In this document: piece by piece, positions 1 through 64,000 of the stretch
Layout of the letters: every line of letters starts with the position of its first letter
Position numbering within the stretch: the first letter of the stretch is position 1
Assembly: GCA_947629265.1 (NCBI GenBank)
Contig: CANRCZ010000002.1
Location: 6,567-70,566, forward strand
DNA from: an uncultured Bacilli bacterium
GTDB taxonomy: Bacteria > Bacillota_I > Bacilli_A > RF39 > UBA660
Length of the DNA stretch: 64,000 bases
Direction: 5' to 3'
Notes under the pieces: model-generated
The model's input: only the letters and a program-made list of their open reading frames with translations
Databases searched by the model: none
What the model was told of the DNA's origin: nothing
Made by a program: the position numbers and the translations under genes

Positions 1-7
1 GATAAAT

Positions 8-430
8 ATGAATGAATATAAATTTGAGGATATTAAATTAGGCTTAGAACATGAGTTTAAAGTTGAACTAACACAAGAAAAAATGGATGCATTTTTAAGT
101 ATAACAGGGGATATAAATCCTCTTCATAATAACAAAGAATTTGCATTATCAAAAGGTTATGAAGATAAAGTAGTGTATGGAATGCTTACCTCATCATTTT
201 TATCTACACTAGCAGGAGTATATTTGCCTGGAAAATATAGTTTAATACATTCAGTGGACATTCTTTTTAAAAGATCAGTGTATTTAAAAGATAGTCCTCT
301 TACCATAAAAGGAAAAGTAATTGATAAAAATGACATATTTAAAGAATTTACAATAAAATATGAGATACTTAACAATAATAATGTGAAAGTAACAAGAGGT
401 ACAATGAAAGTAGGGTTGTTAGATGAATGA
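8..430 (+). CDS. MaoC-like (hotdog fold) dehydratase
   Basis: 140 aa. Hotdog/MaoC-like motifs (INPLHNN..FA..GY...VVYGML). Overlaps the start of the next ORF, so operonic. Confidence 0.5.
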   Translation: MNEYKFEDIKLGLEHEFKVELTQEKMDAFLSITGDINPLHNNKEFALSKGYEDKVVYGMLTSSFLSTLAGVYLPGKYSLIHSVDILFKRSVYLKDSPLTIKGKVIDKNDIFKEFTIKYEILNNNNVKVTRGTMKVGLLDE

Positions 431-1157
431 AAAAGTATTATTAGTAACAGGTGCATCAAGTGATATTGGAGTAGAGTTAATAAAAAATATACATCAAAAT
501 TATGACTATATAATTGCACATTACAATAATGATAAAGGTGACCTTGTAGAATTAGAAGATAAGTTAAATGATAAATTAATATTATTATCTAGTAACTTTT
601 TAGATGAAGAAGATACAAATAAATTTGTAGATACAATTATAGAAAAAGGTATAATTCCTAATCATATTGTTCATTTGCCTGCTGGAAATTGTATTAATAA
701 AAAATTTCATCAATTAAATTGGGAAAAGTTTAATAAAGATTTAAATATTGGATTAAGATCTATAACTACTATATTAATGAAATTAATACCATTAATGTTA
801 AAGGAGAAAAATGGTAAAATAATTTTTATGCTAACATCTTATACATTAAATATTCCTCCTAAATATTTAACTAGTTATGTAACAAGCAAATATGCATTAT
901 TAGGATTGATGAAATCTTTGGCTCAAGAATACGCTAGTAAGGGAATAACAGTAAATGGAATATCACCAAGTATGATAGAAACTAAATTTTTAAATAGTAT
1001 TCCAGAATTAATTGTAAAACAAAATGCTGAGAATAGCCCTACAAAAGAAAATTTAAAGGTTAATGATGTCGTTCCAACTATAGAGTTTTTATTATCTGAT
1101 AAAGCAAACTGTATAACTGGCGAAAATATTGCCATTACAAACGGCAATATAATGTAG
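423..1157 (+). CDS. short-chain dehydrogenase/reductase (SDR) family oxidoreductase
   Basis: N-terminal Rossmann motif LLVTGASSDIGVELI. Catalytic Y-x3-K (YVTSKYALLGLMKSLAQEY). Confidence 0.6.
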   Translation: MNEKVLLVTGASSDIGVELIKNIHQNYDYIIAHYNNDKGDLVELEDKLNDKLILLSSNFLDEEDTNKFVDTIIEKGIIPNHIVHLPAGNCINKKFHQLNWEKFNKDLNIGLRSITTILMKLIPLMLKEKNGKIIFMLTSYTLNIPPKYLTSYVTSKYALLGLMKSLAQEYASKGITVNGISPSMIETKFLNSIPELIVKQNAENSPTKENLKVNDVVPTIEFLLSDKANCITGENIAITNGNIM

Positions 1158-1172
1158 GAAGTAGGTATTATT

Positions 1173-2702
1173 ATGAATTTGATATCATTTATATTTGCAA
1201 TGTTTTGTATTTTAACAATATTGGTTTATTTTGTAACACCTAAAAAAATAAGATGGATAGTATTATTAATATCAAGTTTATTTTTCTTATTTTATAAAAA
1301 TTTTAATGTAGTAACAATATTACAAGCTTTAACAATATTTTTATCAGCATATATATTTGCTAGATTGATAGAAAAGTATAAAGATACACATAAATCAAAA
1401 ATATTTTTAGTAATTAGTATTTTGTTAATATTATTAGTGTTGATGTATTTTAAGTATTCTAATTTATTTTTAATAACTATAGATCATATTTGTAATATTT
1501 TGAAAATAGATTATGATTTAAAACTTGTGAGTAGAAATTCATTAATCGGTCTTAGCTATTATTCATTAATTATGATTGGATATTTAACTGATGTTTATAG
1601 AGGTAGTGTTAAAGCTGAAAAAAATATATTTAAATGTGCATTATTTATGGCATATTTTCCAATATTAAATTCTGGACCTTTTATAAAATTTGAAAATATG
1701 AAAGACACATTATATGAAGGTCATAAATTCAGCTATAAGAGAATGTGTAATGGTCTTATCAGGATAGCTTGGGGAGCATTTAAAATATTAGTTATATCTC
1801 AAAGATGTGGATATTTTGTAAATACTGTTTGGGGTGATTTAGCTAAATTTAATGGTGTATACTCAATTATTGCAGCTTTATTGTTTCCGGTAGAACTGTA
1901 TGCTAATTTTTCAGGATCAATTGATATTATAATGGGAGTTAGTGAAATAATAGGTATAGGGTTGCCGGAAAACTTTGATTCTCCATTCTTTTCAAAAACG
2001 ATGACTGAATTTTGGAGAAGATGGCATATAACATTAGGAGCATGGCTTAGGGATTATATTTTTTATCCAATTCAAAAATCTAGTATTATACAAAAGCTAA
2101 ACAAATTTTGTAAATCTAAATTTGGTAAAAAGGTTGGAAAAAAGATACCATTATTTATTTCTATGTTTATTATGTGGTTATGTATAGGAATATGGCATGG
2201 TGGAGAATATCACTATATAATTGGATCGGGAATATTACAATTTGTAATAATATTTTTAGAAGATACATTAACACCAATATCTAATAAAATAAATGATAAA
2301 TTAGGAATAAACAGAGAAACTTTTGGATATAAACTGTATCAAGTAACTAGAACATTTTTATTATTTTCATTTACTATGATATTTTTTAGAGCTACTGGTG
2401 TTGCCGAAGCTATTGAATTTATAAAGAGCATGTTTGTTTCAAATCCGTGGGTACTTTTTGATAATGAATCATTATATACAGCTGGACTTGATATGTTAGA
2501 TTTTAGAATTTTAAATATATCATTAATAGTTTTATTCGTAATTGATTATTTAAAGACTAAATTTGATGTTAGAGAAAAATTATTTTCTCAAAATATAGTA
2601 TTTAGATGGACTGTCATATTTGTTTTATTATTCTCTATTATAATATTTGGATGTTATGGCGTAGGTTATAATGCTGCTGACTTTATTTATAGGGGATTTT
2701 AG
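1173..2702 (+). CDS. MBOAT family membrane-bound O-acyltransferase (DltB/AlgI-like)
   Basis: Polytopic membrane protein carrying the MBOAT hallmark FWRRWHITLGAWLRDYIFYP with the conserved His. Confidence 0.7.
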   Translation: MNLISFIFAMFCILTILVYFVTPKKIRWIVLLISSLFFLFYKNFNVVTILQALTIFLSAYIFARLIEKYKDTHKSKIFLVISILLILLVLMYFKYSNLFLITIDHICNILKIDYDLKLVSRNSLIGLSYYSLIMIGYLTDVYRGSVKAEKNIFKCALFMAYFPILNSGPFIKFENMKDTLYEGHKFSYKRMCNGLIRIAWGAFKILVISQRCGYFVNTVWGDLAKFNGVYSIIAALLFPVELYANFSGSIDIIMGVSEIIGIGLPENFDSPFFSKTMTEFWRRWHITLGAWLRDYIFYPIQKSSIIQKLNKFCKSKFGKKVGKKIPLFISMFIMWLCIGIWHGGEYHYIIGSGILQFVIIFLEDTLTPISNKINDKLGINRETFGYKLYQVTRTFLLFSFTMIFFRATGVAEAIEFIKSMFVSNPWVLFDNESLYTAGLDMLDFRILNISLIVLFVIDYLKTKFDVREKLFSQNIVFRWTVIFVLLFSIIIFGCYGVGYNAADFIYRGF

Positions 2703-2713
2703 GAGGAAAAGTT

Positions 2714-3772
2714 ATGCGTAAATATATGAACAAATGTTATATATATATATATATATCAAGGGTTATATTATTTATCATTGTATTTTGTATGCTTTGGAAT
2801 TCTGTTTTTAAGATATTAAATGTGGATGCTAATCCTATAACTGAATTTTATAAAGAAGATAAAAATACAATGGATATTGCATATATAGGTAGCAGTAATG
2901 TGTTTATGCATTTTAATGCAACTCTAGCGTATGACAAATATGGCTTCACTACCGGTCTTTTTTCGATAGGTTCAGCACCTTTCATGACTTCAAAATATAT
3001 GATTGAAGAAGTATTAAAGTATCAGAGACCTAAATTATTTATTATAGATTTATCAACTGTAGCTACCGATTCTAATATTGTGTTTACAGAAAATAATGTA
3101 AGAAATATATCTAATTCATTCAAGCAATCAAAAAATAGAATGAATTTACTTAATGAAATGTTGAGCAAGTTAAAAGCTGATGGTGTTGAAATTGAAAAAG
3201 ACTATACCTTCTATTATCCATTTCTTTTGTATCACAATTCTTGGAAATCTTTAACTCATGAAAAACTTACTAAATCTAAAAATTATTTTAAAGGTTACTA
3301 TTTGTCAGAAAAACAAGTTGCAACAATTAGTTATTCAGATTTGCAATGGGTTGATGGAAGTGAACGATTACAAGAATATAACAATAATGTACTAATCGAC
3401 ACCTTAGAATATTTAAAGAGAAAAAATATAGAAGTTATTTTTACTGTTCCTATTAAAAATTATGATTGGCACGTCAAAAGGAAAACTAACAGAGCAATAG
3501 AAATTATAAAAAGTTATGGTTTTAATTATATTAATTTTAATGATCTTGATACGAATATAGTTGATTTTTCCACTGATTTATACGATTGGGGACATTTAAA
3601 TGTGTATGGCGCTACTAAATATACATTGTATTTTTCAAAGTATTTAAAAGAAAATTATGATTTACCAGATCATAGAAATGATAATAAATATTCATCTTGG
3701 AAAAGTGAATACGAAAGGTTTAAAATAGAATTTAATAATTTAACTAAAAAAAATTTTGATGATTTAATTTAA
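2714..3772 (+). CDS. MBOAT-partner DltD/AlgJ/DHHW-like SGNH-type O-acyltransferase accessory protein, paralog 1
   Basis: N-terminal signal anchor, then YIGSSN... and a C-terminal DLYDWGHLNVYGATKYT motif. Lies immediately downstream of the MBOAT gene. The 5' end contains a (TA)9 tract. Confidence 0.45.
   Translation: MRKYMNKCYIYIYISRVILFIIVFCMLWNSVFKILNVDANPITEFYKEDKNTMDIAYIGSSNVFMHFNATLAYDKYGFTTGLFSIGSAPFMTSKYMIEEVLKYQRPKLFIIDLSTVATDSNIVFTENNVRNISNSFKQSKNRMNLLNEMLSKLKADGVEIEKDYTFYYPFLLYHNSWKSLTHEKLTKSKNYFKGYYLSEKQVATISYSDLQWVDGSERLQEYNNNVLIDTLEYLKRKNIEVIFTVPIKNYDWHVKRKTNRAIEIIKSYGFNYINFNDLDTNIVDFSTDLYDWGHLNVYGATKYTLYFSKYLKENYDLPDHRNDNKYSSWKSEYERFKIEFNNLTKKNFDDLI
2738..2756. repeat. (TA)9 dinucleotide tract inside the 5' coding region (encodes YIYIYI)
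   Basis: Read directly: tatatatatatatatatat, in frame as tgt tat ata tat ata tat ata tca. Confidence 0.8.
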
Positions 3773-3785
3773 AGAGGGAGATAAT

Positions 3786-4835
3786 ATGAGAACAAATGTT
3801 ATATATATATATATATATAAAATATTTATATTTATAATTGTATTTATATTATTATGGAATAGTATATTCAATATTTTGTGGATAAATAAAAGTCCAATAT
3901 CACTATTTTATAAAGAACCAAAAAATTCTCTAGATATTGTTTACATTGGTAGTAGTAATGTATATGCGTACTTTAATACAACACTTGCTTATAATCAATA
4001 TGGATTTAAAACAGGTATTTTTGCAACAGATATGATGCCATTTTTGACGTATAAATATGCGATAGAAGAGTCATCAAAAACACAAAATCCAAAGCTATAT
4101 GTAATTGATTTAGCTACATCGATTGCTTCTTTAGATGTTTATAGTGAAGGTGATTTTAGAAGAACAATAGATTCTTTTAAATTTTCTAAGACTAGACGTG
4201 ATTTAATAAAATCTATGTATGAATATAAGGATTATTTAAGTTTTGAAATTAATGATATAAATGATTTTTATTTTTCATACCTTATGTACCATAATAAATG
4301 GAAGGAAATAACTGAAAGTTCGTTTAATAATGAAAAAAAATTATTTAAGGGATACTTATTTACATACTTTCAAACTAGAAAAGAAAAACATATTAAGTAT
4401 GATTGGAATTGCACTGAAAAAAAATTGATAAATTATAGCAAAGAAATACTAGAAGATTTATTAGAATATTTAAATAAAAATAATATTAATGTATTATTTA
4501 CTATACCTGTTAAAGTGTATACATTAGAACAAAATCAATATTTAAATAATGTTACCAAGATAATTGAAAAAAATGGATATAAAGTAATAAATTTTAATAA
4601 AGTTGATGATTTAAATATTGATTTTGATAATGATTTATATAATGCAAGTCATTTAAATGTATATGGCGCTACTAAATATACATTGTATTTTTCAAAATAT
4701 TTAAAATCTAATTATAATTTGCCTGATCATAGAAATAATGAAAAATATTCATCTTGGAAGAGTGAATACGAAAGGTTTAAAACAGAATTTAATAATTTAA
4801 CTCAAAGAAATTTTGATGAATTGTTAGATAATTAG
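3786..4835 (+). CDS. MBOAT-partner DltD/AlgJ/DHHW-like protein, paralog 2
   Basis: Tandem paralog of the preceding ORF with the same C-terminal motif (DLYNASHLNVYGATKYTLYFSKYLK). The 5' end contains a (TA)10 tract. Confidence 0.45.
   Translation: MRTNVIYIYIYKIFIFIIVFILLWNSIFNILWINKSPISLFYKEPKNSLDIVYIGSSNVYAYFNTTLAYNQYGFKTGIFATDMMPFLTYKYAIEESSKTQNPKLYVIDLATSIASLDVYSEGDFRRTIDSFKFSKTRRDLIKSMYEYKDYLSFEINDINDFYFSYLMYHNKWKEITESSFNNEKKLFKGYLFTYFQTRKEKHIKYDWNCTEKKLINYSKEILEDLLEYLNKNNINVLFTIPVKVYTLEQNQYLNNVTKIIEKNGYKVINFNKVDDLNIDFDNDLYNASHLNVYGATKYTLYFSKYLKSNYNLPDHRNNEKYSSWKSEYERFKTEFNNLTQRNFDELLDN
3800..3819. repeat. (TA)10 dinucleotide tract inside the 5' coding region of the paralog (encodes IYIYIY)
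   Basis: Read directly: tatatatatatatatatata. Same relative position as in paralog 1. Confidence 0.8.
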
Positions 4836-4968
4836 TATAAAGATTTTTTTATAAAAATAATGTAAGAAATATTTCTGGTTAATTTAAATAACATAAAGAT
4901 AGAATAAATTTGTTTGGTGAATAGATATATACTATTAGTTATCAATTGCAATCTATATCAATAAATTA

Positions 4969-5286
4969 TTAATCTTTATTTTCAAATATTGCTACTGCGA
5001 TTGTATATTTCTTTTCATGGGAAATAGAAATATTAATATTGCTATTGTTAGAGCAATATGGTTTTCCATCTTTATCATTCAATATTTCAAAGTCTAAGAA
5101 ATTATATGTCTTAGTATTAGGCAGTGCCTTCATAATAGCTTCTTTACCAGCTATTCGGCCACATAAATATAGATATCCTTTGTTTTTAAATTCTAATTGT
5201 TCATTTTTAGTTAAAACTAGATTAATAAATTCTTCATTCTTGTCAACTAGTCTTTCGTTTTCTACAATATCACAACCAATATTCAT
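4969..5286 (-). CDS. acpS: holo-[acyl-carrier-protein] synthase (4'-phosphopantetheinyl transferase)
   Basis: N-terminal MNIGCDIVENER (GxDxxExxR motif). ISISHEKKYTIAVAIF matches the SxSHxxxyAxA region of AcpS. Length 105 aa. Confidence 0.65.
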   Translation of the reverse strand: MNIGCDIVENERLVDKNEEFINLVLTKNEQLEFKNKGYLYLCGRIAGKEAIMKALPNTKTYNFLDFEILNDKDGKPYCSNNSNINISISHEKKYTIAVAIFENKD

Positions 5287-5514
5287 AAAATCACTTCCTA
5301 ATCTCTATTATACTAAAAAAGTATATAAAGTAAAGTTAATATTTAATTTTCAATATAAAATAAAAATCCTTTAGTAATAATATTGGATTGTTTTCTAAGA
5401 TTTTATTAATTTATTTTACTAATAATTTTTTGTTAATATTAAAATTTATGTATGAATTATCATTTTACATAATTAGTAAATAATGTTATAATGTTTAATA
5501 TAAAGAGGTGGATT

Positions 5515-6960
5515 ATGCGAAGTAAAAAATTAAAAAGAAAAAGAATACGTATTGCAAGTATTGTAATATTTACTTTAATGGTAATAATGATGTGTATTTT
5601 TATGGGATATTTAAAATATACTAACGTTTTATCTATGAAATATTATGGAGCTATACTATTTATGTTTTTAGTAATTGTATTACTTACTATGGCTATAACA
5701 TTTAAAAAGAATATAAAAAGTGGCATTAAAATCTTTTTTGATGTAATAATGGTTATTATTACATGTTTATTGGTAGCTGGAATGTTTCCTATGAGTAAAT
5801 TAATGAACTTTATGGGAAACATTCAAGATGATAACAAAGAATATGAAAATTATTATGTTTTAGTTCTAAAAGATAGTAAATATGATAAACTAAATGATAT
5901 TAAAAATAAAAATATCGGAATTTTAAAAAGTGATGATAAAGAATATAAAAATGCTTTAGAAAAATTAAATGATACTGTAAAAACAAAACAAACAGATTAT
6001 AAAGATAGCACAGCTTTATCAGATAACTTGTTAAATAAAAAAGAAGAGGCTATATTCATTGATAGTGTTGGTTATTATATGACAGAAGAAGAAACCAGTA
6101 AATATTATGGTAAATTTAAAGTATTAGATACTATTAATATAGCAACTGAAAGCAAAATTGAAAAAGAAGATGTTAATGTTGTAAAAGAATCATTTAACAT
6201 TTATATTAGTGGTATTGATACATATGGTAAAATATCTACTAAATCAAGAAGTGATGTAAATATTATAGCTACAGTAAATCCTAAAACCAATAAGGTATTA
6301 TTGACTAGCATTCCACGTGATTATTATGTACAATTACATGGAACTACTGGATATAAAGATAAATTAACACATGCTGGTGTTTACGGAATTAATCAATCAA
6401 TTAATACTATTGAGGATTTATTAGATATTAAAATTAACTACTATATGAGGGTAAATTTTACAACATTAATTAAAATGGTAGATGTCATTGGTGGTGTGGA
6501 TATTAATTCTGATATGTCTTTTTATCCTTTATCTGATTCAACATGTTATATAAAGAAAGGTAATAATCATTTAAATGGTAAATGTGCTTTAGCATATGCA
6601 AGAGAAAGACATGCTTATGCCTCAGGAGATAGACATAGAGGACAAAATCAACAACAAATTATAACAGCTATGATTAATAAATTTACAACAAATAAATCAT
6701 TAGTTTTAAAATATAACAGTATATTTAATTCATTAGAGGGAAGTTTTCAAACTAATATGGGTACAAGTAAAATTACATCACTTGTTCAAAAACAAATTGA
6801 TTCTATGCCAAGTTGGGATATTGAATCATACAATCTAGATGGTAGTGGTAAAATGACATATACATATAGTTATCCAGGACAAAAATTATATGTAATGGTT
6901 CCATATGAAGAAACTGTAGAAACAGCTAAAACAAAAATAGACAGTTTATTACAGGAATAA
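5515..6960 (+). CDS. LytR-CpsA-Psr (LCP) family cell-envelope phosphotransferase
   Basis: N-terminal TM segments, then an LCP core (ATVNPKTNKVLLTSIPRDYYV...GVYGIN...MRVNFTTLIKMVDVIGGVDIN). Start moved to the ATG at 5515, preceded by AAGAGGTGG. The track start at 5491 has no SD. Confidence 0.7.
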   Translation: MRSKKLKRKRIRIASIVIFTLMVIMMCIFMGYLKYTNVLSMKYYGAILFMFLVIVLLTMAITFKKNIKSGIKIFFDVIMVIITCLLVAGMFPMSKLMNFMGNIQDDNKEYENYYVLVLKDSKYDKLNDIKNKNIGILKSDDKEYKNALEKLNDTVKTKQTDYKDSTALSDNLLNKKEEAIFIDSVGYYMTEEETSKYYGKFKVLDTINIATESKIEKEDVNVVKESFNIYISGIDTYGKISTKSRSDVNIIATVNPKTNKVLLTSIPRDYYVQLHGTTGYKDKLTHAGVYGINQSINTIEDLLDIKINYYMRVNFTTLIKMVDVIGGVDINSDMSFYPLSDSTCYIKKGNNHLNGKCALAYARERHAYASGDRHRGQNQQQIITAMINKFTTNKSLVLKYNSIFNSLEGSFQTNMGTSKITSLVQKQIDSMPSWDIESYNLDGSGKMTYTYSYPGQKLYVMVPYEETVETAKTKIDSLLQE

Positions 6961-7215
6961 TAAAATTAATTATCCCTGTAATAAATACCAATTATAGAAA
7001 ACGATTTTACTTTAATATAACAAATAAATACTATATAAAAGATTTATGAGTTCCTCATCAAATGTTTGTAGTTATCAAATATTTATTAAAGTTAATTTAA
7101 TAGTTGTGTTGATTTCAGTTTTTCTTTTAGTGGTGTGTCTTGATGGATGGTATCTGATATAAATAGTTATAGTTTTAAGTAATAATTATAACTTTGAATG
7201 ATAGGGTGGGTAATT

Positions 7216-8325
7216 ATGAAAAATTTAAAAGTTGATAGTAAACCAAAAAATCATCGCCAATCAAATATAGAATTACTTAGAATTGTATCGATGTTATTTA
7301 TTATAATGTTTCATTATGTATATAAAAGTGGATATACCTCACCAACATTTACATTTAATTATTTTATAGTAAAATTATTTTATATGCTTGGTGAATTAGG
7401 AGTAAATATATTTATTCTAATAAGCGGTTATTTTATGATAAAAGGTAAGTTTAGTATAAAGAAATTAATTAAATTATTATTAGAAGTAGAATTTTATTAC
7501 CTTTTTTCAGTGTTTATCGCTTCAAAACTAGGAATTTACACAGTTAGTCATACTTTTAAAGGTATATTTATGTTGTTCTTCCCAACTACTTTAAATAGGT
7601 ATTGGTTTATAACAGTTTACGTATTGATCTATATTTTAAGTCCATATCTAAATATACTAGCTAATAACATGGATAAAAAGACTTATCAAAAGTTTTTGTT
7701 TACTGTTTTATTAATATGGTGCGTGATACCAACTTTCTTTGGATTATTTTTTAACGGAACAGAATCAATGTTATATTATTCAAGATTTATCTGGCTTATT
7801 ATAATATATTTTGTTGGTGCTTATATAAGACTAAATCCTGTAAATATTTTTTCTAAAAATAATAATGCCATCATATGTTTTTCAATATCAACAGTGGCAA
7901 CTATTATAGGAATTTTAGGTTTTTATAAATTTAGAAATATTTTAGCAAATTTAGGTACAACAGAAATTGCATATTTTTGGCAACCAAATTCCATTTTAAT
8001 GTTTTTATTAAGTATTTCATTATTCACTATTTTTCTAAAGGTAAAAATAAACTATAATTTTATAATAAATAAATTAGCATCTACAACTTTAGCAGTCTAC
8101 ATGTTACATGATGGTATCTTGCAAGGGTATATTTGGAATAATATTTTTAAAACAAAAATGAGGCTCGGGGGGGGGTATTCTATAATTCATATATTGATTG
8201 CAACCGTAATAATATACCTAGTTGGCAGTGTAATAGATTTAATAAGACAATTCTTATTTGATAACGTACTAGATAGATTGATAAATAACTTTAAATCAAA
8301 AAAAGCATCAGTGCAACTTAATTAA
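7216..8325 (+). CDS. Acyltransferase_3 family (OatA/OafA-like) integral membrane O-acyltransferase
   Basis: NHRQSNIELLRIVSMLFIIMFH and about 10 TM segments are typical of acyltransferase family 3. ATG at 7216 follows GGGTGGG. Contains an in-frame G9 tract at 8167-8175. Confidence 0.6.
   Translation: MKNLKVDSKPKNHRQSNIELLRIVSMLFIIMFHYVYKSGYTSPTFTFNYFIVKLFYMLGELGVNIFILISGYFMIKGKFSIKKLIKLLLEVEFYYLFSVFIASKLGIYTVSHTFKGIFMLFFPTTLNRYWFITVYVLIYILSPYLNILANNMDKKTYQKFLFTVLLIWCVIPTFFGLFFNGTESMLYYSRFIWLIIIYFVGAYIRLNPVNIFSKNNNAIICFSISTVATIIGILGFYKFRNILANLGTTEIAYFWQPNSILMFLLSISLFTIFLKVKINYNFIINKLASTTLAVYMLHDGILQGYIWNNIFKTKMRLGGGYSIIHILIATVIIYLVGSVIDLIRQFLFDNVLDRLINNFKSKKASVQLN
8167..8175. repeat. poly-G tract (G9) inside the acyltransferase ORF
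   Basis: aggctc GGGGGGGGG tattc encodes RLGGGY. The same aggctYggggggggg context recurs at 40858. Confidence 0.85.
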
Positions 8326-8433
8326 AGTTTCAATATGCTTTTTATTTTTATGCAACAATATGTAGATATTGTTAATTTATAGATATGTAAATGATACAAT
8401 AAACTCATTTAATAGATAGATGGAGATGGATTT

Positions 8434-10800
8434 ATGAAAATTAGTAAAATTAAAATAGATAGTTCATTTGCAAAATTTGAAGATGGTGAAATATTAGATT
8501 TATCAACTTTATCAGAAAAAAATCAAAATCGGGTTTTTATATATGGCAGTAATGGTGCTGGTAAAAGTTCATTGTCAAAATTATTTTCAATTGGTAATAT
8601 GAAATTAGATGGCAATTTAGATTATCAAAATAGACTATCTTTATTAAAAACTACCAATAATGATAATCCATTATCTGTAAAAATATATTATAATGAAGAA
8701 GATTATACGGAATTTAATAATGATATTATAAGGCCCAAAAGGATACCTGTTTTTAATAAAGACTATATTGATTCTAAAATAACCTATCAAACTGATTTTA
8801 AAAATAATAAATTTGATCAGCAAGAATCTACATATAGTATTGAATTAGAATCAAAAACCAATTATCATGAAAAACTGAAAGAATTTACAAGAAATAAAGA
8901 AAAATTAGATGAATTAGAATTAAAAATCAATAATGAAATAATGTCAGGCATTAATGAAACAACTAAGGATACAGGTACAACTAAGGCAAATAAGATATAT
9001 ATGGAGGAGTATAATTTTACACAGTTTATAAGTCTGTCAGCTAAATCAATTCCAACTAGTAATTTAGATAAATTAAGATTAGAGCATCAGCAGTTCATTA
9101 AAAATTTAAAAGATTTAACAGAAGAAGATATCATAGAATTTGAAATAAAAGAATTTGATAAAGAAAATAAAATTCAAAAAAGAATAGATGAAATAAACAA
9201 AACAATAAAATTTAATGAAGATAAATCGAAATTAGATTTTGTTAAAAAATATTTAGATAGATATAGTGATGAGGAAAGAGAGTGGAAGATAAAAGGAGCT
9301 ATTTTATTAGGTGATGCTGATAAATGCCCATTTTGTGAACAAAATATTAAAGATATTGGTATAGTTGAATCATACAAGAATTATGTTAATAGCAGTACTA
9401 AAAAAGTAGAAAATTTTATCGAAGGGCAAATTGAATTTTTTAAAAATAGTAATAACGTAGTTAATAACTATATTGAAGGATATATTTTAAAGGCTAAAAA
9501 TGTAGATAAAATTTTTAATACTAATATAGCTGAAGACATTGATTTATTTATTAAAGAATTAATGAACTTTAACAAGCGTGTAATCGAACTTTTAAATAAA
9601 AAATTAAATCCTGAAAATCTATATATTGATTGTTCTGATATTTTAGAGGAGATAGATTTTAATTTGTTTGAAGAATTGGAATATAACTATAATAATCTAG
9701 TAAAGAAAATAGAAGATATTAATAGAAAAGTTACTAGTAATAAAAACGAAAAAGATAAAAGAAATAGAGAATATTTAAGGACAACTGGTAAATATATTAT
9801 CTATAATAAAATTAGGGATGAAATAAAAGAGTATAACTCATTAAAAATTAAAGATACTTTATTATCATCAGAAACTGGAGAATTAAAATCAAAATATCAA
9901 AAAGATATTCAAGAAAAAAATGAACTGTTAAAAACTATCAATAGTATATTAGATGAATTTAATATTACTAATTATAGAGTTGATGAAAATTTTGATATAT
10001 TTTTAAATGATTATAATGTAAGCACAAATGTAGAAAAAATGCTAAGTGATGGTGAAAAAAACATGATAGCATTTGCATTATTTGCAGCAGAACTTAAATT
10101 GCTGTATACAGAATCCGAGAAAGAAATTATATTTATTGATGATCCTATTACATCTGTTGATTATCCTAATTTATACAATATATATAATTACCTTGTAAAT
10201 ATAATTGAAGAAAATAAATCATCACAAATTTTTATTACATCACATAATATCGTATTTTTAAATATGTTAAAATTTAGATATAGTAAAGAAGCTACATACT
10301 ATAAACTATACACAAAACACAATAAGACTTATATTAAAATGGATGATTGTAAGTATGATTCTATTTACTTGGAAAAATTAAAAGAAATTTATAAAATTTC
10401 TAAAGAAAATGAAATAGATAAAAATCAAAAATTATACATTCATAATTATTGTAGGTATGTACTTGAAACACTATCAAGATTTGAATATCCAGATCATAAT
10501 AATGATGCCGATTCTTCTAGAGAATACATCAAAAATCTAAAGAAAGATATTAAAAATGGAAAAGTAAATTTATCAATAAGTGAAAAGAAATTAGATAGTT
10601 TATTAAATATCATTAATAAAGGTTCACATGCAACTTTAGATGTTGTTCATGATGGTGAAATATTTACGGATGAACATTATATTAATGCTTGTAAACAGGT
10701 AATAAATATAATTCATGCTAAGTATGAGGGACAATATCAATTATTAACTAATTCATATTCATCTGATGATTCAAAGAAAGAAAAAATTTCAAAAAAATAG
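8434..10800 (+). CDS. RloC-like Rad50/ABC-type ATPase with C-terminal anticodon-nuclease-like region
   Basis: Walker A GSNGAGKSS, a long coiled-coil insert containing a CPFC (CxxC zinc-hook-like) motif, an ABC signature-like LSDGEK, Walker B IIFIDDP, then a C-terminal region with Arg/Glu/His candidates (NYCRYVLETLSRFE ... KGSHATLD). This 788-aa architecture matches RloC/PrrC. Confidence 0.5.
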   Translation: MKISKIKIDSSFAKFEDGEILDLSTLSEKNQNRVFIYGSNGAGKSSLSKLFSIGNMKLDGNLDYQNRLSLLKTTNNDNPLSVKIYYNEEDYTEFNNDIIRPKRIPVFNKDYIDSKITYQTDFKNNKFDQQESTYSIELESKTNYHEKLKEFTRNKEKLDELELKINNEIMSGINETTKDTGTTKANKIYMEEYNFTQFISLSAKSIPTSNLDKLRLEHQQFIKNLKDLTEEDIIEFEIKEFDKENKIQKRIDEINKTIKFNEDKSKLDFVKKYLDRYSDEEREWKIKGAILLGDADKCPFCEQNIKDIGIVESYKNYVNSSTKKVENFIEGQIEFFKNSNNVVNNYIEGYILKAKNVDKIFNTNIAEDIDLFIKELMNFNKRVIELLNKKLNPENLYIDCSDILEEIDFNLFEELEYNYNNLVKKIEDINRKVTSNKNEKDKRNREYLRTTGKYIIYNKIRDEIKEYNSLKIKDTLLSSETGELKSKYQKDIQEKNELLKTINSILDEFNITNYRVDENFDIFLNDYNVSTNVEKMLSDGEKNMIAFALFAAELKLLYTESEKEIIFIDDPITSVDYPNLYNIYNYLVNIIEENKSSQIFITSHNIVFLNMLKFRYSKEATYYKLYTKHNKTYIKMDDCKYDSIYLEKLKEIYKISKENEIDKNQKLYIHNYCRYVLETLSRFEYPDHNNDADSSREYIKNLKKDIKNGKVNLSISEKKLDSLLNIINKGSHATLDVVHDGEIFTDEHYINACKQVINIIHAKYEGQYQLLTNSYSSDDSKKEKISKK

Positions 10801-10928
10801 TTTTTATTAAAATATTTAATAAAAATTTTACAAAATAACACCAATATTAACCAATAATAAAAAATAACAAACGCATACATAAAAATTTCAAAAAATTACA
10901 ATATAATTAATATAGGAAGTGAGTTAGT

Positions 10929-11046
10929 ATGTTTTTGATTGGATTGATTATTGGTTTATTTATAGGTAGTTTTATAACTCTAATATTATATTCATGTATG
11001 GTCATTTCTAAAGAAGCTGATGAATGTATAGATAAAATGAATTAGT
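10929..11046 (+). CDS. small hydrophobic membrane peptide (39 aa)
   Basis: Not in the track. MFLIGLIIGLFIGSFITLILYSCMVISKEADECIDKMN, with an AGGAAGTGAG SD. Confidence 0.2.
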
Positions 11047-11094
11047 ATTTTAATACCATAATTAATATGATATAATTGCTTAGAAGGAGCATTT

Positions 11095-11541
11095 ATGAAA
11101 AAAATTATATCATGGATATTATTGTTAATTTGGTTGTTGATCATTTTTTATCTATCAAACCAAAATAGTGATATATCAGGTAATAGTAGTGGCAAAATAT
11201 TAAAAAATATTTTAAATTTTATCTATGACTTATTTAATATTAATACAAATAGTATAGACAGTGTTTTAGAAATAATACATAATCCTGTTAGAGAATTGAT
11301 GCATACATTTGAATACTTAATTTTAGGATTATTAATCTTTAATCTACTAAGAGTATATAATGTAGATAACAATATCATAATTATATGTATTTTATTATCC
11401 TTTTGCTATTCTATATCAGATGAAATTCATCAAATATTTGTAAAAGGTAGAACTTTTGAATATTTAGATATAATAATGGATACATTAGGTAGTATCTTAG
11501 GCACCTTAATAGGATGTAAGCTAATGAAGCGTAACTTATAA
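11095..11541 (+). CDS. VanZ family membrane protein
   Basis: Four TM segments and the ISDEIHQIFVKGRTFEYLDIIMDTLG motif typical of VanZ-like proteins. Confidence 0.5.
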   Translation: MKKIISWILLLIWLLIIFYLSNQNSDISGNSSGKILKNILNFIYDLFNINTNSIDSVLEIIHNPVRELMHTFEYLILGLLIFNLLRVYNVDNNIIIICILLSFCYSISDEIHQIFVKGRTFEYLDIIMDTLGSILGTLIGCKLMKRNL

Positions 11542-11563
11542 ATTACGTTTTTTTGTTTCTAAA

Positions 11564-12058
11564 CTACCTGTACCCACCATTAACCAAAGATGTATTTTCC
11601 CGAGCAATCAAAGCATTACTATCCAATTTTTTAATAATATCGATCAACTTATTAGTTTTATACCTATGCGTAATAATCAAATGCGTATATATCTTCGTTT
11701 CTAATCCATCGCTTTTTAACGTCGTAACCGCATAACCATTACCACGGATTTGGCTAGATAAATCCCACTTAGTAATACATATAATCAAATTAGTCCCTAG
11801 CGCCAATTTCTCCTCAACCTTGCTACCTAAATAAGAACCAAAAGCCGAACCAAGCGCAAAAGCAAACAATTTAAAAATATCCTGATCAATATCCACAATA
11901 ACCAAACTAGTACCAAGTAACCAGACCATCGTATTAGCAAACTGTAATAGAGCACCCAGTACTTTCTTATTATTATTGATGATGATAATCCTTAAAGTCG
12001 CTAACATATTTTCAAGTATTTTAGAGCCAAAAATAAATAAGTATAGTAATATATTCAT
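11564..12058 (-). CDS. UPF0316/DUF2179 family membrane protein
   Basis: Layout and motifs resemble Bacillus YebE-type UPF0316 proteins (GSKVEEKLALG..., C-terminal ...NGGY). Confidence 0.4.
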   Translation of the reverse strand: MNILLYLFIFGSKILENMLATLRIIIINNNKKVLGALLQFANTMVWLLGTSLVIVDIDQDIFKLFAFALGSAFGSYLGSKVEEKLALGTNLIICITKWDLSSQIRGNGYAVTTLKSDGLETKIYTHLIITHRYKTNKLIDIIKKLDSNALIARENTSLVNGGYR

Positions 12059-12154
12059 ACTTATATTATTACAATAATTAAGATAAATTATACAACTTTA
12101 AAAAAAGTATGTTAAAATTAAAAAAAATATGTTACAATTATCCTAGGTGATAGA

Positions 12155-12694
12155 ATGAACATAGAAACCGTTTTTGAAACTTTAAAAAATAATCAGAATA
12201 TCGATGATGACTTTAAAGAACTAATCCAAGAATTGATAATCATCTTTACTAAGTTTTTTCCAAACGTCGATTTAACCAACCTAAACAATAAACTAAAAGA
12301 CTTAAAGATTATCAAAGCTAATAAATTGATCAGTAAAGATATTATCGACTATAACGTTGTAAATAACGAACTTATCTTTAACCTAGAAGAAATAATGAAA
12401 GATTACGATCTAAGACATGTTCTAATGCATGGATTACTTAGAGTTATAACATCCTACGATAATACCTTTGGTTTCGATCAAAACAACCGCTTTACAGCCT
12501 TAAATATAGGTTATACCGAAATAATTACGAACTTTATTATCGGTAACGAAAGTATCTTAACCTTGTTTGATGATGAGGTTATCGCTACCAACTTAATAGC
12601 GGATGTCGTAGGTCACGATGTTTTATTTCAAGCGTACTTTACTAACAATGCTAACTTATTAGCAAGTACTTTAATCGATAAAGGAGTTGAATAA
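12155..12694 (+). CDS. hypothetical protein
   Basis: 179-aa ORF with SD-like GGTGATAG upstream. No recognisable motif. Confidence 0.3.
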   Translation: MNIETVFETLKNNQNIDDDFKELIQELIIIFTKFFPNVDLTNLNNKLKDLKIIKANKLISKDIIDYNVVNNELIFNLEEIMKDYDLRHVLMHGLLRVITSYDNTFGFDQNNRFTALNIGYTEIITNFIIGNESILTLFDDEVIATNLIADVVGHDVLFQAYFTNNANLLASTLIDKGVE

Positions 12695-12998
12695 AATGAA
12701 ATCAAAAACAATGGATTTAATGAATGCTAATTACCTATCAAGAAAATGCGATAACAATAACGTATATCGTAGTACCTTAGGTGATATCGAAAAGATAATT
12801 ATCGATGCCTATATCAAAAATCCTCATACCGAAGAAGAGGTTAATAACTTTGAAGCTAATCTGTATGGAAATAGTAGCATGTTTGACGATGATATCCATA
12901 AATCTGTCGATAACGTTTATCCATATTGGGACGTCGCTAAAACCAATATTCAAACCTATAGCTATGACACAGAACAAAGTCTAGGAAGAACTATTTAA
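12687..12998 (+). CDS. hypothetical protein
   Basis: 103-aa ORF overlapping the end of the previous ORF. No recognisable motif. Confidence 0.25.
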   Translation: MNKMKSKTMDLMNANYLSRKCDNNNVYRSTLGDIEKIIIDAYIKNPHTEEEVNNFEANLYGNSSMFDDDIHKSVDNVYPYWDVAKTNIQTYSYDTEQSLGRTI

Positions 12999-13116
12999 TA
13001 TGATCAAAAAGTAACTTTACATTTAAGTATAGTTATTTTTATATTGTCAATATTCGAATTATGTTTTAAAAAGATACATATATTATGGTATAATAGTAAT
13101 GATTGGAGAGAATTAT

Positions 13117-14205
13117 ATGAGAGTAATTGTCAGCGCTGGTGGAACAGGTGGTCATATCTATCCCGCTTTAGCAGTTATAAACAAGATAAAAGAGATGGAA
13201 CCTGATAGTGAATTTGTGTATATAGGTACACATAACAGAATGGAAAAAGACATCGTTCCTAGCAAAAATATTCCTTTTGAATCTATTGAAATATATGGTA
13301 TCAATAGAAAACACTTGCTTAAAAATTTTAAGACTTTAAAATGTTTTATCAAAAGTCAAAAAAAAGTTAAAAAGATCATCAAAGAATTTGATCCTGATAT
13401 CGTAATTGGTTTTGGAGGATACGTAACTGGTCCCGTTATTAAAATCGCCCATAAACTAGGTTATAAAACTTTCATCCACGAACAAAACTCAGTCGTTGGA
13501 AAAGCTAATCTGTATTTAGCAAAATACAGTAGTAAAATAGGCGTATCATTTGAATCAAGTATCGATAGTTTCCCTAAAAAGAAAACCGTTTTTACTGGTA
13601 ACCCTGTCAGTGAAGAAGCTGTTAAAAAAGAACCATTAAAAAAATCACAATTAGGTTTAAACGATAATAAAAGATTGATCGTCTTTGTCATGGGTTCACT
13701 AGGTTCTAGTAAAGTAAATGATATTTTAGTTAAAACGATGAACTCTTTTAAAGATAAAGATTATCAAATCTTATTTATAACTGGTAACTCTGGTTACGAT
13801 AAGATAAGTCAAAACAAATTTCCAAGTAACGTTAAAGTTATGCCATACTTAGATGATATGACGCGAATTTTAAAAAATACCGACTTAATTGTAACGCGAG
13901 CTGGAGCATCGACATTAAGTGAGATAATCGCTTTAAACGTTCCGGCTATCTTGATACCAAGTCCATATGTAACTAACAATCATCAATATAAAAATGCTTG
14001 TGACCTTACTAAACACGATGCCGCTATCATCATTGAAGAGAAAGATTTAAGTAAAAAAGTTCTTGTCGATAAGATCGATGAACTTATGAACGATAAAGAA
14101 AAATTAAAGGTTATGAAAGAAAATTTAAACAGTTTAAAAATAGAAAATAGTGCTTTAAAAATATACAATGTTTTAAAAGAATTGGTAGATCAAAATGCTA
14201 GATAA
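13117..14205 (+). CDS. murG: UDP-N-acetylglucosamine--N-acetylmuramyl-(pentapeptide) pyrophosphoryl-undecaprenol GlcNAc transferase
   Basis: MRVIVSAGGTGGHIYPALAV N-terminus and the GT28 C-terminal domain. The ATG at 13117 follows GGAGAG. Confidence 0.8.
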   Translation: MRVIVSAGGTGGHIYPALAVINKIKEMEPDSEFVYIGTHNRMEKDIVPSKNIPFESIEIYGINRKHLLKNFKTLKCFIKSQKKVKKIIKEFDPDIVIGFGGYVTGPVIKIAHKLGYKTFIHEQNSVVGKANLYLAKYSSKIGVSFESSIDSFPKKKTVFTGNPVSEEAVKKEPLKKSQLGLNDNKRLIVFVMGSLGSSKVNDILVKTMNSFKDKDYQILFITGNSGYDKISQNKFPSNVKVMPYLDDMTRILKNTDLIVTRAGASTLSEIIALNVPAILIPSPYVTNNHQYKNACDLTKHDAAIIIEEKDLSKKVLVDKIDELMNDKEKLKVMKENLNSLKIENSALKIYNVLKELVDQNAR

Positions 14206-15073
14206 CTTAGACGTTGGTACAGTAAGTTACAATGTTGCAATTAAAAAATATACAACCTATAAGTTAGATGGCACTATTAAAACGCTAGTCGTACCTGATA
14301 ATACGAGACAACTTATCAACGTTATCAAATACGCTAAAGAAAACAATATCAAATATAAAGTTATTGGCAATGGTTCTAATTTGATATTCGCCGATGATTT
14401 TGATGGTATTATCATTAAACTAGATAATTTTAATCATTTAGAAATAATCGATAACTTTGTCGTTGTAGGAGCAGGTTACAGTTTACCACTTTTAGCCCTT
14501 AACCTATCAAAAGAGGGGTACTCAGGATTAGAATTTGCAGCTGGTATTCCAGGTACTGTAGGCGGCTCTATTTTCAACAACGCTGGAGCTTATAAAAGCG
14601 ATATGGCAGCGGTTGTTAAGTCTATCTTAGTTTTAACACCCGATTTAGAAATCAAAAGACTTAGTAGTGAAGATTTAAAATTTAATTATCGAACATCATT
14701 TTTAAAAGATCATCCCGATTATATATGCTTAGAAGCCATAATTAAATTGATTAAAGGTCATACCGATGTCATCATGGAGGTTATCGATAGTAGAAAAAAA
14801 AGAAGAATGGAAACCCAACCTTTAGACTATCCATCAGCGGGTAGTATCTTTAGAAATTCTGATGACTTTTCAGCTTGGAAACTAATTGATGGTATCGGTT
14901 ATAAAGGAAAGCAAATCGGCGATGCTAAAGTAAGTGAAAAACATGCTAATTTTATTATAAATGTAGGTAATGCTAAGGGTAAAGACGTTATCAAATTAAT
15001 AGATGAAATTAAAGAAAAAGTAAAAGAAAAGTACGATATTGAATTAGTATTAGAACAAGAAATAGTAAAGTAG
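14195..15073 (+). CDS. murB: UDP-N-acetylenolpyruvoylglucosamine reductase
   Basis: FAD-binding domain and MurB C-terminal motifs (GSNLIF..., PSAGSIFRN). Overlaps the murG stop. Confidence 0.8.
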   Translation: MLDNLDVGTVSYNVAIKKYTTYKLDGTIKTLVVPDNTRQLINVIKYAKENNIKYKVIGNGSNLIFADDFDGIIIKLDNFNHLEIIDNFVVVGAGYSLPLLALNLSKEGYSGLEFAAGIPGTVGGSIFNNAGAYKSDMAAVVKSILVLTPDLEIKRLSSEDLKFNYRTSFLKDHPDYICLEAIIKLIKGHTDVIMEVIDSRKKRRMETQPLDYPSAGSIFRNSDDFSAWKLIDGIGYKGKQIGDAKVSEKHANFIINVGNAKGKDVIKLIDEIKEKVKEKYDIELVLEQEIVK

Positions 15074-15080
15074 GGATAAT

Positions 15081-15761
15081 ATGAAAAAGGTAAAAAAGAA
15101 AAAAAGGATCCGTTTTAAAAGAGTTTTTATTTTAATCGTTATATTTATCATAATTGGTTATATAATTAAAAGCTTGTTTTCTTTACCTGTTAGTAATATT
15201 ATTATCAAAGGAAATACTTATCTTTCTGATCAAGAAATTATCGATTTATCAGGTCTATCTAATTATCCATCTATCATTGATAATAGTTCTAAGCAAATCG
15301 CTAATAAACTTGAGGAAAATATCTATATTTCATCCGCTAAAGTTAGTAAGAACATTCATCGTGAGGTAACGATTGAAATTTCTGAAAATAAACCATTATT
15401 TTATAATTTATCGAAAAAGAAAACTGTTTTGATGAACGGTAAGGATATTGATGAAATGTTGGAGGTACCTGTTTTAATCAATTATGTACCTGATACTATT
15501 TATAATGATTTTATAAAGAGTATGTCTAAAACAGAGTATAGTATTTTAAAAAAAATATCCGAAATAAAGTATGATCCTAGTAATGTGGATAAGAAACGTT
15601 TCTTATTATATATGAGTGATCGAAACAAGGTATATGTAACATTAGATAAATTTTCTAAAGTAAATAATTATAATGATATTATTGAAAAGGTATTAGTCAA
15701 ATACGATGATAAAAAGGGTACTTTATATTTGGATGAGGGTGAGTATTTTGTCCTTAATTAA
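15081..15761 (+). CDS. divIB: cell division protein DivIB/FtsQ-like
   Basis: Basic N-terminus, one TM segment and a POTRA-like segment. Position after murG-murB matches the Firmicutes division and cell wall (dcw) cluster. Confidence 0.5.
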   Translation: MKKVKKKKRIRFKRVFILIVIFIIIGYIIKSLFSLPVSNIIIKGNTYLSDQEIIDLSGLSNYPSIIDNSSKQIANKLEENIYISSAKVSKNIHREVTIEISENKPLFYNLSKKKTVLMNGKDIDEMLEVPVLINYVPDTIYNDFIKSMSKTEYSILKKISEIKYDPSNVDKKRFLLYMSDRNKVYVTLDKFSKVNNYNDIIEKVLVKYDDKKGTLYLDEGEYFVLN

Positions 15762-15810
15762 TTATAACGAAAGTTATAATTTTTTTCTTTTAAATTAATA
15801 AAAAAATAGA

Positions 15811-15849
15811 CCGATATCGGTTGACTTGTTAAAAATTAAATGTTATACT
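15811..15849 (+). promoter_or_regulatory. 10-bp palindrome CCGATATCGG abutting a TTGACT-17-TATACT promoter
   Basis: Perfect palindrome at 15811-15820, then TTGACT (15821-26), a 17-nt spacer and TATACT. The same palindrome recurs at 16178-16187. Confidence 0.45.
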
Positions 15850-15882
15850 TGTATAAAATAAAGGGTAAAAAAAATGATAATG

Positions 15883-16122
15883 TTAATCATCAATTTTATC
15901 GAAATTAAATAGTTCGCTATCATAGAAATCTTTTAAAGATATCCTTAGTGTTCTACATATTTTATAAATAACGTATGAACTAGGATTATCAACTTTATTC
16001 GCTAGTAGTGATCTTAAAGTAGTAGGTGGAACTGTTGACATTTCGGCTAGTTTATTTGGTGTATATTTGTATTCTTTGCATAGGTTTAAAATTCTTTTGC
16101 TTACGGCCTCTTTATATAACAT
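15883..16122 (-). CDS. XRE-family helix-turn-helix transcriptional regulator (cassette A)
   Basis: 79-aa HTH protein (KLAEMSTVPPTTLRSLLANK). Divergent from the P1 gene. GGAGAT SD. Confidence 0.5.
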   Translation of the reverse strand: MLYKEAVSKRILNLCKEYKYTPNKLAEMSTVPPTTLRSLLANKVDNPSSYVIYKICRTLRISLKDFYDSELFNFDKIDD

Positions 16123-16177
16123 TAAATCATCTCCAAATACTAATAGAATTTTATCAAAAAATTTTACCTTTTATTCG

Positions 16178-16187
16178 CCGATATCGG
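16178..16187. promoter_or_regulatory. operator palindrome CCGATATCGG in the HTH-A/P1 divergent intergenic region
   Basis: Perfect 10-bp palindrome lying between the divergent start codons and overlapping the -35 region of the P1 promoter (GGTTTA..TAATAT). Confidence 0.5.
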
Positions 16188-16239
16188 TGGTTTAATATAT
16201 TAGTAATGTTAATATATTTTAATTTGAAAGAAGGTTTAT

Positions 16240-17094
16240 ATGGGAAGATTATTTAATAAGAAAAAATTTGTTTTTGTTTTTGGATTATTGATAGGAGTAA
16301 TCATCATGGGAGGAGCGAGCTATGCTTTAAATGAGATCCAAAGTAGTAGTGTTAGTTATAAGAAAAAAGATGGAACGATTACGACTGTTAAACAAGCTTT
16401 AGATGATTTAATTAATACGTCATTAAGTAGAATTGATGAATTAGATGAGAAAGTAACTGATTATGAGAAAGGTATTCATTATTTAGCGGATGTGGTTAAA
16501 GTTGGAGAATATGTTGCCTATGATGCTGGTGAGTGGAATGAAACAAAAGAGAAACCAAAATCACAAGGAGAATTTGGTGGATATACTGATGGGCAAAGTA
16601 AAAATGATAGTGTAGAGTGGTGTTATAGTAATAGTCATACCACCTCATTAAAGGGATGGCGAGTGTTATCAAAAAATGAAACAACTAAAACTGTAACCAT
16701 TATACACGCCGGTCAACCGGAATGTTATTATCACGGTACTAATCCTACAGAAAGTATAACTAAGTTAAATGATCGAGCTAAAAATCAGTATTTAAACCAA
16801 ATATACGCCGAGTCAGCCCATGCCATGAATTATGGTGATGCATATGCAATTACCGGAGATGGTGGTGCTACTAGTGAGACATTGCGAAATACTGGATCTT
16901 TGTATTGGTTAACTAATTCTGGTTATCCAACTGGCTTATATTATGTGTGGTATGATGGTAGTATTCATAGTGATGAGACTAATTCATTTGGCTTTCGTCC
17001 AGTCATTGAATTAAAAGCTAAAATATTAACAACGGGTCAAGGATCAGATAAAGTAGGCAATAATAAAGCATGGCAACTTGTAAAACCACAATAA
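16240..17094 (+). CDS. membrane-anchored surface protein P1 of the two-Cys C-terminal domain family (possible C-type-lectin/FGE-like fold)
   Basis: Signal anchor FGLLIGVIIMGGASYA. Conserved SVSYKKKDGTITTVKQALDDLI segment. C-terminal domain VGEYVAYDAGEWN...VEWC...LKGWRVL...HAGQPECYYHG...YAESAHAMN...YWL...GFRPVIELK, shared with four paralogs. Confidence 0.6.
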   Translation: MGRLFNKKKFVFVFGLLIGVIIMGGASYALNEIQSSSVSYKKKDGTITTVKQALDDLINTSLSRIDELDEKVTDYEKGIHYLADVVKVGEYVAYDAGEWNETKEKPKSQGEFGGYTDGQSKNDSVEWCYSNSHTTSLKGWRVLSKNETTKTVTIIHAGQPECYYHGTNPTESITKLNDRAKNQYLNQIYAESAHAMNYGDAYAITGDGGATSETLRNTGSLYWLTNSGYPTGLYYVWYDGSIHSDETNSFGFRPVIELKAKILTTGQGSDKVGNNKAWQLVKPQ

Positions 17095-17116
17095 ATTATT
17101 TAGATCAATTATAAAA

Positions 17117-17150
17117 TAGTGTTCTTTTTAAATTGAACACTATTTTTTTT
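17117..17150. terminator. bidirectional rho-independent terminator between P1 and HTH-B
   Basis: ATAGTGTTC tttttaaattg GAACACTAT followed by a T8 run. Confidence 0.6.
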
Positions 17151-17355
17151 CTTTTAAAATTATTTCAATATTACATGCTTCACATATTTTTATAAAGTCA
17201 CTGTAATATATTCTATTTATACCTTGTTCTATATCTCTTAGCCAACCGATTGATTTATTTAATTTTTTAGCAAGTTCAGCTTGTTTAAAATTACCAGCTT
17301 GTCTTATAAACTTTACTGTTTCGCCTGTTTTATATTCGTTTCCTTTTATTTCCAT
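17140..17355 (-). CDS. XRE-family HTH transcriptional regulator (cassette B)
   Basis: 71-aa HTH protein (FKQAELAKKLNKSIGWLRDIEQG). Confidence 0.5.
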   Translation of the reverse strand: MEIKGNEYKTGETVKFIRQAGNFKQAELAKKLNKSIGWLRDIEQGINRIYYSDFIKICEACNIEIILKEKK

Positions 17356-17424
17356 ATTATTATAACCTTTCTTGATAATAGTTATTAAACCTTACTATAT
17401 CATTTATTTATAAAAAAAAGTGTT

Positions 17425-17495
17425 ATTACGGTTGACAACCGTAATATAGCATGTTATAATCTAAATAATAACGGTGGTCAACCGTACTTTATAAT
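17425..17495 (+). promoter_or_regulatory. two palindromic operators overlapping consensus promoters upstream of P2
   Basis: ATTACGGTTG-A-CAACCGTAAT (17425-45) has perfect 10-bp arms. It embeds TTGACA (17432-37), then a 17-nt spacer and TATAAT (17455-60). A second, related palindrome ACGGTGGTCAACCGT (17471-85) abuts TATAAT (17490-95). AGGAG SD. Confidence 0.6.
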
Positions 17496-17518
17496 ACATT
17501 AGTAGGAGATGAATATAA

Positions 17519-18349
17519 ATGAAATTAATTAAAAATTTATTTAAACAAAAACTTGGTATTGCTTTTGGATTGCTAATAGGAGTAGTACTTATGGGTGGTG
17601 TAAGTAGAGGACTCGACCAATATACTAGTGCAGGGGTGAGCTATACTGGAAAAGATGGAAAGTTAACAACTGTCAAAGATGCATTAGACAATTTGATAGA
17701 TAAATCATTAACTCAAATTGATACGTTAGAGAAAAAAGTTAGCGAGTTGGAAAAACAAAAATCAAATGTTTATTTAGCAGAGGTCGCAAAACAAGGTGAC
17801 TATGTAGCTTATGATGCTGGTAACTGGAATGGAGCAACTGGTCAACCAGCAAGTCAAGGTGGATTTGGAGGAAATGGAACAGGTAATCGTGGAAATAGTG
17901 TAGCATGTAGAGAAAGTACAGCTCCGTCCTTAAAAGGTTGGAGAGTATTAAAAATTGAAAGTGGCCAAGTTTACCTAGTTCACGCAAGCCAACCTGAATG
18001 TTACTATCATGGATATAATCCAAGTGATAGCCAAACTAAATTAGCTGCAAGGGCACAAAGTACTTACTTAAATGGAACATATGCCGAATCTGCACATGCT
18101 ATGAATAAAGAAGAGGTTGAAGCTATTGACTCATCTAATGACTTACGAGCCACTGGAACACAATATTGGTTGTCCACCATTTTCGGTACTTACAACATAT
18201 ATTACGTGTTCACAGATGGTAGCTTCCGCTCCCTCAGCGGCGACTCGCTTGGCTTCCGGCCGGTTGTAGTTCTTAAATCTACAGTCCTTACCACCGGAAA
18301 AGGATCAGATGGCCTTGGACATAGTAATGCATGGTTAATAACAATTTGA
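17519..18349 (+). CDS. surface protein P2 of the two-Cys C-terminal domain family, with an NNC-codon-rich C-terminal variable segment
   Basis: Same architecture as P1. The segment between YWL and GFRPVVVLK is GC-rich and A-poor with mostly C-ending codons (agc ttc cgc tcc ctc agc ggc gac ...). Confidence 0.6.
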   Translation: MKLIKNLFKQKLGIAFGLLIGVVLMGGVSRGLDQYTSAGVSYTGKDGKLTTVKDALDNLIDKSLTQIDTLEKKVSELEKQKSNVYLAEVAKQGDYVAYDAGNWNGATGQPASQGGFGGNGTGNRGNSVACRESTAPSLKGWRVLKIESGQVYLVHASQPECYYHGYNPSDSQTKLAARAQSTYLNGTYAESAHAMNKEEVEAIDSSNDLRATGTQYWLSTIFGTYNIYYVFTDGSFRSLSGDSLGFRPVVVLKSTVLTTGKGSDGLGHSNAWLITI

Positions 18350-18408
18350 CACAGATCCGCCCAAGCTAGGCTTAAGCCCTAGCGAACTGACAATTATGAG
18401 GTTAAAAT

Positions 18409-18597
18409 ATGTCAATGTTGAATGTGTATAATGAAATAAAGAAAGTTCATCCAGATTTTGTGTTGTTAATAAAATCTGGAACCTTTTATGAAATACTAGA
18501 AAATGACGCATACGTACTCAGTAATATAAGTGGTTATAAAATAGTAAATAAAACAAATTACCAATTATGTGGTTTCCCTAGTAATGTGCTTGCATAA
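18409..18597 (+). pseudogene. mutS: mutS N-terminal fragment (mismatch-binding domain I remnant)
   Basis: The 62-aa ORF KKVHPDFVLLIKSGTFYEILENDAYVLSNISGYKIV...CGFP resembles the MutS N-terminus (HPD..l.fr.GdFYElf..DA). The rest of mutS is absent. Confidence 0.4.
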
Positions 18598-18606
18598 ATA
18601 TAATAA

Positions 18607-18640
18607 GTTAGACTGATTAATTCAGTCTTTTATAATCCAT
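18607..18640 (+). terminator. rho-independent terminator (AGACTGATTAATTCAGTCT hairpin plus T-run)
   Basis: Hairpin agactga-ttaat-tcagtct followed by TTTTAT. A near-identical hairpin recurs at 19618-19650. Confidence 0.5.
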
Positions 18641-18723
18641 AAAAATGTAAATAAAAAAATATTTGTCAGAAATTATTATGTTTTTTAGTTTGAATGTGTT
18701 AAAATATACATGAGGGTGAAAAT

Positions 18724-19617
18724 ATGAAAGATACAAAAAAAATAGGAACTTTTATCGTAGCAGGTATTATCTTAGTTGGAGTTATTATAGTTGGTTTTAT
18801 GATTACCAATAAAAATTCATCAAAAAGTACAGCTAAAAATAAAACAAATTCAAAAACAGCAAATACTAGTATAAAAATAAATAGCAAAAAAGACTATGTT
18901 TATGATGCCGACTATAAATCCGAAACAAAACATTCTAAGTACGCTTACGATAAAAAACAAGACAAAATCTTAACCGATGATAAAGTAAATATAGAAGATA
19001 AAATAACAACCGTAAACGATGGTATAGTAAACTATAAATACAATGAAAATGTTAGTTACGTAAAAGATTTAAAAGTACCTTATATTAACATTAATAGTGA
19101 TGCTGCATTAAGTGTTAATACCACACTTGAAAAAATGTATACCCATGCTTATAAAAAATTCGATAATTTCGCTGAAACAAAAGAACCATTTTGTAGTCAA
19201 GTTTTAGACTATAAAGCTATAACAAATAAAGATATTTTATCCGTAATAGTCGTTGAAATAGTTAACTGTTCATCACAACCAATCACAAATTACCATACCT
19301 ATAACTTTGATTTAAAAACTGGTAACTTATTAACATATCAAGATATCTATAGTGGACTTAATATATCAGAAAGTGACCTTAAAACTAAAGTAGAAGAAGC
19401 TATCACTAAAAAACAAAAAGAAAAAATGGCAAATGATGAAGAATATGAAAGTGATTTTGATACCTTTAAAGAAGAAAGTATCAAAAATTACGAAGAAGCT
19501 GTTTCAAATGGTGAGGTTAAATACTATCTATCTGAACAAGGTAAACTTAATATCATAACAACCTTTAGCTTGCCACAAGGTAGCGGTGAATTTGAATACA
19601 ATATTGAAATCGATTAA
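18724..19617 (+). CDS. membrane-anchored extracytoplasmic protein (possibly DUF3298/DUF4163-like)
   Basis: N-terminal TM segment, then an S/T/K/N-rich linker and a globular domain. Family assignment is weak. Confidence 0.3.
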   Translation: MKDTKKIGTFIVAGIILVGVIIVGFMITNKNSSKSTAKNKTNSKTANTSIKINSKKDYVYDADYKSETKHSKYAYDKKQDKILTDDKVNIEDKITTVNDGIVNYKYNENVSYVKDLKVPYININSDAALSVNTTLEKMYTHAYKKFDNFAETKEPFCSQVLDYKAITNKDILSVIVVEIVNCSSQPITNYHTYNFDLKTGNLLTYQDIYSGLNISESDLKTKVEEAITKKQKEKMANDEEYESDFDTFKEESIKNYEEAVSNGEVKYYLSEQGKLNIITTFSLPQGSGEFEYNIEID

Positions 19618-19650
19618 AAGACTGATTAATTCAGTTTTTTTTAATACCTT
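19618..19650 (+). terminator. rho-independent terminator (GACTGATTAATTCAGT hairpin plus T8)
   Basis: Same hairpin as at 18611, followed by TTTTTTTT. Confidence 0.55.
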
Positions 19651-19713
19651 ATTAAAAAAACAGTGGACAAAATAAATAAACAAAACAAAAACATATTATT
19701 AATTGGTGATAAA

Positions 19714-20412
19714 ATGTTAAGATTTTTAAAATATCTATTCAAAGATTTCTATATCTTTACAGCTGCTTATTCCAATAATCTCTTTCCATATCCCTTATCC
19801 AAAGAAGAAGAAAAAAAATACGTTGAACTCGCTAAACTAGGTGATAAAGAAGCTAGAAATATCCTTATCGAACATAACCTAAGACTAGTAGCACATATCG
19901 TTAAAAAATACGACCATAACGCATCAATGTCCGACGATTTAATAAGTATCGGAACGATCGGTCTCATCAAAGGTATCGACAGCTATTCCTATAAACATGG
20001 AACTAGAATAACAACTTACTGTGCTAGATGCATCGAAAACGAAATCCTCATGTATTTTAGAAACGATAAAAAAAATAGCAAAAACATAAGCTTAAACGAA
20101 CCGATCGGCTTTGATAAAGAGGGAAACGAAATAACCTTTCTAGATATATTAAAAACACCAAAACCTGACTATGCTCTAGATATCCATAACCAAAATAATT
20201 TGGATCTTTTAAAAGACTATTTTAAAGTATTAAACGATAGAGAAAAAGAAATAATCATCAAAAGATATGGATTAGACGACGAAGAACCCATAACCCAAAA
20301 AGAGATCGCTAAAGTACTTAACATATCTAGAAGCTACGTATCACGAATAGAAAAAAGAGCTTTAACCAAAATGCTCAGAGAGTATATTAAAAATAAAAAT
20401 TATACTGACTAG
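19714..20412 (+). CDS. sigK: sporulation sigma factor, pro-sigma-K-like
   Basis: Pro-sequence ...SNNLFPYPLSKEEEKKYVELAKLGDKEARNILIEHNLRLVAHIVKKY closely matches Bacillus pro-sigma-K (NNAFPQPLS..EEKKYLEL..GD..AR..LIEHNLRLVAHIVKKF). Region 2 (DLISIGTIGLIKGIDSY) and region 4 (ISRSYVSRIEKRAL) are present. ATG at 19714 follows a GGTGA SD. Confidence 0.6.
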   Translation: MLRFLKYLFKDFYIFTAAYSNNLFPYPLSKEEEKKYVELAKLGDKEARNILIEHNLRLVAHIVKKYDHNASMSDDLISIGTIGLIKGIDSYSYKHGTRITTYCARCIENEILMYFRNDKKNSKNISLNEPIGFDKEGNEITFLDILKTPKPDYALDIHNQNNLDLLKDYFKVLNDREKEIIIKRYGLDDEEPITQKEIAKVLNISRSYVSRIEKRALTKMLREYIKNKNYTD

Positions 20413-20522
20413 AACAATTAAAGTTCTTTTTTTTAAAATTTAAAAAAATGTATTGAAAAACAATATTCTTTTGTGTTAAAATTATAGTGTTATTAAAAAA
20501 ATAAAAGAATTGAGGGATTATT

Positions 20523-20792
20523 GTGGATAGAAAAATCGTAATTGAAAATAAAAAGGGAATTAAATATGAAGCCGACATTATCATGTGTTTTGATATAGAA
20601 GAACTAAATAAAAGCTACGTAGTTTATAAATTCGATGATGAGGTAGAAGATGATTTATCAACCTTTCATACGTCTGTCTTAGTTTCAAAAAACGACGATA
20701 ACTATGTACTTGAAGATATCAAAGACGAGAAAGAATGGGATATTATTAAAGGTCTTATGAAAAAGATTGTCGACGAATCAGAGGAGGTTTAA
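20523..20792 (+). CDS. small acidic protein (DUF1292-like)
   Basis: 89-aa acidic ORF. Weak resemblance to DUF1292 proteins. Confidence 0.25.
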   Translation: MDRKIVIENKKGIKYEADIIMCFDIEELNKSYVVYKFDDEVEDDLSTFHTSVLVSKNDDNYVLEDIKDEKEWDIIKGLMKKIVDESEEV

Positions 20793-20794
20793 TT

Positions 20795-22768
20795 ATGATG
20801 AACGATGAAAAAACAGTAGATAGAAACGATTTGATAACAGTCCAACTAAGTACTGGTGAGGTATATCAAATAAAAAGAAAATATCTAAAAGATTGTAATG
20901 CTAAAATCAATACTGCTAAAGATAAAAGATTTTTCGGAAAAAAAGCTAAATCCTTTACATCTGTCTTAGAATTAATCAAAAGTAAATACGATAAATTCAT
21001 GAAAACTGTCGAAGAAAAATTAACGACAGCAGGAGATCGTTTTCAAGAAAGTCTTAAAAAGAACGATATCAATGCTTTTTCTAGCTTAAGTCCTGAAGAG
21101 ATGGATGAAGAATTAGAAAGACTTGAAGATAAACTACAACGTGAAATAAAAAATGTAAAATCAACTTTAAGAACTACCACTAATGTGCTTCAAGAAAGAT
21201 CTGTAAAATTAGAAGCACGTTTAGGTGAACTTGAAAGAGAAATTCAAAACAGTAAAGCAGATGATCCTAATACCGAAAAACTACACGATGAAATGGATGA
21301 TACATTAGCAGAATCTAATATCTTAAATGATCGACTTGAAAGATTAGAAAATGTTGATTTCTCTAGAAGCTTTGAAGAGGGAATGGATGGTTTAGCTAAT
21401 CTAAACGAGGTAGATTTAGAATTAGTAAACATGAAAAAATTACAATCATTATATCAAGAATTCATGGATAAAAGACAAATTAGTGCCTTAAGAGATAGTA
21501 TGATGGAACAACCTGCACCTATTAACGAAGACTTACAAGCTCGTCTTAATGAATATAAAGAAGCACAAGCAGAAACTAAAGAAGAGACAGTTGAGCCAGT
21601 AGAACCAACTGTTGAACCAGTAAGTACAGTTGAACCAACAGAACCAACTGTTGAACCTGAGGTTGTTGCAGGACCACAATACGATCCAGAATATTATCAA
21701 AATAATTCTGTTTTAGAACCAGTATCAGAAGAAATCGAAGAGGAGTTAACACCAATTACTCCTACTAATATTGAAGAAGAAATGGAAAGTACTTTATCTG
21801 AGGAGGTTAATAACATGATGAACGAAACAGTAGCTGTACCTGAAGAAACTGAAATTGTTGAAGAAGAACCAGTAGAAGAGGTAACAACTCCAGTTGTAGA
21901 ACCTAAAGCTGAAGAAACTCAAGTTGAAGAGACAGTGACTGAAGAACCTCAAGCTGAAGAGGTTGAAGAAAAAGTCGAAGAACCTAAAGAAGAGACAGTA
22001 GCTCCAGTTGAAGAAACTGTTGAAGAACCTAAAGAAGAACAAGTTCAAGAAACTGCTGTTCCAGCTGAGGTTAAAGAAGAAGCTAAAGTTGAAAAAGTAT
22101 CTGATAGCCAATCTACTAATACTTTCGAGGTAAAAGATTTCTTCGCTACACCAGATGGTAATAAATTAGTAGGTGATTTCAAAGGCTTAATCAATGGCTT
22201 CGCTAGAGAGGTTGTTAGTAACTATACAAACGTTATCACATCTTCATACAAATATTACGAAGATAATATCAGCAGAATAAATGCTGAATACGATAAAGTT
22301 GCAGATCAAAATCAAGATTTAGAAAACAATTTAAAATTATCAGAAGCTAAAAACGATGAATTATCACAACGTGTTACTAGCTTAGAAAGATTAATGAAAA
22401 ACGACTATACACCAAATGTTCAAGTGGCAGCTATGAAAAACGACTTAGAAAGTGCTTTAAGTAGTAAAGAAACAATGTTAAGACTTGAACAAGCTAAAAG
22501 TAGTGGTTTAACTGATAAATTAGGACAAGCTACAAAACAAAATCGTGATTTAGCAAGACAAATTACAACTTTAAATAGTGCAATTCAAGAAGATTACGTT
22601 CCTAAAAATAAATACGAAGAACAAGTAAAATCAAATCAAAATTTAAGATCAGAATTAGATGAGATAAAAGAACAATTAGCAGCTATTAGTCAAATCGTTA
22701 GAACAACTAGTGTCTTGGGACAAGCTATGAATGCTGAAGAATTAAGCACTCCATCAAAAAGAAGATAA
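20795..22768 (+). CDS. coiled-coil protein with central acidic P/E/V-rich low-complexity repeats
   Basis: 657 aa with N- and C-terminal coiled coils. Central VEPVEPTVEPVSTVEPTEPTVEPEV and (VEEPKEE)n tracts at about 21590-22080. Confidence 0.4.
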   Translation: MMNDEKTVDRNDLITVQLSTGEVYQIKRKYLKDCNAKINTAKDKRFFGKKAKSFTSVLELIKSKYDKFMKTVEEKLTTAGDRFQESLKKNDINAFSSLSPEEMDEELERLEDKLQREIKNVKSTLRTTTNVLQERSVKLEARLGELEREIQNSKADDPNTEKLHDEMDDTLAESNILNDRLERLENVDFSRSFEEGMDGLANLNEVDLELVNMKKLQSLYQEFMDKRQISALRDSMMEQPAPINEDLQARLNEYKEAQAETKEETVEPVEPTVEPVSTVEPTEPTVEPEVVAGPQYDPEYYQNNSVLEPVSEEIEEELTPITPTNIEEEMESTLSEEVNNMMNETVAVPEETEIVEEEPVEEVTTPVVEPKAEETQVEETVTEEPQAEEVEEKVEEPKEETVAPVEETVEEPKEEQVQETAVPAEVKEEAKVEKVSDSQSTNTFEVKDFFATPDGNKLVGDFKGLINGFAREVVSNYTNVITSSYKYYEDNISRINAEYDKVADQNQDLENNLKLSEAKNDELSQRVTSLERLMKNDYTPNVQVAAMKNDLESALSSKETMLRLEQAKSSGLTDKLGQATKQNRDLARQITTLNSAIQEDYVPKNKYEEQVKSNQNLRSELDEIKEQLAAISQIVRTTSVLGQAMNAEELSTPSKRR

Positions 22769-22800
22769 AAAATTAAGTGGATTAATCCACTTTTTTTAAT
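22769..22800 (+). terminator. rho-independent terminator
   Basis: AAGTGGATTAATCCACTT hairpin followed by a T7 run. Confidence 0.6.
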
Positions 22801-22919
22801 AAAAAAATAGTATTGAAAATAACAAACGGGTATATTACTAAATAAAAAAATATATAATAATATACTTAATTAGGCGAAGAAACATACTATTAAATATAAA
22901 GTAAAAAGAGGCGATAGTA

Positions 22920-23600
22920 ATGAAAGAAGAATTATGGCTAATTTGGAAAGATCCAATTTTACGTAGAAGATATAAAATCGGGTCATTAATTAAAGAAAAT
23001 AACAGATATATTTTTAATTATATTAATCCAGAGTTAGATGAGGCTAAAGCAGTAGGATTTAAATATTTTCCGGGTTTTGAAGATTTAATGAAATCATATG
23101 AAAGTGATGACTTATTTACAAATATTTTAACAAGATTACCAAATGAAACAAGACCCGATTATTTAGAAATTTTAAATTGTTATAATTTGGAAAAAGATTC
23201 AGATGATTTTGATATTTTAAAGGCAACTCGCGGAAGAACAATTACGGATAATTATGAATTCGTTCCAGCTTTTGACTCAAGTAAAATTGAGTTCGATGTA
23301 GCAGGAACAAGTCATTGCAGTGATGTAGAAGAATGTAAAAATTATCTTAAGGTTAATAAAAAATTATATTTAGACCCAGAACCAGAAAATTTAAATGATC
23401 CTAATGCAATTAAAATTATCTTTAAAGAAAATGGTAAATCGTATCATTTGGGTTATGTGCCAAGATATTATTGTAAAGAATTATTAGCAGAATTAAAAAA
23501 AGGAACCCAGTATTCTGCAATGATTCAAAGCTTAAATCTAGACTCACAATTAAGTGATGAAAATATTACTGCTAATGTTAAACTTATTCTTAATATTTAA
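22920..23600 (+). CDS. hypothetical protein
   Basis: 226-aa ORF with an AAGAGG SD. No recognisable motif. Confidence 0.3.
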   Translation: MKEELWLIWKDPILRRRYKIGSLIKENNRYIFNYINPELDEAKAVGFKYFPGFEDLMKSYESDDLFTNILTRLPNETRPDYLEILNCYNLEKDSDDFDILKATRGRTITDNYEFVPAFDSSKIEFDVAGTSHCSDVEECKNYLKVNKKLYLDPEPENLNDPNAIKIIFKENGKSYHLGYVPRYYCKELLAELKKGTQYSAMIQSLNLDSQLSDENITANVKLILNI

Positions 23601-23794
23601 TTTTAGGTCATAAATCTAGATACTAAATGCAAAAATAAAGTCATTTTAATACATTTATTTACAATTAAATATGAAAATAATTATATAACAAGATGGTAGG
23701 AATAATTAAAATTATTCTTTTTTTCATGATATTGATATTTTTGTCTAAAATTAGTGACATAAACCATATATTTTGTTATAATAAATATGGATTT

Positions 23795-23870
23795 TGCCTC
23801 ATGGCCAAGCGGTAAGGCATCAGACTCTGAATCTGACATTTCGTAGGTTCGAATCCTACTGAGGCAACCA
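23795..23870 (+). tRNA. tRNA-Gln (anticodon CUG)
   Basis: Folded by hand. U1-A72 acceptor pair as in bacterial tRNA-Gln. D-arm AGCCAAGCGGTAAGGCA. Anticodon stem TCAGA/TCTGA with loop CTCTGAA giving CTG. T-arm GGTTCGAATCC. Encoded CCA. Ends 20 nt upstream of gltX. Confidence 0.75.
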
Positions 23871-23890
23871 ATTAGAAAGGAAGAAATATT

Positions 23891-25549
23891 ATGAACGAAT
23901 TAGCAGATTTAATATTTCCTAATATAGATAAAACTGTTGCTGATTACGAAAAAATGTATCCAGCTAGAGAATTAAAAGAGGGAACTATCGTAACTAGGTT
24001 TGCCCCAAGTCCAACCGGATTTATTCATATCGGTCATCTATTCTCATCTTTTGTAGCAAAAAAAGTAGCGCAAGATACAGATGGTATCTTCTACCTTAGA
24101 ATTGAAGATACCGACCAAAAAAGAACCGTCGAAAACGGTATAACTAATATTATTAGGGATCTAAAAAACTACAACATAACCTTTAACGAGGGAATGATAA
24201 GTGAAACCGAAGAAATAGGTAACTATGGACCTTATATCCAAAGCAAAAGAAAAGAAATATATCAAACTTTCGCTAAAGAATTATTAAAAAAAGGTTTAGC
24301 ATACCCTTGTTTTTGTACCGAAGAAGAGGTAAACGACGTTAGAGAAATCCAAAAAAGAAGAAAAGACCGCATTGGATACTATGGCGAATATGCTAAATAT
24401 CGTAACTTTGACGAACAAGAAGCTATTAAAAAAATAAAAAACAACGAACCATATGTCGTTCGCTTTAAATCAATGGGTGATTACAATAAAAAAATCGAAA
24501 TAAACGATGCTATCAAAGGTAAATTAACCTTTCCTGAAAACGATTTAGATATCGTTATCATTAAAAGTGATGGCCTACCAACTTACCATTTCGCTCATTT
24601 TGTCGATGATTACCTAATGCATACAACCCATATCATTAGAAGCGATGAATGGATATCATCATTACCAATCCATATTCAATTATTCAAAACATTTAATGTT
24701 AAACCACCAAAATATGCCCATTTATCACCACTTATGAAGATCGATGAAACAGGTAGCAAAAGAAAACTATCCAAAAGAAAAGATCCAGAAAGTGCTGTTA
24801 GTTACTACCATGAAAAAGGTATCCCTAAAGAAGCGGTTATTTTATATATTTTAACAGTCGCTAATTCAAACTTTGAAGCTTGGTACGATACCAATAAAGA
24901 TGCATCAATCGATGATTTCAAATTTGATTTTAAAAAGGTAAGCAGTAGTGGTTCACTATTCGATTACGATAAACTATTAAATATCTCTAAAAATTATATT
25001 AGTAGATTAACCGCTAAAGAGGTATACGATGGCGTATTAGAATATGCTAAAGAATTTGACTTAGAATTTTATAATCTACTAACAAAATATAAAGATTATT
25101 CAATAAAGATCTTCAATATCGAAAGAGAACAAAAAAAGCCAAGAAAAGACTACGACAGCTATGGCAATATCAAAGATCAAGTCTTCTATATGTACGACGA
25201 ACTATTTAGCGATGTTACCTATGATTTTGATGAAAAAATCAATAAAGAAGAAATCAAAAAAGTCTTAGATAGCTATATCGAAATTTACGACGAAAACGAT
25301 GATAAAGATACTTGGTTTAGCAAAATGCAAAATATCGGTGATAACTTAGGTTATTGTTCTAACATAAAACAATATAAAGAAAATCCTGATAACTATAAAG
25401 GTAGTATCGCTGATATAAGTAATATCATAAGAGTCGCTGTTACTACTAGTCGTATGTCACCAGACTTATACGAAATACTAAAATTACTAGGTAAAGATAG
25501 AATAAAAGATCGTTTTAATAAAGCTATTCAAAAATTAGAAAACAAGTAG
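23891..25549 (+). CDS. gltX: glutamyl-tRNA synthetase
   Basis: Class I HIGH motif (PSPTGFIHIGHL) and a KMSKS-like KLSKRK. GluRS catalytic core. Confidence 0.85.
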   Translation: MNELADLIFPNIDKTVADYEKMYPARELKEGTIVTRFAPSPTGFIHIGHLFSSFVAKKVAQDTDGIFYLRIEDTDQKRTVENGITNIIRDLKNYNITFNEGMISETEEIGNYGPYIQSKRKEIYQTFAKELLKKGLAYPCFCTEEEVNDVREIQKRRKDRIGYYGEYAKYRNFDEQEAIKKIKNNEPYVVRFKSMGDYNKKIEINDAIKGKLTFPENDLDIVIIKSDGLPTYHFAHFVDDYLMHTTHIIRSDEWISSLPIHIQLFKTFNVKPPKYAHLSPLMKIDETGSKRKLSKRKDPESAVSYYHEKGIPKEAVILYILTVANSNFEAWYDTNKDASIDDFKFDFKKVSSSGSLFDYDKLLNISKNYISRLTAKEVYDGVLEYAKEFDLEFYNLLTKYKDYSIKIFNIEREQKKPRKDYDSYGNIKDQVFYMYDELFSDVTYDFDEKINKEEIKKVLDSYIEIYDENDDKDTWFSKMQNIGDNLGYCSNIKQYKENPDNYKGSIADISNIIRVAVTTSRMSPDLYEILKLLGKDRIKDRFNKAIQKLENK

Positions 25550-25622
25550 GCAAACTTGTTTTTTCATGTTATAATTAGCATATGTGTATTATAAATTAAG
25601 AAAAAGATGAGGAGTTAAAGAA

Positions 25623-26546
25623 ATGAAAAAGATTAAATTCATAATTCCTATTTTAATTATAATCGTTTTAATAGGTATCTTATTTATTAATAAAAATAAG
25701 AAAATAGAACCATTTTATTTAGAAGATAATTACTATCTAAAGAGTGAATTAATCGATACTGATATAGATAATATAAATAGTTTAATAGATAAAAAAGAAA
25801 GCTTTGGTTTATTTATCTATCAACCAGATTGTATTACATCCGCTAATTTAGGAAATGTCATCGATCTTTTACAAAAGGACTATAAAGTAACCTTTTATCA
25901 AATACCATTTTCTGAAATTAAAAAAACTTTCATCAACGACTATGTTACTTATTATCCATCATTTGTTATTTATAAAGATGGTAAACTAGTCGATTATCTA
26001 GATGCTTCTAAAGATGAAGATACGGCTTATTTTAGTGATTACGATCGCTTTAAAACATGGTTCACAAGCTATATCAATTTAAAAGAAAAAAATGATGAGA
26101 TAACAACTGAAATAGATCCACCAGATGTGACTAGTTCGGATACCAATATAGATGAAATAACCTTAGAAAGTGATCTATCCAAAGTAAAAGAAGATAAAGA
26201 TATACCATACGATAATGGTAAAATTAATATTTATCTATTTTGGGGTGATGGTTGTCCACATTGCGCTAAATTAAAACAGTATTTAAGTAGTATTGAAAAA
26301 GAATACGGTAAATACTATAACTTACATACTTTTGAGGTTTTCTATAACGAGAATAATAATCGTTTATTTCAAGATTTCACTAAAGTATTAAACGATAATA
26401 CTACCGGTGTACCATATACCGTTATTGGTCATGATGCTATTAAAGGTTATGCTGATGGAATGGAAAGTCGCTTTACCGATGCGATTATGAAAGAATATCA
26501 AGCTAAAGAACACTACGACGTTTATCAAGTAATTAAAAATAAATAA
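25623..26546 (+). CDS. membrane-anchored thioredoxin-fold protein (CxxC)
   Basis: Signal anchor and a WGDGCPHCAKL redox motif. Confidence 0.4.
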   Translation: MKKIKFIIPILIIIVLIGILFINKNKKIEPFYLEDNYYLKSELIDTDIDNINSLIDKKESFGLFIYQPDCITSANLGNVIDLLQKDYKVTFYQIPFSEIKKTFINDYVTYYPSFVIYKDGKLVDYLDASKDEDTAYFSDYDRFKTWFTSYINLKEKNDEITTEIDPPDVTSSDTNIDEITLESDLSKVKEDKDIPYDNGKINIYLFWGDGCPHCAKLKQYLSSIEKEYGKYYNLHTFEVFYNENNNRLFQDFTKVLNDNTTGVPYTVIGHDAIKGYADGMESRFTDAIMKEYQAKEHYDVYQVIKNK

Positions 26547-26597
26547 CATTAAATCTTCGCTAAAGTATATATTTATAATATAAAAGGAGCGAAGAAA

Positions 26598-27245
26598 ATG
26601 AATATCAGAATTCCTAAATATTCACTTAGTGAAGAACTTATAAATGCTATTAGTCATGGTATTGGTAGTGGTTTAAGTATTTGGTTACTTGTAATATTGA
26701 TTATCAAAGCTAGTAATATTGGGTGGTTAGCAGTTACCTCAGTAACTTTATATGGTAGTAGTATGATAATGCTATATCTGATATCGTGTATATATCATAG
26801 TCTTAGCAAGAATGTTAAAGCTAAAGGTGTTTTTAGAATAATCGATCACTGTAATGTTTTCTTATTAGTTTATGGAACGATTATTCCCGTCTTTTTATTA
26901 GGTATCGGTGGCTTTAAAGGCTTTATTTCCTTTCTTATCATCACCATTATTATCATCGGTGGTATGATGCTATCGATTATCGCCATCGATAAATATCAAA
27001 TTTTAGAGGTTTTATGCCATCTAACAGTCGGGTGGAGTGTCTTACTATATAAAGATGATATCATAAACAGTATGACTATTAACGGATTACTATTTATTAT
27101 TCTAGGTGGTGCAATGTATACCTTAGGCGCTATATTATATGGTTTAGGCGTCAAAATAAAATACATGCACTCTGTTTTTCATATCCTATGTTTAATCGGT
27201 AGCTTATTTCACTTTATCGCTATATATATTTATCTTTTAGCATAA
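26598..27245 (+). CDS. hemolysin III / PAQR family membrane protein
   Basis: Seven TM segments and conserved N-terminal EELINAISHGIG typical of the HlyIII/YqfA family. Confidence 0.6.
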   Translation: MNIRIPKYSLSEELINAISHGIGSGLSIWLLVILIIKASNIGWLAVTSVTLYGSSMIMLYLISCIYHSLSKNVKAKGVFRIIDHCNVFLLVYGTIIPVFLLGIGGFKGFISFLIITIIIIGGMMLSIIAIDKYQILEVLCHLTVGWSVLLYKDDIINSMTINGLLFIILGGAMYTLGAILYGLGVKIKYMHSVFHILCLIGSLFHFIAIYIYLLA

Positions 27246-27324
27246 TTATCTAAAATACTACTTTTTTTTAACAAAATATGTTACAATATTTATAGTATGA
27301 ATAGTTAGAAAGGATGAAGAAATA

Positions 27325-28020
27325 ATGAAAAAAAAGATTATAAAAAATATCCTAGTTTGTCTATTTATAACCTTAATTATAACAGGTTGTAACGAAAAAA
27401 AAGAAACAACAGTAACTGTAAATAAATTTGAAGAAGAATACGAAAAATTAAATGGAACGACCAACGATAGTGGTAAAAATTATATGGAAATTGATATTCC
27501 AACTGATAACTTAATGACCTATGCTACGATGGAAGATTTAAAAAATATCTTTGAAAACAAAGGTACAGGAGTTATCTATTTTGGATATCCTGAATGTCCA
27601 TGGTGTCGTAATGCTGTTCCTAATTTAATTAAAGCGGCTAAAAAAACAGCATTAGATAAAATCTACTACTTAAATGTTCACGATATTCGTGATACTTATA
27701 TCTACCAAGATGATAAACTAGTTAAAACCAAAGAGGGTACAGAAGATTACTATCAAATTTTAAAATGGTTGGATTCTATTTTAGATGAATACGTTATCAA
27801 AGATGGTGATAAAGAACATGCAACTGGTGAAAAGAGATTATATGTACCAACGGTCGTCTTTGTTAGAGATGGTACAATTGTCGGTTACCATGATGATACT
27901 GTACCTACTCAAGAAGATCCATATGTACCATTAACTGATGAAGAAAGTCAACAACTACAAGATAAATACGAAGAATTAATTCATAAAGTATTAAACGATC
28001 TATGTGATGAAGCTTGCTAA
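27325..28020 (+). CDS. thioredoxin-like lipoprotein (CPWC)
   Basis: Lipobox LIITGC and a GYPECPWCRNAVP thioredoxin-fold motif. Confidence 0.45.
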   Translation: MKKKIIKNILVCLFITLIITGCNEKKETTVTVNKFEEEYEKLNGTTNDSGKNYMEIDIPTDNLMTYATMEDLKNIFENKGTGVIYFGYPECPWCRNAVPNLIKAAKKTALDKIYYLNVHDIRDTYIYQDDKLVKTKEGTEDYYQILKWLDSILDEYVIKDGDKEHATGEKRLYVPTVVFVRDGTIVGYHDDTVPTQEDPYVPLTDEESQQLQDKYEELIHKVLNDLCDEAC

Positions 28021-28041
28021 TAAACTTAAGGGGATGATAAA

Positions 28042-29784
28042 ATGTATGAACTAATTTTAGGAAGTATGTTGTTTATCCTAAGTTTAATAATAAAAAATAA
28101 AGTTATTGTTTTTATAACTTATTTTCTTTTAAGTTACAAACTATATATAAATTTAATTAAGAATTTTAAAGTCGATCATCAGTTATTGATCTTGCTCGCT
28201 ACCTTAACCTCTTTTATTATCGGTGAAGATATAACAGCCTTATTTATGCTTTTGCTGTACCAAATTGGTATGGTTTTATACGATTATCAAATTAATGATA
28301 TCGAAAGACAATATCAAAAGCGTTTAAATGTTAAAACAGTTCATCTAAAAAATAAAGATATCACTCCTAATAAAGTTAAAAAAGGGGATATTATAACTAT
28401 TAAAGATGGTGAGGTCGTACCATTAGATGGAACGATCGTAAAAGGTAGTGCAAGTATCGATATGAAATTAATCGGTTTAGATAAAGCGATCAAAGTTGAA
28501 ACTAATGACTATGTTTTATCAGGTTTAACCGTTATTGATGGTTCAATCGATATTAAAGTCGATAAAACGTTATCAGAAAGTACTAATAATAAAATATTAG
28601 AAATCGTTTTAAATTCTTTTAAAACCATAACTAAAAAAGAAAAATTAATAAGTAAACTAGTTAAAATAGCCACCTTTATCATTATCTTAATCGCTATGGT
28701 ATTAATTATCGTACCCCTTGTTTTAAATTTAGATGTTAAAATATGGGTAAATAGAGCGATAATCTGTTTAATCATTTTCTGTCCTATTTCTTTAGTAACA
28801 ACAGTTCATTTTGGTCATATTTATGGTATTAAAAGATTATATGAAAAAGGTATCTTAATAAATGGTAGTGATATATTAGAAAGTTTAACTAGTATTAAAA
28901 CCATCATCTTTAATAAAACGGGAATTATAACTAAAGGAATATATAAGCTTGAAAAAGTAATACCATATAAAATATCTACTGATGAACTATTAAGCTATGC
29001 CGCTTATGGGGAAGCTAACTCCAATCATCCAATCGCTTTAGCCATTAAAAATAAATATGGTAAAAAAATTGATACCAAATACATTAAAGATTATAAAGAA
29101 TTACCATCATTAGGAGTAAAGGCGAAAATCAATGGTGATAACTTAATTATCGGTAATAGCCAATTATTTGAAAAAGAAAAAATTGTCTATCCTAAAATAG
29201 AATTTACCTCATCCGCTATTTTAGTCGCTTTAAATAAGACGTATATCGGAACGATCGTCATCGGTGATAAAGTTAAAAACGAATGTTTAAATATCGCTAG
29301 TGAATTAAAAAAAATCAATCTAAAATCGGTTATGTTATCATCTGATGATGACGATATCGTTAAAAAAATTGGTAAAAAATTATCTTTCGATAGCGCTTAT
29401 GGTAGTTTATTAAAAAAGCAAAAACTTAATAAAATTGAAACCTTAAAAGAAGATGGTAACGTCATCTTTATCGGTGATGTTAATACTGATATAGAATATT
29501 TACAAGCTAGTGATATTGGGGTATCACTAAATACGATCGATAAATTATGTAATATTGTCATTATGAATGATGATCCAACTAAAATAATCGATGCTTACAA
29601 TATCGCTAAAATAACCAAAAAAAGGGTAAATGTCAGTATATATTTATCCCTAATTATCAAGATACTATCTCTTATATTAGGACTAATCGGTCTTATCCCA
29701 ATTTCCGTTATCGTTTTAATTAATCTAATTATAACGGTATTATCACTACTAATCTATAAATTACCTAATTTTAATAAGTACTAG
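28042..29784 (+). CDS. degenerate P-type ATPase homolog (catalytic Asp replaced: NKTGIIT)
   Basis: P-type ATPase architecture with a C-terminal TM pair. The DKTGT phosphorylation motif reads FNKTGIITKG, TGES is absent, and GDGxND reads GDVNTD. Confidence 0.45.
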   Translation: MYELILGSMLFILSLIIKNKVIVFITYFLLSYKLYINLIKNFKVDHQLLILLATLTSFIIGEDITALFMLLLYQIGMVLYDYQINDIERQYQKRLNVKTVHLKNKDITPNKVKKGDIITIKDGEVVPLDGTIVKGSASIDMKLIGLDKAIKVETNDYVLSGLTVIDGSIDIKVDKTLSESTNNKILEIVLNSFKTITKKEKLISKLVKIATFIIILIAMVLIIVPLVLNLDVKIWVNRAIICLIIFCPISLVTTVHFGHIYGIKRLYEKGILINGSDILESLTSIKTIIFNKTGIITKGIYKLEKVIPYKISTDELLSYAAYGEANSNHPIALAIKNKYGKKIDTKYIKDYKELPSLGVKAKINGDNLIIGNSQLFEKEKIVYPKIEFTSSAILVALNKTYIGTIVIGDKVKNECLNIASELKKINLKSVMLSSDDDDIVKKIGKKLSFDSAYGSLLKKQKLNKIETLKEDGNVIFIGDVNTDIEYLQASDIGVSLNTIDKLCNIVIMNDDPTKIIDAYNIAKITKKRVNVSIYLSLIIKILSLILGLIGLIPISVIVLINLIITVLSLLIYKLPNFNKY

Positions 29785-29847
29785 TATTACTAGTATTTTT
29801 AGTTGCAATTTAAGTGTTTTTATGTTATTATTTCTAAGGTGATTTAT

Positions 29848-31260
29848 ATGCATATACCTTCATTAAAAGAAGCTAAAGTAAGAAGCAAAAAATTAGTTAA
29901 TATAAGTGAATATATTTTAAACCAAAATTTAAAAGAACTAGGTTTAGGTAAAAAATACTATATAAGAACCTATGGTTGTCAGATGAACGAACACGATAGT
30001 GAAAATATCAAAGCTCTATTAGAAAGTATGAGTTTTAAAGAAACAGATGAGATGGAAAAAGCTGATATCGTCTTACTTAATACCTGTGCCATTAGAGAAA
30101 ACGCTCATAATAAAGTCTTTGGTTTTTTAGGACGTGTTAAACATTTAAAGGATGAAAATCCTAATCTTATAACTTGTATATGTGGTTGTATGGTTCAAGA
30201 AGAGTCTGTCGCTTTAGAAATAATGAACAAATATAAATGGGTAGATATTGTCTTTGGTACACATAATATCCATGAATTACCCGATATTTTAAATAGGTTA
30301 ATTAAGAAACAAGAAAGACAGATCGAGGTATATAGTATCGAGGGTGACATCGTCGAAAAAAATCCATATAAACGGGATAGTCAGTATAAAGCTTGGGTAA
30401 ATATCATGTACGGATGTGATAAGTTCTGTACCTATTGTATTGTGCCATATACTAGAGGTAAACAAAGGAGTAGAAAGAAAGAATATATTTTAAATGAAAT
30501 AAAAGAGCTGATGAAAGATGGTTATAAAGAGGTAACTTTATTAGGACAAAATGTCAATGCTTATGGTAAAGATCTATACGATGATTACGATATGTCTAAT
30601 CTATTAGAAGATACTGCCTTAACAGGTATCGAACGCGTTAGATTTGTCACTAGTCATCCATGGGATTTTAACGATAAAATGATTAGTATCATTAAAAAGT
30701 ACCCTAACATAATGCCATATATCCATCTACCATTACAATCAGGATCCGATCGTATCTTAAAACTTATGGGTAGAAGATATACAAAAGAAGAGTATTTAAA
30801 ACTATTTAATAAATTAAAAGAAGCTTTACCTTATTCATCGATTACAACCGATATTATCGTCGGTTTTCCTGGTGAAACAGAAAAAGATTTCAATGATACT
30901 TTAGACGTTGTCAATACTTGTAAATTTGATTCAGCCTTTACTTTTATCTTTTCACCTCGTGAGGGTACACCAGCTAGTAAGATGGAAGATAATGTTACAA
31001 AAGAAGAAAAAGAAGCTAGGTTAGAAACTTTAAATCAACTTGTCAATAAATATTCAAAACAAGCTAATATGAACTATTTGAATAAAGTTGTTCCTGTTTT
31101 AATCGAGGGATATTCTGATAAGGATGATAATAAATTAATGGGTTATACTGATACGATGAAACTTGTCAATGTTAAGGGTGATGAAAGCTCTATTGGTAAG
31201 ATTGTAAATGTTAAAATAACCGACGTCAAAACGTGGAGTATGGATGGAGAAATCATCTAA
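29848..31260 (+). CDS. miaB: tRNA-2-methylthio-N6-dimethylallyladenosine synthase
   Basis: N-terminal MTTase domain (YIRTYGCQMNEHDSE), radical-SAM CxxxCxxC (YGCDKFCTYC) and a C-terminal TRAM domain. The ATG at 29848 follows GGTGA. Confidence 0.8.
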   Translation: MHIPSLKEAKVRSKKLVNISEYILNQNLKELGLGKKYYIRTYGCQMNEHDSENIKALLESMSFKETDEMEKADIVLLNTCAIRENAHNKVFGFLGRVKHLKDENPNLITCICGCMVQEESVALEIMNKYKWVDIVFGTHNIHELPDILNRLIKKQERQIEVYSIEGDIVEKNPYKRDSQYKAWVNIMYGCDKFCTYCIVPYTRGKQRSRKKEYILNEIKELMKDGYKEVTLLGQNVNAYGKDLYDDYDMSNLLEDTALTGIERVRFVTSHPWDFNDKMISIIKKYPNIMPYIHLPLQSGSDRILKLMGRRYTKEEYLKLFNKLKEALPYSSITTDIIVGFPGETEKDFNDTLDVVNTCKFDSAFTFIFSPREGTPASKMEDNVTKEEKEARLETLNQLVNKYSKQANMNYLNKVVPVLIEGYSDKDDNKLMGYTDTMKLVNVKGDESSIGKIVNVKITDVKTWSMDGEII

Positions 31261-31312
31261 GTGACTTGTTTTTAAGACTAAATTTTGGTATAATTAGTAT
31301 CGAAAAGGTGAT

Positions 31313-31897
31313 ATGATGAAAATAACAAGTGTCGATATGACTATCAGTGCTGTAAGACGTAGTCAATATCCAACTGATAATAAACCAGAGTTTTTATTAG
31401 TCGGTAGATCTAATGTCGGTAAGAGCAGTTTTATAAATACATTAATAAATCGTAAAAATTATGCTAGAACGTCCGCTAATCCTGGTAAAACCCAAACGAT
31501 CAATTTTTATCTAGTCAACGATAAATTTTACTTAGTTGATGCTCCAGGATACGGGTTCGCTAATTTAAGTAAAGCTAAAAGAAAAAAATTCGGTCTAATG
31601 ATGGAAGACTATCTAACTAATCGTGAACAATTAAAACAAGTATTTATGTTAGTCGATTTCCGTCATCGACCAAGTGAAGACGATAAAATGATGTACGAGT
31701 TTTTAAAATATTACAAACTACCAGTTACGATTATCGCTACTAAGTCAGATAAAGTAAATATTACAAAACACCAAATTCAAAGAAATTTAATTTTAAACGA
31801 CTTAGAATTAGGTGTCGGTGATGACTTTGTTGTCTTCTCTAATGTAAATAAAGAGGGAAAATCCGAAATTCACGATAAGATTGAAAGAATTATTTAG
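31313..31897 (+). CDS. engB: ribosome biogenesis GTP-binding protein YsxC/EngB
   Basis: G1 GRSNVGKSS, G3 DAPGYG, G4 TKSD. Length 194 aa. Confidence 0.75.
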   Translation: MMKITSVDMTISAVRRSQYPTDNKPEFLLVGRSNVGKSSFINTLINRKNYARTSANPGKTQTINFYLVNDKFYLVDAPGYGFANLSKAKRKKFGLMMEDYLTNREQLKQVFMLVDFRHRPSEDDKMMYEFLKYYKLPVTIIATKSDKVNITKHQIQRNLILNDLELGVGDDFVVFSNVNKEGKSEIHDKIERII

Positions 31898-31939
31898 AGC
31901 ATAAATAATTTTTTTTCATACATTAAAATAGGTGATAGA

Positions 31940-32365
31940 ATGAAAATTATCTTTGATGATGACTATATTAAAATTTATGTTCCCAAAGAATATAAAAAAA
32001 TAGATAGTGATAACTTTGAAGATATTTTAAAAAGTATCCTTTTAAAGTATAAGAAATTATACGATATAAGCTTAAGTGGTTTCTATACGGTCAACGTATA
32101 TAGTGATAAAATATATGGATCGATAATCTATATGCATAAAGAAGATATCGATTATTACGATTATTACGATAATCAAATAGATATGAAGATAATCTATGAA
32201 GAAACCGAATTTTTATATCAGATCGATGATTATTTTTATTTTAATAACAAAGATTATTTAGATATATTATTCTTAGAGGGTAAAATGTATGGTAAAATAA
32301 ATAGAGAGATACCTGTATCAGAACTTGCAAAATTAATGGAAATGACCAACATAATTAAAATATAA
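31940..32365 (+). CDS. hypothetical protein
   Basis: 141-aa ORF lying between the engB and der genes. Confidence 0.3.
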   Translation: MKIIFDDDYIKIYVPKEYKKIDSDNFEDILKSILLKYKKLYDISLSGFYTVNVYSDKIYGSIIYMHKEDIDYYDYYDNQIDMKIIYEETEFLYQIDDYFYFNNKDYLDILFLEGKMYGKINREIPVSELAKLMEMTNIIKI

Positions 32366-32418
32366 CAATTGTAAAAAAATCTTTAATATGGTATATTATT
32401 ATAAGAAAAGGTGATTAA

Positions 32419-33735
32419 ATGAAAAAACCAACCGTAGCCTTAGTAGGTAGACCAAATGTCGGTAAGTCGACAATTTTTAATAAAATCATCGGTAAAAAGA
32501 TGGCTATTATCGAAGATACCCCTGGTGTTACTAGAGATCGATTATACGGTAGCGCTAAATATGGAGACTATAACTTTTACTTAATCGATACTGGTGGTAT
32601 TGAAAAAGGTAACAACGATTTCAATGAAGATATTAAATTACAAGCTATGATCGCTATTGAAGAAGCTGATAAAGTCGTTTTTGTTTTAGATGGTAAAGAG
32701 GGACTTACAAGCGATGACTTACTAGTTAGAGATCTACTTATAAAATCTGGTAAAGAGGTAATAGTGGCAATCAATAAGACCGATACTAGAGATTATAAAG
32801 ACCATATCTACGATTTTTATGAATTAGGATTTGATAATTATATCGAATTAAGTGCTGAACAGAATGTTGGAATTACATCCTTACTAGAAAAAATAACCGA
32901 AGATTTTAAAGAGGTTAAAGAAGATGAAAGTGATGCTATTAAATTTTCGATTATCGGTAGGCCCAATGTCGGTAAAAGTAGTTTAGTAAACGCTATTTTA
33001 AATGAAGATAGAGTCATCGTATCCGATATCGCTGGTACGACTAGAGATAGTGTCGATCTACCATTTACTTATCATAACCAAAGTTTTCTAGCGATCGATA
33101 CCGCTGGTATTAGAAAAAAAGGTAAAATAAGTGAGAAGATCGAAAAATATAGTTTACTACGTTCGATGCGAGCTATCGATCGATCTGACGTCTGTCTTTT
33201 AGTAATAAATGCTAGTGAGGGTATCGTCGAACATGATAAACATATAGCATCCTATGCTTTAGAAGCTGGTAAAAGTATTATTATCGTCGTTAACAAATGG
33301 GATTTAATCGAAGATAAAGATAAAGAGATGAAAAAGTTCACTGATTTAATTAGATCTGAATTCGCTTTTATTTCATATGCACCGATCGTCTTTTTATCAG
33401 CATTAACTAAAAAAAGAATTCATACACTTATGCCAGAGGTAATTAAGGTATATGAAAATAGCAAAAGAGAAATTAAAACGAGCCTAATCAACGACGTTAT
33501 TAAAGATGCTTACGAATTAAATTTACCACCATCATATAAAGGTAAAAGACTTAAAATATACTTTGTAAATCAATCAGGTACGATGCCGATTAAATTTGAT
33601 ATTCAAGTTAATAGCAAAGGATTAATCCATTTCTCTTATGAAAGATATTTAGAAAATAAAATCAGAGAGAATTTTGATTTTGAGGGTGTACCTATTATAT
33701 TAAATTTTAAAAATAAAGGTGAAAAAGAATTGTAA
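32419..33735 (+). CDS. der: ribosome-associated GTPase Der/EngA (double GTPase domain + KH-like C-terminus)
   Basis: Two G domains (GRPNVGKST ... DTGG ... NKTD and GRPNVGKSS ... DTAG ... NKWD) and a KH-like C-terminus. Confidence 0.85.
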   Translation: MKKPTVALVGRPNVGKSTIFNKIIGKKMAIIEDTPGVTRDRLYGSAKYGDYNFYLIDTGGIEKGNNDFNEDIKLQAMIAIEEADKVVFVLDGKEGLTSDDLLVRDLLIKSGKEVIVAINKTDTRDYKDHIYDFYELGFDNYIELSAEQNVGITSLLEKITEDFKEVKEDESDAIKFSIIGRPNVGKSSLVNAILNEDRVIVSDIAGTTRDSVDLPFTYHNQSFLAIDTAGIRKKGKISEKIEKYSLLRSMRAIDRSDVCLLVINASEGIVEHDKHIASYALEAGKSIIIVVNKWDLIEDKDKEMKKFTDLIRSEFAFISYAPIVFLSALTKKRIHTLMPEVIKVYENSKREIKTSLINDVIKDAYELNLPPSYKGKRLKIYFVNQSGTMPIKFDIQVNSKGLIHFSYERYLENKIRENFDFEGVPIILNFKNKGEKEL

Positions 33736-33745
33736 GGGTGATAAT

Positions 33746-34303
33746 ATGAATAAAGATAGTAAAGAGATTAAAAAATTTAATATAAATATTTTAGAATATG
33801 ATGATTATAAAAAAACAAAAGAAAAAAGTAAAAAATTAAAGATCAAAGTAATATATAAATTAACTGGTTTTAAATTTTTTATATGTGATGATAAAGATAA
33901 TCTATTATGTAAAGTTAAAAAGAAAATATTTGGTTTAAACGATAAATATATCATTTATAATCCTTACGATAGTGAAAAAGGTGATTTAACTTATCGTAGT
34001 GGTAGAGAAAATAAAGGTTACGATATATATTTATATAAAGGTAATAGTTTTTCTATCTTACAATCTAAATATAGTGATCATATCGATTATGAATTAGACA
34101 AGTTACCGATCTACTATAAAGGTGATGTCTTAGGTTCTAACTTTGAAATTATCAATAAAGAAACAAAAAAATTGATCGCTAAAGTAAGTTACTACTCACA
34201 TGGTAGTAAAGGTATGGAATATAATATCGAGTTTAAAGATACGACCTATAATTTAGAGATTTTGCTTGGTATTATATGTACAAAATTGATACAAGTTATA
34301 TAA
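33746..34303 (+). CDS. hypothetical protein (possibly LURP-one-related/DUF567 tubby-like)
   Basis: ATG at 33746 follows GGGTGA. Repeating beta-strand pattern. Family call is weak. Confidence 0.25.
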   Translation: MNKDSKEIKKFNINILEYDDYKKTKEKSKKLKIKVIYKLTGFKFFICDDKDNLLCKVKKKIFGLNDKYIIYNPYDSEKGDLTYRSGRENKGYDIYLYKGNSFSILQSKYSDHIDYELDKLPIYYKGDVLGSNFEIINKETKKLIAKVSYYSHGSKGMEYNIEFKDTTYNLEILLGIICTKLIQVI

Positions 34304-34390
34304 ATGTTAGAAAATTTCTAACTTTTTATATGTTAGATAATCATAGAAAAAATATCTTTTTTTTGATATACTAAATACAAGGGTGATATA

Positions 34391-36880
34391 ATGGAAGACG
34401 TATTAAATAAAGTTTACGACTATGCTTTAGAAGATATCATGGGTGATAGCTTCGGTGAATATGCTAAAAGTATCATTCAAGATCGAGCTTTACCCGATGT
34501 AAGAGATGGCTTAAAACCCGTTCAAAGAAGAATACTATATTCGATGTTTAATGGTGGTAATACTTTTGATAAACCACACCGTAAATCAGCTCGTGCTGTC
34601 GGTGATATCATGGGTAAATACCATCCACATGGCGACTCTAGTATCTATGAAGCGATGGTCCGTATGAGCCAGTGGTGGAAACAGACGACACCTTATATCG
34701 ATATGCACGGTAACAATGGTTCGATGGATGGCGATGGTGCAGCAGCTATGCGTTATACCGAAGCTCGTAACGAACTACTTAAAGATATTGATAAAAATAC
34801 TGTCGTTTGGACTAATAACTTTGATGATACCGAATTAGAACCAACGGTTTTACCTGCTAAATTTCCCAACCTTTTAGTTAATGGTGCTAATGGTATCAGT
34901 GCTGGTTATGCTACTAATATTCCTCCCCATAATCTAGGTGAGGTCATCGATGCAACCATCAAAAGGATCGATAGTCCTAACTGTACTTTGGATACGATTT
35001 TAAATATCGTTAAAGGTCCTGACTTTCCAACTGGTGGTATCGCTAGTGGTAAAAAAGGTATCATCGATGCTTATAAAACCGGACGTGGTAAGATCGTCGT
35101 TCGTTCTAAGTATGAGTTTGTTAAAACCAAAAATAAAGAACAAATTGTCATCAGTGAAATACCTTTTGACGTTAATAAAGGAGCTCTAGCTAAAAAGATA
35201 GGGGAGATTATCATCGATAAAAAAATCGATGGTATGACTGAGGTTCGTGATGAATCAGGTCGTGATAATCCTGTTAGGATCGTCATCGATTTAAAGAAAG
35301 ATGCTAATAAAGATTTAATCATCAATTATCTACTTAAAAATACCGAACTACAGATATCTTATAATTTTAATATGGTAGCGATCGTCAATCATAGACCGAT
35401 GGAGTTAGGTATCTTACCGATTTTAGATGCTTATATCGCTCATCAAAAAGAGGTCGTAACTAAAAGAACGCAGTACGATCTAAATTTCGCTAAAGCGAGA
35501 ATGCATATCGTCGAGGGTTTAATTAAAGCGTTATCGATTTTAGATGAGGTTATTAAAACGATACGAGCTAGTAAAAATAAAAGTGATGCTGTCGATAATT
35601 TAGTTAAAGAGTTCGCTTTTACTGAAAAACAAGCTGATGCGATTGTTAAGTTACAATTATATCGTTTAACTAATACTGATGTGACGGAGTTAGAAGCTGA
35701 GTTTAATAATTTAAAGATTATCATCGCTAGTTTAGAAGAGATATTAAACGATGAAAATAAACTTAAAAATGTTATGAAAGAAGAGCTTAAAAAGGTTAAA
35801 AAAGAGTATGCTCAACCAAGAAAGACTGTCATCGAAGATGAAATCGCTGAAATTAAAATCGACATGAAAGATATGATACCTAAAGAGGATGTCATCGTCG
35901 TTGTTACTAAGGAGGGATATGTAAAACGCGTATCTGTTCGTAGTTACGATAGTGATAATGATACTCAAGTTAAAGATGGTGATTATGTAATTGGTAAATA
36001 CAAGATGAATACTTTGGATACTTTAATCTTGTTTACTGATTTAGGTAATTATCTATATATACCAGTTTTTGAATTACCGGATTTAAAATGGAAAGAACTT
36101 GGTAAACATGTAAGTAATATTATTCCGATAAAAGCTAGTGAAAACATTATCGCTAGTATGCCAGTTTATGATTTTAATACTAAAGATTATATAACGGTCT
36201 TTACTAAAAATGGTATGGTTAAACGAACTTTAATCAGTGATTTAAAACTTGTAAGGTATTCAAAACCTGTAACGATCATTAAATTAAAAGATGATGATTT
36301 AGTTATCAATGTTGATTACCATAATGATGAGCGTATTTTTATCACAACTAACAATGGCTATGGTTTAACTTATTTGACAGAAGAGGTACCAATAACGGGA
36401 CCTAAGACAAGTGGTGTTAAGGCTATAAGTTTAAAAAATGATCATGTTGTAGGTGGTAGTGTCTATGGTAGTGATATGGAATATTTAACGGTTATTACTA
36501 ATAAAAATACCGCTAAAAGAATAAAATTAACTGAGTTTGAAATGACTAGCCGAGCTAGAAAAGGAATTCAAATTGTAAGGGATGTTAAAACTAATCCATA
36601 TCATATTTTAAAAACGTTTATTATCGGTTATAAGGAGATACTAGGTATTAAGACTAATTTAGAGATATTAAATATCAAATTAACGGAATTACCTATTGTC
36701 GATCGTTATTCATCAGGTACGTCCATTTGTAAAGATGATATTATCGATGCTTTTAATGTTGTAAATTTAGAAGAGAACACTGTAAAAAAACAGGTTGAAA
36801 AGGAAAATATTTCTTTAGAACAAGTAGATAGTAAGATCCTTACGATCGAAGACTTTTTAAACGATATTGAAAACAGTTAA
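34391..36880 (+). CDS. parC: type IIA topoisomerase subunit A, topoisomerase IV ParC-like
   Basis: Catalytic-Tyr region and the GKYHPHGDSSIYEAMVRMSQWWK / HGNNGSMDGDGAAAMRYTEAR motifs. No gyrB/parE partner is adjacent in the window. Confidence 0.55.
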   Translation: MEDVLNKVYDYALEDIMGDSFGEYAKSIIQDRALPDVRDGLKPVQRRILYSMFNGGNTFDKPHRKSARAVGDIMGKYHPHGDSSIYEAMVRMSQWWKQTTPYIDMHGNNGSMDGDGAAAMRYTEARNELLKDIDKNTVVWTNNFDDTELEPTVLPAKFPNLLVNGANGISAGYATNIPPHNLGEVIDATIKRIDSPNCTLDTILNIVKGPDFPTGGIASGKKGIIDAYKTGRGKIVVRSKYEFVKTKNKEQIVISEIPFDVNKGALAKKIGEIIIDKKIDGMTEVRDESGRDNPVRIVIDLKKDANKDLIINYLLKNTELQISYNFNMVAIVNHRPMELGILPILDAYIAHQKEVVTKRTQYDLNFAKARMHIVEGLIKALSILDEVIKTIRASKNKSDAVDNLVKEFAFTEKQADAIVKLQLYRLTNTDVTELEAEFNNLKIIIASLEEILNDENKLKNVMKEELKKVKKEYAQPRKTVIEDEIAEIKIDMKDMIPKEDVIVVVTKEGYVKRVSVRSYDSDNDTQVKDGDYVIGKYKMNTLDTLILFTDLGNYLYIPVFELPDLKWKELGKHVSNIIPIKASENIIASMPVYDFNTKDYITVFTKNGMVKRTLISDLKLVRYSKPVTIIKLKDDDLVINVDYHNDERIFITTNNGYGLTYLTEEVPITGPKTSGVKAISLKNDHVVGGSVYGSDMEYLTVITNKNTAKRIKLTEFEMTSRARKGIQIVRDVKTNPYHILKTFIIGYKEILGIKTNLEILNIKLTELPIVDRYSSGTSICKDDIIDAFNVVNLEENTVKKQVEKENISLEQVDSKILTIEDFLNDIENS

Positions 36881-36917
36881 AAATAATAGTAAAATATTGA
36901 TAGAGAGGAATGATTTT

Positions 36918-37130
36918 ATGTTAATAGATATACTGCAAATATTAGGTGGTTTTATCGTTGGAGCTATTGTTGGTTTCGTTGTGGCTAGAAAAGTTATTCA
37001 AAAATATATGAAACAAAATCCACCAATCAATGAACAGATGATTAGAGCGATGATGACTAGTATGGGAAGAACTCCTAGTCAAAAACAAGTTAATCAAACA
37101 TTGAAACAGATGCAAAAATATATGAACTAA
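36918..37130 (+). CDS. UPF0154 (YneF-like) small membrane protein
   Basis: One TM segment (ILGGFIVGAIVGFVVA) then a basic tail. ATG at 36918 follows GAGAGGAATGA. Confidence 0.4.
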   Translation: MLIDILQILGGFIVGAIVGFVVARKVIQKYMKQNPPINEQMIRAMMTSMGRTPSQKQVNQTLKQMQKYMN

Positions 37131-37240
37131 TAAGTTCATTTTTTTATGTTGATTGATAAAACGGTCGATAAACGGTCGATTGAACGATTAGGTATTTAAA
37201 ATAATAATTTTTGCAGTATAATAATATTAGAGGTGATACT

Positions 37241-38173
37241 ATGCTAGAAAATGAAACTTTAAAACAGATGATTATAAAAAATAGCAATCTTTCATATGAA
37301 ACATCAGTTTCAATCAATCAAAATTTAACTTTTAATTATATCAAAAGTGCTTTTAATGATATCAATATCGCTATTGACGATAGTAATATAAAAAATAATC
37401 TTCATTTAAAAAATGAACAAAACCAATATACCAATCTAGCATTACTTTTATCAGATCAAAATCCATTTACTATAAAAATCGCTACATATGAGTCTTTTGA
37501 TAAAAATAACTTTTTAGATCGAAAAGAATTTGGTGGTTCTTTATTAGAAATTTACGATAAAACATTAGATTATTTAAAATTGAATTCAGCAATGTATGGA
37601 TTAATAGATGATTCAATTAGAAAAGATATCGAAGAATATCCTGAATTTATCTTGCGTGAAATTATTTTAAATTCATTAATCCATAGAGATTATTCAGCAA
37701 TGACCTCTAATATTATAAATATTTATAAAAATGAGGGTATTGAATTTATAAGTTATGGTTCGTTATATGGTAACATAACTATTGATGATGTTTTAGCAGG
37801 TTTATCTACATCGAGAAATCCATATTTACAATCTATTTTTATGCGATTAAAAAGAGTAGAGGCTATAGGCAGTGGCCTTAGAAGAGCTAATGCATATTAT
37901 AAAAATAAGGATTTAAAATTTATTGTTGAAGCTTTACCATCCTCATTTATTGTTAAGCTTCCAAGGATAACTTTAGTAACTGAAAAAGAAAACGATGATA
38001 CTAAAATTATAATCGATTATTTAAGTAAGCATGGAGAAATAACTAGAAAAGTAGCTGAACAATTAACTAATAAAGAAAAAACATCAGCAACGTTCATTTT
38101 AAATAAAATGGTTGATGATAATATGATTTATAAAATTGGTAATGGTCCAAATACAAAATATATTTTAAAATAG
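37241..38173 (+). CDS. AlbA_2/HATPase_c_4-type putative ATP-dependent DNA-binding regulator
   Basis: The motif ILREIILNSLIHRDYS matches divergent-AAA/Schlafen-AlbA_2 transcriptional regulators. C-terminal wHTH-like segment. Confidence 0.4.
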   Translation: MLENETLKQMIIKNSNLSYETSVSINQNLTFNYIKSAFNDINIAIDDSNIKNNLHLKNEQNQYTNLALLLSDQNPFTIKIATYESFDKNNFLDRKEFGGSLLEIYDKTLDYLKLNSAMYGLIDDSIRKDIEEYPEFILREIILNSLIHRDYSAMTSNIINIYKNEGIEFISYGSLYGNITIDDVLAGLSTSRNPYLQSIFMRLKRVEAIGSGLRRANAYYKNKDLKFIVEALPSSFIVKLPRITLVTEKENDDTKIIIDYLSKHGEITRKVAEQLTNKEKTSATFILNKMVDDNMIYKIGNGPNTKYILK

Positions 38174-38290
38174 TTAGAAATACGATCATTTTTGAACCTA
38201 GTAATACTAGGTTTTTAATTTATATAAAATAATTATTTAAAAGTTGTTTTAATTAATAAAATTTTTTCCATAATAAAAATGGTGATAGAT

Positions 38291-39223
38291 ATGAAAATAA
38301 GATTAGGATATGTCTCAATCAGTAAGACAGTTGATTTAACACCATCGAGAAATGTTACTTATACTAATTATTTACAAAATCACGATTTGAATAAAATTGA
38401 TGAAATAATTAAATCAAATTTAGAAGCTTTAAGTAAATTACTTGATTATAATATAAAAAACAATATCCATTTTTATCGTTTAACATCCACTCTTATTCCT
38501 TTAGCTACTAAAGATGACGTTGTTTTTGATTATATAAAACCATATAAAAAATTATATGATAAGTGTGCCTTAAAGATTGAAAATAACAATATGCGAGTCG
38601 ATGTCCATCCTAGTGAATATGCTGTATTAAATAGTACTAAAAAAGAGGTAGTGACTAATACATTTGAAATTTTAAAGTACCATTATAATATTTTAGAAGC
38701 CTTAAAAATAAAAAATAAGGTTATTATTTTACATGTTGGTAGTAGTGTTCTTGGTAAACAAAATAGTATCAAAAGGTTTATCAATAATTTTAATAAGTTA
38801 GATGATAATATTAAAAAAACTATCGCTTTAGAAAATGATGATAAAATTTATAACGTTGATGACGTTTTAAATTTATGTAATACTTTATCTATTCCTTTTG
38901 TTTTGGATTATCATCATCATATATGTAATCATGAAAATATCGATATTGATTTTGACAAAGTATTTAGTACTTGGAAAGATATTAATCCTAAAGTTCATTT
39001 TTCTTCACCTAAAAATAAAACAAAAAAGGACTTTAGGAGTCATCATGATTATATTAATAGTGATGATTTTATCGCTTTTTTGAATTTAATTAAAGATTAT
39101 AATTATGATATTGATATTATGATTGAAGCTAAAGCTAAGGATGACGCATTATTTAGATTGGTTAGGGAATTAAAATATAAAACTGATTATAAGTTTATTG
39201 ATGAAACAACTTTTATCATTTGA
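38291..39223 (+). CDS. uvsE: UV DNA damage endonuclease UvdE/UvsE-like
   Basis: N-terminal MKIRLGYVSIS... matches the UvsE start (M.RLGYV). TIM-barrel-like length. ATG at 38291. Confidence 0.45.
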   Translation: MKIRLGYVSISKTVDLTPSRNVTYTNYLQNHDLNKIDEIIKSNLEALSKLLDYNIKNNIHFYRLTSTLIPLATKDDVVFDYIKPYKKLYDKCALKIENNNMRVDVHPSEYAVLNSTKKEVVTNTFEILKYHYNILEALKIKNKVIILHVGSSVLGKQNSIKRFINNFNKLDDNIKKTIALENDDKIYNVDDVLNLCNTLSIPFVLDYHHHICNHENIDIDFDKVFSTWKDINPKVHFSSPKNKTKKDFRSHHDYINSDDFIAFLNLIKDYNYDIDIMIEAKAKDDALFRLVRELKYKTDYKFIDETTFII

Positions 39224-39248
39224 AAAAACGTGTTAATAATACACGTTT

Positions 39249-39479
39249 TTATATATCTTTTCTAATTAGTTCTTTAATTTCAAATTCATCGTTATCACTT
39301 ACAAATAAAATTTTGTAACCACATATTTCAGCGATTTTTTCGATTGTTTCAAAATTGATATCTGTAAAACCTGTTTCATATCTTGAAAGAGTATTTTGTT
39401 TAACATTTATTTTATTTGCCATATCTGTTTGACTTAATCCTTTTTTCTTTCTCATGTATTTAATAGCTAAACCAATCAT
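39249..39479 (-). CDS. XRE-family HTH transcriptional regulator (cassette C)
   Basis: 76-aa HTH protein (KGLSQTDMANKINVKQNTLSRYETG). Confidence 0.55.
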   Translation of the reverse strand: MIGLAIKYMRKKKGLSQTDMANKINVKQNTLSRYETGFTDINFETIEKIAEICGYKILFVSDNDEFEIKELIRKDI

Positions 39480-39500
39480 ATATTTCCTCCATAATTAAAT

Positions 39501-39585
39501 TATCCAATAAATGTATAAAAAATACTTTACTTATCCAATAATTGGATATATAATATAAATAGATAATATCCTATTATTGGATATT
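39501..39585. promoter_or_regulatory. operator set and promoter for P3 / HTH-C
   Basis: Palindrome TATCCAAT-A-ATTGGATA (39532-48) lies between TTACTT and TATAAT (39549-54). A related element ATATCC-tattatt-GGATAT sits at 39567-85. A TATCCAATAA half-site lies at 39501-10. Confidence 0.5.
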
Positions 39586-39606
39586 AAGAAAGGATAAGGT
39601 AGTAGA

Positions 39607-40719
39607 ATGTTTAAAGAAAACGGAAGACTTATAATAGGTATATTTATTGGTGTTATTTTAATGGGAGGGGTTAGCTATGCTGTTAATAGTTTTACAAGTG
39701 AAAGTGTGAGTTATACTAGAAACGGTCAAACGATGAATGTAAAACAAGCATTAGATGACCTTATTGTTAAGGTTGATAAAAAGAGTGGTAACTTTAATAT
39801 TGAACTTACAACAGAACAGACAGTGGTAAAAGATAAGACAGTAGATGCAATGACATATAAAACTATGATTAATAGTGTAATCGATAAAATGATATCTGCA
39901 ATGGGATCAACAGCTAAAATGGCAGAATTAACAGCATTAAAAAATGCAACATCGTTAACATGGGCAAGTGAAAATACAACTATTGCGAGTGTAACGAATA
40001 ATACAACCGTAAAAGGTGTTAAAGTAGGAACAACTAGAGTAATAGGGACAACATCTAATGGCAAACAGGTAATAGTACCAGTAAATGTTAAATCAGCATC
40101 ATATTTAGCTGTTCAAGCTAATGTTGGAGACTACGTAGTGTATAATGCCGGAAAATGGGATTCATCAGCTAATAACCCAACTGAATATTATGCATTTGGA
40201 GAATATAAACAGGGACAAAGCAAAAATGCTAGTGTTGAATGGTGTAGCGATGAAAATAATAAAACGACATTAAAAGGTTGGCGTGTATTATCAAAAGATA
40301 CGAATTCTAAAACAGTAACTATAATCCATGCCGGTCAACCGGAATGCTACCGGCATAATACATATACTTATAGTAATGCTGGTGATGAAAGTGTAGCTAG
40401 ATTAAATTTGCGTGCTAAAAATCAATATTTGAATGCAACATATGCACAATCAGCCAGATCAATGACAAAAGCTGATTTAGATACTATTACTCCTGAAAGT
40501 AACACATTACGAAAAACAGGAGAGATGTATTGGTTGGCTAATGCAAACTCTGGTTACTTGTGGTACGTGACAACTTATGGTACTTTTGTCGATGGTTACT
40601 CAGGTACCTACTCATATGGTTTTCGACCTGTCATTGTTCTAAAACAAGGAATGCTAACAACAGGTAAAGTAAAAGATGAATTTAATCAAGATGCTTGGAG
40701 TTTAGTATTACCAAGCTAA
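39607..40719 (+). CDS. surface protein P3 of the two-Cys C-terminal domain family
   Basis: Signal anchor IGIFIGVILMGGVSYA, an inserted ~110-aa middle region, and a C-terminal domain (VGDYVVYNAGKWD...VEWC...LKGWRVL...HAGQPECYRHN...YAQSARSM...YWL...GFRPVIVLK) with an AT-rich, unremarkable variable segment. Confidence 0.6.
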   Translation: MFKENGRLIIGIFIGVILMGGVSYAVNSFTSESVSYTRNGQTMNVKQALDDLIVKVDKKSGNFNIELTTEQTVVKDKTVDAMTYKTMINSVIDKMISAMGSTAKMAELTALKNATSLTWASENTTIASVTNNTTVKGVKVGTTRVIGTTSNGKQVIVPVNVKSASYLAVQANVGDYVVYNAGKWDSSANNPTEYYAFGEYKQGQSKNASVEWCSDENNKTTLKGWRVLSKDTNSKTVTIIHAGQPECYRHNTYTYSNAGDESVARLNLRAKNQYLNATYAQSARSMTKADLDTITPESNTLRKTGEMYWLANANSGYLWYVTTYGTFVDGYSGTYSYGFRPVIVLKQGMLTTGKVKDEFNQDAWSLVLPS

Positions 40720-40778
40720 AATAATTTAATTACAATTTAGGCCTTATTTTTCAACTTGTTTTTTGTAATTAAAACGTC

Positions 40779-40815
40779 TTGAAAATATAATATAATTATT
40801 GTATAATTAAGATGT
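40779..40815 (+). promoter_or_regulatory. promoter of P4 (TTGAAA ... TGTATAAT extended -10)
   Basis: TTGAAA at 40779-84 and TG-n-TATAAT about 17 nt downstream. AGGAG SD at 40826-30 serving the ATG at 40843. Confidence 0.45.
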
Positions 40816-40861
40816 AAAAATAAAGGAGAGGAAGATAAAAAAATGAAAGAAAAAATAAGGC

Positions 40862-43800
40862 TTGGGGGGGGGTTATTCAACCCTAAAAAATAAGGGATTT
40901 ACGCTAATAGAGCTATTGGCAGTAATCGTTATATTAGCAATCATCGCAACGATAGCAGTGCCAATAGTATTAAACTTAATTGAACAATCAAGAAAAAATG
41001 CTTTTAAGGATAGTGTCTATGGCATTATGGAAGCAGCAGATCTATTCGTAGTATCAGAAAATTATAATCCTAATGATGAAATAGAATTTGTCTGCGATGG
41101 AGCATCTTGTTCTTTAGATGATGGTAGACAACTATCATTTAAAGGAGATGTACCTATAAGTGGAAGCATTCAAATAAAAGATAAAAATACTTTAGCATAT
41201 TTTATAAAAAGTAATGAATATTGTGCTTTAGGTACAAAAGAAAATTTAGATGTAAATAAAGACTGTACCAAACTAGATTATACAAAAGCTGAAATAGAAT
41301 TAAATTTAGTAAAGTCAACAACTAATAGTGTTATAGTATCATTTGAAGCGACAGATATCGAATCAGGTATATCTAATGTAGAGGTTAAATTAAATGATGA
41401 TGTAAAAAATTTTGAATATGAAAAATCACCAATTGTAACCAGTGGTGAAGCTGGTATAGTATTTGATAAACTAGAAAGTAATAAAGAATACACAGTAACA
41501 TTAACTGTAACAAATGGTAACTACTTAACTGAAACTAAAGATTTAAAAGTATCAACTAAAGAAATGAAAAATCCAGATTTAGTATCTATAAATGATCCAA
41601 CAGAAGCTCAAGATGGATATTTTAAAACTCAAACGATAAAAATAACTTTTGATAAAGAAAATGTATCAGAAACAACCAAACATTATGTAAAGACAACTAA
41701 AGAGGGTACAAGTAGTATAGGGGTTACAAAGAGATGTGGTAATATTGATGATACAGATACACCAGATGTTAATAAATGTGAAACTATAAATAGTACAACA
41801 ACATTAGCAGCAAATGTATGGTATGAAATTGATGGTGATTTAGATGTTAAATATGATAAGACAGATAAAACCACAGATAAAAATTTATATGCAATAACAT
41901 ACGATGGAACAAATTATAGTAATTCATCAACATATACCTTATCTAAAATAGATGGAACAAAACCAACATTAGAAATGAAAGAAATAATATCTAAAACAGA
42001 TAAGTTATCAATAGGATATACCGCAACTGATGATGAATCAGGAATAGAAACAAGAACATGTAAATATGGAACAACTCAAAGTAATTTAGATAAAGAAGGA
42101 GCAATAACTGATACCAATTGTGGCCTTACAAAATTAAATCCAAAAACAACATATTACTATAAAATATGTGTAACTGATAAAGTAGGTAATGAAGAGGTAT
42201 GTAAAGAAGGACATACAGATACACAAGCATTTATTAATCCAAAACTAGATTCAGTTATAAGCCCTACAACAGCAGTAAGTGGCTTTGTGAAGACACAAAG
42301 TATAACAGCAACATTTAACAATGCAAATATAGAAAATCCAAATCATTATATAAAAACAACAAGAGAAGGAACAGCAAGCGATAATGTAACAGAAAGTTGT
42401 GGAAGCGAGGACAATCCAGGTAATTGTACAAGTATTACAGGAACAACAACATTAAGTGCAAATACATGGTATAAAGTAAATGGAACTACAATTACGGTAA
42501 AATATGATAAAGCTAGTACAGCAACTGGAGATACTTTAACAGCCATAACCTATGATGGAACAAACTATAGTGGAGTAGCAACATATACATTATCAAAGAT
42601 AGATGCAACAAATCCAACATTTACAATGAATACAGCAACTTCAACAACAAATAGTATAAGTATACCATATACAGCATCAGATAGTGAAACAGGAGTAAAT
42701 GTAACATGTAAATATGGAACAACAAATGGAAACTATGGAACTAGTGGATCATTAGCAAATAATACATGTACATTATCAGGCTTAAAAGCAGGAACAACAT
42801 ATTACTATCAAATGTGTGCTAGTGATGGAGTAGGAAATGAAGCAACATGTCAAACAAGTAGTTTTGCAACTAAATCAATAACAGCACCAAGTATAACATT
42901 AACAACAAATACAGCAGGGACAGTAGCAAATTACGCATTAAAACAAGTGGCAGCAGTAACATTTAATAAAACTAATGTAACAAGCCCAACATATTATATA
43001 AAAACAACGAAAACAGGAACAAGTAGTTTGGGTGTAACACAAAGTTGTGGAAATGGAACTACACCAGGAACTTGTAGTAATGTAACAAGTACAACAACAT
43101 TAAGTGCAAATCTATGGTACAAAGTAAGTGGAAATGTTAATGTAACATATAGCACACCAAGTACAGCAACAGGAACACTATCAGCCATAACATACGATGG
43201 AACAAATTATAGTACAGCAGCAAGTCAAGCTATAAGTATGATAGAGCAATCTGCAACAAGTATATCATTAAATAAAACAAGTGCAACAATAAAAGAAGGA
43301 GAGACAACAACATTAACAGCAACAATATCACCAACTACAACAACAAATAAGAATGTAACGTGGTCGACGAATAATGCTAATGTAGCAACAGTATCAGGAG
43401 GAACAGTAACAGGAAAAGGAGTAGGAACAGCTACGATAACAGCAAAGACAGCAAATAATCAAAGTACAACAGCAACAATAACAGTACAACCCAAAGGTGA
43501 ATTATTATATGGTAAAGTATCTGTTGGAGATTACGTAGCCTATGATGCTGGAAAATGGGGTGCTGCTACTGATATACCAACATATTCAAGTTCCGTGAAA
43601 TTTGGAGGAAATGCAGCAAATACAAATAAAGGAATGAGTGCAAAATGTTATAATTCTACAACATTAAACGGATGGCGTGTACTTAAAAAAGAAAATAATC
43701 AAGTAACAATAGTCCACGCTGGCCAACCCGAATGTCATTTTCATTATTATTCTGAAATGAACGCTATAACTTTATTAAATAACAGAGCAAAACAATACAT

Positions 43801-44134
43801 GGATTCAACATATGCCGAATCAGCTCATGCTATGACTAGAGATGAAGCCAAAGCAATTACTGGTGATGAGCGTAGTACTGATAACGACTTACGAGACATT
43901 GGAGCGTTTTATTGGCTAGCTAGTATTTCTAGCGAGAGTGTCGGCATGGGCTACGATAACCTTTACCTATTTTACGTTAACGGCGCTGGCGGCATCAACG
44001 AATACGGCAATGGCGTCAATGAAGCGTACGGTTTCCGTCCTGTAGTAGTCTTAAAATCTAATGTCTTAACCTCAGGACAAACAACAGATCAATTTGGAAA
44101 TGCTAAATCTTGGACTTTAGTAGGATTAAAATAA
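40862..44134 (+). CDS. giant prepilin-type (class III signal) surface protein P4: pilin N-terminus, three FN3-like repeats, a Big_2 domain and the family two-Cys C-terminal domain
   Basis: KG|FTLIELLAVIVILAIIATIAVP is a canonical type IV prepilin cleavage/N-methylation motif. Three ~215-aa repeats (...TYDGTNYS...YTLSKIDGT...CKYGTT...YYYK.C..D..GNE) follow. Big_2-like segment SISLNKTSATIKEGETTTLTATISP...VTGKGVGTATITAKT. C-terminal domain VGDYVAYDAGKWG...AKCYNS...LNGWRVL...HAGQPECHFHY...YAESAHAM...YWL...GFRPVVVLK with an NNC/AAC-rich variable segment. The track start is a TTG with no SD. The real start is probably the ATG at 40843 after -1 G slippage. Confidence 0.6.
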   Translation: MGGGYSTLKNKGFTLIELLAVIVILAIIATIAVPIVLNLIEQSRKNAFKDSVYGIMEAADLFVVSENYNPNDEIEFVCDGASCSLDDGRQLSFKGDVPISGSIQIKDKNTLAYFIKSNEYCALGTKENLDVNKDCTKLDYTKAEIELNLVKSTTNSVIVSFEATDIESGISNVEVKLNDDVKNFEYEKSPIVTSGEAGIVFDKLESNKEYTVTLTVTNGNYLTETKDLKVSTKEMKNPDLVSINDPTEAQDGYFKTQTIKITFDKENVSETTKHYVKTTKEGTSSIGVTKRCGNIDDTDTPDVNKCETINSTTTLAANVWYEIDGDLDVKYDKTDKTTDKNLYAITYDGTNYSNSSTYTLSKIDGTKPTLEMKEIISKTDKLSIGYTATDDESGIETRTCKYGTTQSNLDKEGAITDTNCGLTKLNPKTTYYYKICVTDKVGNEEVCKEGHTDTQAFINPKLDSVISPTTAVSGFVKTQSITATFNNANIENPNHYIKTTREGTASDNVTESCGSEDNPGNCTSITGTTTLSANTWYKVNGTTITVKYDKASTATGDTLTAITYDGTNYSGVATYTLSKIDATNPTFTMNTATSTTNSISIPYTASDSETGVNVTCKYGTTNGNYGTSGSLANNTCTLSGLKAGTTYYYQMCASDGVGNEATCQTSSFATKSITAPSITLTTNTAGTVANYALKQVAAVTFNKTNVTSPTYYIKTTKTGTSSLGVTQSCGNGTTPGTCSNVTSTTTLSANLWYKVSGNVNVTYSTPSTATGTLSAITYDGTNYSTAASQAISMIEQSATSISLNKTSATIKEGETTTLTATISPTTTTNKNVTWSTNNANVATVSGGTVTGKGVGTATITAKTANNQSTTATITVQPKGELLYGKVSVGDYVAYDAGKWGAATDIPTYSSSVKFGGNAANTNKGMSAKCYNSTTLNGWRVLKKENNQVTIVHAGQPECHFHYYSEMNAITLLNNRAKQYMDSTYAESAHAMTRDEAKAITGDERSTDNDLRDIGAFYWLASISSESVGMGYDNLYLFYVNGAGGINEYGNGVNEAYGFRPVVVLKSNVLTSGQTTDQFGNAKSWTLVGLK
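40864..40872. repeat. poly-G tract (G9) between the SD-linked ATG (40843) and the body of the P4 ORF
   Basis: aggctt GGGGGGGGG ttattc. At G9 the ATG at 40843 terminates after 14 codons (MKEKIRLGGGLFNPKK*). At G8 it reads through as MKEKIRLGGGYSTLKNKG|FTLIELL... Confidence 0.85.
41560..43230 (+). repeat. three tandem ~640-nt intragenic repeats encoding FN3-like modules of P4
   Basis: Recurring DNA and protein blocks (acatacgatggaacaaattatag..., ITYDGTNYS, TLSKIDGT/ATNPT, TCKYGTT, TTYYYK/QMC). Confidence 0.6.
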
Positions 44135-44285
44135 TAACGAAGAAACTCTAAAATTATTTGGGGTTTTTTTGTTTTATATCAAAAATATAAATGTCGAAAA
44201 TTGTCGTACAATTTTTGATACAAATTTTTTCTAAAAAAAAGGAAATGAAAAAGTTTTGTCGTATCATATAAGTAGGGAGGGAAAA

Positions 44286-46301
44286 ATGAAAAGGTACGCA
44301 TTTGAAAAACAAGATGGTATAAAAGATTGTGGTGTAGCATGTTTAAAAATGATTATAAGATATCATAAAGGCTACGTTGGTACAGAACTATTAAGAGATA
44401 TGACTAAAACCGACAAAAATGGTGTAACGGCTTTCCACTTAGTAAATACATTAAATAAACTAGGTTTTAAATCTAGAGGTTTGAAAGTATCAATTGATAA
44501 TATCAAAACCTTACCAGCCATAGCTCATGTCACTATCGATAACACTTATAATCATTATGTCGTTATATACAATATCAATAAACAAAAAGAAGAAATCCTA
44601 ATAGCGGATCCAGCTAAAAGAATAATGAAAATGTCTTTTCAAAAGTTTAATGAAATATATAATAACATTATTATCGAAGCTATTCCATATAAAAAAATAC
44701 CCGTTATCAAAGATTATTCAATCTCAAAATTCATTCTAAATTTAATAAAAAATGAGAAAAAAATAATATGTATAATTCTAATAATGTCACTAATTACAAC
44801 GGTATTATCGATTATATCATCTTTCTATGTACAGCTATTACTAAATAATTTGAATCGAAAAATAATTATTCTCTTCTTTTTCATGAGTATATTGTTACTT
44901 ATATTAGAATATATAAAAAACAATATCTTAATTAAATTAGATAGTAAGCTTGATCGTAAACTGACGATGAGTACCTACCAAAACATTATAAACCTCCCTT
45001 ATCAATATTTTAAGAACCGAACAACCGGAGAAATAATAACTCGCTTAAATGACTTAAAAAGTGTCAAAAATACAATAAATAGAGTAATTATTACGATCTT
45101 TATCGATGGTATCCTAGTCTTTTTATCAAGTATCATTTTAATCAAAATAAATGTAGTGCTATTCTTAATAGCAGTAACGATTTTGATTATGTATATACTG
45201 ATAACAATCATATTTAATAATAAATTTAAATACGAAATAAACGATATAAAAGAAAAAAACGAATATCTAAATAGTAACCTAATCGAAAGTATCGATGGTA
45301 TTGAAACAATAAAAGGACTAAACCTCCAACCAGAATTTTTAAATAAAGTTGAAAAAATATATACAGATTATATGAAAGAAAGTATAACCCTAGATAAAAA
45401 AATAAATATTCAATTTACCTTAAAAGAAATGGTCAACACTATCGGTAACATGATTATTCTATGTGTAGGTGTATGGTTTATTCAAAAGAAGATAATGGAT
45501 TTCGGTAGTCTATTCACTTTCCTGACTTTAGTAGCTTACTTTTTAAATCCAATTAGAAATATTATCGACTTAAATATCGATATCACTGAATCAATCAGTG
45601 CTATAAAAAGAATCTTAGAACTAGATTACTACCAAAATGATCCTGGTAAAATAAACATTGATGAAATAAACAATATCGAAATAAAAAAACTATCTTATTC
45701 CTATAACGACTACAATTATATATTAAAAGATATCAATTTAAAAATATCTAAAGGTGAACATATTATGGTAGTTGGTACAAGTGGTAGTGGTAAATCTAGT
45801 TTACTAAAAATAATTAATAATTACTATGAAACCAAAAAACAAGTTTATATAAATGATAACGAAATAAACCAATTAAAAAATATACCAATTAATTACATAT
45901 CCCAAAACGAAATTTTATTTACTGACACTTTATTCAATAATTTAAAACTTAATCGTCAAATAGATAAAAACACTATTGAAAAAATATACAAAGAGTACGA
46001 AATCGATAAAATAATTCCTTTAAACGGATTAATCGAAGAAAATGGTTTTAACATATCCGGTGGTGAAAAACAAAGAATTGTACTCGCTAGAACATTATTA
46101 AATCAACCTAAGTTTTTAATTATCGACGAAGCCTTAAATCAAGTAGATATCAACATGGAAAGAAAAATATTAAAACAAATACTAAAAATCAAAAATTTGA
46201 CTTTAATATACGTATCACATCGTAATAACAACGTCGATCTATTTGATAGAGTTATTAAAATCGAAGACGGGTTCTTAAAAGAAGATATCAGAAAGGAATG
46301 A
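44286..46301 (+). CDS. peptidase-C39 domain ABC exporter (bacteriocin/double-glycine peptide processing transporter)
   Basis: N-terminal C39 domain with the catalytic Cys in DCGVACLKMII. Six TM segments. C-terminal ABC ATPase (GTSGSGKSS, LSGGEKQRIVLAR, FLIIDEA). ATG at 44286 follows GGGAGGG. Confidence 0.75.
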   Translation: MKRYAFEKQDGIKDCGVACLKMIIRYHKGYVGTELLRDMTKTDKNGVTAFHLVNTLNKLGFKSRGLKVSIDNIKTLPAIAHVTIDNTYNHYVVIYNINKQKEEILIADPAKRIMKMSFQKFNEIYNNIIIEAIPYKKIPVIKDYSISKFILNLIKNEKKIICIILIMSLITTVLSIISSFYVQLLLNNLNRKIIILFFFMSILLLILEYIKNNILIKLDSKLDRKLTMSTYQNIINLPYQYFKNRTTGEIITRLNDLKSVKNTINRVIITIFIDGILVFLSSIILIKINVVLFLIAVTILIMYILITIIFNNKFKYEINDIKEKNEYLNSNLIESIDGIETIKGLNLQPEFLNKVEKIYTDYMKESITLDKKINIQFTLKEMVNTIGNMIILCVGVWFIQKKIMDFGSLFTFLTLVAYFLNPIRNIIDLNIDITESISAIKRILELDYYQNDPGKINIDEINNIEIKKLSYSYNDYNYILKDINLKISKGEHIMVVGTSGSGKSSLLKIINNYYETKKQVYINDNEINQLKNIPINYISQNEILFTDTLFNNLKLNRQIDKNTIEKIYKEYEIDKIIPLNGLIEENGFNISGGEKQRIVLARTLLNQPKFLIIDEALNQVDINMERKILKQILKIKNLTLIYVSHRNNNVDLFDRVIKIEDGFLKEDIRKE

Positions 46302-46383
46302 TAAAATGAAAATCATAAGATTAATCTTAAAAATAATGCTATTATTTGTTTAAACTAAAAACTAACTAAGAAAGGAGATATTT

Positions 46384-46545
46384 ATGGAATTAAATCAAAA
46401 TGAATTATTAACAATCAATGGTGGTGTCAATTGGAAAATCGTCGGAGGTATCGTCGTAACTTTAATAAGCTTTATCTCTGGAGTAGTAGATGGTTTTACT
46501 CATCCTAAAGCTTGTAGTTTGAAAGGAAAGAAATCATGGGTATAG
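46384..46545 (+). CDS. double-glycine-leader peptide 1 (bacteriocin-like or pheromone-like precursor)
   Basis: Not in the track. MELNQNELLTINGG|VNWKIVGGIVVTLISFISGVVDGFTHPKACSLKGKKSWV. Leader matches the LS-x-x-EL-x-x-I-x-GG consensus. Strong SD AAAGGAGA. The mature part is hydrophobic with GxxxG-like spacing. Confidence 0.5.
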   Translation: MELNQNELLTINGGVNWKIVGGIVVTLISFISGVVDGFTHPKACSLKGKKSWV

Positions 46546-46694
46546 AAAAGAGTGAATTACTAAATATAAAAGGAGGCATTAAAATAACTGCTGCCTTATT
46601 AACAAGTATTTATAAATGCCTAAACTACGTAAGCGAACTAGGAAAAAGCATTGGCTCAACCATCAGACGTATTCAAACTAATAGAATGTGTTAA
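46536..46694 (+). CDS. double-glycine-leader peptide 2 (bacteriocin-like precursor)
   Basis: Not in the track. MGIEKSELLNIKGG|IKITAALLTSIYKCLNYVSELGKSIGSTIRRIQTNRMC, cationic with two Cys. Overlaps the stop of peptide 1. SD GAAAGGAAAG. Confidence 0.5.
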   Translation: MGIEKSELLNIKGGIKITAALLTSIYKCLNYVSELGKSIGSTIRRIQTNRMC

Positions 46695-46696
46695 AA

Positions 46697-46725
46697 TAAA
46701 AGCTTAATGCTTTTATTTTTGTTTG
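46697..46725 (+). terminator. rho-independent terminator after the GG-peptide pair
   Basis: AAAAGC-ttaat-GCTTTT followed by ATTTTTG. Confidence 0.55.
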
Positions 46726-46757
46726 GAAATTGGTATAATATCATTGGGGGATAGATT

Positions 46758-46910
46758 ATGGAAGAACTAGAAAATTTATTAAACGAATTAGAAGAAAATA
46801 TTGAAGCATTACAAGAACAACAAGAAAATTTAGATAATAACGTAAACAAAGGTAATATCTTAAAAGAATTAGACGAAATAATGGGTGATATCGAAAATAA
46901 AACCTTATAG
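46758..46910 (+). CDS. small acidic coiled-coil protein (50 aa)
   Basis: Not in the track. MEELENLLNELEENIEALQEQQENLDNNVNKGNILKELDEIMGDIENKTL with a GGGGGA SD. Function unknown, and not a typical membrane immunity protein. Confidence 0.25.
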   Translation: MEELENLLNELEENIEALQEQQENLDNNVNKGNILKELDEIMGDIENKTL

Positions 46911-46984
46911 TTTAAAAAACAATTAAACGGTAGTTGTTAAATCACTAAACTATGTAGTATAATTTATTAGATGGGAGAGATTTC

Positions 46985-48043
46985 ATGATAGAGAGATTAA
47001 AAAGTATTGAAGAAAAATACAACAGCTTAACTTTAGAACTTACCAAAGAAGAGGTTCTTTCCAACGTCAAAGAAACACTTAGATTAACCAAAGAACAAGC
47101 TAGCTTAAAAGATGCTTACGAAGCTTATCAAGAATATAAAAAAATCGAAAGTGGAATAAACGATGCTTCAGAACTTTTAAAAGATCCTGAAATGGGTGAA
47201 ATGGCTAAAGAAGAATTAGAAGATTTAAAACAAAAAAAAGAAGAACTAGAAAAGAAGCTAGAAATTTTATTGTTACCTAAAGATCCTAACGATTTAAAAA
47301 ATGTTATCGTTGAAATAAGAGGTGCCGCTGGTGGTGATGAAGCTAATATCTTCGCTGGTGATCTATATCGTATGTATTTTAAATATGCTGAAAAACAAGG
47401 ATGGAGTATCGAGGTATTAAACGAAGAACCTAGCGAAGCTGGTGGATATTCCCAAATTGAATTCATGGTCAAAGGTGATAACGTTTACTCTAAATTGAAA
47501 TACGAAAGTGGCGCACACCGTGTTCAAAGAGTACCAGCTACGGAAACGCAAGGACGTGTTCATACCTCAACAGCAACTGTTTTAGTTATGCCAGAAGCTG
47601 AAGAGTTAGATTTTGAACTCGATATGAACGAGGTTAGAATTGATATAACAAGGAGTAGTGGCTGTGGTGGTCAAGGTGTCAATACAACCGACTCAGCTGT
47701 CCGTTTAACACATATTCCAACTGGTATTGTCGTTTATTCACAAACCGAAAGATCACAAATTAAAAATAAAGAAAAAGCTATAAAGATATTAAAGACAAGA
47801 CTATATGATTTAAAAGAACAAGAAAGAGAAAAAGAACTAGGTGCTGAAAGAAAGAACAAAATCGGAACTGGTGATCGTTCTGAAAAGATAAGAACTTATA
47901 ATTATAGTCAAAATAGAGTAACAGATCACCGTATCGGTTTTACTTTAAAACAACTTGATAGAGTAATGGAGGGGGCACTTGATGAAATAATTGAAGCCCT
48001 TATTACAGAAGATCAAAATCGCAAACTTAAAGGTGAAGCTTAA
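46985..48043 (+). CDS. prfA: peptide chain release factor 1
   Basis: PAT tripeptide motif (RVPATETQGR) and the GGQ motif (SGCGGQGVNTT). Confidence 0.9.
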   Translation: MIERLKSIEEKYNSLTLELTKEEVLSNVKETLRLTKEQASLKDAYEAYQEYKKIESGINDASELLKDPEMGEMAKEELEDLKQKKEELEKKLEILLLPKDPNDLKNVIVEIRGAAGGDEANIFAGDLYRMYFKYAEKQGWSIEVLNEEPSEAGGYSQIEFMVKGDNVYSKLKYESGAHRVQRVPATETQGRVHTSTATVLVMPEAEELDFELDMNEVRIDITRSSGCGGQGVNTTDSAVRLTHIPTGIVVYSQTERSQIKNKEKAIKILKTRLYDLKEQEREKELGAERKNKIGTGDRSEKIRTYNYSQNRVTDHRIGFTLKQLDRVMEGALDEIIEALITEDQNRKLKGEA

Positions 48044-48046
48044 ATA

Positions 48047-48754
48047 ATGACCGATATTGATTATTTAAAAAAATACTATGATGGTGATATATCTTCCGCT
48101 ATCAAACGTTTAAATGATGGTGAAGCTGTTCAATATATAGTAGGTAATGTCGATTTTTGTGGTAATAAAATAAAAGTTAATAAAAATGTTTTGATACCTC
48201 GTTTTGAAACAGAAGAACTAGTTATGAAGACATACGAATATATCAAACAATTATTTAGTGATAAAGGAAAAATTCTCGACTTAGCAACTGGTAGTGGTTG
48301 TATAGCGATAACTTTAAAAAAATTATTACCTAATTATCAAGTTACTGCTTCTGATATTTCACCTGAGGCCTTACAGGTAGCTAAAGAAAATGCTGATGGT
48401 TTGGATATTGCTTTTTTTGAGGGTGACATGTTAGAACCGATCACTGATAAGTATGATATTATCATATCCAATCCACCTTATTTAACCCCTGATGATGATA
48501 TTATGGATATTGTTATTAGTAATGAACCTCATTTAGCATTATTCGCTTCTAATAATGGGTTATATTATTATGAAAAGATACTTAAAAATATAAAAAAATA
48601 TCTAAATAAAAAAAGCCTTATAGCTTTTGAAATAGGTGAAAATCAAGCTGAAGAAATATCAAAATATATAGAAAAGTATCTACCTAATGCTACATATAAA
48701 ATCGAAAATGATATGCAAAATCGCAATCGCTTCATTTTTATTTTTAACAATTAA
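48047..48754 (+). CDS. prmC: release factor glutamine N5-methyltransferase
   Basis: SAM-binding DLATGSGCIA and the NPPY motif (IISNPPYL). Immediately downstream of prfA. Confidence 0.8.
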   Translation: MTDIDYLKKYYDGDISSAIKRLNDGEAVQYIVGNVDFCGNKIKVNKNVLIPRFETEELVMKTYEYIKQLFSDKGKILDLATGSGCIAITLKKLLPNYQVTASDISPEALQVAKENADGLDIAFFEGDMLEPITDKYDIIISNPPYLTPDDDIMDIVISNEPHLALFASNNGLYYYEKILKNIKKYLNKKSLIAFEIGENQAEEISKYIEKYLPNATYKIENDMQNRNRFIFIFNN

Positions 48755-48758
48755 AAAA

Positions 48759-49043
48759 TCACGAACGTGATTTTTTTTCAATAGTAATTATTAAATCTTC
48801 ACCTTTAGCTACCTCTAAAAATTTATCTAAAGACATTTTATTTCTACCTAATTCATAACTTTGAACTGTGTCCTTGCTTCTATTTATCTTTTTAGCGAAA
48901 TCAGCTTGTGTCATTTCTGACCATTCACGTATTATTTTCAGTATTTCCTTTGGTTCGTAATTGTTAGCTATTATTTTCATATTAACTCCTTTAAATAATT
49001 GTATTAAAAATATATTTACATGTTCTAAAATACGTATTGACAA
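48759..49043 (-). CDS. XRE-family HTH transcriptional regulator (cassette E)
   Basis: 94-aa HTH protein (EMTQADFAKKINRSKDTVQSYELG). Confidence 0.55.
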   Translation of the reverse strand: MSIRILEHVNIFLIQLFKGVNMKIIANNYEPKEILKIIREWSEMTQADFAKKINRSKDTVQSYELGRNKMSLDKFLEVAKGEDLIITIEKKSRS

Positions 49044-49101
49044 TACGCAAATGTTATAGTAGAATATAATTGTAAGATACGTATTATTAATACGTTATAA
49101 T
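49033..49101 (+). promoter_or_regulatory. two palindromic operators overlapping promoters upstream of P5
   Basis: CGTATTG-A-CAATACG (49033-47) embeds TTGACA (49037-42), then a 17-nt spacer and TAGAAT (49060-65). A second palindrome ACGTATTA-T-TAATACGT (49079-95) abuts TATAAT (49096-101). AGGAGG SD. Confidence 0.6.
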
Positions 49102-49116
49102 AGGAGGCAGTTATAA

Positions 49117-49980
49117 ATGAAATTGATTAAAAATTTATTGAAACAAAAACTAGGTGTGACCTTTGGATTAGTAGTTGGTGTCATGTTGATGGGTGGTGTA
49201 AGTAAAGGACTTGACCAATATAATAGTACTGGGGTCAGCTATACTAAAAGTGATGGAACAGTAGTTTCGGTAAAAGATGCTTTAGATGAATTGATAACTA
49301 AATCGTCTAAAGTTGATACATTAGAAAAACAGGTAGCTGATTATAAAAAAGTGATTTTTAACTTATATGATAAAGTAGCTGTAGGAGATTACGTAGCGTA
49401 TGATGCTGGAACATGGGATTCATCAGTACCAGATAAACCAATAGAACAAGGAAAGTTCGGTGGATATAGTCAAGGACAAAGTAAAAATTCTAGTGTAGAA
49501 TGGTGTTGGAAAAGTGATTATAAAACAACATTAAACGGATGGCGTGTACTTAAAAAAGATGGTGGAAAAGTTTACCTAGTTCACGCTGGCCAACCTGAAT
49601 GTTATTATCATGCGGGTAGTAGATATATTGACGCCAGTGAAAAAGCCTTAAACGAAAGAGCACAAAGTACTTACTTAAATACAACATATGCAGACTCAGC
49701 ACATGCTATGAATTATCAAGAAGCATATGATATTGATAAAACTGAACCTATGGTTGCTACCAATAATGATTTACAAAAAACTGGAGATTATTATTATCTG
49801 GCTGCTGACTTTACTGGCAGCATCTGGAGCGTGGAAAATGACGGCAGCATGTGGTCCAACAACATCGCCTCGCGAGGTTTTCGTCCCGTCATCGTCCTAA
49901 AAGCAAGCGTTCAAACTACAGGTAAAGTACACGATGAATTTGGACAAGAAGCTTGGAACTTAATATTACCACCTCAATAA
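49117..49980 (+). CDS. surface protein P5 of the two-Cys C-terminal domain family, with an NNC-codon-rich variable segment
   Basis: Signal anchor FGLVVGVMLMGGVSKG. Conserved SVSYTKSDGTVVSVKDALDELI. C-terminal domain VGDYVAYDAGTWD...VEWC...LNGWRVL...HAGQPECYYHA...YADSAHAMN...YYL...GFRPVIVLK. The variable segment 49800-49905 is rich in gac/ggc/agc/atc/tcc/aac/gcc/gtc codons. Confidence 0.6.
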   Translation: MKLIKNLLKQKLGVTFGLVVGVMLMGGVSKGLDQYNSTGVSYTKSDGTVVSVKDALDELITKSSKVDTLEKQVADYKKVIFNLYDKVAVGDYVAYDAGTWDSSVPDKPIEQGKFGGYSQGQSKNSSVEWCWKSDYKTTLNGWRVLKKDGGKVYLVHAGQPECYYHAGSRYIDASEKALNERAQSTYLNTTYADSAHAMNYQEAYDIDKTEPMVATNNDLQKTGDYYYLAADFTGSIWSVENDGSMWSNNIASRGFRPVIVLKASVQTTGKVHDEFGQEAWNLILPPQ

Positions 49981-50063
49981 AATATTATAACGCAAACTGT
50001 TTTAAACAGTTTTTCTTTTTCATAAAATATCCATTATTATAATAAAATTATATAGGTGATACT

Positions 50064-50303
50064 GTGGATTTTATAAAAAATTTTAAAGATATAATTTTAG
50101 ATACAGAATTTAAAATAACCGCATTTCTCGATAAAGTTGATATCATAAACTACGATTCAATAGGTCACTTTGATAACAATAAAGTAATCATAAGACATAA
50201 AAACGGTGAGGTAATAATAAAAGGTAAAAATTTAGTTGTTTCAAAATTAATGAATGATGAGGTTTTAGTAAGAGGTAAAATTGAAAATATAGAACTAAGG
50301 TGA
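50064..50303 (+). CDS. yqfC: YabP/YqfC family sporulation protein
   Basis: 79-aa protein with the YabP-like beta pattern. Gene order yqfC-yqfD-ybeY-cdd-era-recO as in Bacillus. Confidence 0.45.
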   Translation: MDFIKNFKDIILDTEFKITAFLDKVDIINYDSIGHFDNNKVIIRHKNGEVIIKGKNLVVSKLMNDEVLVRGKIENIELR

Positions 50304-50307
50304 TAAA

Positions 50308-51492
50308 GTGCATTTAAAATCAGTTATAAAAATTCGTATAACCGGTAAAAATACAAATCGCTTTCTAAGAAAAATTATAAACAAAAAAATCGAAATACTA
50401 GAAATAAACGAAATAGACTATAAAACCATCGACATAAAAATATACGATAAAGATTACGACGAAATAATAAAACTAAAAACTATCTACGAGGTAGAAATAA
50501 TCGACACCTATGGATATAAAAAACTAAAAAAAATAATCAAACTAAATAAATACCTAATCATCTTTATCATCATCGGTTTTATTATTTTATTATTTTTAAC
50601 CAATACCATCTTCGAGGTCGAGGTCATCCATAACGATAAAGAAATAAGAAAAATTCTAACCCAAGAATTAGATAAATACGGTATCAAGAAATTTAACATG
50701 GTTAAAAATTACCATCAAATCGAAAAAATAAAAGAAAATATTTTAAAAGATTATAAAGATAAAATAGAATGGTTAGAAATCGAAAGAATTGGAACTAAAT
50801 ACGTAGTTAGAGTCGAAGAACGTATACTAAATTCCAAAAAAGAAAAAACCGAACTAAGACATGTCGTCGCTAAAAAGAATGCCATCATCAAAGACGTCTA
50901 TGCCGAAAGTGGTGACGTCTTAAAAAGAAAAAACGACTACGTAAAAAAAGGTGACATAATTATAAGTGGGACAATATCCCTAAACGAAGATGTTAAATCA
51001 TCATTACCCGCTAAAGGAGTCGTATATGGTGAGGTGTGGTATAACGTCAAAGTTGAAATGCCATACTATAACTATGAAAAAATAAAAACCGGTAAAAAAA
51101 ATAACGTTATCACCTTAAAAATACTTAATCACCGGTTTGAACTTTTCAACTTTCATAAATATAAAACCAAAGATATTAAATCTAAAACCCTACTTAAAAG
51201 TAACCTAATTCCTATCAGTTTAAATAAAGAATTCCAAGAAGAAACCGTCGTAAGTGAAAAAGTTTATCTAAAAGAAGAAGCTATATCACAGACTGAAAAA
51301 AAAGCTAAAGAAGAAATTCAAAAAAAATTAGATGAAAAAGAAAAAATAATTAGTATAAAAAAATTGCATGTTAGCGAAAATAATAGTAAAATAATAGTAG
51401 ATTACTTTGTAACTGTATATAAAAATATAACAGACTATAAAAGTATCAGTATGGAGGAATTAGATGTACGAAATAGTGAACCAAACCAATGA
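50308..51492 (+). CDS. yqfD: sporulation protein YqfD-like
   Basis: 394 aa with a central TM segment. Synteny with yqfC and ybeY. Confidence 0.45.
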   Translation: MHLKSVIKIRITGKNTNRFLRKIINKKIEILEINEIDYKTIDIKIYDKDYDEIIKLKTIYEVEIIDTYGYKKLKKIIKLNKYLIIFIIIGFIILLFLTNTIFEVEVIHNDKEIRKILTQELDKYGIKKFNMVKNYHQIEKIKENILKDYKDKIEWLEIERIGTKYVVRVEERILNSKKEKTELRHVVAKKNAIIKDVYAESGDVLKRKNDYVKKGDIIISGTISLNEDVKSSLPAKGVVYGEVWYNVKVEMPYYNYEKIKTGKKNNVITLKILNHRFELFNFHKYKTKDIKSKTLLKSNLIPISLNKEFQEETVVSEKVYLKEEAISQTEKKAKEEIQKKLDEKEKIISIKKLHVSENNSKIIVDYFVTVYKNITDYKSISMEELDVRNSEPNQ

Positions 51493-51901
51493 AAAAATCG
51501 ACGAATTAACTATAGTTGACTCACTAGTTCAACAAGTAGTTAAAAAATTTGATCTACAAAATTCAGAATTCAATATTATCCTAGTCGATAACGAATACAT
51601 TCATAAACTAAATAAAGAATATCGCAATATCGATCGAGAAACCGACGTCATAACCTTTGCCTTAGAAGACGATAAAGACGTATGCTTAGATCATCGGATA
51701 TTGGGTGATATATATATATCAATAGATAAAGCCCATAGTCAATCCTTAGAATACGGTCATAGTTTCCTAAGAGAATTATCATTTTTAACCGTCCATGGTA
51801 TGTTACACTTATTAGGTTACGACCATATGACTAAAGAAGACGAAGCGGTAATGTTTAAACTACAAGATGAAATATTAGAAAGTGTTGGTATAAATAGATG
51901 A
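51464..51901 (+). CDS. ybeY: rRNA maturation RNase YbeY
   Basis: Zinc-binding HGMLHLLGYDH motif. Length 145 aa. Confidence 0.8.
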   Translation: MYEIVNQTNEKIDELTIVDSLVQQVVKKFDLQNSEFNIILVDNEYIHKLNKEYRNIDRETDVITFALEDDKDVCLDHRILGDIYISIDKAHSQSLEYGHSFLRELSFLTVHGMLHLLGYDHMTKEDEAVMFKLQDEILESVGINR

Positions 51902-52275
51902 ACGAAAAATTAGAAAAATTATTAAATAATGCTTATAGTCCATACTATAACTTTAAAGTGGCAGCAATCATAATAACGAACGATTTAAAAGAATTCGGTG
52001 GTGTCAACGTCGAAAACGCTAATGGAACAAGTATCTGTGCCGAGAGAAATGCAATCGCTAATGCAGTTGCAAACGGATATAAAAAAGGTGACTTTAAAGA
52101 ACTACATATCATGTTAGAAAAAGGATTAGGAACACCTTGCTTTGCCTGTCGACAAGTTATTCTAGAATTTATGGAACAAGACGCTAAGATCATCTGTCAC
52201 GATAAACTAGGTAACATTAAAGAATATACCGTCAAACAACTTTGTCCATATCCATTCAGCGAGGAAAACCTATGA
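51898..52275 (+). CDS. cdd: cytidine deaminase
   Basis: CAERNAI (H/C-A-E zinc site) and PCFACRQVILEF (PCxxCRQ). Length 125 aa. Confidence 0.7.
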   Translation: MNEKLEKLLNNAYSPYYNFKVAAIIITNDLKEFGGVNVENANGTSICAERNAIANAVANGYKKGDFKELHIMLEKGLGTPCFACRQVILEFMEQDAKIICHDKLGNIKEYTVKQLCPYPFSEENL

Positions 52276-53159
52276 GAAGCGGTTTCGTAGCCTTAGTAGG
52301 TCGACCAAACGTCGGTAAATCGACCTTGATGAATAGCATCATCGGTAAAAAAATCGCTATTACATCCAATAAACCCCAAACGACAAGAAACACTATCCAA
52401 GGTATCTATAATGAACCTGATACCCAAATCGTTTTTGTCGATACTCCTGGTATCCATAAACCTAACCATAAACTAGGTAGCTACCTAAATAAACAAGCTT
52501 ACTCATCAACCTACGACGTCGATATAATATTGTGGCTAGTCGACATCAGCGAAGAACTAGGTAGAGGAGACATGTTCGTCTTAGACAAAATCAAAGAAGC
52601 TAAAAAACCCGTCATTCTCGTTTTAAATAAAATCGATAAAATAAATAAAGAAACCATCCTAGAAAAAATCGCTCAATTTAAAGATCTATATAACTTTGAA
52701 GAAATTATCCCGCTTTCAGCTATGAAAAAAGATAATACCGATACCTTAATCAGTGTCATTAAAAAATACCTAAAAGACGATATCAAATACTATGACGATA
52801 ACACCTTATCCAATAAACCTCTTACCTTTATGATAAGCGAAATAGTAAGAGAAAAAGTCTTCAATCTAACCAAACAAGAGGTACCACACTCCTTAACCTG
52901 TATCGTCGAAGACTTAAAAACTAAAAAAAACGTATGTCATATCAACGTGGCAATCATCGTCGATCGCGAATCCTTAAAACGTATTATCATCGGTAAAGGT
53001 GGTAGTATGATAAAAGAAATCGGTTCCAAAGCTAGAGTAGAATTAGAAGCATTTCTAGATAAAAAAGTATATTTAGAACTGTATGTCAAAGTCGTAAAAA
53101 AATGGCGTGATAAAGATAGATACTTACAAGAATTTGGTTTTAACGATTTTGATGAATAA
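52272..53159 (+). CDS. era: GTPase Era
   Basis: G1 GRPNVGKST, G3 DTPG, G4 NKID and a C-terminal KH domain. The ATG at 52272 fits the MRSGFVALVGRPN N-terminus better than the track start at 52242. Confidence 0.85.
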   Translation: MRSGFVALVGRPNVGKSTLMNSIIGKKIAITSNKPQTTRNTIQGIYNEPDTQIVFVDTPGIHKPNHKLGSYLNKQAYSSTYDVDIILWLVDISEELGRGDMFVLDKIKEAKKPVILVLNKIDKINKETILEKIAQFKDLYNFEEIIPLSAMKKDNTDTLISVIKKYLKDDIKYYDDNTLSNKPLTFMISEIVREKVFNLTKQEVPHSLTCIVEDLKTKKNVCHINVAIIVDRESLKRIIIGKGGSMIKEIGSKARVELEAFLDKKVYLELYVKVVKKWRDKDRYLQEFGFNDFDE

Positions 53160-53288
53160 AAATTATAAAATAGTCCCAATATAAAATAGGTGATGAAAAT
53201 GAAAAAAGAACTACTATGGGATTTATTTAAAAATACTGGAAAAATAGAATACTACATGAAATTTAAACAAGAGAAAGAAGATGACTAG

Positions 53289-53510
53289 ATGAAAAAAGTA
53301 AAAGTTGGTGAAAGATATCGCCATTTTAAAGGGATGATCGTTAAAGTAATCGCTTTAGCGAAACATTCAGAAAGCCTAGAAGATATGGTTATCTATGTCC
53401 ACGAAGAAGATGGACAAACTTGGGCTAGACCACTTGAATCTTTCATATCCAAAGTTGATAAAGAAAAATATCCTGATATCGAACAGGAGTACCGTTTTAC
53501 TAAAATATGA
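53289..53510 (+). CDS. small protein (DUF1653-like)
   Basis: 73-aa protein with KVGERYRHFKG at the N-terminus. Confidence 0.3.
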   Translation: MKKVKVGERYRHFKGMIVKVIALAKHSESLEDMVIYVHEEDGQTWARPLESFISKVDKEKYPDIEQEYRFTKI

Positions 53511-54247
53511 TTGAAAAAGTAGAAGGTATTATCTTAAACGAACGAGCTTTTTTAGAAAACTCCAAAATCATCAATATCATAACGAAAGAATATGGTATCA
53601 TTGGCGTTATCGCTAAAGGAGCTAGAACATTAAAAAGTGACTTAAGGAGTGTTACATCGAAACTTACTTATGGAACCTTTAATATCTATTACAAAAAAGA
53701 TAAATTATCAACTTTAAAAAGTGTCGATATAATAAACAACTTTAAAGAAATTAAAACCTCACTAGATAAAATAAGCTATGCTACCTTTATCTTAGATCTA
53801 ACCGAACAAGTAATGAAACATACTAACAACCTAGAAATATACGATCTACTAGTAAGTGCCTTAACTAAAATAAACGAAAACTATGATCCGATGGTCATCA
53901 TGAATATTTTAGAACTAAAATACCTAGAATATTTAGGGGTCATGCCCGTTTTAGATAACTGTAGTATATGTGGTAGTAAAAAAGCTATTGCTACCTTATC
54001 AGCTAGTAAAGGTGGTTACGTTTGTCATAACTGTCTAACAAACGAAAAAATTGTCAGTGAAAAGACGATCAAACTGATTAAAATGTTTTACTATGTCGAT
54101 ATATCTAAAATAGAGAAGACCGATATTAAAGAAGATATCAAAAAAGAAATCAATAGTTTCTTAGATGAGTACTATGATTCATATACAGGCTTATATTTAA
54201 AAAGCAAAATGTTTTTACAAAACCTAAATAGAAATATTTATAATTAA
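53507..54247 (+). CDS. recO: DNA repair protein RecO
   Basis: Position after era. C-terminal zinc finger CSICGSK...CHNC. Length 246 aa. Confidence 0.65.
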   Translation: MIEKVEGIILNERAFLENSKIINIITKEYGIIGVIAKGARTLKSDLRSVTSKLTYGTFNIYYKKDKLSTLKSVDIINNFKEIKTSLDKISYATFILDLTEQVMKHTNNLEIYDLLVSALTKINENYDPMVIMNILELKYLEYLGVMPVLDNCSICGSKKAIATLSASKGGYVCHNCLTNEKIVSEKTIKLIKMFYYVDISKIEKTDIKEDIKKEINSFLDEYYDSYTGLYLKSKMFLQNLNRNIYN

Positions 54248-54270
54248 ACATGTTAACCATGTTTTTTTTA
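54247..54270 (+). terminator. rho-independent terminator after recO
   Basis: AACATGTTAACCATGTT hairpin followed by TTTTTTTA. Confidence 0.5.
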
Positions 54271-54461
54271 TAAACTTTACAAAAAACGATAATTATTGTA
54301 CAATTATAAAGTAGTTTAAATAAAAAATGTAACCTATTATTAGGTCACAATTTAATTAAATTGTGTTTTTTTTAAATCTTATAGATAAACATAATTATTG
54401 ATTTTTATAATTAAACAAGATAATATTATATTGTTTTAATATCTTAAAGGAGTGATTTACT

Positions 54462-56153
54462 TTGATAATAAATGAACTAGAAAAAGTATTAAGTAACGTC
54501 TTCGATGAGTTAGATTACCATATCGATAATGTAAAAGTAATCAAATCTAATCGTTTAGATCTATGTGATTATCAATGTGATGATATTTTTAAATTAGCGA
54601 AAACCTACCATGATAATCCTATCAATATTGGTGAAAAAATTATCAATAAAATTAAAACCATCGAAAATAGTGATTACTACTTTAAAGAAATAACCTTTGT
54701 TAAACCAGGTTTTATCAATATAAAAGTAGGTAATCAACTATTAAACGACGTCTTAAGAAAGATGCACGATTTAGATAAATTTGGAATTGGTAACCCTGAT
54801 AAAGTTAATACTTTTATCCTAGATTACGGTGGACCTAATATCGCTAAACCATTACACGTAGGTCACTTAAGACCAGCTATCATCGGTGAAGCGATGAAAA
54901 GAATAATATCATACTTAGGTCATAAGACGATCGCTGACGTTCATCTAGGTGACTATGGCTTACAAATAGGACAAGTTATCTATGGTATTATGGCTGATAA
55001 AAAAGATATCGATCTAATAACACTAGATTATTTAAAAGAAACATATCCTAAGATCAGCAAACTATGTAAAGAGGATAGTGATATCTTAAATAGCTGTGCT
55101 GAAATAACTAAAAAGTTACAAGATGGCGATGAATACTATCATAAACTATGGAAAAAAATATGTGAAATTTCAATTAGTGACACAAAAAGACTTTATGATT
55201 ACTTAGACGTTCACTTTGATCTATGGAAAGGGGAAAGTGATTCTTATCCTTATATTGATGAGTTACTAGATTTTTTAAAACCATATACGACAGTTAGTGA
55301 TGGGGCTAAAGTTATCGATATTAAAAAAGATGATGATAATAAAAATATGCCACCATTAATCTTACAAAAATCTAATGGAGCTTATCTATATGCTACGACC
55401 GATTTAGCAACTATTTTAGAAAGAAAAAAAGATTTTAATCCCGATTATATTATCTATTTTACAGATTTAAGACAATCACTACATTTTGAACAGGTATTTA
55501 GAGTATGTGAAAAGTGTCATTTAATCGATGCTAAATTAGAACATGTTGGTTTTGGTACTATCAATGGGCCAGATGGTAAACCATTTAAAACGCGAAATGG
55601 TGATATGTTGTCGTTAGATGAATTAATTCAGGATGTGACCAATTCTTTTAAAGAGTTAAAAGATAGCAACAAAGATATGGATTTAAAAGATATTAATATA
55701 ATCGTCAATGCCATTATTAAGTACGCTGATTTACAGAACAATCGGAGTAGGGACTATATTTTCGATATCAATAAATTTTCCAGTGTAGTAGGTAAGACAG
55801 GTCCTTATATTTTATATACTTATTTAAGAATTAACAAAATTTTAAATGAAGAAAAAGAAAGTAATTATTTATCCAACAATATTTATAATCAAGATGACTT
55901 AAATTTAAGAATAAAATTAACTGATTTAAAAGAAGCATTAGTCGAATCTTTTAATACACGTCAACCTAATTATCTAGCTGATTATATTTACGATGTATGT
56001 GTATGTTTGAACACATTCTATCAAAGTAATCACATTCATAACTTGGAAGATGAGGTTAAAAAAAGTGACTATTTATATGTTTTAAATCTAGCGAATAAAG
56101 TTATTAAAGAAATGTTACATTTGTTGATTATCGATATACCAAGTGAAATGTAA
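54462..56153 (+). CDS. argS: arginyl-tRNA synthetase
   Basis: HIGH-like PNIAKPLHVGHLR, class I ArgS catalytic core and a DALR anticodon-binding C-terminus. Begins with TTG per the track. Confidence 0.85.
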   Translation: MIINELEKVLSNVFDELDYHIDNVKVIKSNRLDLCDYQCDDIFKLAKTYHDNPINIGEKIINKIKTIENSDYYFKEITFVKPGFINIKVGNQLLNDVLRKMHDLDKFGIGNPDKVNTFILDYGGPNIAKPLHVGHLRPAIIGEAMKRIISYLGHKTIADVHLGDYGLQIGQVIYGIMADKKDIDLITLDYLKETYPKISKLCKEDSDILNSCAEITKKLQDGDEYYHKLWKKICEISISDTKRLYDYLDVHFDLWKGESDSYPYIDELLDFLKPYTTVSDGAKVIDIKKDDDNKNMPPLILQKSNGAYLYATTDLATILERKKDFNPDYIIYFTDLRQSLHFEQVFRVCEKCHLIDAKLEHVGFGTINGPDGKPFKTRNGDMLSLDELIQDVTNSFKELKDSNKDMDLKDINIIVNAIIKYADLQNNRSRDYIFDINKFSSVVGKTGPYILYTYLRINKILNEEKESNYLSNNIYNQDDLNLRIKLTDLKEALVESFNTRQPNYLADYIYDVCVCLNTFYQSNHIHNLEDEVKKSDYLYVLNLANKVIKEMLHLLIIDIPSEM

Positions 56154-56159
56154 AAAAGC

Positions 56160-56783
56160 CTAACTGGCTTTTTCTTTATATTCATTAACGATATTGTTTA
56201 ATTCGACCATCGTCTGATCGATTTGACTGATATTTTTAGAGTATTTGAATAATTGGTTAGTAACCTCTTTAGGTATCGTATTAGAGAATTTGTATTGGAT
56301 CTTATGATCGATACTAGCCCAGAAATCCATCGCTAGGGTTCTAATTTGAATTTCACATTTGATATCTTTAGTTCCATTAGCGGTAGGAACAGGGAACGTT
56401 ACGATAAGATGGTAGCTTCTATATCCCGTCGCTTTAGGATTTTTAATGTAATCTTTTTCTTTGATGATAGAGATATTTTTATCGTTTTTAATGATATCGA
56501 TTATTAGTGGTATATCTGTTATAAAGGCACATATTATTCTAATACCTACAACGTCGTATATGTATTCGATAATGTTGTAACAATTTATTTCATAATTTTT
56601 ATTTTTTAATTTTTGAAAGATACTTTCTTTTGATTTAATTCTTGTTTTAACATGTTCAACGGGATTGTATCCTGTTTTTATTTTATTTTCATATATTAAT
56701 GTATCAAGTTCTGTTTCTAGTAGCCTTAATGCTGACTTGTAATAGAACATCATATTTTCATATTTTTCGTCATCTATTTTCAT
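56160..56783 (-). CDS. small alarmone synthetase (RelQ/RelP-type GTP pyrophosphokinase, YjbM/YwaC-like)
   Basis: RelA/SpoT synthetase-domain motifs (DVVGIRIIC...GYRSYHLIV...). Length 207 aa. Confidence 0.65.
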   Translation of the reverse strand: MKIDDEKYENMMFYYKSALRLLETELDTLIYENKIKTGYNPVEHVKTRIKSKESIFQKLKNKNYEINCYNIIEYIYDVVGIRIICAFITDIPLIIDIIKNDKNISIIKEKDYIKNPKATGYRSYHLIVTFPVPTANGTKDIKCEIQIRTLAMDFWASIDHKIQYKFSNTIPKEVTNQLFKYSKNISQIDQTMVELNNIVNEYKEKAS

Positions 56784-56885
56784 GTGATTATCATTCCTCT
56801 CATGTGCTCATAAATTATACATTATCTTTGTTAAAAAGTCAAATTTTGTTTTTATTTTTTTAAATATGTGGTATAATTTAGTTAT

Positions 56886-56961
56886 GCTAGAATAGCTCAG
56901 TCGGTAGAGCAACTGTCTCGTAATCAGTAGGTCGCGGGTTCGATTCCTGTTTCTAGCACCA
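56886..56961 (+). tRNA. tRNA-Thr (anticodon CGU)
   Basis: Folded by hand. Acceptor GCTAGAA/TTCTAGC. D-arm GCTCAGTCGGTAGAGC. Anticodon loop CTCGTAA giving CGT. T-arm GCGGGTTCGATTCCTGT. Encoded CCA. Confidence 0.75.
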
Positions 56962-57269
56962 GTAAGCAATTTGTTCAAACTTTTATAGTTTAGGACTTAA
57001 ATATATAAGTATCAATTTCTAAAGAGGTTGGTATTTTTTTAGTGTTTAAGGAATAAAGGACAGGTTTAAATGGTAAATATTACAAAGAAAAAATTAGAAA
57101 GTGATAATGAATTAAAGAAAAAAATAGAATTCATAAATGATTTATATGATAAAGATATACTTGATGATAGTTAAATTGATATAATACAAAGTAATAAAAA
57201 TATTGATAAAGATGATGATTTTGGACGATAAATATGTTAAAATAATACGTAGTTAAAGGAGGTTTAAGT

Positions 57270-58304
57270 TTGATTTATTCAGAGGTAATTGAAAAAAGGA
57301 ACAAACATTGTAAAAAAATACAAACTAATCATTTGATTGTTTTATGTGAAATTGGAGAAAATTATAAATCATTTTGTGATGATTTAGAGAAATTAGTTAA
57401 ATCCATAAGTCATAGGGATTTAGTTAGTGATCTATATCGTGTTATGCAAGGAAAATTATCTATTAGCTCTAACAAATATAAAGAGTTTATAGAAAAACAT
57501 AAACATACTATAGAAATAATGAATAAGTATTCTTGTTTAAGTAATTTAACTGTTTTAAGTTATGATGAACAAGGAAAACGTAGAGAAAATTTAGCAGAGG
57601 ATTATTTCTATCAATATATTCAAGAACACAATGCGGATATAGAAACAATAAAAGCACTAGCATTAAAAATTAAGGCTCTTGGATTTAATGAGATTAATTT
57701 TGGAGAAAAATTAGATTTTACTGAAATTGAATATGAATTAGATAATTCATATGGAAGTGATTTTGCTTTTCTAGAAAATATGGAGGTCAATCCTACATAT
57801 TTAAGTAGTCCAATTAAATATAGAACAAATGGTTCGCATTATTGTTTGATTTTAAGTTCTAGTGGTTATGGTAGTAATAAAGAAATAAGTAAATATGGTA
57901 GAAACATAGAATTAAACAGTTTGATATTTGATCCAAATAAATTACCAAATGAAATAACAACAGAATCTACTATTGGTATAATTCAAGCATTAGCCGAAAA
58001 GAAAAAAGTAGAACATGAAGATATACAAGCTTCTGTAGATTTGAGTATAACTACTAGCGATTTAGTAGGTTATTTTGAACGCTTGAAAGAGGTATCTGAA
58101 AGAATTGATAAAATAAAAGATAATCCAGAATTAAAGAACTTATTAAATCAAATGCAAAATACATTGGCTCAATTACAATTATTTGGAGCAAATTTTGAAA
58201 ATCAAATAATTGATTCTTATGCAGGAATTACAGATGAAACAATGAGAAGAGAGAAAAAATTATATTTAGATAGAAGATATTGGTCCAGTATAGATATTGA
58301 TTAA
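57270..58304 (+). CDS. hypothetical protein (first gene of the tRNA-Thr-proximal islet)
   Basis: 344-aa ORF with no recognisable motif. Begins with TTG per the track. Confidence 0.3.
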   Translation: MIYSEVIEKRNKHCKKIQTNHLIVLCEIGENYKSFCDDLEKLVKSISHRDLVSDLYRVMQGKLSISSNKYKEFIEKHKHTIEIMNKYSCLSNLTVLSYDEQGKRRENLAEDYFYQYIQEHNADIETIKALALKIKALGFNEINFGEKLDFTEIEYELDNSYGSDFAFLENMEVNPTYLSSPIKYRTNGSHYCLILSSSGYGSNKEISKYGRNIELNSLIFDPNKLPNEITTESTIGIIQALAEKKKVEHEDIQASVDLSITTSDLVGYFERLKEVSERIDKIKDNPELKNLLNQMQNTLAQLQLFGANFENQIIDSYAGITDETMRREKKLYLDRRYWSSIDID

Positions 58305-58397
58305 TTTAATAAAATTTAACAAAGTGGCAAAAATGAATTGCTACTTTTTTTATTTTGTAGAATTATAGTAGAAATTGATACAAATATTGTATTGATT

Positions 58398-58555
58398 ACT
58401 CACTTTAGCGAAAATAGTTTGAAACAACCTACTTACTCGCACAATATAGATATTAAACTCGGAAAATTAGAGTAAAAATAGAGAAACTTGCAAAAAGTTC
58501 TTTTTTATGTTATTATGAATATGTCAAGGGAACTTGAATAAAATAAAAAAGGAAT
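58398..58555 (+). repeat. copy 1 of a ~110-150-nt direct repeat carrying a TTGCAA-17-TATTAT promoter
   Basis: Copy 1 and the copy at 58893-59012 are about 85-90 % identical (tatagatatYaaMctcggaaaattMgagYaaaatagagaa(a)cttgcRaaaagttcttttttatgttattatgaaYatgtcaaggRaacttga). Confidence 0.7.
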
Positions 58556-58634
58556 ACCTAATTATAACGAGTTAGGTACTATTCCTGAGATTTTAAGATT
58601 AGTACCGACCTATATAGTTGGTACTATTTTTATT
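58488..58634 (+). ncRNA. candidate antisense sRNA (type I antitoxin-like): promoter, ~110-nt transcript and intrinsic terminator
   Basis: -35 TTGCAA (58488-93), 17-nt spacer, -10 TATTAT (58511-16). Terminator hairpin TAGTACC...GGTACTA (58600-26) plus T5. The terminator region is complementary to the 3' end of the convergent toxin ORF. Confidence 0.4.
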
Positions 58635-58702
58635 AGTATGATTATAATCACAATAATAAGGAGTATTATGATATTACAAAGATATTTCTCTGATTTTCTC
58701 AT
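58610..58702 (-). CDS. candidate type I toxin: 30-aa hydrophobic peptide MRKSEKYLCNIIILLIIVIIIILIKIVPTI
   Basis: Not in the track. SD GGGGTG 6 nt upstream of the ATG. Minus-strand promoter TTGTGT-17-TATAAT at about 58757-58790. The 5' UTR contains the near-perfect palindrome CCCCTTT-c-ACTTTTAAAAGT-AAAGGGG (58711-37), which can sequester the SD. The 3' end overlaps the convergent sRNA terminator. Confidence 0.45.
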   Translation of the reverse strand: MRKSEKYLCNIIILLIIVIIIILIKIVPTI

Positions 58703-58892
58703 AATTTCACCCCCTTTCACTTTTAAAAGTAAAGGGGAATAGTACCTAAACTAACTAAGTATTCCTAAAGTAATTATATCAAACTTTTGTTTGTAACACA
58801 ATAGTTTTTGTAATAAATTTATTACAAATTACAAATAGCTATAGAATTAAATTGTTTATTTATTTGTGGTGTTGATTTTGGACTATTTTAAC

Positions 58893-59012
58893 TATCGCAC
58901 CATATAGATATCAACCTCGGAAAATTCGAGCAAAATAGAGAACTTGCGAAAAGTTCTTTTTTATGTTATTATGAACATGTCAAGGAAACTTGACCAAAAT
59001 GAAAAGGATACA
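58893..59012 (+). repeat. copy 2 of the direct repeat (TTGCGA-17-TATTAT promoter)
   Basis: See copy 1. Drives transcription into 59013-59225, a hairpin-rich region. Confidence 0.7.
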
Positions 59013-59332
59013 TTTGATTGCGTGAATCAGATGTTATCCCTTGTGGAGTGCATCTGAAATCAACGATTGTTGAAATCAGATGTTTTTATTATTTAAGTTT
59101 CAAAGGTGTCGAATTCGACACCTTTGAAATTGAAGCTACTAGTAATAAATTTAAAATATCTCCACAAAAATTGATTAAAGAAACAAATACAATTGAAATA
59201 ATATCTAAATCAAGTAATCTATAAATTAAATATTTTATTTAAAAAATCATAAAAACTCAATTTTTGCATATAATAATATGAACACTTGACGTACGTAAAA
59301 AAGTACGTTATAATTGAATTGAGGTGAGAGCT

Positions 59333-59590
59333 ATGAGTACAATAAATATAACTAATGCAAGAGCTAATTTATATCAGTTGGTATCAGACGTAAATGTTGG
59401 ATTTAATCCAATTACGATCGTTAATAATAAAGGAAAAAATGCTGTTTTAATATCAGAAGATGAATGGAAAAATATTGAAGAAACTTTGTTTTTATCAAGT
59501 ATACCAGGCTATGTTGAAAATATAAATGATATAAGAAATAACGAAAATTGGACTAATGCTAAGGAATATAAAGAAGATGAGGAATGGTAA
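59333..59590 (+). CDS. yefM: YefM/Phd-type antitoxin
   Basis: MSTINITNARANLYQLVSDV...AVLISEDEWKNIEETL is typical of YefM. An operator-like inverted repeat ACGTACGT-a6-GTACGT lies between the -35 TTGACG and -10 TATAAT upstream. Confidence 0.65.
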   Translation: MSTINITNARANLYQLVSDVNVGFNPITIVNNKGKNAVLISEDEWKNIEETLFLSSIPGYVENINDIRNNENWTNAKEYKEDEEW

Positions 59591-59858
59591 TTCTTATATA
59601 ATTAAATTTTCTAAACAAGCAGAAAAAGATAAAATTAAACTTAAAAATGCTAATTTAGATAAAAATTGTAAAAATATATTAAATTTAATTCTTGAAGATC
59701 CATTTTGTTATCCACCAACCTATGAAAAATCAATAGGTGAATTAGCTGGTTTATATTCTAGAAGAATAAATAGACAACATAGAATTGTGTATGAGGTTGA
59801 TGAAACTAAAAAAGAAATTCACATTTTAAGGATGTGGACACATTATGAAAAATTGTGA
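59577..59858 (+). CDS. yoeB: YoeB/Txe-type ribosome-dependent mRNA interferase toxin
   Basis: C-terminal ...LYSRRINRQHRIVYEVDETKKEIHILRMWTHYE matches the YoeB signature (R..H..HRLVY.....i.v..c..HY). Start overlaps the yefM stop (ATGAGGAATGGTAA). Confidence 0.65.
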   Translation: MRNGNSYIIKFSKQAEKDKIKLKNANLDKNCKNILNLILEDPFCYPPTYEKSIGELAGLYSRRINRQHRIVYEVDETKKEIHILRMWTHYEKL

Positions 59859-60068
59859 TTATCAAAATATAATTTAATTAAAATATTATAAAATACTATA
59901 AAAATATGGTATAATAAATAACCAATAAAGGAGGAATTTTATATGGGATTATTTAATAAAAAGAATATCGAAAGAAATTATCCAACTTATGAAGAATATA
60001 TTGAAAATATTGAAAAAATATAAGAAGAAGAATTAAAATCCGATAGATATATCTTAGCAAGAGCTTTT

Positions 60069-60767
60069 TTGATTAATAATTATTGGAATAGACAAAATAG
60101 AAATTTAGAAGATGAACTATTTGAAATGGTAGGAACATATGGTACTAAAGATGAAATGTTTAATGTGTCAAATGATTATAAAAAAACCGCTAGATTAAAA
60201 AGATATGCTAAGTTAAAAAGCTTTATCGATTCACTAACTGAAGAAGAAATTGCTTCAAATATATTTTTAAAAAGTGCAAATTCATTTATGAAAACAAGTA
60301 CTAAGGATTGTAGTATCATCTTAGATGAGCTAAATGAAACGATAAGTAGTGGAAATGAATCAAATACAATAACAGTAAATTGCGATATTCCAGATGAAAC
60401 TCAAGAACTTATACCAGAATATATAGATAACACAAAATCTATTAAATATTACCGACCTGAATGGTATCAAGAAGAATGTATTAATGTTTTGAATTATAAT
60501 TATATGAAAGTTTACCGTGATTACAATGACTGTGTATCAAAAATTGGTAAAATCGCTGAAGATATCTACTTTTTAAACTTAAACAATGTATTAGCGACCC
60601 TTTCAACTGACTTAATGTGTTATCATTTTCAAGTTTATCATCCAGGAAAGAATAATCATTTTATTGCATCGTTTGCTGTGAATAATAAAGAAGCAAATAA
60701 AATAGATATGGCTATTTTAAATGAACAAACTGATGGAAAAGTTTTAAAAAAGACCATAAATAACTAA
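60069..60767 (+). CDS. hypothetical protein
   Basis: 232-aa ORF with no recognisable motif. Confidence 0.3.
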   Translation: MINNYWNRQNRNLEDELFEMVGTYGTKDEMFNVSNDYKKTARLKRYAKLKSFIDSLTEEEIASNIFLKSANSFMKTSTKDCSIILDELNETISSGNESNTITVNCDIPDETQELIPEYIDNTKSIKYYRPEWYQEECINVLNYNYMKVYRDYNDCVSKIGKIAEDIYFLNLNNVLATLSTDLMCYHFQVYHPGKNNHFIASFAVNNKEANKIDMAILNEQTDGKVLKKTINN

Positions 60768-61067
60768 ACAAAGTAACTAAGTATTACGTTAATTTATAAA
60801 CTTTATAAAATATAGTTAGCAGATTAATCGCTTGCTTTTTATTTAAGATACTGTATATATAATTGGCATAATTTATAAACATATACATATATATTAATGA
60901 ATTATGTTTTAATTTGTATAATAAAGTTTATTTTTATATAAATAGTCATATCATATAAAAATAAAAATAGAGGTGATTATATGAAAAAGTGTATCGTTTT
61001 ACTTTATCATAATTTAAAATTTGGTTGTATTAATGTATTAATTTCAAAATAAAAAAAGGAGGGATTA

Positions 61068-61756
61068 ATGCAAATACAATTATCGATGAATTATATAATT
61101 TAAACTATCAATTTTTACAAAACAATAAAAACGGTTTAAAAGTAAATGGTAAAAATTATATATATAAAATAGGAAAAATACCAATCGTATTATCAGCACC
61201 ACATGCTGTAAGACAATCTAGAAATTCCCAAGTTAAACCGAGTGATTATCTAACAGGACCACTAGCTATTTACTTATCAAAAAGGTGTGAATGTTCTTAC
61301 TTTGTTAGAGTTTATAATGATAATGACGATCCTAATTATCCTTTAGGTACGACCTTATTAAATATCCAAAATGATTACTTAAAAGAATTAAAAAAATTTA
61401 TTCAACTGTATAATCAATTTTTAGTGATAGATATCCACGGATGTAAGGACATAAAACAATATGATTGTAGTTTATGGTCTAATAATTATGATACTTGTGA
61501 TAAGGAGATTATTAAAATATTTGAAAATAACTTTAATCATGTTAATCTATCAGTTGATAACGGCAGTGAATATTCAGGTGGGCAAGTAGCTAGACAATGT
61601 TCTTTAGTTACTAATGCCTTTCAAATAGAAATAAAAAGAAAAATAAGATCCTTAGAATTAGAAAATTATTACCTATTAAAAGCGTTTATTGATTCAGCAT
61701 CAAAATCTATTTATGAAACTTATGATTATTCTATGAAACTAACAAAGGTAAAATAG
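61068..61756 (+). pseudogene. possibly frameshifted gene (metallo-carboxypeptidase/AstE-AspA-like DxH motif)
   Basis: An excellent SD (AAGGAGGG) plus the ATG at 61068 runs into a stop after 11 codons. A long, start-codon-free open frame in another phase (…IVLSAPHAVRQ…VIDIHGCKD…) continues into track ORF 61424-61756. My hand count in this stretch was unreliable. Confidence 0.25.
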
Positions 61757-61840
61757 ATAGTAATATAAATGATAAAAGTAACAACTTGCTATTGTTACTT
61801 TTTAATTATTATTTTATAAAATAATAATTATAACTTGTTA

Positions 61841-62293
61841 TTAAAGATCAAATTTATATAGATATTCACCTGATTTTAATTTCTTTATAAAAATAGCACC
61901 AAATTTTTCATAATAATTTTCTAGATTAGTTTTTAAATATATGGTTTTAAAACCTCTTTTTTTAGCTTCTTTTAATATGGCATCGTTTAATATTTTAGAG
62001 TATCCTTTATTTCTATATTCCTTTTTTACATACATTGTTGCATACCAAGGAGTTAATGTGGGTTCTTCATCACAATCACTTGGAAAAATCGATATAAAAC
62101 CTAATAATTTATCATCATCGATTAAAATTAATTTACAAAAAGATTTATTATCAAACATTTTACAAATTTTCTTTTTTTTATTTAAAATTCTATCAAGTTT
62201 ATTTTTATTTGGATAAAGCGCCCATTCTTCATATTCTAACTTGGCGATTTCATCTAAGTATTCTACCTTATCCTTTAAATTAAATATTTCCAT
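61841..62293 (-). CDS. GNAT family N-acetyltransferase
   Basis: Acetyl-CoA binding region ...RNKGYSKILNDAILKEAKKRGFKTIYL. Length 150 aa. Confidence 0.6.
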   Translation of the reverse strand: MEIFNLKDKVEYLDEIAKLEYEEWALYPNKNKLDRILNKKKKICKMFDNKSFCKLILIDDDKLLGFISIFPSDCDEEPTLTPWYATMYVKKEYRNKGYSKILNDAILKEAKKRGFKTIYLKTNLENYYEKFGAIFIKKLKSGEYLYKFDL

Positions 62294-62470
62294 CTATTTT
62301 CTCCTTAAAATGTTTTCTTTAAAATATTATATCATCAAATACTGATACTTTAATCTATATTTTTAATTTTTATAAAGTATAATAATATTAAAAAAATAAT
62401 CATAAAAGTCGTGACTTTGCTAGATATTTATGATAAAATAACTGTTACTAGAGAAAGGAGGTTTATCTAA

Positions 62471-63184
62471 ATGACAGATGAAATGGCTAAAAAATATGAA
62501 TTTTATAAAAATGATAAAAATGTATTAGTAGATTATGATGAAATATTGTTACTTTATCCAGAATATTATAAAACCAAAAGTGAATTACAAGATTTAGATT
62601 TTATTTCTAAAGATGATGCTGAAGATTACTTTGAACGTCATTATCGAAACTCAAAATTATATGAAGAATTAGCTAGTGTAGCAATGACTGATGATGAAAT
62701 TTATGACTTGATGAAACATAATATGGAATTTAAGTATTCACGTGTAAGCTCACTATATAAAAAGGCAGTTACATCAGTTATCCAACTTTGTGATTTAATT
62801 AATTATATCGGTCATTATCCAACAACTTATCCATTACCAAAAGATGAAGAAAAAGATATGGATATGGAGATATTGCTAGAAAAATATGATATTTTAGTTA
62901 GATATCGTTTAATTGATGAAATTAATAAAATGCAAATTACATCTGATGACGTTGTAAGAATTATTGAAACGTTAAAATCAAGAATGAAATATGTTACAGC
63001 GATAATTAGAAAAACTTATAGCAATACCTGGTTGTTAACTAGAAATATGAAAGAAGAAAAGATCGATCAAATATTTAATGAATTAACTGAAACATTTGAT
63101 GATTTCCCTTTATCTATTTATCAAGAACAAAATAGATCGATAAGAGAAGAGGAAAAAAGACATTTAAAAAGACAAAATATTTAA
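62471..63184 (+). CDS. hypothetical protein
   Basis: 237-aa ORF. Confidence 0.3.
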   Translation: MTDEMAKKYEFYKNDKNVLVDYDEILLLYPEYYKTKSELQDLDFISKDDAEDYFERHYRNSKLYEELASVAMTDDEIYDLMKHNMEFKYSRVSSLYKKAVTSVIQLCDLINYIGHYPTTYPLPKDEEKDMDMEILLEKYDILVRYRLIDEINKMQITSDDVVRIIETLKSRMKYVTAIIRKTYSNTWLLTRNMKEEKIDQIFNELTETFDDFPLSIYQEQNRSIREEEKRHLKRQNI

Positions 63185-63255
63185 TGAATTAGTATAAATA
63201 AAAAATAGTTATATCACAAAACGACTTTTAAGTAAGCCGTTTTTAATTTTAAATA

Positions 63256-63837
63256 TTAAAGGGTAGGATTATCCTTTTTCTTTGACAATTGATGATTTTT
63301 AAATGTTTCGATATTGTCTGTAATCTCCATATTTTCAGTATTGGATAAAGATAACTCTTCAAATAATTCACAAATATCTAACTGTTCATCAAAATCTTTA
63401 CGCATTTCATCTAAAGTTTCTTTTAATTTTGAATTAGATACACTATAATTAATCTCGGAAACGAGTTGTCTTTTCATTTCTTCATTTTTTTCATTCGCTA
63501 TTACTTTAGCATCTTCATAACAATCGAATATATCAGAAACAGTATCATATACATATGGATTAAAGCTAGCATAACAAGTAGGTATAATTTTTTTGTCCAT
63601 AATTTCTTCACTGTTATTACGTAAGGATATTTTAAAATCACTTAAGTCTTTATAAGGAAAGATTACTTGATGAAAGATTTTGCTTTCACCGTTTGGAAAA
63701 TATTTGATACCTGATTCGATCACCCAACATTTAGAAACAATGTAACCTCGAACGATATCTTGATAGCTGCAATAGTAACCACCAGTTTCTTTTAATTCTA
63801 ATACAGCATATTTTATTGGAAATTTATTATCATTCAT
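63256..63837 (-). CDS. hypothetical protein
   Basis: 193-aa ORF. Confidence 0.3.
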   Translation of the reverse strand: MNDNKFPIKYAVLELKETGGYYCSYQDIVRGYIVSKCWVIESGIKYFPNGESKIFHQVIFPYKDLSDFKISLRNNSEEIMDKKIIPTCYASFNPYVYDTVSDIFDCYEDAKVIANEKNEEMKRQLVSEINYSVSNSKLKETLDEMRKDFDEQLDICELFEELSLSNTENMEITDNIETFKNHQLSKKKDNPTL

Positions 63838-64000
63838 TTAAAACACCCCCAAAATAAGTTCATTTCAATATAAAATATCGACAATTAACGATATTTTACC
63901 ACAAATTTCTCTAAATGTCTTAAAAAATTATAAATTTTATGATAAAAAGTTGTTATCGATTAAAAAAATGATTGGATTAAACTGATATATATCTATTTAT

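Follow-up and report, generated by a model that had tools for sequence, protein, structure and literature searches.

Do short dinucleotide repeats switch surface acylation on and off in an uncultured gut bacterium? The question is raised by a 64-kb stretch of DNA (the window), in which two tandem paralogous genes downstream of an MBOAT acyltransferase gene each carry a run of TA units close to the start codon. A preliminary description had read these runs as possible contingency switches and the two genes as DltD/AlgJ-like partners of the MBOAT protein.

The gene cluster and its two TA tracts

The cluster comprises the following features (window coordinates):

8..430, + strand: MaoC-like (R)-hydratase/dehydratase (Pfam MaoC_dehydratas, E=1.9e-9; NCBIfam HadB-like)
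423..1157, + strand: short-chain dehydrogenase/reductase (SDR), FabG-like ketoreductase (Pfam adh_short_C2, E=7e-34)
1173..2702, + strand: DltB-like MBOAT acyltransferase, 509 aa (Pfam MBOAT, 32.5 bits, cut-off 27)
2682..2699, + strand: FIYRGF, the last six MBOAT codons, which by sequence fit the FXYXXF 'acyl shuttle'
2701..2706, + strand: Shine-Dalgarno sequence AGGAGG, 7 nt before the paralog 1 ATG at 2714
2714..3772, + strand: paralog 1, SGNH-fold DltD-like membrane-anchored acyltransferase, 352 aa
2734..2736, + strand: additional ATG, out of frame, lacking a Shine-Dalgarno sequence of its own
2738-2756, + strand: (TA)9T tract, proposed slippage switch, codons 9-14 of paralog 1, just N-terminal of the membrane anchor
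3786..4835, + strand: paralog 2, SGNH-fold DltD-like acyltransferase, 349 aa (Shine-Dalgarno sequence GAGGGAG upstream)
3796..3798, + strand: second ATG, out of frame
3800-3819, + strand: (TA)10 tract, proposed slippage switch, codons 6-11 of paralog 2
4969..5286, − strand: holo-ACP synthase, AcpS (Pfam ACPS; NCBIfam pantethn_trn above cut-off)
5491..6960, + strand: LCP (LytR-CpsA-Psr) glycopolymer-to-peptidoglycan ligase (Pfam LytR_cpsA_psr, E=7e-41; NCBIfam CpsA-like)

The MaoC-like gene is the first one visible in the window, and the cluster runs on upstream of position 1. The SDR resembles 3-oxoacyl-ACP reductases of NCBIfam, with scores under the equivalog cut-offs. The LCP gene marks the neighbourhood as one of wall-polymer biogenesis, and the AcpS gene is compatible with a carrier-protein-dependent pathway.

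Direct reading and translation confirmed that the (TA)9T tract of ORF 2714..3772 reads YIYIYI and that the (TA)10 tract of ORF 3786..4835 reads IYIYIY. The paralogs are 50-51% identical, and their N-termini are MRKYMNKC-YIYIYI-SRVILFIIVF and MRTNV-IYIYIY-KIFIFIIVF, encoded by caaatgt-(TA)9-T-caaggg and acaaatgt-(TA)10-aaatat, respectively, at the tracts and their flanks. The claim that both tracts occupy the same codon position holds for a homologous spot before the membrane anchor but not literally (codons 9-14 versus 6-11); once the common FIIVF..LWN helix is aligned, the tracts are offset by 4 codons. The DNA context ACAAATGT(TA)n is common to both genes and is read in different frames (AAA TGT TAT versus AAT GTT ATA).

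No further TA run of at least 7 units was found in the 64-kb window. The twelve-mer pattern TATATATATATA matched nine times in 64 kb, each time inside one of the two tracts, compared with 0.29 times on average, and never more than 4, in shuffled sequence, and TRF gave 100% matches for the first tract. Two short runs lie elsewhere in the window, (TA)5 at 61157 and (AT)6 at 51708-51719, the latter within a YbeY-like housekeeping ORF. In a scan of positions 1-5600, promoter-like sites were no more frequent than in shuffled sequence and no terminators were detected; a promoter role of the TA runs is thus unsupported.

Tract length determines the reading frame

We simulated tract lengths of n=5-14 units. 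The ATG served by a Shine-Dalgarno sequence was in frame at every third length only, namely at n=6, 9 and 12 for gene 1 (ATG 2714) and at n=7, 10 and 13 for gene 2 (ATG 3786), and both paralogs are in frame (ON) in this assembly. The expectation that gain or loss of one TA unit frameshifts the gene was therefore correct arithmetically, but each tract is preceded, at a distance of 2 nt, by a second ATG that may restore translation in one of the shifted frames: ATG 2734 would be in frame at n=7, 10 and 13 and ATG 3796 at n=6, 9 and 12. One length in three (n=8, 11 and 14) leaves no ATG in frame.

ATGs 2734 and 3796 may serve as starts, and translation from them would probably be weak, since a second ATG lacks a Shine-Dalgarno sequence of its own. 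The switch may thus have three levels rather than two, with an OFF state that the second ATG could make incomplete. In an alternative reading, the tracts would adjust the translation level or the N-terminal length, by the choice of ATG or by the number of Tyr-Ile pairs, instead of causing loss of the protein. Such graded control is consistent with the conservation in both paralogs, within ACAAATGT(TA)n, of an ATG 2 nt before the tract that rescues one shifted frame, with the end of the tract in a sister species (L170), where (AT)9G creates an in-frame ATG, and with in-frame lengths that vary by gene and species (7, 9 and 10). However, no Shine-Dalgarno sequence lies at working distance from the second ATGs, which ribosomes translating the short upstream frame would cover; at one length in three there is no ATG in frame at all, and an out-of-frame (TA)8 copy in a relative (L001) has no rescuing start before codon 75. 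We regard graded control as the primary function as quite improbable.

Tract length varies among relatives

If YIYIYI were merely a conserved part of the transmembrane helix and (TA)n were fixed in length, the switch proposed for these genes would lose its basis. The comparison gave the opposite result. Most of the 120 homologs listed begin with MKK(I/L)IK..IIFLIIFC and YI runs occur only in the closest few; we rejected the helix explanation because most of these N-termini start with MKKIIK. About 90% of the family members carry no repeat, and the repeat is hence dispensable for function. No tract is present in the gene-1 ortholog of L171, and in one L170 paralog the tract is interrupted (ATATACATAAATATAC).

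Where repeats are present, their lengths differ and the differences change the frame. In a sister species, the gene-1 ortholog reads ATGCGTA(AT)8G in L172, where it is in frame (351 aa), whereas (AT)9 shifts the frame in L170; across 5,526 bp these contigs share 99.46% identity and differ by 4 mismatches and 2 gaps. Their ortholog of paralog 2 (81.6% nucleotide identity) carries (AT)7. In L001-L003, two paralogs with identical 5' context have (TA)7, which is intact (350 aa), and (TA)8, which leads to a stop after 14 codons; removal of one TA from the L001 (TA)8 copy restored an uninterrupted 350-aa ORF. With the same 5' context, L066 has (TA)8 and is likewise out of frame. In another species, which has this gene family in a cluster of the same type and is represented by contigs 97-99.9% identical, the tract of paralog 1 is (AC)8 and in frame in L166 and L167 but (AC)10 and frameshifted in L168 and L169, and paralog 2 has (AC)10, (AC)9 and (AC)10. 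Repeats at the 3' end were also found: (AT)7 is in frame in four paralogs of L013, and two L044 paralogs contain an out-of-frame (AT)8. A family member in L008 is frameshifted by (G)10. The out-of-frame alleles are otherwise intact, as seen in the L001 (TA)8 copy and in the long ORFs (342-368 aa) downstream of (AC)n and (AG)n leaders that are out of frame.

The repeat-number polymorphism expected of a switch was accordingly observed in the sister species and in relatives, but not in the species itself: L005, its only other sample, covers gene 1 only and also has (TA)9, and the tract of gene 2 was sampled once. Exact-protein look-ups with MaoC and paralog 1 gave only contigs of 0.9 and 1.4 kb. 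Scanning JGI metagenomes for ACAAATGT(TA)7 yielded 82 loci, none of which (0/82; tblastn) encodes a family member, so that these are chance matches.

The metagenome assemblies compared here have a coverage of just 1.9-5.2x and provide one consensus length per sample rather than rates or reversibility; at such depth, short-read assemblers could introduce errors into dinucleotide runs. It is hardly credible that this accounts for the length differences. Three samples concur on (TA)7 and (TA)8 at the L001-type paralogs, (AC)8 and (AC)10 were each obtained from two samples, (TA)9 is present in both the window and L005, and tracts of 14-20 nt fit well inside a single read.

A neutral origin deserves more weight, although we consider it unlikely. 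AT bias and slippage would produce, in a weakly constrained segment ahead of the membrane anchor, TA runs that are merely tolerated, and the frameshifted copies, which could in principle be young pseudogenes, would be redundant paralogs in decay. The host genome is very AT-rich (27.5% G+C), Tyr and Ile suit a membrane-proximal segment, most family members do without the repeat, the paralog arrays offer redundancy, and reversible switching is putative. Under neutrality, however, it is difficult to see why runs of 9-10 units should occur nowhere else in 64 kb, the (AT)6 of the housekeeping YbeY-like gene being short, why the frameshifted copies lack a second lesion, or why tract length should be one of only 6 differences between 99.5%-identical contigs. 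Moreover, 5' (TA)n, 3' (AT)n, (AC)n and poly-G all arose in this family and in neighbouring surface genes; such varied repeat kinds are the usual signature of selection for mutability.

Taken together, frame-changing length polymorphism in orthologs and relatives supports the contingency-switch reading well, as a prediction for this strain. We conclude that the TA tracts are likely to be hypermutable simple sequence repeats and to serve as contingency loci, independently switching translation of two SGNH-fold paralogs of a putative acylation pathway. Replication slippage would add or remove TA units and move the gene body into or out of frame with the ATG served by the Shine-Dalgarno sequence. 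Of the shifted frames, one would be reached weakly from the second ATG and the other would have no ATG, giving full, low and off levels. Changes by three units would merely add or remove Tyr-Ile pairs, which the stretch before the membrane anchor should tolerate. For this strain, the rate of slippage and its reversibility are inferred. Because the paralogs would switch independently, the population would show mixed patterns of surface acylation.

The paralogs are predicted SGNH-fold partners of the MBOAT protein

Neither paralog matched any Pfam or NCBIfam model, including those of DltD and AlgJ, and a search of all PDB chains with the family profile gave only spurious weak matches, which made a fold search necessary. 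A confident AlphaFold model has a membrane-anchored SGNH fold for which the best Foldseek matches are DltD, and the predicted structure is that of an extracytoplasmic partner with catalytic Ser and His. The label 'DltD/AlgJ-like' is thus appropriate at the level of the fold (DltD) but not at that of sequence models. The best NCBIfam model for the MBOAT protein is LTA_dltB (132.7 bits, cut-off 375). Its C-terminal FIYRGF fits the FXYXXF acyl-shuttle motif, which was defined, together with the role of its Tyr, in PMC12148441 and may be carried by the MBOAT protein itself or by a DltX microprotein; at related loci the MBOAT proteins end in FIYRQF, FIYRNF and FIYQQF. The SGNH fold, DltD as top Foldseek match and a DltB-like MBOAT protein with this C-terminus together support the view of the paralogs as MBOAT partners.

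The cluster had also been described as lacking DltA and DltC and as different from a canonical dlt operon. The second statement is sustained by the missing DltA, the LTA_dltB score under the cut-off and partners that match no DltD model. As to the first, DltA or another adenylating enzyme was found neither in the window nor in related clusters, but a carrier protein is present directly upstream of the window. The apparent lack of a DltC-type carrier probably reflects the edge of the window, which leaves the ACP gene just outside.

A carrier protein and a probable FkbH at the head of the pathway

The MaoC gene of the same species is preceded, in contig L004, by an ACP gene that ends 113 nt before it. 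Its product is a PP-binding carrier that matches general ACP models rather than DltC. In relatives (L001, L166), FkbH and ACP genes are found at the head of the cluster; FkbH scores 250.5 bits against an NCBIfam cut-off of 146.65 and occupies the loading position. For the present species, the sequence (window plus L004) ends at the ACP, which is therefore the only member of the FkbH/ACP pair within view. FkbH is known to make glyceryl-ACP (PMC7489565), which DH-KR turns into lactyl-ACP (PMC4765723).

These data suggest the following pathway. The free-standing ACP would be made holo by the neighbouring AcpS and probably loaded with a glyceryl unit by FkbH, as in related clusters. By analogy with the DH-KR chemistry of starter units, the MaoC dehydratase and the SDR reductase may convert glyceryl-ACP to lactyl-ACP. 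The DltB-like MBOAT protein would pass the acyl group to Tyr in the FIYRGF shuttle at its own C-terminus, and whichever SGNH paralog is ON would accept it on its Ser and esterify a wall polymer. The acyl group, the acceptor and the differing specificities of the paralogs are all putative.

In having an MBOAT protein with a membrane-anchored SGNH partner, a carrier-protein donor and an FXYXXF acyl-Tyr shuttle, this arrangement resembles the Dlt pathway (DltA, DltC, DltB, DltX and DltD). Unlike Dlt, however, the locus has no DltA and no DltX, and loading is probably carried out by FkbH and not by an adenylating enzyme. Fusion of the shuttle motif to the MBOAT protein is shared with PatA of the PatA/PatB-type MBOAT-SGNH systems, from which the locus differs by its ACP, a likeness to Dlt; MBOAT/SGNH pathways other than Dlt lack a carrier protein (PMC12148441). 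It differs from both Dlt and the PatA/PatB type in having several SGNH paralogs per MBOAT.

Further repeats in surface genes

A second candidate switch lies in the neighbourhood:

7198..8325, + strand: acyltransferase-3 (AT3) membrane protein (Pfam Acyl_transf_3), with (G)9 in frame at 8167-8175

A G9 run is expected 0.02 times per window. In simulations, G8, G10 or G11 replaced the last ~50 aa of the AT3 protein. A prepilin-like adhesin gene in the window has G9 and is out of frame; G8 or G11 would bring it into frame.

A conserved (AC)n cassette, ATG..AAACCCTTGA(G/T)(G/A)CTGT-(AC)9-21-GGATA, encoding the peptide ..ETL(D/E)(T/A)V(HT)nGY, precedes SGNH partners, AT3 acyltransferases, MaoC dehydratases and a DUF2334 deacetylase-like gene. 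We also asked whether the (AC)n leaders act as His/Thr attenuator peptides; since ON copies have the leader and the downstream enzyme in a single in-frame fusion, this was rejected for the majority of copies, four leader-only copies excepted.

Discussion

Repeat-driven phase variation is textbook knowledge in a small number of Gram-negative pathogens and in the pneumococcal capsule switch between 15B and 15C, where the acetyltransferase is of the AT3 type. In commensal gut Bacillota, most published work concerns DNA inversions, and phase variation by repeats is, to our knowledge, hardly documented. In Haemophilus, Neisseria and Campylobacter, genes that modify surface glycans undergo combinatorial phase variation. 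A general review is available (PMC11868660). As proposed for the present locus, several independently switching repeat genes decorate one polymer and give rise to mixed populations; in contrast, the repeats there are mostly homopolymers or tetranucleotides and belong to Gram-negative pathogens, whereas ours are dinucleotides in one uncultured gut bacterium of the Bacillota.

The closest parallel in a Gram-positive organism is Streptococcus pneumoniae 15B/15C, in which (TA)n lies in the capsule O-acetyltransferase gene wciZ: 8 units are in frame and give 15B, lengths of 7-13 in 15C abolish acetylation, and switching is reversible during infection (PMC7101100). In both cases a surface polymer is O-acylated, here by inference, by an enzyme whose coding sequence contains a TA run. 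The pneumococcal system has a single acetyltransferase that uses acetyl-CoA, whereas here two tandem SGNH partners of an MBOAT protein would be served by a carrier-protein pathway; our tracts fall within the first 15 codons and are accompanied by a second start codon; and switching was shown experimentally there but is proposed here from sequence comparison. In Helicobacter pylori, 5' CT repeats set the reading frame of oipA and other outer-membrane protein genes and turn them on or off (PMC10564699). The position is similar, the dinucleotide repeat following closely on the start codon within the 5' coding region, but the organism is Gram-negative, the unit is CT and the switched genes encode adhesins and porins, not enzymes that modify a polymer. 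The switching principle and the class of mechanism are thus already known; what is new is the family of targets and the pathway.

As a wider and more tentative proposal, to which we give somewhat less than an even chance, this AT-rich Bacillota lineage of the rabbit gut might possess a repertoire of surface genes switched by portable dinucleotide leaders, (TA)n or the (AC)n cassette. At the present locus, two acceptor-specific SGNH transferases might then be switched combinatorially, possibly at three levels, and share one undescribed donor line, from FkbH through ACP and (by MaoC/SDR) lactyl- or glyceryl-ACP to an MBOAT protein with a fused Tyr shuttle; the outcome would be a carrier-protein-dependent, non-Dlt esterification of wall polymers.

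The MBOAT-SGNH pathway suggested here, with a carrier donor, a fused shuttle and a probable FkbH, falls outside the two-class picture of Dlt versus acyl-CoA users. One MBOAT protein with several individually switchable partners is a natural experiment on the share of the SGNH protein in acceptor specificity. The findings also affect how 'frameshifted' genes in metagenome-assembled genomes are handled in strain-level metagenomics. Slippage appears to be a means by which uncultured gut Bacillota vary the chemistry of their walls, a point relevant to escape from phages and antibodies.

TA tracts in two paralogous acyltransferase genes

Directly after a DltB-like MBOAT gene lie two paralogs, gene 1 and gene 2, predicted to encode SGNH-fold, DltD-like acyltransferases:

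1173..2702, MBOAT gene, directly upstream of gene 1
2714..3772, gene 1, 352 aa, head to tail with gene 2
2738-2756, gene 1 tract, (TA)9T
3786..4835, gene 2, 349 aa
3800-3819, gene 2 tract, (TA)10

Gene 1 starts with AGGAGG-N7-ATG CGT AAA TAT ATG AAC AAA TGT (TA)9 T CA AGG and gene 2 with GAGGGAG-N6-ATG AGA ACA AAT GT (TA)10 AAA ATA. The twelve-mer (TA)6 occurs nine times in the window (27.5% G+C), every time within these tracts, compared with 0.29 expected per window from dinucleotide-preserving shuffles, confirming that the tracts reported in the preliminary description are real. Its claim that they occupy the same position is borne out by homology: both directly abut, on the 5' side, a conserved hydrophobic membrane helix (..FIIVF..LWN..). 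They share the DNA context ACAAATGT(TA)n, which is read in a different frame in each gene. The runner-up TA runs are a (TA)5 and an (AT)6 at 51708-51719 (GDIYISID), the longest outside the two genes. The latter lies in a YbeY-like housekeeping ORF (51464..51901) and provides an internal control for the repeat length tolerated in ordinary genes.

The 5' end of gene 1 (2714-2737, compared with 4727-4733 of sister-species contig L170) looks composite. Its ATGCGTAAATATAT is similar to how the ortholog begins, ATGCGTA(AT)n, and is followed by GAACAAATGT(TA)9, a match to the gene 2 leader, which suggests that the paralogs have swapped their 5' ends.

Neither gene product matched a Pfam or NCBIfam model, and a PDB sequence search with the paralog family gave no match. 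A search of 5.8 billion proteins returned only 133 relatives; among the species-representative genomes scanned, these came almost exclusively from MAGs of the rabbit gut ('Lapin') that carry the label uncultured Bacilli or Clostridia. The MBOAT was most similar to DltB (132.7 bits, far under the equivalog cut-off), and its C-terminal end, FIYRGF, matches the FXYXXF 'acyl shuttle' motif, whose tyrosine picks up the acyl group at the MBOAT and hands it on to the SGNH partner (PMC12148441). The earlier designation as DltD-like MBOAT partners therefore holds for fold and architecture, but not for strict membership of the DltD and DltB families.

Tract length and reading frame in relatives

The encoded YI run could alternatively be a conserved helix feature. 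The N-termini of the homologues rule this out: most of the 120 listed begin with MKK(I/L)IK..IIFLIIFC, and YI runs among them are limited to the two proteins of the window and the relatives closest to these (database proteins P0003, MRIYIYILK, and P0005, MHRNIYIYRT). In one lineage, (AC)n codes for HTHTH in place of YI. Contigs L170 and L172 of the sister species (75-82% nucleotide identity to the window) carry (AT)7 in the gene 2 ortholog, (AT)8 or (AT)9 in the gene 1 ortholog and an interrupted run, ATATACATAAATATAC, in a middle paralog; the gene 1 ortholog of L171 is without any run.

Nor is the repeat number fixed. L172 and L170, from two samples, share 99.46% identity across 5,526 bp and differ by four mismatches and two gaps; the tract of the gene 1 ortholog is one of the gaps. 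The (AT)8 allele (L172) encodes a 351-aa product, MRNIYIYMLKAISF.., and in the (AT)9 allele (L170) the frame served by the Shine-Dalgarno (SD) sequence ends after 10 codons. In contigs L001, L002 and L003, two paralogs have the common context GGAGG..ATGCGAA(TA)nCTTAAAACA; with (TA)7 the 350-aa protein is intact, and the (TA)8 copy, a state also present in L066, stops after 14 codons. Removal of one TA from the latter restored an uninterrupted 350-aa frame. Contigs L166-L169, 97-99.9% identical, belong to a further species that shares the cluster type: the first paralog is in frame with (AC)8 in L166 and L167 (363 aa) and frameshifted with (AC)10 in L168 and L169, and the second carries (AC)10, (AC)9 and (AC)10.

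In another lineage the repeat lies near the 3' end of the SGNH paralogs (DHR-NIYIYN-SW). Four paralogs of contig L013 (2048/6863/7905/8964) have (AT)7 and keep the conserved C-terminal tail; in two of three in L044 (1098/2141/3203), an (AT)8 run causes the tail to be replaced. A (G)10 run frameshifts the membrane-anchor coding part of a paralog in L008 (~4930-4947). Database protein P0085 is a truncated call of this paralog; the adjoining one, P0024, has WGGVF at the site of the run.

Repeats of several kinds, at several positions, have thus arisen again and again in the SGNH family. This variety, together with out-of-frame alleles that are otherwise intact, is what contingency loci would be expected to show. 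The proposed repeat-number polymorphism was found in the sister species and other relatives, but not in L005, the only other sample of this species, which covers gene 1, is 100% identical and also has (TA)9. The interpretation as contingency switches is supported by comparison with relatives, with thin evidence for the window's own tracts.

A possible second start codon

Frame outcomes were simulated for n=5 to 14 repeat units in both genes.

Start codons in frame with the gene body
Gene 1, SD-served ATG 2714: n=6, 9, 12
Gene 1, second ATG 2734: n=7, 10, 13
Gene 1, no in-frame ATG: n=8, 11, 14
Gene 2, SD-served ATG 3786: n=7, 10, 13
Gene 2, second ATG 3796: n=6, 9, 12
Gene 2, no in-frame ATG: n=8, 11, 14

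The prediction that one TA unit shifts the frame holds for the SD-served ATGs, but at some shifted lengths the second ATG is in frame. The second ATGs lie within the conserved AAATGTTATA context. Since they serve one shifted frame but each lacks its own SD sequence, the genes may have three levels of switching (full, low, off).

A mobile-looking (AC)n leader

Rabbit-gut MAGs contain a conserved 5' leader, ATG..AAACC(C/G)TTGA(G/T)(G/A)CTGT-(AC)8-21-GG(A/G)TA, encoding ..ETL(D/E)(T/A)V(HT)nGY; one copy has (AG)19 instead of (AC)n.

Leader copies (contig and position)
L011 5384; L022 6891; L027 1834/3128/8024; L029 1933/8051; L030 6951
L035 1058/4150; L036 12828; L041 4146; L045 2017; L049 1751
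L057 8134; L060 2015; L166 7030/8125

The leader precedes genes for AT3 acyltransferases, MaoC dehydratases, a DUF2334 deacetylase-like protein and SGNH family proteins. In about half of the cases it is out of frame with a long ORF that is otherwise intact. The leader has the appearance of a portable repeat cassette. Four copies (L027 3128-3169, L029 8051-8084, L045 2017-2037, L060 2015-2041) had no long ORF behind them in any frame and encode peptides 23-29 aa long; they may be orphan leaders, small peptides or remnants. A hairpin with a T-run lies 3' of the leader in L045 and L060.

Other repeats in the window

Two (G)9 runs were found, compared with 0.02 expected at 27.5% G+C:

7198..8325, AT3 (Acyl_transf_3) gene, adjoining the LCP gene
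8167-8175, (G)9 run in the AT3 gene
40843-44134, prepilin-type gene
40864-40872, (G)9 run in its leader

In simulations the AT3 gene is in frame at G9, and its last ~50 residues are replaced at G8, G10 and G11, making the run a candidate homopolymer switch. The prepilin-type protein (1,090 aa; N_methyl/GFxxxE, fn3 and Big_2 domains) would be reduced at G9 to a 16-aa peptide from the SD-served ATG 40843; at G8 or G11 this ATG gives MKEKIRLGGGYSTLKNKG-FTLIE... The gene resembles one for an adhesin or pilin in the phase-OFF state. All four long repeats, two TA tracts and two (G)9 runs, thus lie within surface-related genes.

A C39-peptidase ABC exporter gene (44256..46301) follows the prepilin-type gene. 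Directly after the AT3 gene, 8434-10800 encodes a 788-aa AAA_13/AAA_21 (AbiEii-like) ATPase, which may be a defence-type gene adjoining the surface-modification cluster.

Cluster context and predicted donor pathway

The preliminary description noted the lack of DltA and DltC. The window edge cuts the cluster, which continues upstream of position 1. In L004, a contig from another sample of the same species (identical MaoC protein; DNA 100% identical over 539 nt), a PP-binding carrier protein (ACP) gene (3-233) ends 113 nt upstream of MaoC. Gene order is FkbH - ACP - SGNH - MaoC - SDR - MBOAT - SGNH x3 in L001 and FkbH - ACP - (glyoxalase) - MBOAT - SGNH x2 in L166:

L001 1-1148, FkbH and ACP heading the cluster
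L166 3038-5060, FkbH and ACP heading the cluster
4969..5286, opposite strand, AcpS gene of the window

In L166 the glyoxalase-family gene takes the place of MaoC and SDR; it is absent from the conspecific L168 and L169. The FkbH proteins of the related clusters score over the NCBIfam cut-off, and the AcpS gene fits a carrier-protein pathway. FkbH enzymes transfer a glyceryl unit from 1,3-bisphosphoglycerate to ACP (PMC7489565), and in the biosynthesis of FR901464 and lankacidin, lactyl-ACP is formed from glyceryl-ACP by a dehydratase-ketoreductase pair (PMC4765723). By analogy, MaoC and SDR would yield lactyl-ACP, a predicted route for which FkbH is known here from the relatives' clusters alone. 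In the literature collection searched, no paper connects FkbH with an envelope MBOAT.

Relation to known switches

The switching principle itself is already established. The closest known case is the pneumococcal 15B/15C switch, a TA repeat in the capsule O-acetyltransferase gene that is in frame at (TA)8 and, in 15C, out of frame with 7-13 units (PMC7101100); oipA-type CT repeats of H. pylori, in the 5' coding region, are placed similarly to the window's tracts (PMC10564699). New here is the family that is targeted: it is the MBOAT's SGNH partner and is covered by no family model. The possible second start codon is new as well. Also new is the pathway context: a carrier protein and a fused shuttle motif, assigned to separate classes in PMC12148441, occur together in this cluster type. 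A further new feature is that one MBOAT would be backed by several partners, each individually switchable.

Follow-up and report, generated by a model that had tools for sequence, protein, structure and literature searches.

Poly-G tracts within genes can act as reversible switches, and the question raised by this locus is whether a run of nine G nucleotides in a predicted membrane acyltransferase gene plays that role in an uncultured low-GC Firmicute. The tract lies in a 64-kb stretch of DNA, referred to below as the window, where the sequence aggctcGGGGGGGGGtattc was found at 8161-8180 exactly as reported by the first-pass annotation. The assignment of the surrounding gene to Acyltransferase_3 was confirmed by sequence, coordinates and Pfam match: the ORF aligns to Acyl_transf_3 (PF01757) with E=3.5e-28 and 99 bits (cut-off 31) over profile positions 3-321 of 326. 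The protein consists of this single Pfam domain, without a fused SGNH domain. It presents the R/K-X10-H motif (R28-IVSMLFIIMF-H39), a signature of the AT3 family located in transmembrane helix 1 (PMC9558356), with R28 and H39 invariant across 26 homologues, and it contains the motif FILISGYF. The AF2 model (pLDDT 87, pTM 0.86) is all-helical with about 10-11 long helices, and among solved folds it comes closest to HGSNAT, an acetyl-CoA transmembrane acetyltransferase, with a weak match (E=0.03, probability 0.99). Searching solved structures by sequence returned nothing useful, and the NCBIfam search gave no specific name. On profile, motif and helices, the protein is a stand-alone ("AT3-only") member of the PF01757 family. 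Its likely true start is the ATG at 7216, which is preceded by a GGGTGGG ribosome-binding site; an in-frame ATG further upstream, at 7198, would yield 375 aa. A candidate anti-phage gene adjoins the acyltransferase gene.

The gene directly upstream encodes a CpsA-like LCP ligase and sets the acyltransferase in a cell-wall polysaccharide context. This neighbor also matches the NCBIfam model LCP_trans_Cps2A (E=2.7e-105), under the equivalog cut-off. A DltB-like MBOAT cluster, murG and murB are likewise found near the acyltransferase. Based on this genomic context, the predicted enzyme most likely acylates cell-wall or capsular polysaccharide. The coordinates of all features discussed here are collected in Table 1.

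Table 1. Features of the two G9 loci and their surroundings (positions in the window).
Feature	Positions	Strand	Basis or remark
CpsA-like LCP glycopolymer ligase gene, directly upstream of the acyltransferase	5491..6960	+	Pfam LytR_cpsA_psr, E=6.6e-41
Stand-alone AT3 membrane O-acyltransferase gene, 369 aa	7216..8325	+	PF01757, motifs, AF2 model, ribosome-binding site
Shared context AAAAATGAGGCTC-G9-TATTC	8154..8180	+	15/18 flanking bases match 40851-40878
G9 homopolymer of the acyltransferase	8167..8175	+	Proposed slippage switch; rarity, three consecutive GGG codons
Last transmembrane helix (residues 328-365) and C-terminal tail	8176..8325	+	Predicted to be lost or replaced at every out-of-frame tract length
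Giant prepilin-like surface protein gene; N_methyl, fn3 and Big_2 domains	40843..44134	+	OFF at G9 in the window assembly
Shared context AAAAATAAGGCTT-G9-T-TATTC	40851..40878	+	Counterpart of the acyltransferase tract context
Second G9 homopolymer	40864..40872	+	Leader-peptide codons of the prepilin-like adhesin gene

Three glycine codons make up the G9 tract of the acyltransferase, numbered 324-326 in the 375-aa ORF and 318-320 in the 369-aa product. The tract keeps the frame of ORF 7198-8325, so the gene is ON, as initially described. The window has a GC content of 27.5%, and its only runs of at least six G or C are this tract and a second G9 tract, the next longest run being 5. Across 100 dinucleotide-preserving shuffles, a mean of 0.02 G9 matches was obtained and none of the 100 (0/100) gave two. 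The acyltransferase G9 is a homopolymeric G/C tract within an ORF that falls in the range of 7-8 or more nucleotides, and it is commoner than expected by chance. In Campylobacter, G/C runs of at least 7 are the accepted cut-off for phase variation, and every G/C run of at least 8 varies in C. jejuni NCTC 11168 (PMC6321876). The codons of the tract region are unusual as well. Among the codons for Gly, Leu and Arg, respectively, GGG accounts for 4.1%, CTC for 1.1% and AGG for 9.4%; because these three codons are rare, AGG-CTC-GGG-GGG-GGG is unlike the coding expected for RLGGG. This makes five rare codons in a row in a gene with 23% GC, and the tract holds one of just two Gly-Gly-Gly tripeptides in ~17,300 codons. 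The tract is a DNA-level feature rather than a coding requirement.

A change of frame is predicted to alter the end of the protein in one of two ways. At G8 or G11 the product would have 328 or 329 aa (47 or 46 residues short of 375 aa), and at G7 or G10 it would reach 353 or 354 aa, the last 28 residues being foreign. A one-base change would cost ~47-49 native C-terminal residues, and the truncation 50 codons before the end that had been proposed is approximately right. In the AF2 model the helix spanning residues 328-365 has a pLDDT >90, and it contains D347, R350 and Q351, which are invariant in 26 homologues, as well as G343, which is nearly so. The hydropathy peak of the ON frame is missing from the +1 tail, and neither OFF frame encodes a hydrophobic helix. 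Judging from conservation and from the model, the C-terminal segment lost on frameshift looks essential. In the same model, residues 324-327 form the loop between helix 319-323 and helix 328-365. At the tract site, 25 homologues present HL-x-x-x-YS without any change in length, and GGG is found there in none of them (0); a 56%-identical homologue presents GAG CAT TTA CAA GGT TCT, and the 10.9-kb contig that carries it has no G/C run of at least 5. The alignment and the model indicate that the tract occupies a variable loop where change is probably tolerated. A +1/-1 change would then remove a conserved segment of the product. The truncated acyltransferase is probably inactive, based on the lost helix, the invariant residues and the icaC precedent discussed below, and the OFF products look non-functional rather than alternative isoforms.

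We then considered the length of the tract in the same gene from other sources. The exact-protein look-up of the acyltransferase matched just two 2.5-kb ENA contigs. Length variation was not found among three assemblies: the window, ERZ27249148 and ERZ27249643 are all G9 and 100% identical, the latter two being independent ENA assemblies of ~2x coverage each, a tiny sample that may represent one strain. No OFF allele of the acyltransferase was found in the protein collection. Look-ups of the genes at 5491-6960, 8434-10800, 423-1157, 62471-63184, 39607-40719 and 40862-44134 gave nothing on record, and that of prfA gave one 1.2-kb contig only. Comparison across strains, as suggested by the first-pass annotation, was negative for the acyltransferase gene itself (3/3 assemblies G9) but positive in its homologues, where length and frame differ. 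The uniform G9 and the lack of an OFF allele on record agree with an alternative in which the tract encodes a fixed, tolerated Gly3 loop. Drift, or a single conversion event from the second tract, would have produced the loop, purifying selection would keep its frame, and intact mismatch repair would make slippage rare, leaving no role in switching. A family-variable loop would accept GGG, and the location of the tract near the 3' end also fits. We regard this alternative as possible but on balance unlikely. In a gene of 23% GC, five rare codons in a row would scarcely be expected unless the DNA sequence itself was selected or transferred, and both the homologues and the second tract, described next, speak against it.

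Poly-G polymorphism was detected in homologous AT3 genes. In the cluster of P0083 (>90% identity), three different tails follow GGG, each compatible with a different frame of a single DNA sequence. Over the 311 residues upstream, ON and OFF members of this cluster show 0-1 differences, and one OFF frame recurs on two backgrounds. The cluster of P0078 presents GG, GGG, or GGGGG together with a frameshift, with 0-1 core differences, and the tract lengths deduced from the sequences are probably ~G7, G10 and G14. All three frames are represented in these two AT3 clusters. Similarly, P0080 and P0363 have 376 aa, whereas P0098 has 336 aa and ends exactly at GGG. Tract length thus differs among near-identical homologues or orthologues. 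The homologue tracts fall within the last 50 codons, and counting the window tract and two others in homologues they occupy three different positions in that region, which suggests independent origins within the AT3 subfamily. In the cluster look-ups, no length variants came up for homologues that have GGG in the TM3-TM4 loop. It is possible that some of the length variation in homologues stems from homopolymer sequencing errors, but the recurrence of the same variants across NCBI, ENA and Logan assemblies counts against this. That homologues would have independently gained poly-G in the same 50-codon region, with ON and OFF states on near-identical backgrounds, is not expected of a fixed Gly3 loop.

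Errors could also affect the window tract itself, either as poly-G produced by two-colour Illumina chemistry or as a chimeric join at the homopolymer. The source is apparently metagenome-assembled, the acyltransferase and prfA recur on low-coverage ENA metagenome contigs, and the coverage of these ENA contigs is only ~2x. Homologues of ParC reach no more than 73% identity, and the few that carry a name are labelled Bacilli bacterium or Lactobacillales bacterium. Such an artefact is nevertheless extremely improbable: the tract leaves the reading frame intact, three separate assemblies concur and an orthologous G9 is present in two JGI metagenomes. Moreover, the two flanks are parts of a single gene, and their gap-free alignment to homologues across the tract rules out a chimeric assembly join at this position.

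The second G9 tract of the window lies within aggcttGGGGGGGGGttattc, found at 40858-40877 exactly as reported. Read from the ATG at 40843, the G9 state encodes R-L-G-G-G-L-F and meets a stop after 16 codons, while G8 or G11 would encode R-L-G-G-G-Y-S and a product of 1096 or 1097 aa. The claim that both sites encode RLGGGY is accordingly untrue for the pilin at G9 and needs G8 or G11. The pilin gene is out of frame at G9, yet 1090 codons are open downstream. The encoded protein has a class III signal, KNKG directly followed by FTLIELLAVIVILAIIA, with a short basic leader, G at -1, F at +1, E at +5 and a hydrophobic helix. The Pfam N_methyl match (E=2.1e-07) is obtained solely when translation from ATG 40843 passes a G8 or G11 tract. 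The leader is 18 aa long in the window versus 5 aa in 62/120 homologues. In two JGI metagenomes (L063 and L064), a related organism presents an orthologous pilin leader with an in-frame G9 at the same position, followed by Tyr; a look-up of P0121, the closest pilin homologue, found nothing. The pilin tract predates the genome of the window and behaves like a switch, ON in L063/L064 and OFF in the window. An out-of-frame sister tract in the same genome is a further observation that a fixed Gly3 loop does not account for.

The open yet out-of-frame pilin ORF would also be accounted for if the GGG runs were recoding signals. Transcriptional slippage or ribosomal frameshifting would then set a fixed ratio of full-length to truncated acyltransferase and allow low-level rescue of the pilin, with no change in DNA. 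GGG is a rare codon in the window, and slippery homopolymers of identical triplets permit tRNA re-pairing in shifted frames. Known transcriptional slippage, however, occurs mostly on A or T runs. The OFF products of the acyltransferase do not look like alternative isoforms, and the homologue variants are DNA-level differences between assemblies. We consider recoding very unlikely.

The first-pass annotation had also noted that the two tracts lie in near-identical contexts and had proposed either a shared slippage-prone module or recombination between the loci. The similarity stands and is unique in the window: 15/18 flanking bases match, and no other of 127,918 positions on both strands scores >13. 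When the pilin tract is set to G8, 24/27 positions match the acyltransferase context without gaps. A widespread mobile module was rejected on scans of metagenome and genome contigs. The specific 21-base context had 0 matches in metagenome contigs. The pattern AGGCTY-G8-N(0-4)-TATTC gave 10 single matches with unrelated flanks, at loci of 40-53% GC, in genome contigs that do not include the source genome. A looser pattern gave 48 single matches with unrelated flanks in metagenomes, L023, the sole similarly low-GC locus, being no different. Deletion-type recombination between direct copies was likewise rejected; it would drop 32 kb including parC, gltX, murG and murB, and non-reciprocal patch conversion would then probably be the only viable form of exchange. 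Our best guess for the shared flanks, which we offer tentatively, is a short-patch, non-reciprocal conversion between G tracts that already existed at both loci. A recent copying of the acyltransferase tract into the pilin gene has become less likely, since the orthologous leader elsewhere already has G9 and Tyr at the same position; it may be that only the flanks, and not the pilin tract, were converted.

A broader proposal is that poly-G switches are recurrent and partly transferable in a group of uncultured low-GC Firmicutes, with at least three independent AT3 3' tracts, and that in this genome short-patch gene conversion, seeded on the G runs, transferred a ~28-nt patch, AAAAAT-R-AGGCT-Y-Gn-TATTC, between two surface genes unrelated to each other. 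This proposal is speculative and, as a whole, quite unlikely to hold. If patch transfer did occur, loci would come to share phase-variability or its tuning through spread or homogenisation, and the recurring 3' context G(n)TATT would be a sign either of conversion or of a sequence preference for slippage. The shared flanks pose a testable question: do repeat tracts exchange sequence?

Overall, we think it fairly probable that the G9 at 8167-8175 constitutes a contingency locus, with a hypermutable simple repeat acting as an ON/OFF switch of surface modification in an AT3 O-acyltransferase. The gene would be ON in the G9 state. Slipped-strand mispairing during replication would add or remove one G, and the frame would then shift in the loop ahead of the last transmembrane helix. 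The product is predicted to be inactive because it would lack this helix and the invariant D-x-x-R-Q residues, and a second slip would bring the frame back. A clonal population would in this way carry modified and unmodified surface glycan side by side, a mixed state that might serve as a hedge against phage or host factors recognising the glycan. The tract would be expected to vary at a useful rate, although G9 may slip too rarely for switching if mismatch repair is intact. The position of the tract, 86% of the way along the gene, also counts against a switch, as most translational switches lie near the 5' end of the gene.

Simple-repeat phase variation has been worked out almost wholly in a small set of pathogens, chiefly Neisseria, Haemophilus, Campylobacter and Helicobacter. 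Should our reading be correct, uncultured low-GC Firmicutes would switch two classes of surface components, one an O-acyltransferase of glycans and the other a giant pilin-like adhesin. AT3 and pilin genes annotated as "frameshifted" or "truncated" in metagenome-assembled genomes may then be OFF alleles rather than pseudogenes or errors, and homologue clusters with ON and OFF members on identical backgrounds would constitute a data set for gauging switching in metagenomes.

The first-pass annotation was correct that phase-variable AT3 O-acyltransferases are known elsewhere, as in oafA of H. influenzae (PMC9558356) and icaC of S. aureus (PMC4117637). IcaC is an AT3-only protein subject to phase variation through a tetranucleotide repeat; the frameshift caused by repeat slippage removes 47 residues, disrupts a transmembrane domain and abolishes function, and it is reversible and RecA-independent (PMC4117637). 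The window gene resembles icaC in its Firmicute host, in encoding a stand-alone AT3 membrane protein and in its predicted role in surface polysaccharide. Slippage is late in the gene in both, shortening IcaC from 350 to 303 aa and, as predicted, the window protein from 375 to 328 aa. In contrast, the icaC repeat is the tetranucleotide "ttta" rather than a G9 homopolymer, and icaC belongs to the ica operon with PNAG as substrate, whereas the neighbor of the window gene is a CpsA-like LCP ligase. Switching was demonstrated experimentally for icaC and is inferred for the window gene.

In H. influenzae, oafA encodes a phase-variable AT3 O-acetyltransferase of lipooligosaccharide (reviewed in PMC9558356). 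As proposed here, an AT3-family surface-glycan enzyme is turned ON and OFF by an intragenic simple repeat, but in oafA the repeat is a tetranucleotide, and the enzyme acts on lipooligosaccharide in a Gram-negative host. The oafA repeat is not known to lie at the 3' end.

Poly-G tracts of at least 7 nucleotides within surface-structure ORFs of low-GC genomes constitute a likeness to Campylobacter and Neisseria (PMC6321876; Neisseria pglI, PMC1976384). As in the window, poly-G/C is the dominant repeat type in these bacteria and several tracts occur per genome. Their hosts differ, being Proteobacteria or Campylobacterota, and PglI is an AT3-SGNH fusion whereas the window protein is AT3-only. The gene pglI is under poly-G control, and in Neisseria a pilus component and an O-acetyltransferase are both controlled by poly-G, which parallels the two window genes. 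Campylobacter is not known to have mismatch repair. We know of no description of near-identical flanks around unrelated tracts among the contingency loci of Campylobacter or Neisseria.

Finally, the AT3 capsule O-acetyltransferase WcjE of S. pneumoniae is repeatedly inactivated in vivo, converting serotype 11A to 11E (cited in PMC9558356). It is likewise a stand-alone AT3 protein in a Gram-positive cps setting, and its loss alters surface antigenicity, but the mutations are varied and apparently irreversible and involve no dedicated repeat. A credible reading of the window gene is that its surface O-acyltransferase undergoes phase variation through a simple repeat, as icaC and oafA do, and the gene would then represent a known switch in a new host.

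Both nine-guanine runs described in the first-pass annotation were found exactly where it had placed them. They are the only G or C runs of at least 6 nt in the window (GC content of 27.5%), the next longest being four runs of 5. In 100 dinucleotide-preserving shuffles, G9 matches occurred with a mean of 0.02 and none of the shuffles presented two. The window contains only two Gly-Gly-Gly tripeptides, one at each tract, and the codons used at the tract of the acyltransferase gene are all rare: AGG (9.4% of Arg), CTC (1.1% of Leu) and GGG (4.1% of Gly). This tract is thus not a by-product of coding.

Coordinates of the two G tracts and of the genes discussed with them
Feature	Position	Strand	Details
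Gene cluster upstream of the acyltransferase gene	8-4835	+	MaoC-like dehydratase, short-chain dehydrogenase, DltB-like MBOAT, two 350-aa proteins without family match
Acyltransferase-3 (AT3) ORF	7198-8325	+	375 aa; likely start ATG 7216, preceded by GGGTGGG
First G9 tract	8167-8175	+	in AT3 ORF
PDC-S06-like gene	8434-10800	+	directly 3' of AT3 gene
Prepilin-like surface protein gene	40843-44134	+	1096 aa; N_methyl, fn3, Big_2 domains
Second G9 tract	40864-40872	+	in leader of pilin-like gene
C39-peptidase ABC exporter	44256-46301	+	bacteriocin/double-glycine leader type; directly 3' of pilin-like gene

The AT3 gene product is a stand-alone acyltransferase-3 membrane protein. It matches nearly the whole profile of Pfam PF01757 (E=3.5e-28) and lacks an SGNH domain. 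The R-X10-H motif of helix 1 (R28 and H39) and the segment FILISGYF are invariant in 26 homologues. Residue numbers refer to the 375-aa ORF; the 369-aa form starting at ATG 7216 is the one found in public collections (P0001). The AlphaFold model, generated from the homologue alignment, is all-helical (pLDDT 87, pTM 0.86), and the nearest solved fold is a weak match to the human transmembrane acetyl-CoA acetyltransferase HGSNAT (E=0.03, probability 0.99). Upstream lies a gene for a CpsA-like LCP glycopolymer ligase and, farther upstream, DltB-like MBOAT, two unknown, short-chain dehydrogenase and MaoC-like genes; VanZ, murG and murB are found downstream. This neighborhood suggests that wall or capsular polysaccharide is the likely substrate.

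The host is a low-GC Firmicute that is uncultured and spore-forming; YqfD was found in the window, and ParC shares at most 73% identity with database sequences, the few named relatives being labelled Bacilli bacterium or Lactobacillales bacterium. GC content is 20-26% in positions 1-11000, the envelope and defence segment to which the AT3 gene belongs, versus ~30% in the adjoining murG-murB region (11000-16000); the low values fit a variable surface-polysaccharide island. The cluster upstream of the AT3 gene may represent a second cell-envelope acylation system. The TIGR04091 match of its DltB-like MBOAT (E=1.9e-38) is far below the cut-off. The gene immediately 3' of the AT3 gene is a full-length match to PADLOC candidate defence family PDC-S06 (E=4.9e-48), and its product is also similar to PrrC and LmuB. 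An ENA metagenome contig carrying the same AT3 gene (L001) diverges from the window past 8814, within this gene, and then presents a new ribosome-binding site and ATG (L001 2481-2576), which may reflect strain-level replacement of a defence gene or a low-coverage chimera.

The first-pass annotation considered the AT3 gene to be ON, and its ORF indeed reads through G9. The tract encodes Gly324-Gly326, which in the model form a short loop linking helix 319-323 to the last long helix (328-365). This loop has equal length and variable sequence (H-L-x-x-x-Y-S) in 25 homologues (46-63% identity), none of which presents GGG at this position. A homologue 56% identical reads AAA ACA AAA GAG CAT TTA CAA GGT TCT at the tract site, and its 10.9-kb contig contains no G or C run of at least 5. 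The G9 tract is therefore lineage-specific, a product of substitution within a loop that tolerates change. Frame predictions indicate that slippage to G8 or G11 would introduce a stop two codons on (328 or 329 aa), and that G7 or G10 would yield 353 or 354 aa, the last 28 residues being foreign and hydrophilic. All out-of-frame lengths would lose helix 328-365, which includes the invariant residues D347, R350 and Q351 and the nearly invariant G343.

The main rival explanation is that the tract is a fixed, tolerated Gly3 loop, which we consider rather unlikely. The first-pass annotation had proposed a comparison across strains, and this gave a divided answer. For the gene itself, G9 is also the reading in two ENA metagenome contigs (ERZ27249148 and ERZ27249643, ~2x coverage); they come from different samples and share 100% identity with the window across 2.5 kb. 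No OFF allele was detected among 520 homologues either, and because the next homologue is only 63% identical, indicating a rare species, this comparison has almost no power.

The principal new finding is that length variants exist in clusters of AT3 homologues. Gly triplets were sought in the 120 listed homologues, and the clusters (90% identity) to which these belong were then inspected; other members of the subfamily also possess poly-G tracts with natural length variants. In the cluster of P0083 (53% identity with the window AT3 protein), three tails follow ...HILVIGGG: VFLVGMSIDLLRQ... (385 aa, ON), YSLLECPLICCVRR... (373 or 348 aa), and IPCWNVH-stop (347 or 322 aa). According to a constraint search, a single DNA sequence, consisting of a G run and then TATTCCTTGTTGGAATG..., can encode all three tails, each in its own frame. 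Across the 311 upstream residues, ON members are separated from OFF members by 0-1 residue, and two backgrounds 6 residues apart carry the same OFF frame. Variants of the P0078 cluster, with 0-1 core differences, present GG, GGG, or GGGGG, the last with a frameshift after it (inferred runs of ~G7, G10 and G14). Finally, P0080 and P0363 are 376 aa long versus 336 aa for P0098, which ends exactly at GGG, possibly at a contig end; a one-base loss would make TAG at this point. In a joint alignment, the tracts of the window gene, of the P0083/P0078 clusters and of P0080 occupy three different positions in the last 50 codons. Together with the near-identical length variants, this indicates that the subfamily has repeatedly gained 3' poly-G tracts and that tract length evolves far more rapidly than the protein. 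Errors in homopolymer sequencing could account for part of this variation; against this, the same variants recur in NCBI, ENA and Logan assemblies. Four other homologues (P0047, P0069, P0088 and P0096) present GGG or GGGG, in most cases with Val next, at residues ~101-111, in a variable loop matching window residues ~113-123. This may be another poly-G set; no length variants are visible in these single-member clusters.

The claim that both tracts encode RLGGGY holds for the AT3 gene at G9, and for the pilin-like gene only at G8 or G11. At G9, the frame from ATG 40843, the only well-placed ATG, stops after 16 codons; at G8 or G11, it reads MKEKIRLGGGYSTLKNKG/FTLIELL... across 1096 or 1097 codons. 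The pilin-like gene is OFF in the window assembly and its 3.3-kb frame is intact. Since the leader is 5 residues long in 62 of 120 homologues, the tract sits in an extended leader. The pilin-like homologue P0381 shares 46% identity with the window protein in the first ~195 residues and was found on two JGI contigs, L063 (GC content of 23.6%) and L064. Its gene adjoins prfA, from which the window gene is parted by an ABC-transporter gene. The P0381 leader presents an in-frame G9 at the same position (residues 8-10), followed by Tyr as in the window, and this is the only G or C run of at least 6 in 21.5 kb. The pilin tract thus predates the window genome, and its state is OFF in one of the two organisms and ON in the other. 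P0380, a JGI protein of the same 90% cluster, starts MNQKNKKG/FTL, without the 11-residue tract-bearing leader segment (cf. L063 10001-10060), and P0382 (475 aa) has an internal Met start, as expected were its 5' end out of frame. The C39 exporter beside a prepilin-type protein is an unusual pairing.

The flanks of the two tracts match at 15 of 18 bases, and the best other position among 127,918 reached at most 13 with the same scoring. If the pilin tract is taken as G8, a gap-free alignment of the two sites extends across ~29 nt, with the codons in register (K-[M/I]-R-L-G-G-G-Y-S). The first-pass annotation had proposed a shared module or recombination. A general element was rejected: across 596 Gb of genomes there were 10 single matches, none with related flanks, and in the metagenome collection a specific pattern had no match and a loose one 48. 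Reciprocal recombination between direct copies was dismissed, as 32 kb of core genes would be lost. Of the flank residues, L, Y and S are ancestral in the AT3 family and only Y in the pilin leader. We tentatively propose that non-reciprocal conversion of a short patch took place between two G tracts already present, for the most part with the AT3 gene as donor and the pilin-like gene as recipient. G(n)-TATT is found at four tracts: the window AT3 (TATTC, 8176-8180) and pilin-like (T-TATTC, 40873-40878) genes, the P0083/P0078 cluster (TATTCC, inferred DNA, different codon position) and the L063 pilin-like gene (TATTTA, 10031-10036). This recurrence could reflect a preference of slippage or conversion, or chance.

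Overall, the original observation stands and its interpretation is supported in part: we consider it fairly probable that the AT3 tract is a working ON/OFF switch. The mechanism is a textbook one; of greater note are the pattern that emerges from comparing uncultured Firmicutes and the identity of the flanks. The proposed mechanism corresponds to simple-repeat translational phase variation, the nearest systems being icaC, oafA and the Campylobacter and Neisseria poly-G phasomes (PMC6321876). In Staphylococcus aureus icaC, late tetranucleotide-repeat slippage shortens the protein from 350 to 303 residues, disrupts a transmembrane domain and abolishes polysaccharide production, reversibly and independently of RecA (PMC4117637). 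This is a direct precedent: an AT3-only protein with a repeat late in the gene and C-terminal loss on slippage. Haemophilus influenzae oafA is likewise an AT3 gene switched by a tetranucleotide repeat (PMC9558356). The window tract differs from these systems in its uncultured Firmicute host, its 3' placement immediately ahead of the last helix, the repeated appearance of this design within one AT3 subfamily, and the flanks common to two tracts.

Follow-up and report, generated by a model that had tools for sequence, protein, structure and literature searches.

A divergent RloC-family protein, probably a stand-alone anticodon nuclease, from a low-GC gut Bacilli organism

The gene at 8434..10800 (forward strand, stop codon included) of the 64-kb window, by which we mean the whole stretch of DNA analysed, encodes a divergent member of the RloC family. 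The product, whose database label is merely 'AAA family ATPase', is a known kind of system, and its annotation as such is sound; we read it as probably a stand-alone, self-regulated anticodon nuclease. RloC is thought to stop translation by cutting tRNA when DNA is damaged or a phage attacks, and antiphage protection is put forward in the RloC papers as a proposal. The gene is a single ORF that begins with ATG and specifies 788 residues, a length inside the 658-897 aa range of RloC proteins (Table 1, PMC2610378). A Shine-Dalgarno sequence, GGAG, can be read 8 nt before the ATG (8422..8425, forward strand), and no consensus promoter exceeding the shuffled background is found upstream. In exact-sequence look-ups, entries identical to the protein, or to the MurG of the window, are not on record. 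A look-up with VanZ retrieved the same strain (L091), 99.9% identical and with the gene order unchanged; the nearest metagenomic relatives of MurG are 56-68% identical, and murG-murB is all that they share with the window, the upstream genes being absent.

Profile searches with the protein gave matches that are not generic. Pfam AAA_13 matches residues 32-735 (3e-33), the nuclease region included, and PDC-S06, a PADLOC candidate defence system with 13 sub-models (PDLC04886-04898), matches over the full length: residues 9-772 align with 6-748 of the 752 positions of PDLC04898 at 4.9e-48, and seven more sub-models match at E<=2e-15. What does PDC-S06 represent? We found no experimental work on it in the literature. 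RloC-like proteins of the Gka type, and those of Marinobacter and Actinobacillus, find their matches among the other sub-models, with E-values of 1e-203 to 1e-274 (about 1e-205 for the Gka-type proteins), from which it follows that PDC-S06 covers Gka-type RloC and related RloC-like proteins. The best PDC-S06 score of our protein's clade is 162 bits, far under the 676-910 bits that other members reach on their own sub-models, and the clade therefore has no sub-model of its own. PHROG 2801 also matches, a homolog bears the JGI name 'wobble nucleotide-excising tRNase', and the PADLOC PrrC model gives a partial match (4e-11, residues 485-684). A PDB sequence search returned generic P-loop matches only, and neither that search nor a fold search found a PrrC or RloC structure. 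Lamassu LmuB, PARIS AriA and Septu PtuA were considered and rejected, their PADLOC matches (4e-9, 1e-9 and 0.014) being weak beside 5e-48 for PDC-S06 and their partner genes being absent. DARNA and HepS, recent tRNA-cleaving HEPN defence proteins, were likewise rejected as closer relatives, neither being an ABC-HEPN fusion.

Direct comparison with the RloC of Geobacillus kaustophilus HTA426 (GkaRloC, YP_146738) agrees with the architecture that the original prediction had proposed, namely a Rad50-type ATPase with a coiled-coil insert and CxxC hook, followed by a C-terminal nuclease domain. The sequence taken as GkaRloC (P0029) is 804 aa long and has R692, E696 and H737 at their published positions, and rows of the 2008 supplement match it at 87-100%. 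By hhalign, the profile of the query clade aligns with a GkaRloC-anchored profile over 683 columns (residues 31-780 against 31-785) at 99.9% and E=8.8e-32, with the ATPase, hook and triad residues all in register and an identity to GkaRloC of ~23%. An independent hhalign comparison with a canonical Streptococcus/Lentibacillus set gave E=2e-32. BLASTP of the protein against GkaRloC finds only the segment 535-687, from the signature to R-x3-E (E=2e-14), and against an intact S. sanguinis protein it finds a collinear match over 30-755 (E=2e-25).

The clade is small and is confined to MAGs of low-GC gut Bacilli and 'Mycoplasma sp. CAG'. In an alignment of 17 members, 44-56% identical, Walker A, CPFC, LSDGEK, Walker B, S574/D576, H604, R674-x3-E678 and N728-x3-H732 are invariant, and these motifs are therefore under purifying selection and are not chance matches. 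Carriage of the clade by phages or plasmids was not found in IMG/VR, INPHARED phages or PLSDB. Near homologs adjoin integrases, RhuM, type II R-M, MTaX1/C5-methylase and serine recombinase genes, and such a neighborhood association is reported for RloC-like ABC-HEPN proteins (PMC3710099).

The Walker A, CPFC, LSDGEK and Walker B motifs that had been claimed for the ORF are all where they were said to be. The P-loop, GSNGAGKSS, occupies residues 38-46 (8545..8571; this and the features that follow all lie on the forward strand), with G38, G43, K44 and S45 invariant in the clade and K44 aligned with Gka K44 at a posterior of 1.00. The ABC signature LSDGEK (residues 537-542, 10042..10059) has S538, G540 and E541 in the columns of Gka S541, G543 and E544. 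Walker B, IIFIDD, with the D-loop PITSVD (IIFIDDPITSVD; residues 565-576, 10126..10161), is invariant in the clade; D569/D570 correspond to Gka D571/D572 and, of the D-loop residues S574 and D576, the latter corresponds to Gka D578. PrrC has a counterpart that follows the same logic, YVFIDD216...SSLD222 (PMC3025547). In the H-loop, or switch, QIFITSHN (residues 598-605, 10225..10248), H604 aligns with Gka H606 at a posterior of 1.00, and its PrrC equivalent, H251, is essential (PMC3025547). For these ATPase motifs as a set, the hhalign posteriors against the Gka residues are at least 0.99.

The ABC head is split by a helical insert of the coiled-coil type (residues ~139-507, 8848..9954). In an AlphaFold2 model of the protein (pLDDT 80.9), helices of the insert span residues 139-180, 309-361, 365-390 and 409-507, and the best Foldseek matches in the PDB are Rad50, which ranks first (7zr1_C, 3.9e-8), SMC heads with coiled coils (cohesin/condensin) and LmuB. 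Because the long helices 139-180 and 409-507 flank the CxxC turn, we regard the helical stretch that separates Walker A from the signature motif as a genuine insert; the two arms would presumably pair in antiparallel fashion. The predicted zinc-hook motif, C298-P-F-C301 (9325..9336), sits at the turn between the arms and is clade-invariant in all four residues. C298 and C301 align with Gka C288 and C291 (posterior 0.998-0.9999), as do W284 and G288, upstream of the hook, with Gka W273 and G277. As judged from sequence, the ABC-ATPase active site is intact, and so is the helical insert with its conserved CxxC hook.

The C-terminal part of the protein is an all-α HEPN-type nuclease (ACNase) domain (residues ~644-787, 10363..10794), which structure comparison shows to have the four-helix up-down fold of HEPN proteins (Anantharaman et al. 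2013). Arg, Glu and His candidates had been pointed out here, and the triad does align with that of GkaRloC, which by mutagenesis cannot do without it for activity; the site is not fully canonical, however, as the HEPN Arg is replaced by Asn725. The predicted catalytic R674-x3-E678 (10453..10467) lies within N671-Y-C-R-Y-V-L-E-T, where N671, R674, E678 and T679 are invariant in 19/19 sequences. R674 aligns with Gka R692 (posterior 0.98) and E678 with Gka E696 (0.999), and the GkaRloC changes R692A and E696A abolish activity (PMC2610378). In the His motif, N725-I-I-N728-K-G-S-H732 (10606..10629), H732 aligns with Gka H737 (posterior 0.87), N728 with N733 and S731 with S736, and the Arg/Glu/His register is the same with the second canonical alignment (Streptococcus/Lentibacillus). 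The Gka R730 column holds N725 (posterior 0.80) and has no conserved Arg across the 17-member clade, so that PrrC R349 is without an equivalent; there is no Arg 5-7 residues ahead of H732, where the R-x4-6-H HEPN motif (Anantharaman et al. 2013) would place one. The EcoPrrC changes R349A, R349K and R349Q are every one inactive, and the second Arg and the Asn of R-x2-N-x3-H (PrrC R349/N352) are said to be conserved in RloC (PMC3025547). A further difference is an insertion of ~13 residues, relative to GkaRloC, between R-x3-E and the His motif, giving an R-to-H spacing of 58 against 45 in GkaRloC and 36 in PrrC, the longest among 33 motif variants. The alignment is weaker at the His motif (posterior 0.80-0.88) than in the other blocks, and the AlphaFold2 pLDDT is below 50 at residues 730-740.

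Does this altered site still act as an anticodon nuclease? One can imagine that the protein derives from RloC and has lost its RNase, serving as a Rad50-like DNA sensor or an RNA-binding protein, or that the RNase has been redirected in target or chemistry, for instance nicking once where RloC excises the wobble nucleotide, or cutting mRNA or rRNA instead of tRNA. Such an outcome, which we consider unlikely, is favored by the presence of N725 at an Arg that is invariant in canonical clades (R736 in alignment A3, R730 in alignment A6) and strictly essential in PrrC, by the insertion and the long spacing, and by the divergence of the clade from all PADLOC sub-models. The rest of the HEPN site (N671, R674, E678, N728, S731 and H732) is nevertheless invariant among sequences only 44-56% identical, which speaks for its continued use in catalysis, and the ATPase and hook are intact. 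Moreover, the wider family varies at the very position in question: Arg stands at -7 in only 10/33 motif variants and is thus not a universal family feature, Lys stands there in another 10, and several family clades have R or K at -3 ('INRESH', 'INKGSH', 'INRGSH'). The Asn725-type motif is accordingly best seen as a recurrent natural variant and not as decay. K729, at -3 from H732, is almost invariant in the 17-member clade, and may provide, one helical turn on (-3 instead of -7), the positive charge of the absent HEPN Arg. The activity and target of the clade could differ from those of GkaRloC. That the HEPN site has been rewired in this clade of RloC (Arg -7 to Lys -3, plus the ~13-residue insertion), so that it possibly aims at another RNA or cuts in another way, is a proposal we offer only tentatively; if true, evolution has run a natural experiment there that bears on which residues do the catalysis in the structurally unsolved PrrC/RloC site.

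The surroundings of the gene fit a solitary position. Its neighbors are an Acyl_transf_3 gene (7198-8325) and a VanZ gene (11095-11541), as originally described; a 38-aa ORF is also among them. Among PADLOC and Pfam matches to 53 ORFs of the 64-kb window there is no R-M gene, hsd included, in keeping with the earlier placement of the gene outside a type I R-M locus. The suggestion that AT-rich flanks mark a small defence islet finds no support. GC content is 21.9% in the gene and 21% and 19% in the intergenic stretches on its two sides, which does not set them apart from the 12 kb around them (21-24%); the mean of the window is 27.5%. At the would-be island borders there is no integrase, no terminator and no att-like repeat (AT-rich chance repeats only), and no tRNA gene lies within 13 kb. 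As the window holds no mobile-element or defence neighbors of the gene, a defence role here is argued from homology alone.

How might the protein work? From what is described for RloC (PMC2610378, PMC3458546, PMC3874168), two protomers would pair through a Zn-coordinated hook and ATP-engaged heads, and at rest the hook and the ATPase would keep the RNase of the HEPN domain off. The DNA-dependent ATPase would then be stimulated by DNA ends or double-strand breaks, arising from genotoxic stress or phage attack, and would turn the RNase on. Because such a switch is internal, no linked R-M silencer would be needed, which fits the solitary position of the gene.

These findings leave the current picture of tRNA-targeting defence unchanged. 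They do annotate securely, and down to single residues, a gene otherwise labelled as an ATPase, they show that PADLOC's unnamed candidate PDC-S06 covers Gka-type RloC, and they extend RloC to gut Bacilli with reduced genomes, an under-studied group ('Mycoplasma sp. CAG'/RF39-type MAGs). The N-x2-N-K-G-S-H motif, together with the retention of the PrrC-essential Arg in about one third of RloC-like variants, is a modest, testable point on HEPN catalysis.

How does the protein compare with better-known systems? Like Rad50, SbcC and T4 gp46, it has a CxxC zinc-hook motif at the apex of a coiled coil that interrupts the ABC head, the coiled coil being presumably antiparallel here too. One might think, given the Rad50, cohesin/condensin and LmuB fold matches and the weak LmuB and AriA profile matches, that the protein is an SMC-family ATPase of the Rad50/SbcC or LmuB type, at work on DNA together with a separate nuclease, the C-terminal domain being a mere structural appendage. 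We find this very improbable. Rad50, SbcC and gp46 have far longer coiled coils and an Mre11/SbcD nuclease partner, whereas the genes adjoining ours include no nuclease, be it Mre11/SbcD, LmuA or another; the LmuB and AriA E-values are ~39 orders of magnitude weaker than that of PDC-S06; and the C-terminal HEPN fold with its conserved triad has no counterpart in Rad50, SbcC or gp46 (PMC2610378).

EcoPrrC (PMC3025547) is alike in joining an ABC NTPase to a C-terminal HEPN-type ACNase with an Arg/Glu/His triad and an Asn before the His, and in matching AAA_13. PrrC is however ~396 aa long and lacks the coiled-coil/zinc-hook insert, which takes up ~370 of the 788 residues here; its gene always lies inside a type Ic hsd locus, by which PrrC is kept silent; the T4 Stp peptide activates it; and it makes a nick rather than excising the wobble base. 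The partial PrrC match, and the discussion by the RloC authors of regulation by R-M in trans (PMC2610378), could be taken to suggest a PrrC-type nuclease that depends on a type I R-M enzyme from another locus of the genome and is silenced by it, but this is highly doubtful in view of the hook insert and the R-M-free window, of a PrrC model whose match goes no further than the C-lobe and some of the nuclease domain, just as with Gka-type RloC, and of the activation of AbaRloC in an R-M-deficient host.

That RloC, from Acinetobacter baylyi ADP1, belongs to the same family by its authors' definition and is likened here by description, its host being a proteobacterium. AbaRloC (PMC3874168) sets the precedent of an indigenous, stand-alone RloC that needs no R-M for its activation by DSB inducers, which act on it even in an R-M-deficient host, and that has tRNA-Glu and tRNA-Gln as substrates. 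Closest in kind to the stand-alone RloC-family nuclease that we favor is GkaRloC, a wobble-nucleotide-excising, Zn-responsive anticodon nuclease gated by a DNA-dependent ATPase (PMC2610378, PMC3458546). It has the same domain order in 804 against 788 aa and is likewise solitary, without a linked intact R-M system. GkaRloC differs in its hook, CAFC in place of CPFC, in its HEPN Arg, R730 in place of Asn725, in lacking the ~13 extra residues between the catalytic motifs, and in its host, which is unlike the ~27% GC gut Bacilli/'Mycoplasma CAG'-type organism that carries the present gene.

The RloC-like gene (8434..10800, + strand) encodes a homolog of GkaRloC, the validated RloC of Geobacillus kaustophilus HTA426, with intact ATPase, zinc-hook and triad residues and a HEPN fold, and it is a solitary gene; its product is a new, divergent member of the known RloC family. 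ORF calling gives 788 aa from an ATG that is preceded by a GGAG ribosome-binding site at 8 nt. Legible in the sequence are Walker A GSNGAGKSS (residues 38-46), the hook motif CPFC (298-301), the signature motif LSDGEK (537-542), Walker B IIFIDD (565-570), the D-loop (S574, D576), the H-loop histidine H604 and, in the C-terminal part, R674-x3-E678 and N728-x3-H732. All of these residues are invariant when the protein is aligned to the 16 homologs nearest to it (44-56% identity; the query clade), and the motifs are not products of chance. Position, length, Walker A, CPFC, LSDGEK and Walker B agree with the original prediction, as do the neighbors it named, the acyltransferase (Acyl_transf_3, 7198-8325) and VanZ (11095-11541).

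How far does the likeness to an authentic RloC extend? GkaRloC has 804 aa and a catalytic triad of R692, E696 and H737, and alanine at any one of these positions abolishes activity and toxicity (PMC2610378). We traced its sequence through OCR'd rows from the supplement of the RloC paper, and then with a Lentibacillus protein (locus L063) as search query. The Lentibacillus protein is collinear with the OCR'd GkaRloC fragments at 38-50% identity and has exactly GkaRloC's triad spacing. It retrieved P0029, a protein of 804 aa with R, E and H exactly at 692, 696 and 737, CAFC at 288-291, and an 87-100% match to the OCR'd rows; because length, triad positions and row matches all agree, P0029 is GkaRloC. 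The Lentibacillus gene itself (L063:7600-10795, Lentibacillus sp. CBA3610 chromosome) is of the Gka type and lacks the N-terminal ~70 residues, including Walker A, and a 292-aa transposase-like ORF lies immediately 5', so that this rloC appears to be IS-disrupted; in the NCBI annotation the locus nonetheless has a 768-aa "AAA family ATPase" (P0019).

BLASTP of our protein against GkaRloC is significant over one segment alone, which runs from the signature motif as far as R-x3-E (29% identity, E=2e-14). Profile-profile comparison of the query clade with a GkaRloC-anchored alignment gives 99.9% probability (E=8.8e-32) over 683 columns, 31-780 against 31-785. The register, query residue first, is K44=K44, S538/G540/E541=S541/G543/E544, D569/D570=D571/D572, D576=D578 and H604=H606 in the ATPase; W284/G288=W273/G277 and C298/C301=C288/C291 in the hook region; and N671=N689, R674=R692, E678=E696, N728=N733, S731=S736 and H732=H737 in the nuclease. 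An independent canonical alignment of Streptococcus, Lentibacillus and Bacteroidota members yields the identical register (E=2e-32), and plain BLASTP with an intact S. sanguinis homolog is collinear over residues 30-755 (E=2e-25). The predicted RloC identity is thereby supported at the level of individual ATPase, hook and triad residues.

Database labels for such proteins are less specific. Residues 32-735 match Pfam AAA_13 (3e-33), to which PrrC belongs; an NCBIfam search gave no specific match, the PHROGs match is to an unannotated family, and no solved structure is near by sequence. PADLOC's candidate single-gene system PDC-S06 matches full-length (PDLC04898, 5e-48), and its PrrC model matches partially (residues 485-684, 4e-11). 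The same pattern is seen for Gka-type, Marinobacter and Actinobacillus proteins, at 1e-203 to 1e-274 for PDC-S06 sub-models and about 1e-12, again partial, for PrrC; PDC-S06 is thus another label covering Gka-type RloC and its relatives. Our protein is a divergent PDC-S06 branch, its best sub-model score being only 162 bits. Gka-type homologs of ~798-800 aa, labeled merely "AAA family ATPase", are found in many E. coli genomes (P0105-P0113, P0122), one cluster on 145 contigs, and probably correspond to an E. coli AAA-ATPase that has been flagged as PDC-S06 (bioRxiv 10.1101/2025.01.08.631966).

A word index of a large protein database returned 18 homologs, the best at 56% identity and one named "wobble nucleotide-excising tRNase" by JGI. 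Exhaustive phmmer against 1.84 billion cluster representatives found 685 proteins at E<=1e-3, with just 65 at E<=1e-10 and 20 at E<=1e-30, so the immediate clade is small. The clade alignment, run against the GTDB reference genomes, gave 351 relatives, the nearest genomes being gut MAGs ("Mycoplasma sp. CAG:776/877", "uncultured Bacilli", "Tenericutes"). A contig labeled Bacteroides helcogenes (L019) encodes a 780-aa RloC-like protein whose length and motif positions equal those in Tenericutes/"Mycoplasma sp. CAG:877" MAGs (L018, L020-L022); it is probably mis-binned, rather than a case of cross-phylum transfer.

RloC genes are usually stand-alone (PMC3458546). PADLOC matched no R-M component among the 53 window ORFs, so the present gene also stands alone, outside any type I R-M locus as predicted. 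The matches that could be placed on an ORF (LeoA/LeoBC, mad2/3/8, MzaA) seem to be GTPases and ABC proteins that cross-match. A PDC-M03B match (4.4e-62, with five further sub-models) is absent from the 30 ORFs of at least 231 aa scanned individually and must therefore belong to one of the remaining 23; that ORF may be either a housekeeping gene that cross-matches or another gene of defense type. PDC-S33 (1.9e-24) and two Aga_SIR2 sub-models likewise fell on no ORF scanned individually.

The suggestion that AT-rich flanks mark a small defense islet did not hold. GC content is 21.9% for the gene, 23.9% for the acyltransferase, 21.7% for VanZ and 24.4% for LCP, the whole first 12 kb being alike, and neither an integrase or flanking tRNA nearby nor a terminator or credible direct repeat at the flanks was found. 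The same strain is present in a second metagenome sample (L091), where gene order is unchanged and identity is 99.9%. Related loci in which MurG is 56-68% identical (33, among L093-L172) keep murG-murB and have no LCP, acyltransferase, RloC-like, VanZ or DUF5698 gene within 10 kb, so the left 13 kb is lineage-specific. This part (1-13000), also the most AT-rich of the window at 21-24% GC, is a lineage-specific cell-surface/accessory region; the window as a whole has 27.5% GC, and the rest of it holds housekeeping genes (GyrA/ParC-type topoisomerase, ArgRS, GluRS, release factor, Era/Der-type GTPases, YbeY, RecO, MurG/MurB). Between the DUF5698/DUF2179 gene and murG, two slightly overlapping ORFs of 179 and 103 aa (12155-12998, +) have no Pfam match; for one of them, a relative at 30% identity lies upstream of murG in one related metagenome locus only (L101).

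Is the gene mobile? Close homologs in other lineages occupy mobile or defense settings: one (P0008) lies between KilA-N and integrase remnants and RhuM with a type II methylase/AlwI-type endonuclease, another (P0007) adjoins an integrase, and a third (P0010) is near MTaX1, a C5-methylase and a serine recombinase. None of these loci shares the window's neighbor genes, which indicates horizontal mobility. Searches of IMG/VR, INPHARED and PLSDB gave no relatives. Between the RloC-like gene and VanZ lies a 38-aa hydrophobic ORF (MFLIGLIIGLFIGSFITLILYSCMVISKEADECIDKMN; 10929-11045, +) with its own RBS, which gene calling also reports in the second sample. Its DUF3789 match is borderline (E=1.6e-4; 21.8 bits, cutoff 22), and the ORF was found at no homolog locus compared. 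Mobile elements of Firmicutes carry DUF3789 peptides, which would hint at a mobile origin of the segment.

GkaRloC excises the wobble nucleotide in the anticodon loop (PMC2610378), and the Acinetobacter baylyi RloC (AbaRloC) cuts tRNA-Glu and tRNA-Gln (PMC3874168). By analogy with the GkaRloC and AbaRloC work, the zinc hook would combine with an ATPase that responds to DNA breaks into an internal switch holding the RNase silent; DNA ends and ATP hydrolysis would activate it, cutting of the anticodon loop would halt translation, and phage growth during genotoxic stress would be curtailed. We extend this mechanism by inference to the query clade, whose HEPN motif is altered. The interest is modest: the gene gains a useful annotation, PDC-S06 is linked with RloC, and the HEPN active site is a variant that lends itself to testing.

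In E. coli PrrC, R349 and N352 are essential besides R320, E324 and H356; R349 is strictly so, its Ala, Lys and Gln mutants each being inactive, and according to the authors RloC conserves both R349 and N352 (PMC3025547). The GkaRloC counterparts are R730 and N733, in the HEPN R-x2-N-x3-H motif. Does departure from this motif signify decay? The genome scan gave 33 distinct variants of the motif, of which 10 have Arg, 10 have Lys and 13 have some other residue at position -7 from the histidine; R/K stands at -3 in several clades. Replacement of the arginine is therefore a state that recurs naturally among RloC-like proteins and no sign of decay. In the query clade the -3 residue (Lys729) is nearly invariant, being Arg in one member; as -7 and -3 are separated by four residues and would lie one turn apart if that segment is helical, it is plausible that the basic residue has shifted from -7 to -3 in compensation. 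The query clade shares the motif Asn (N728) with GkaRloC (N733) and PrrC (N352), whereas the column of GkaRloC R730 and PrrC R349 is Asn725 in our protein and variable across the clade. Its spacing from the R-x3-E arginine to the histidine, 57-59 residues, is the longest among the motif variants (41-55 elsewhere) because of an insertion of about 13 residues, and compares with 45 in GkaRloC and 36 in PrrC.
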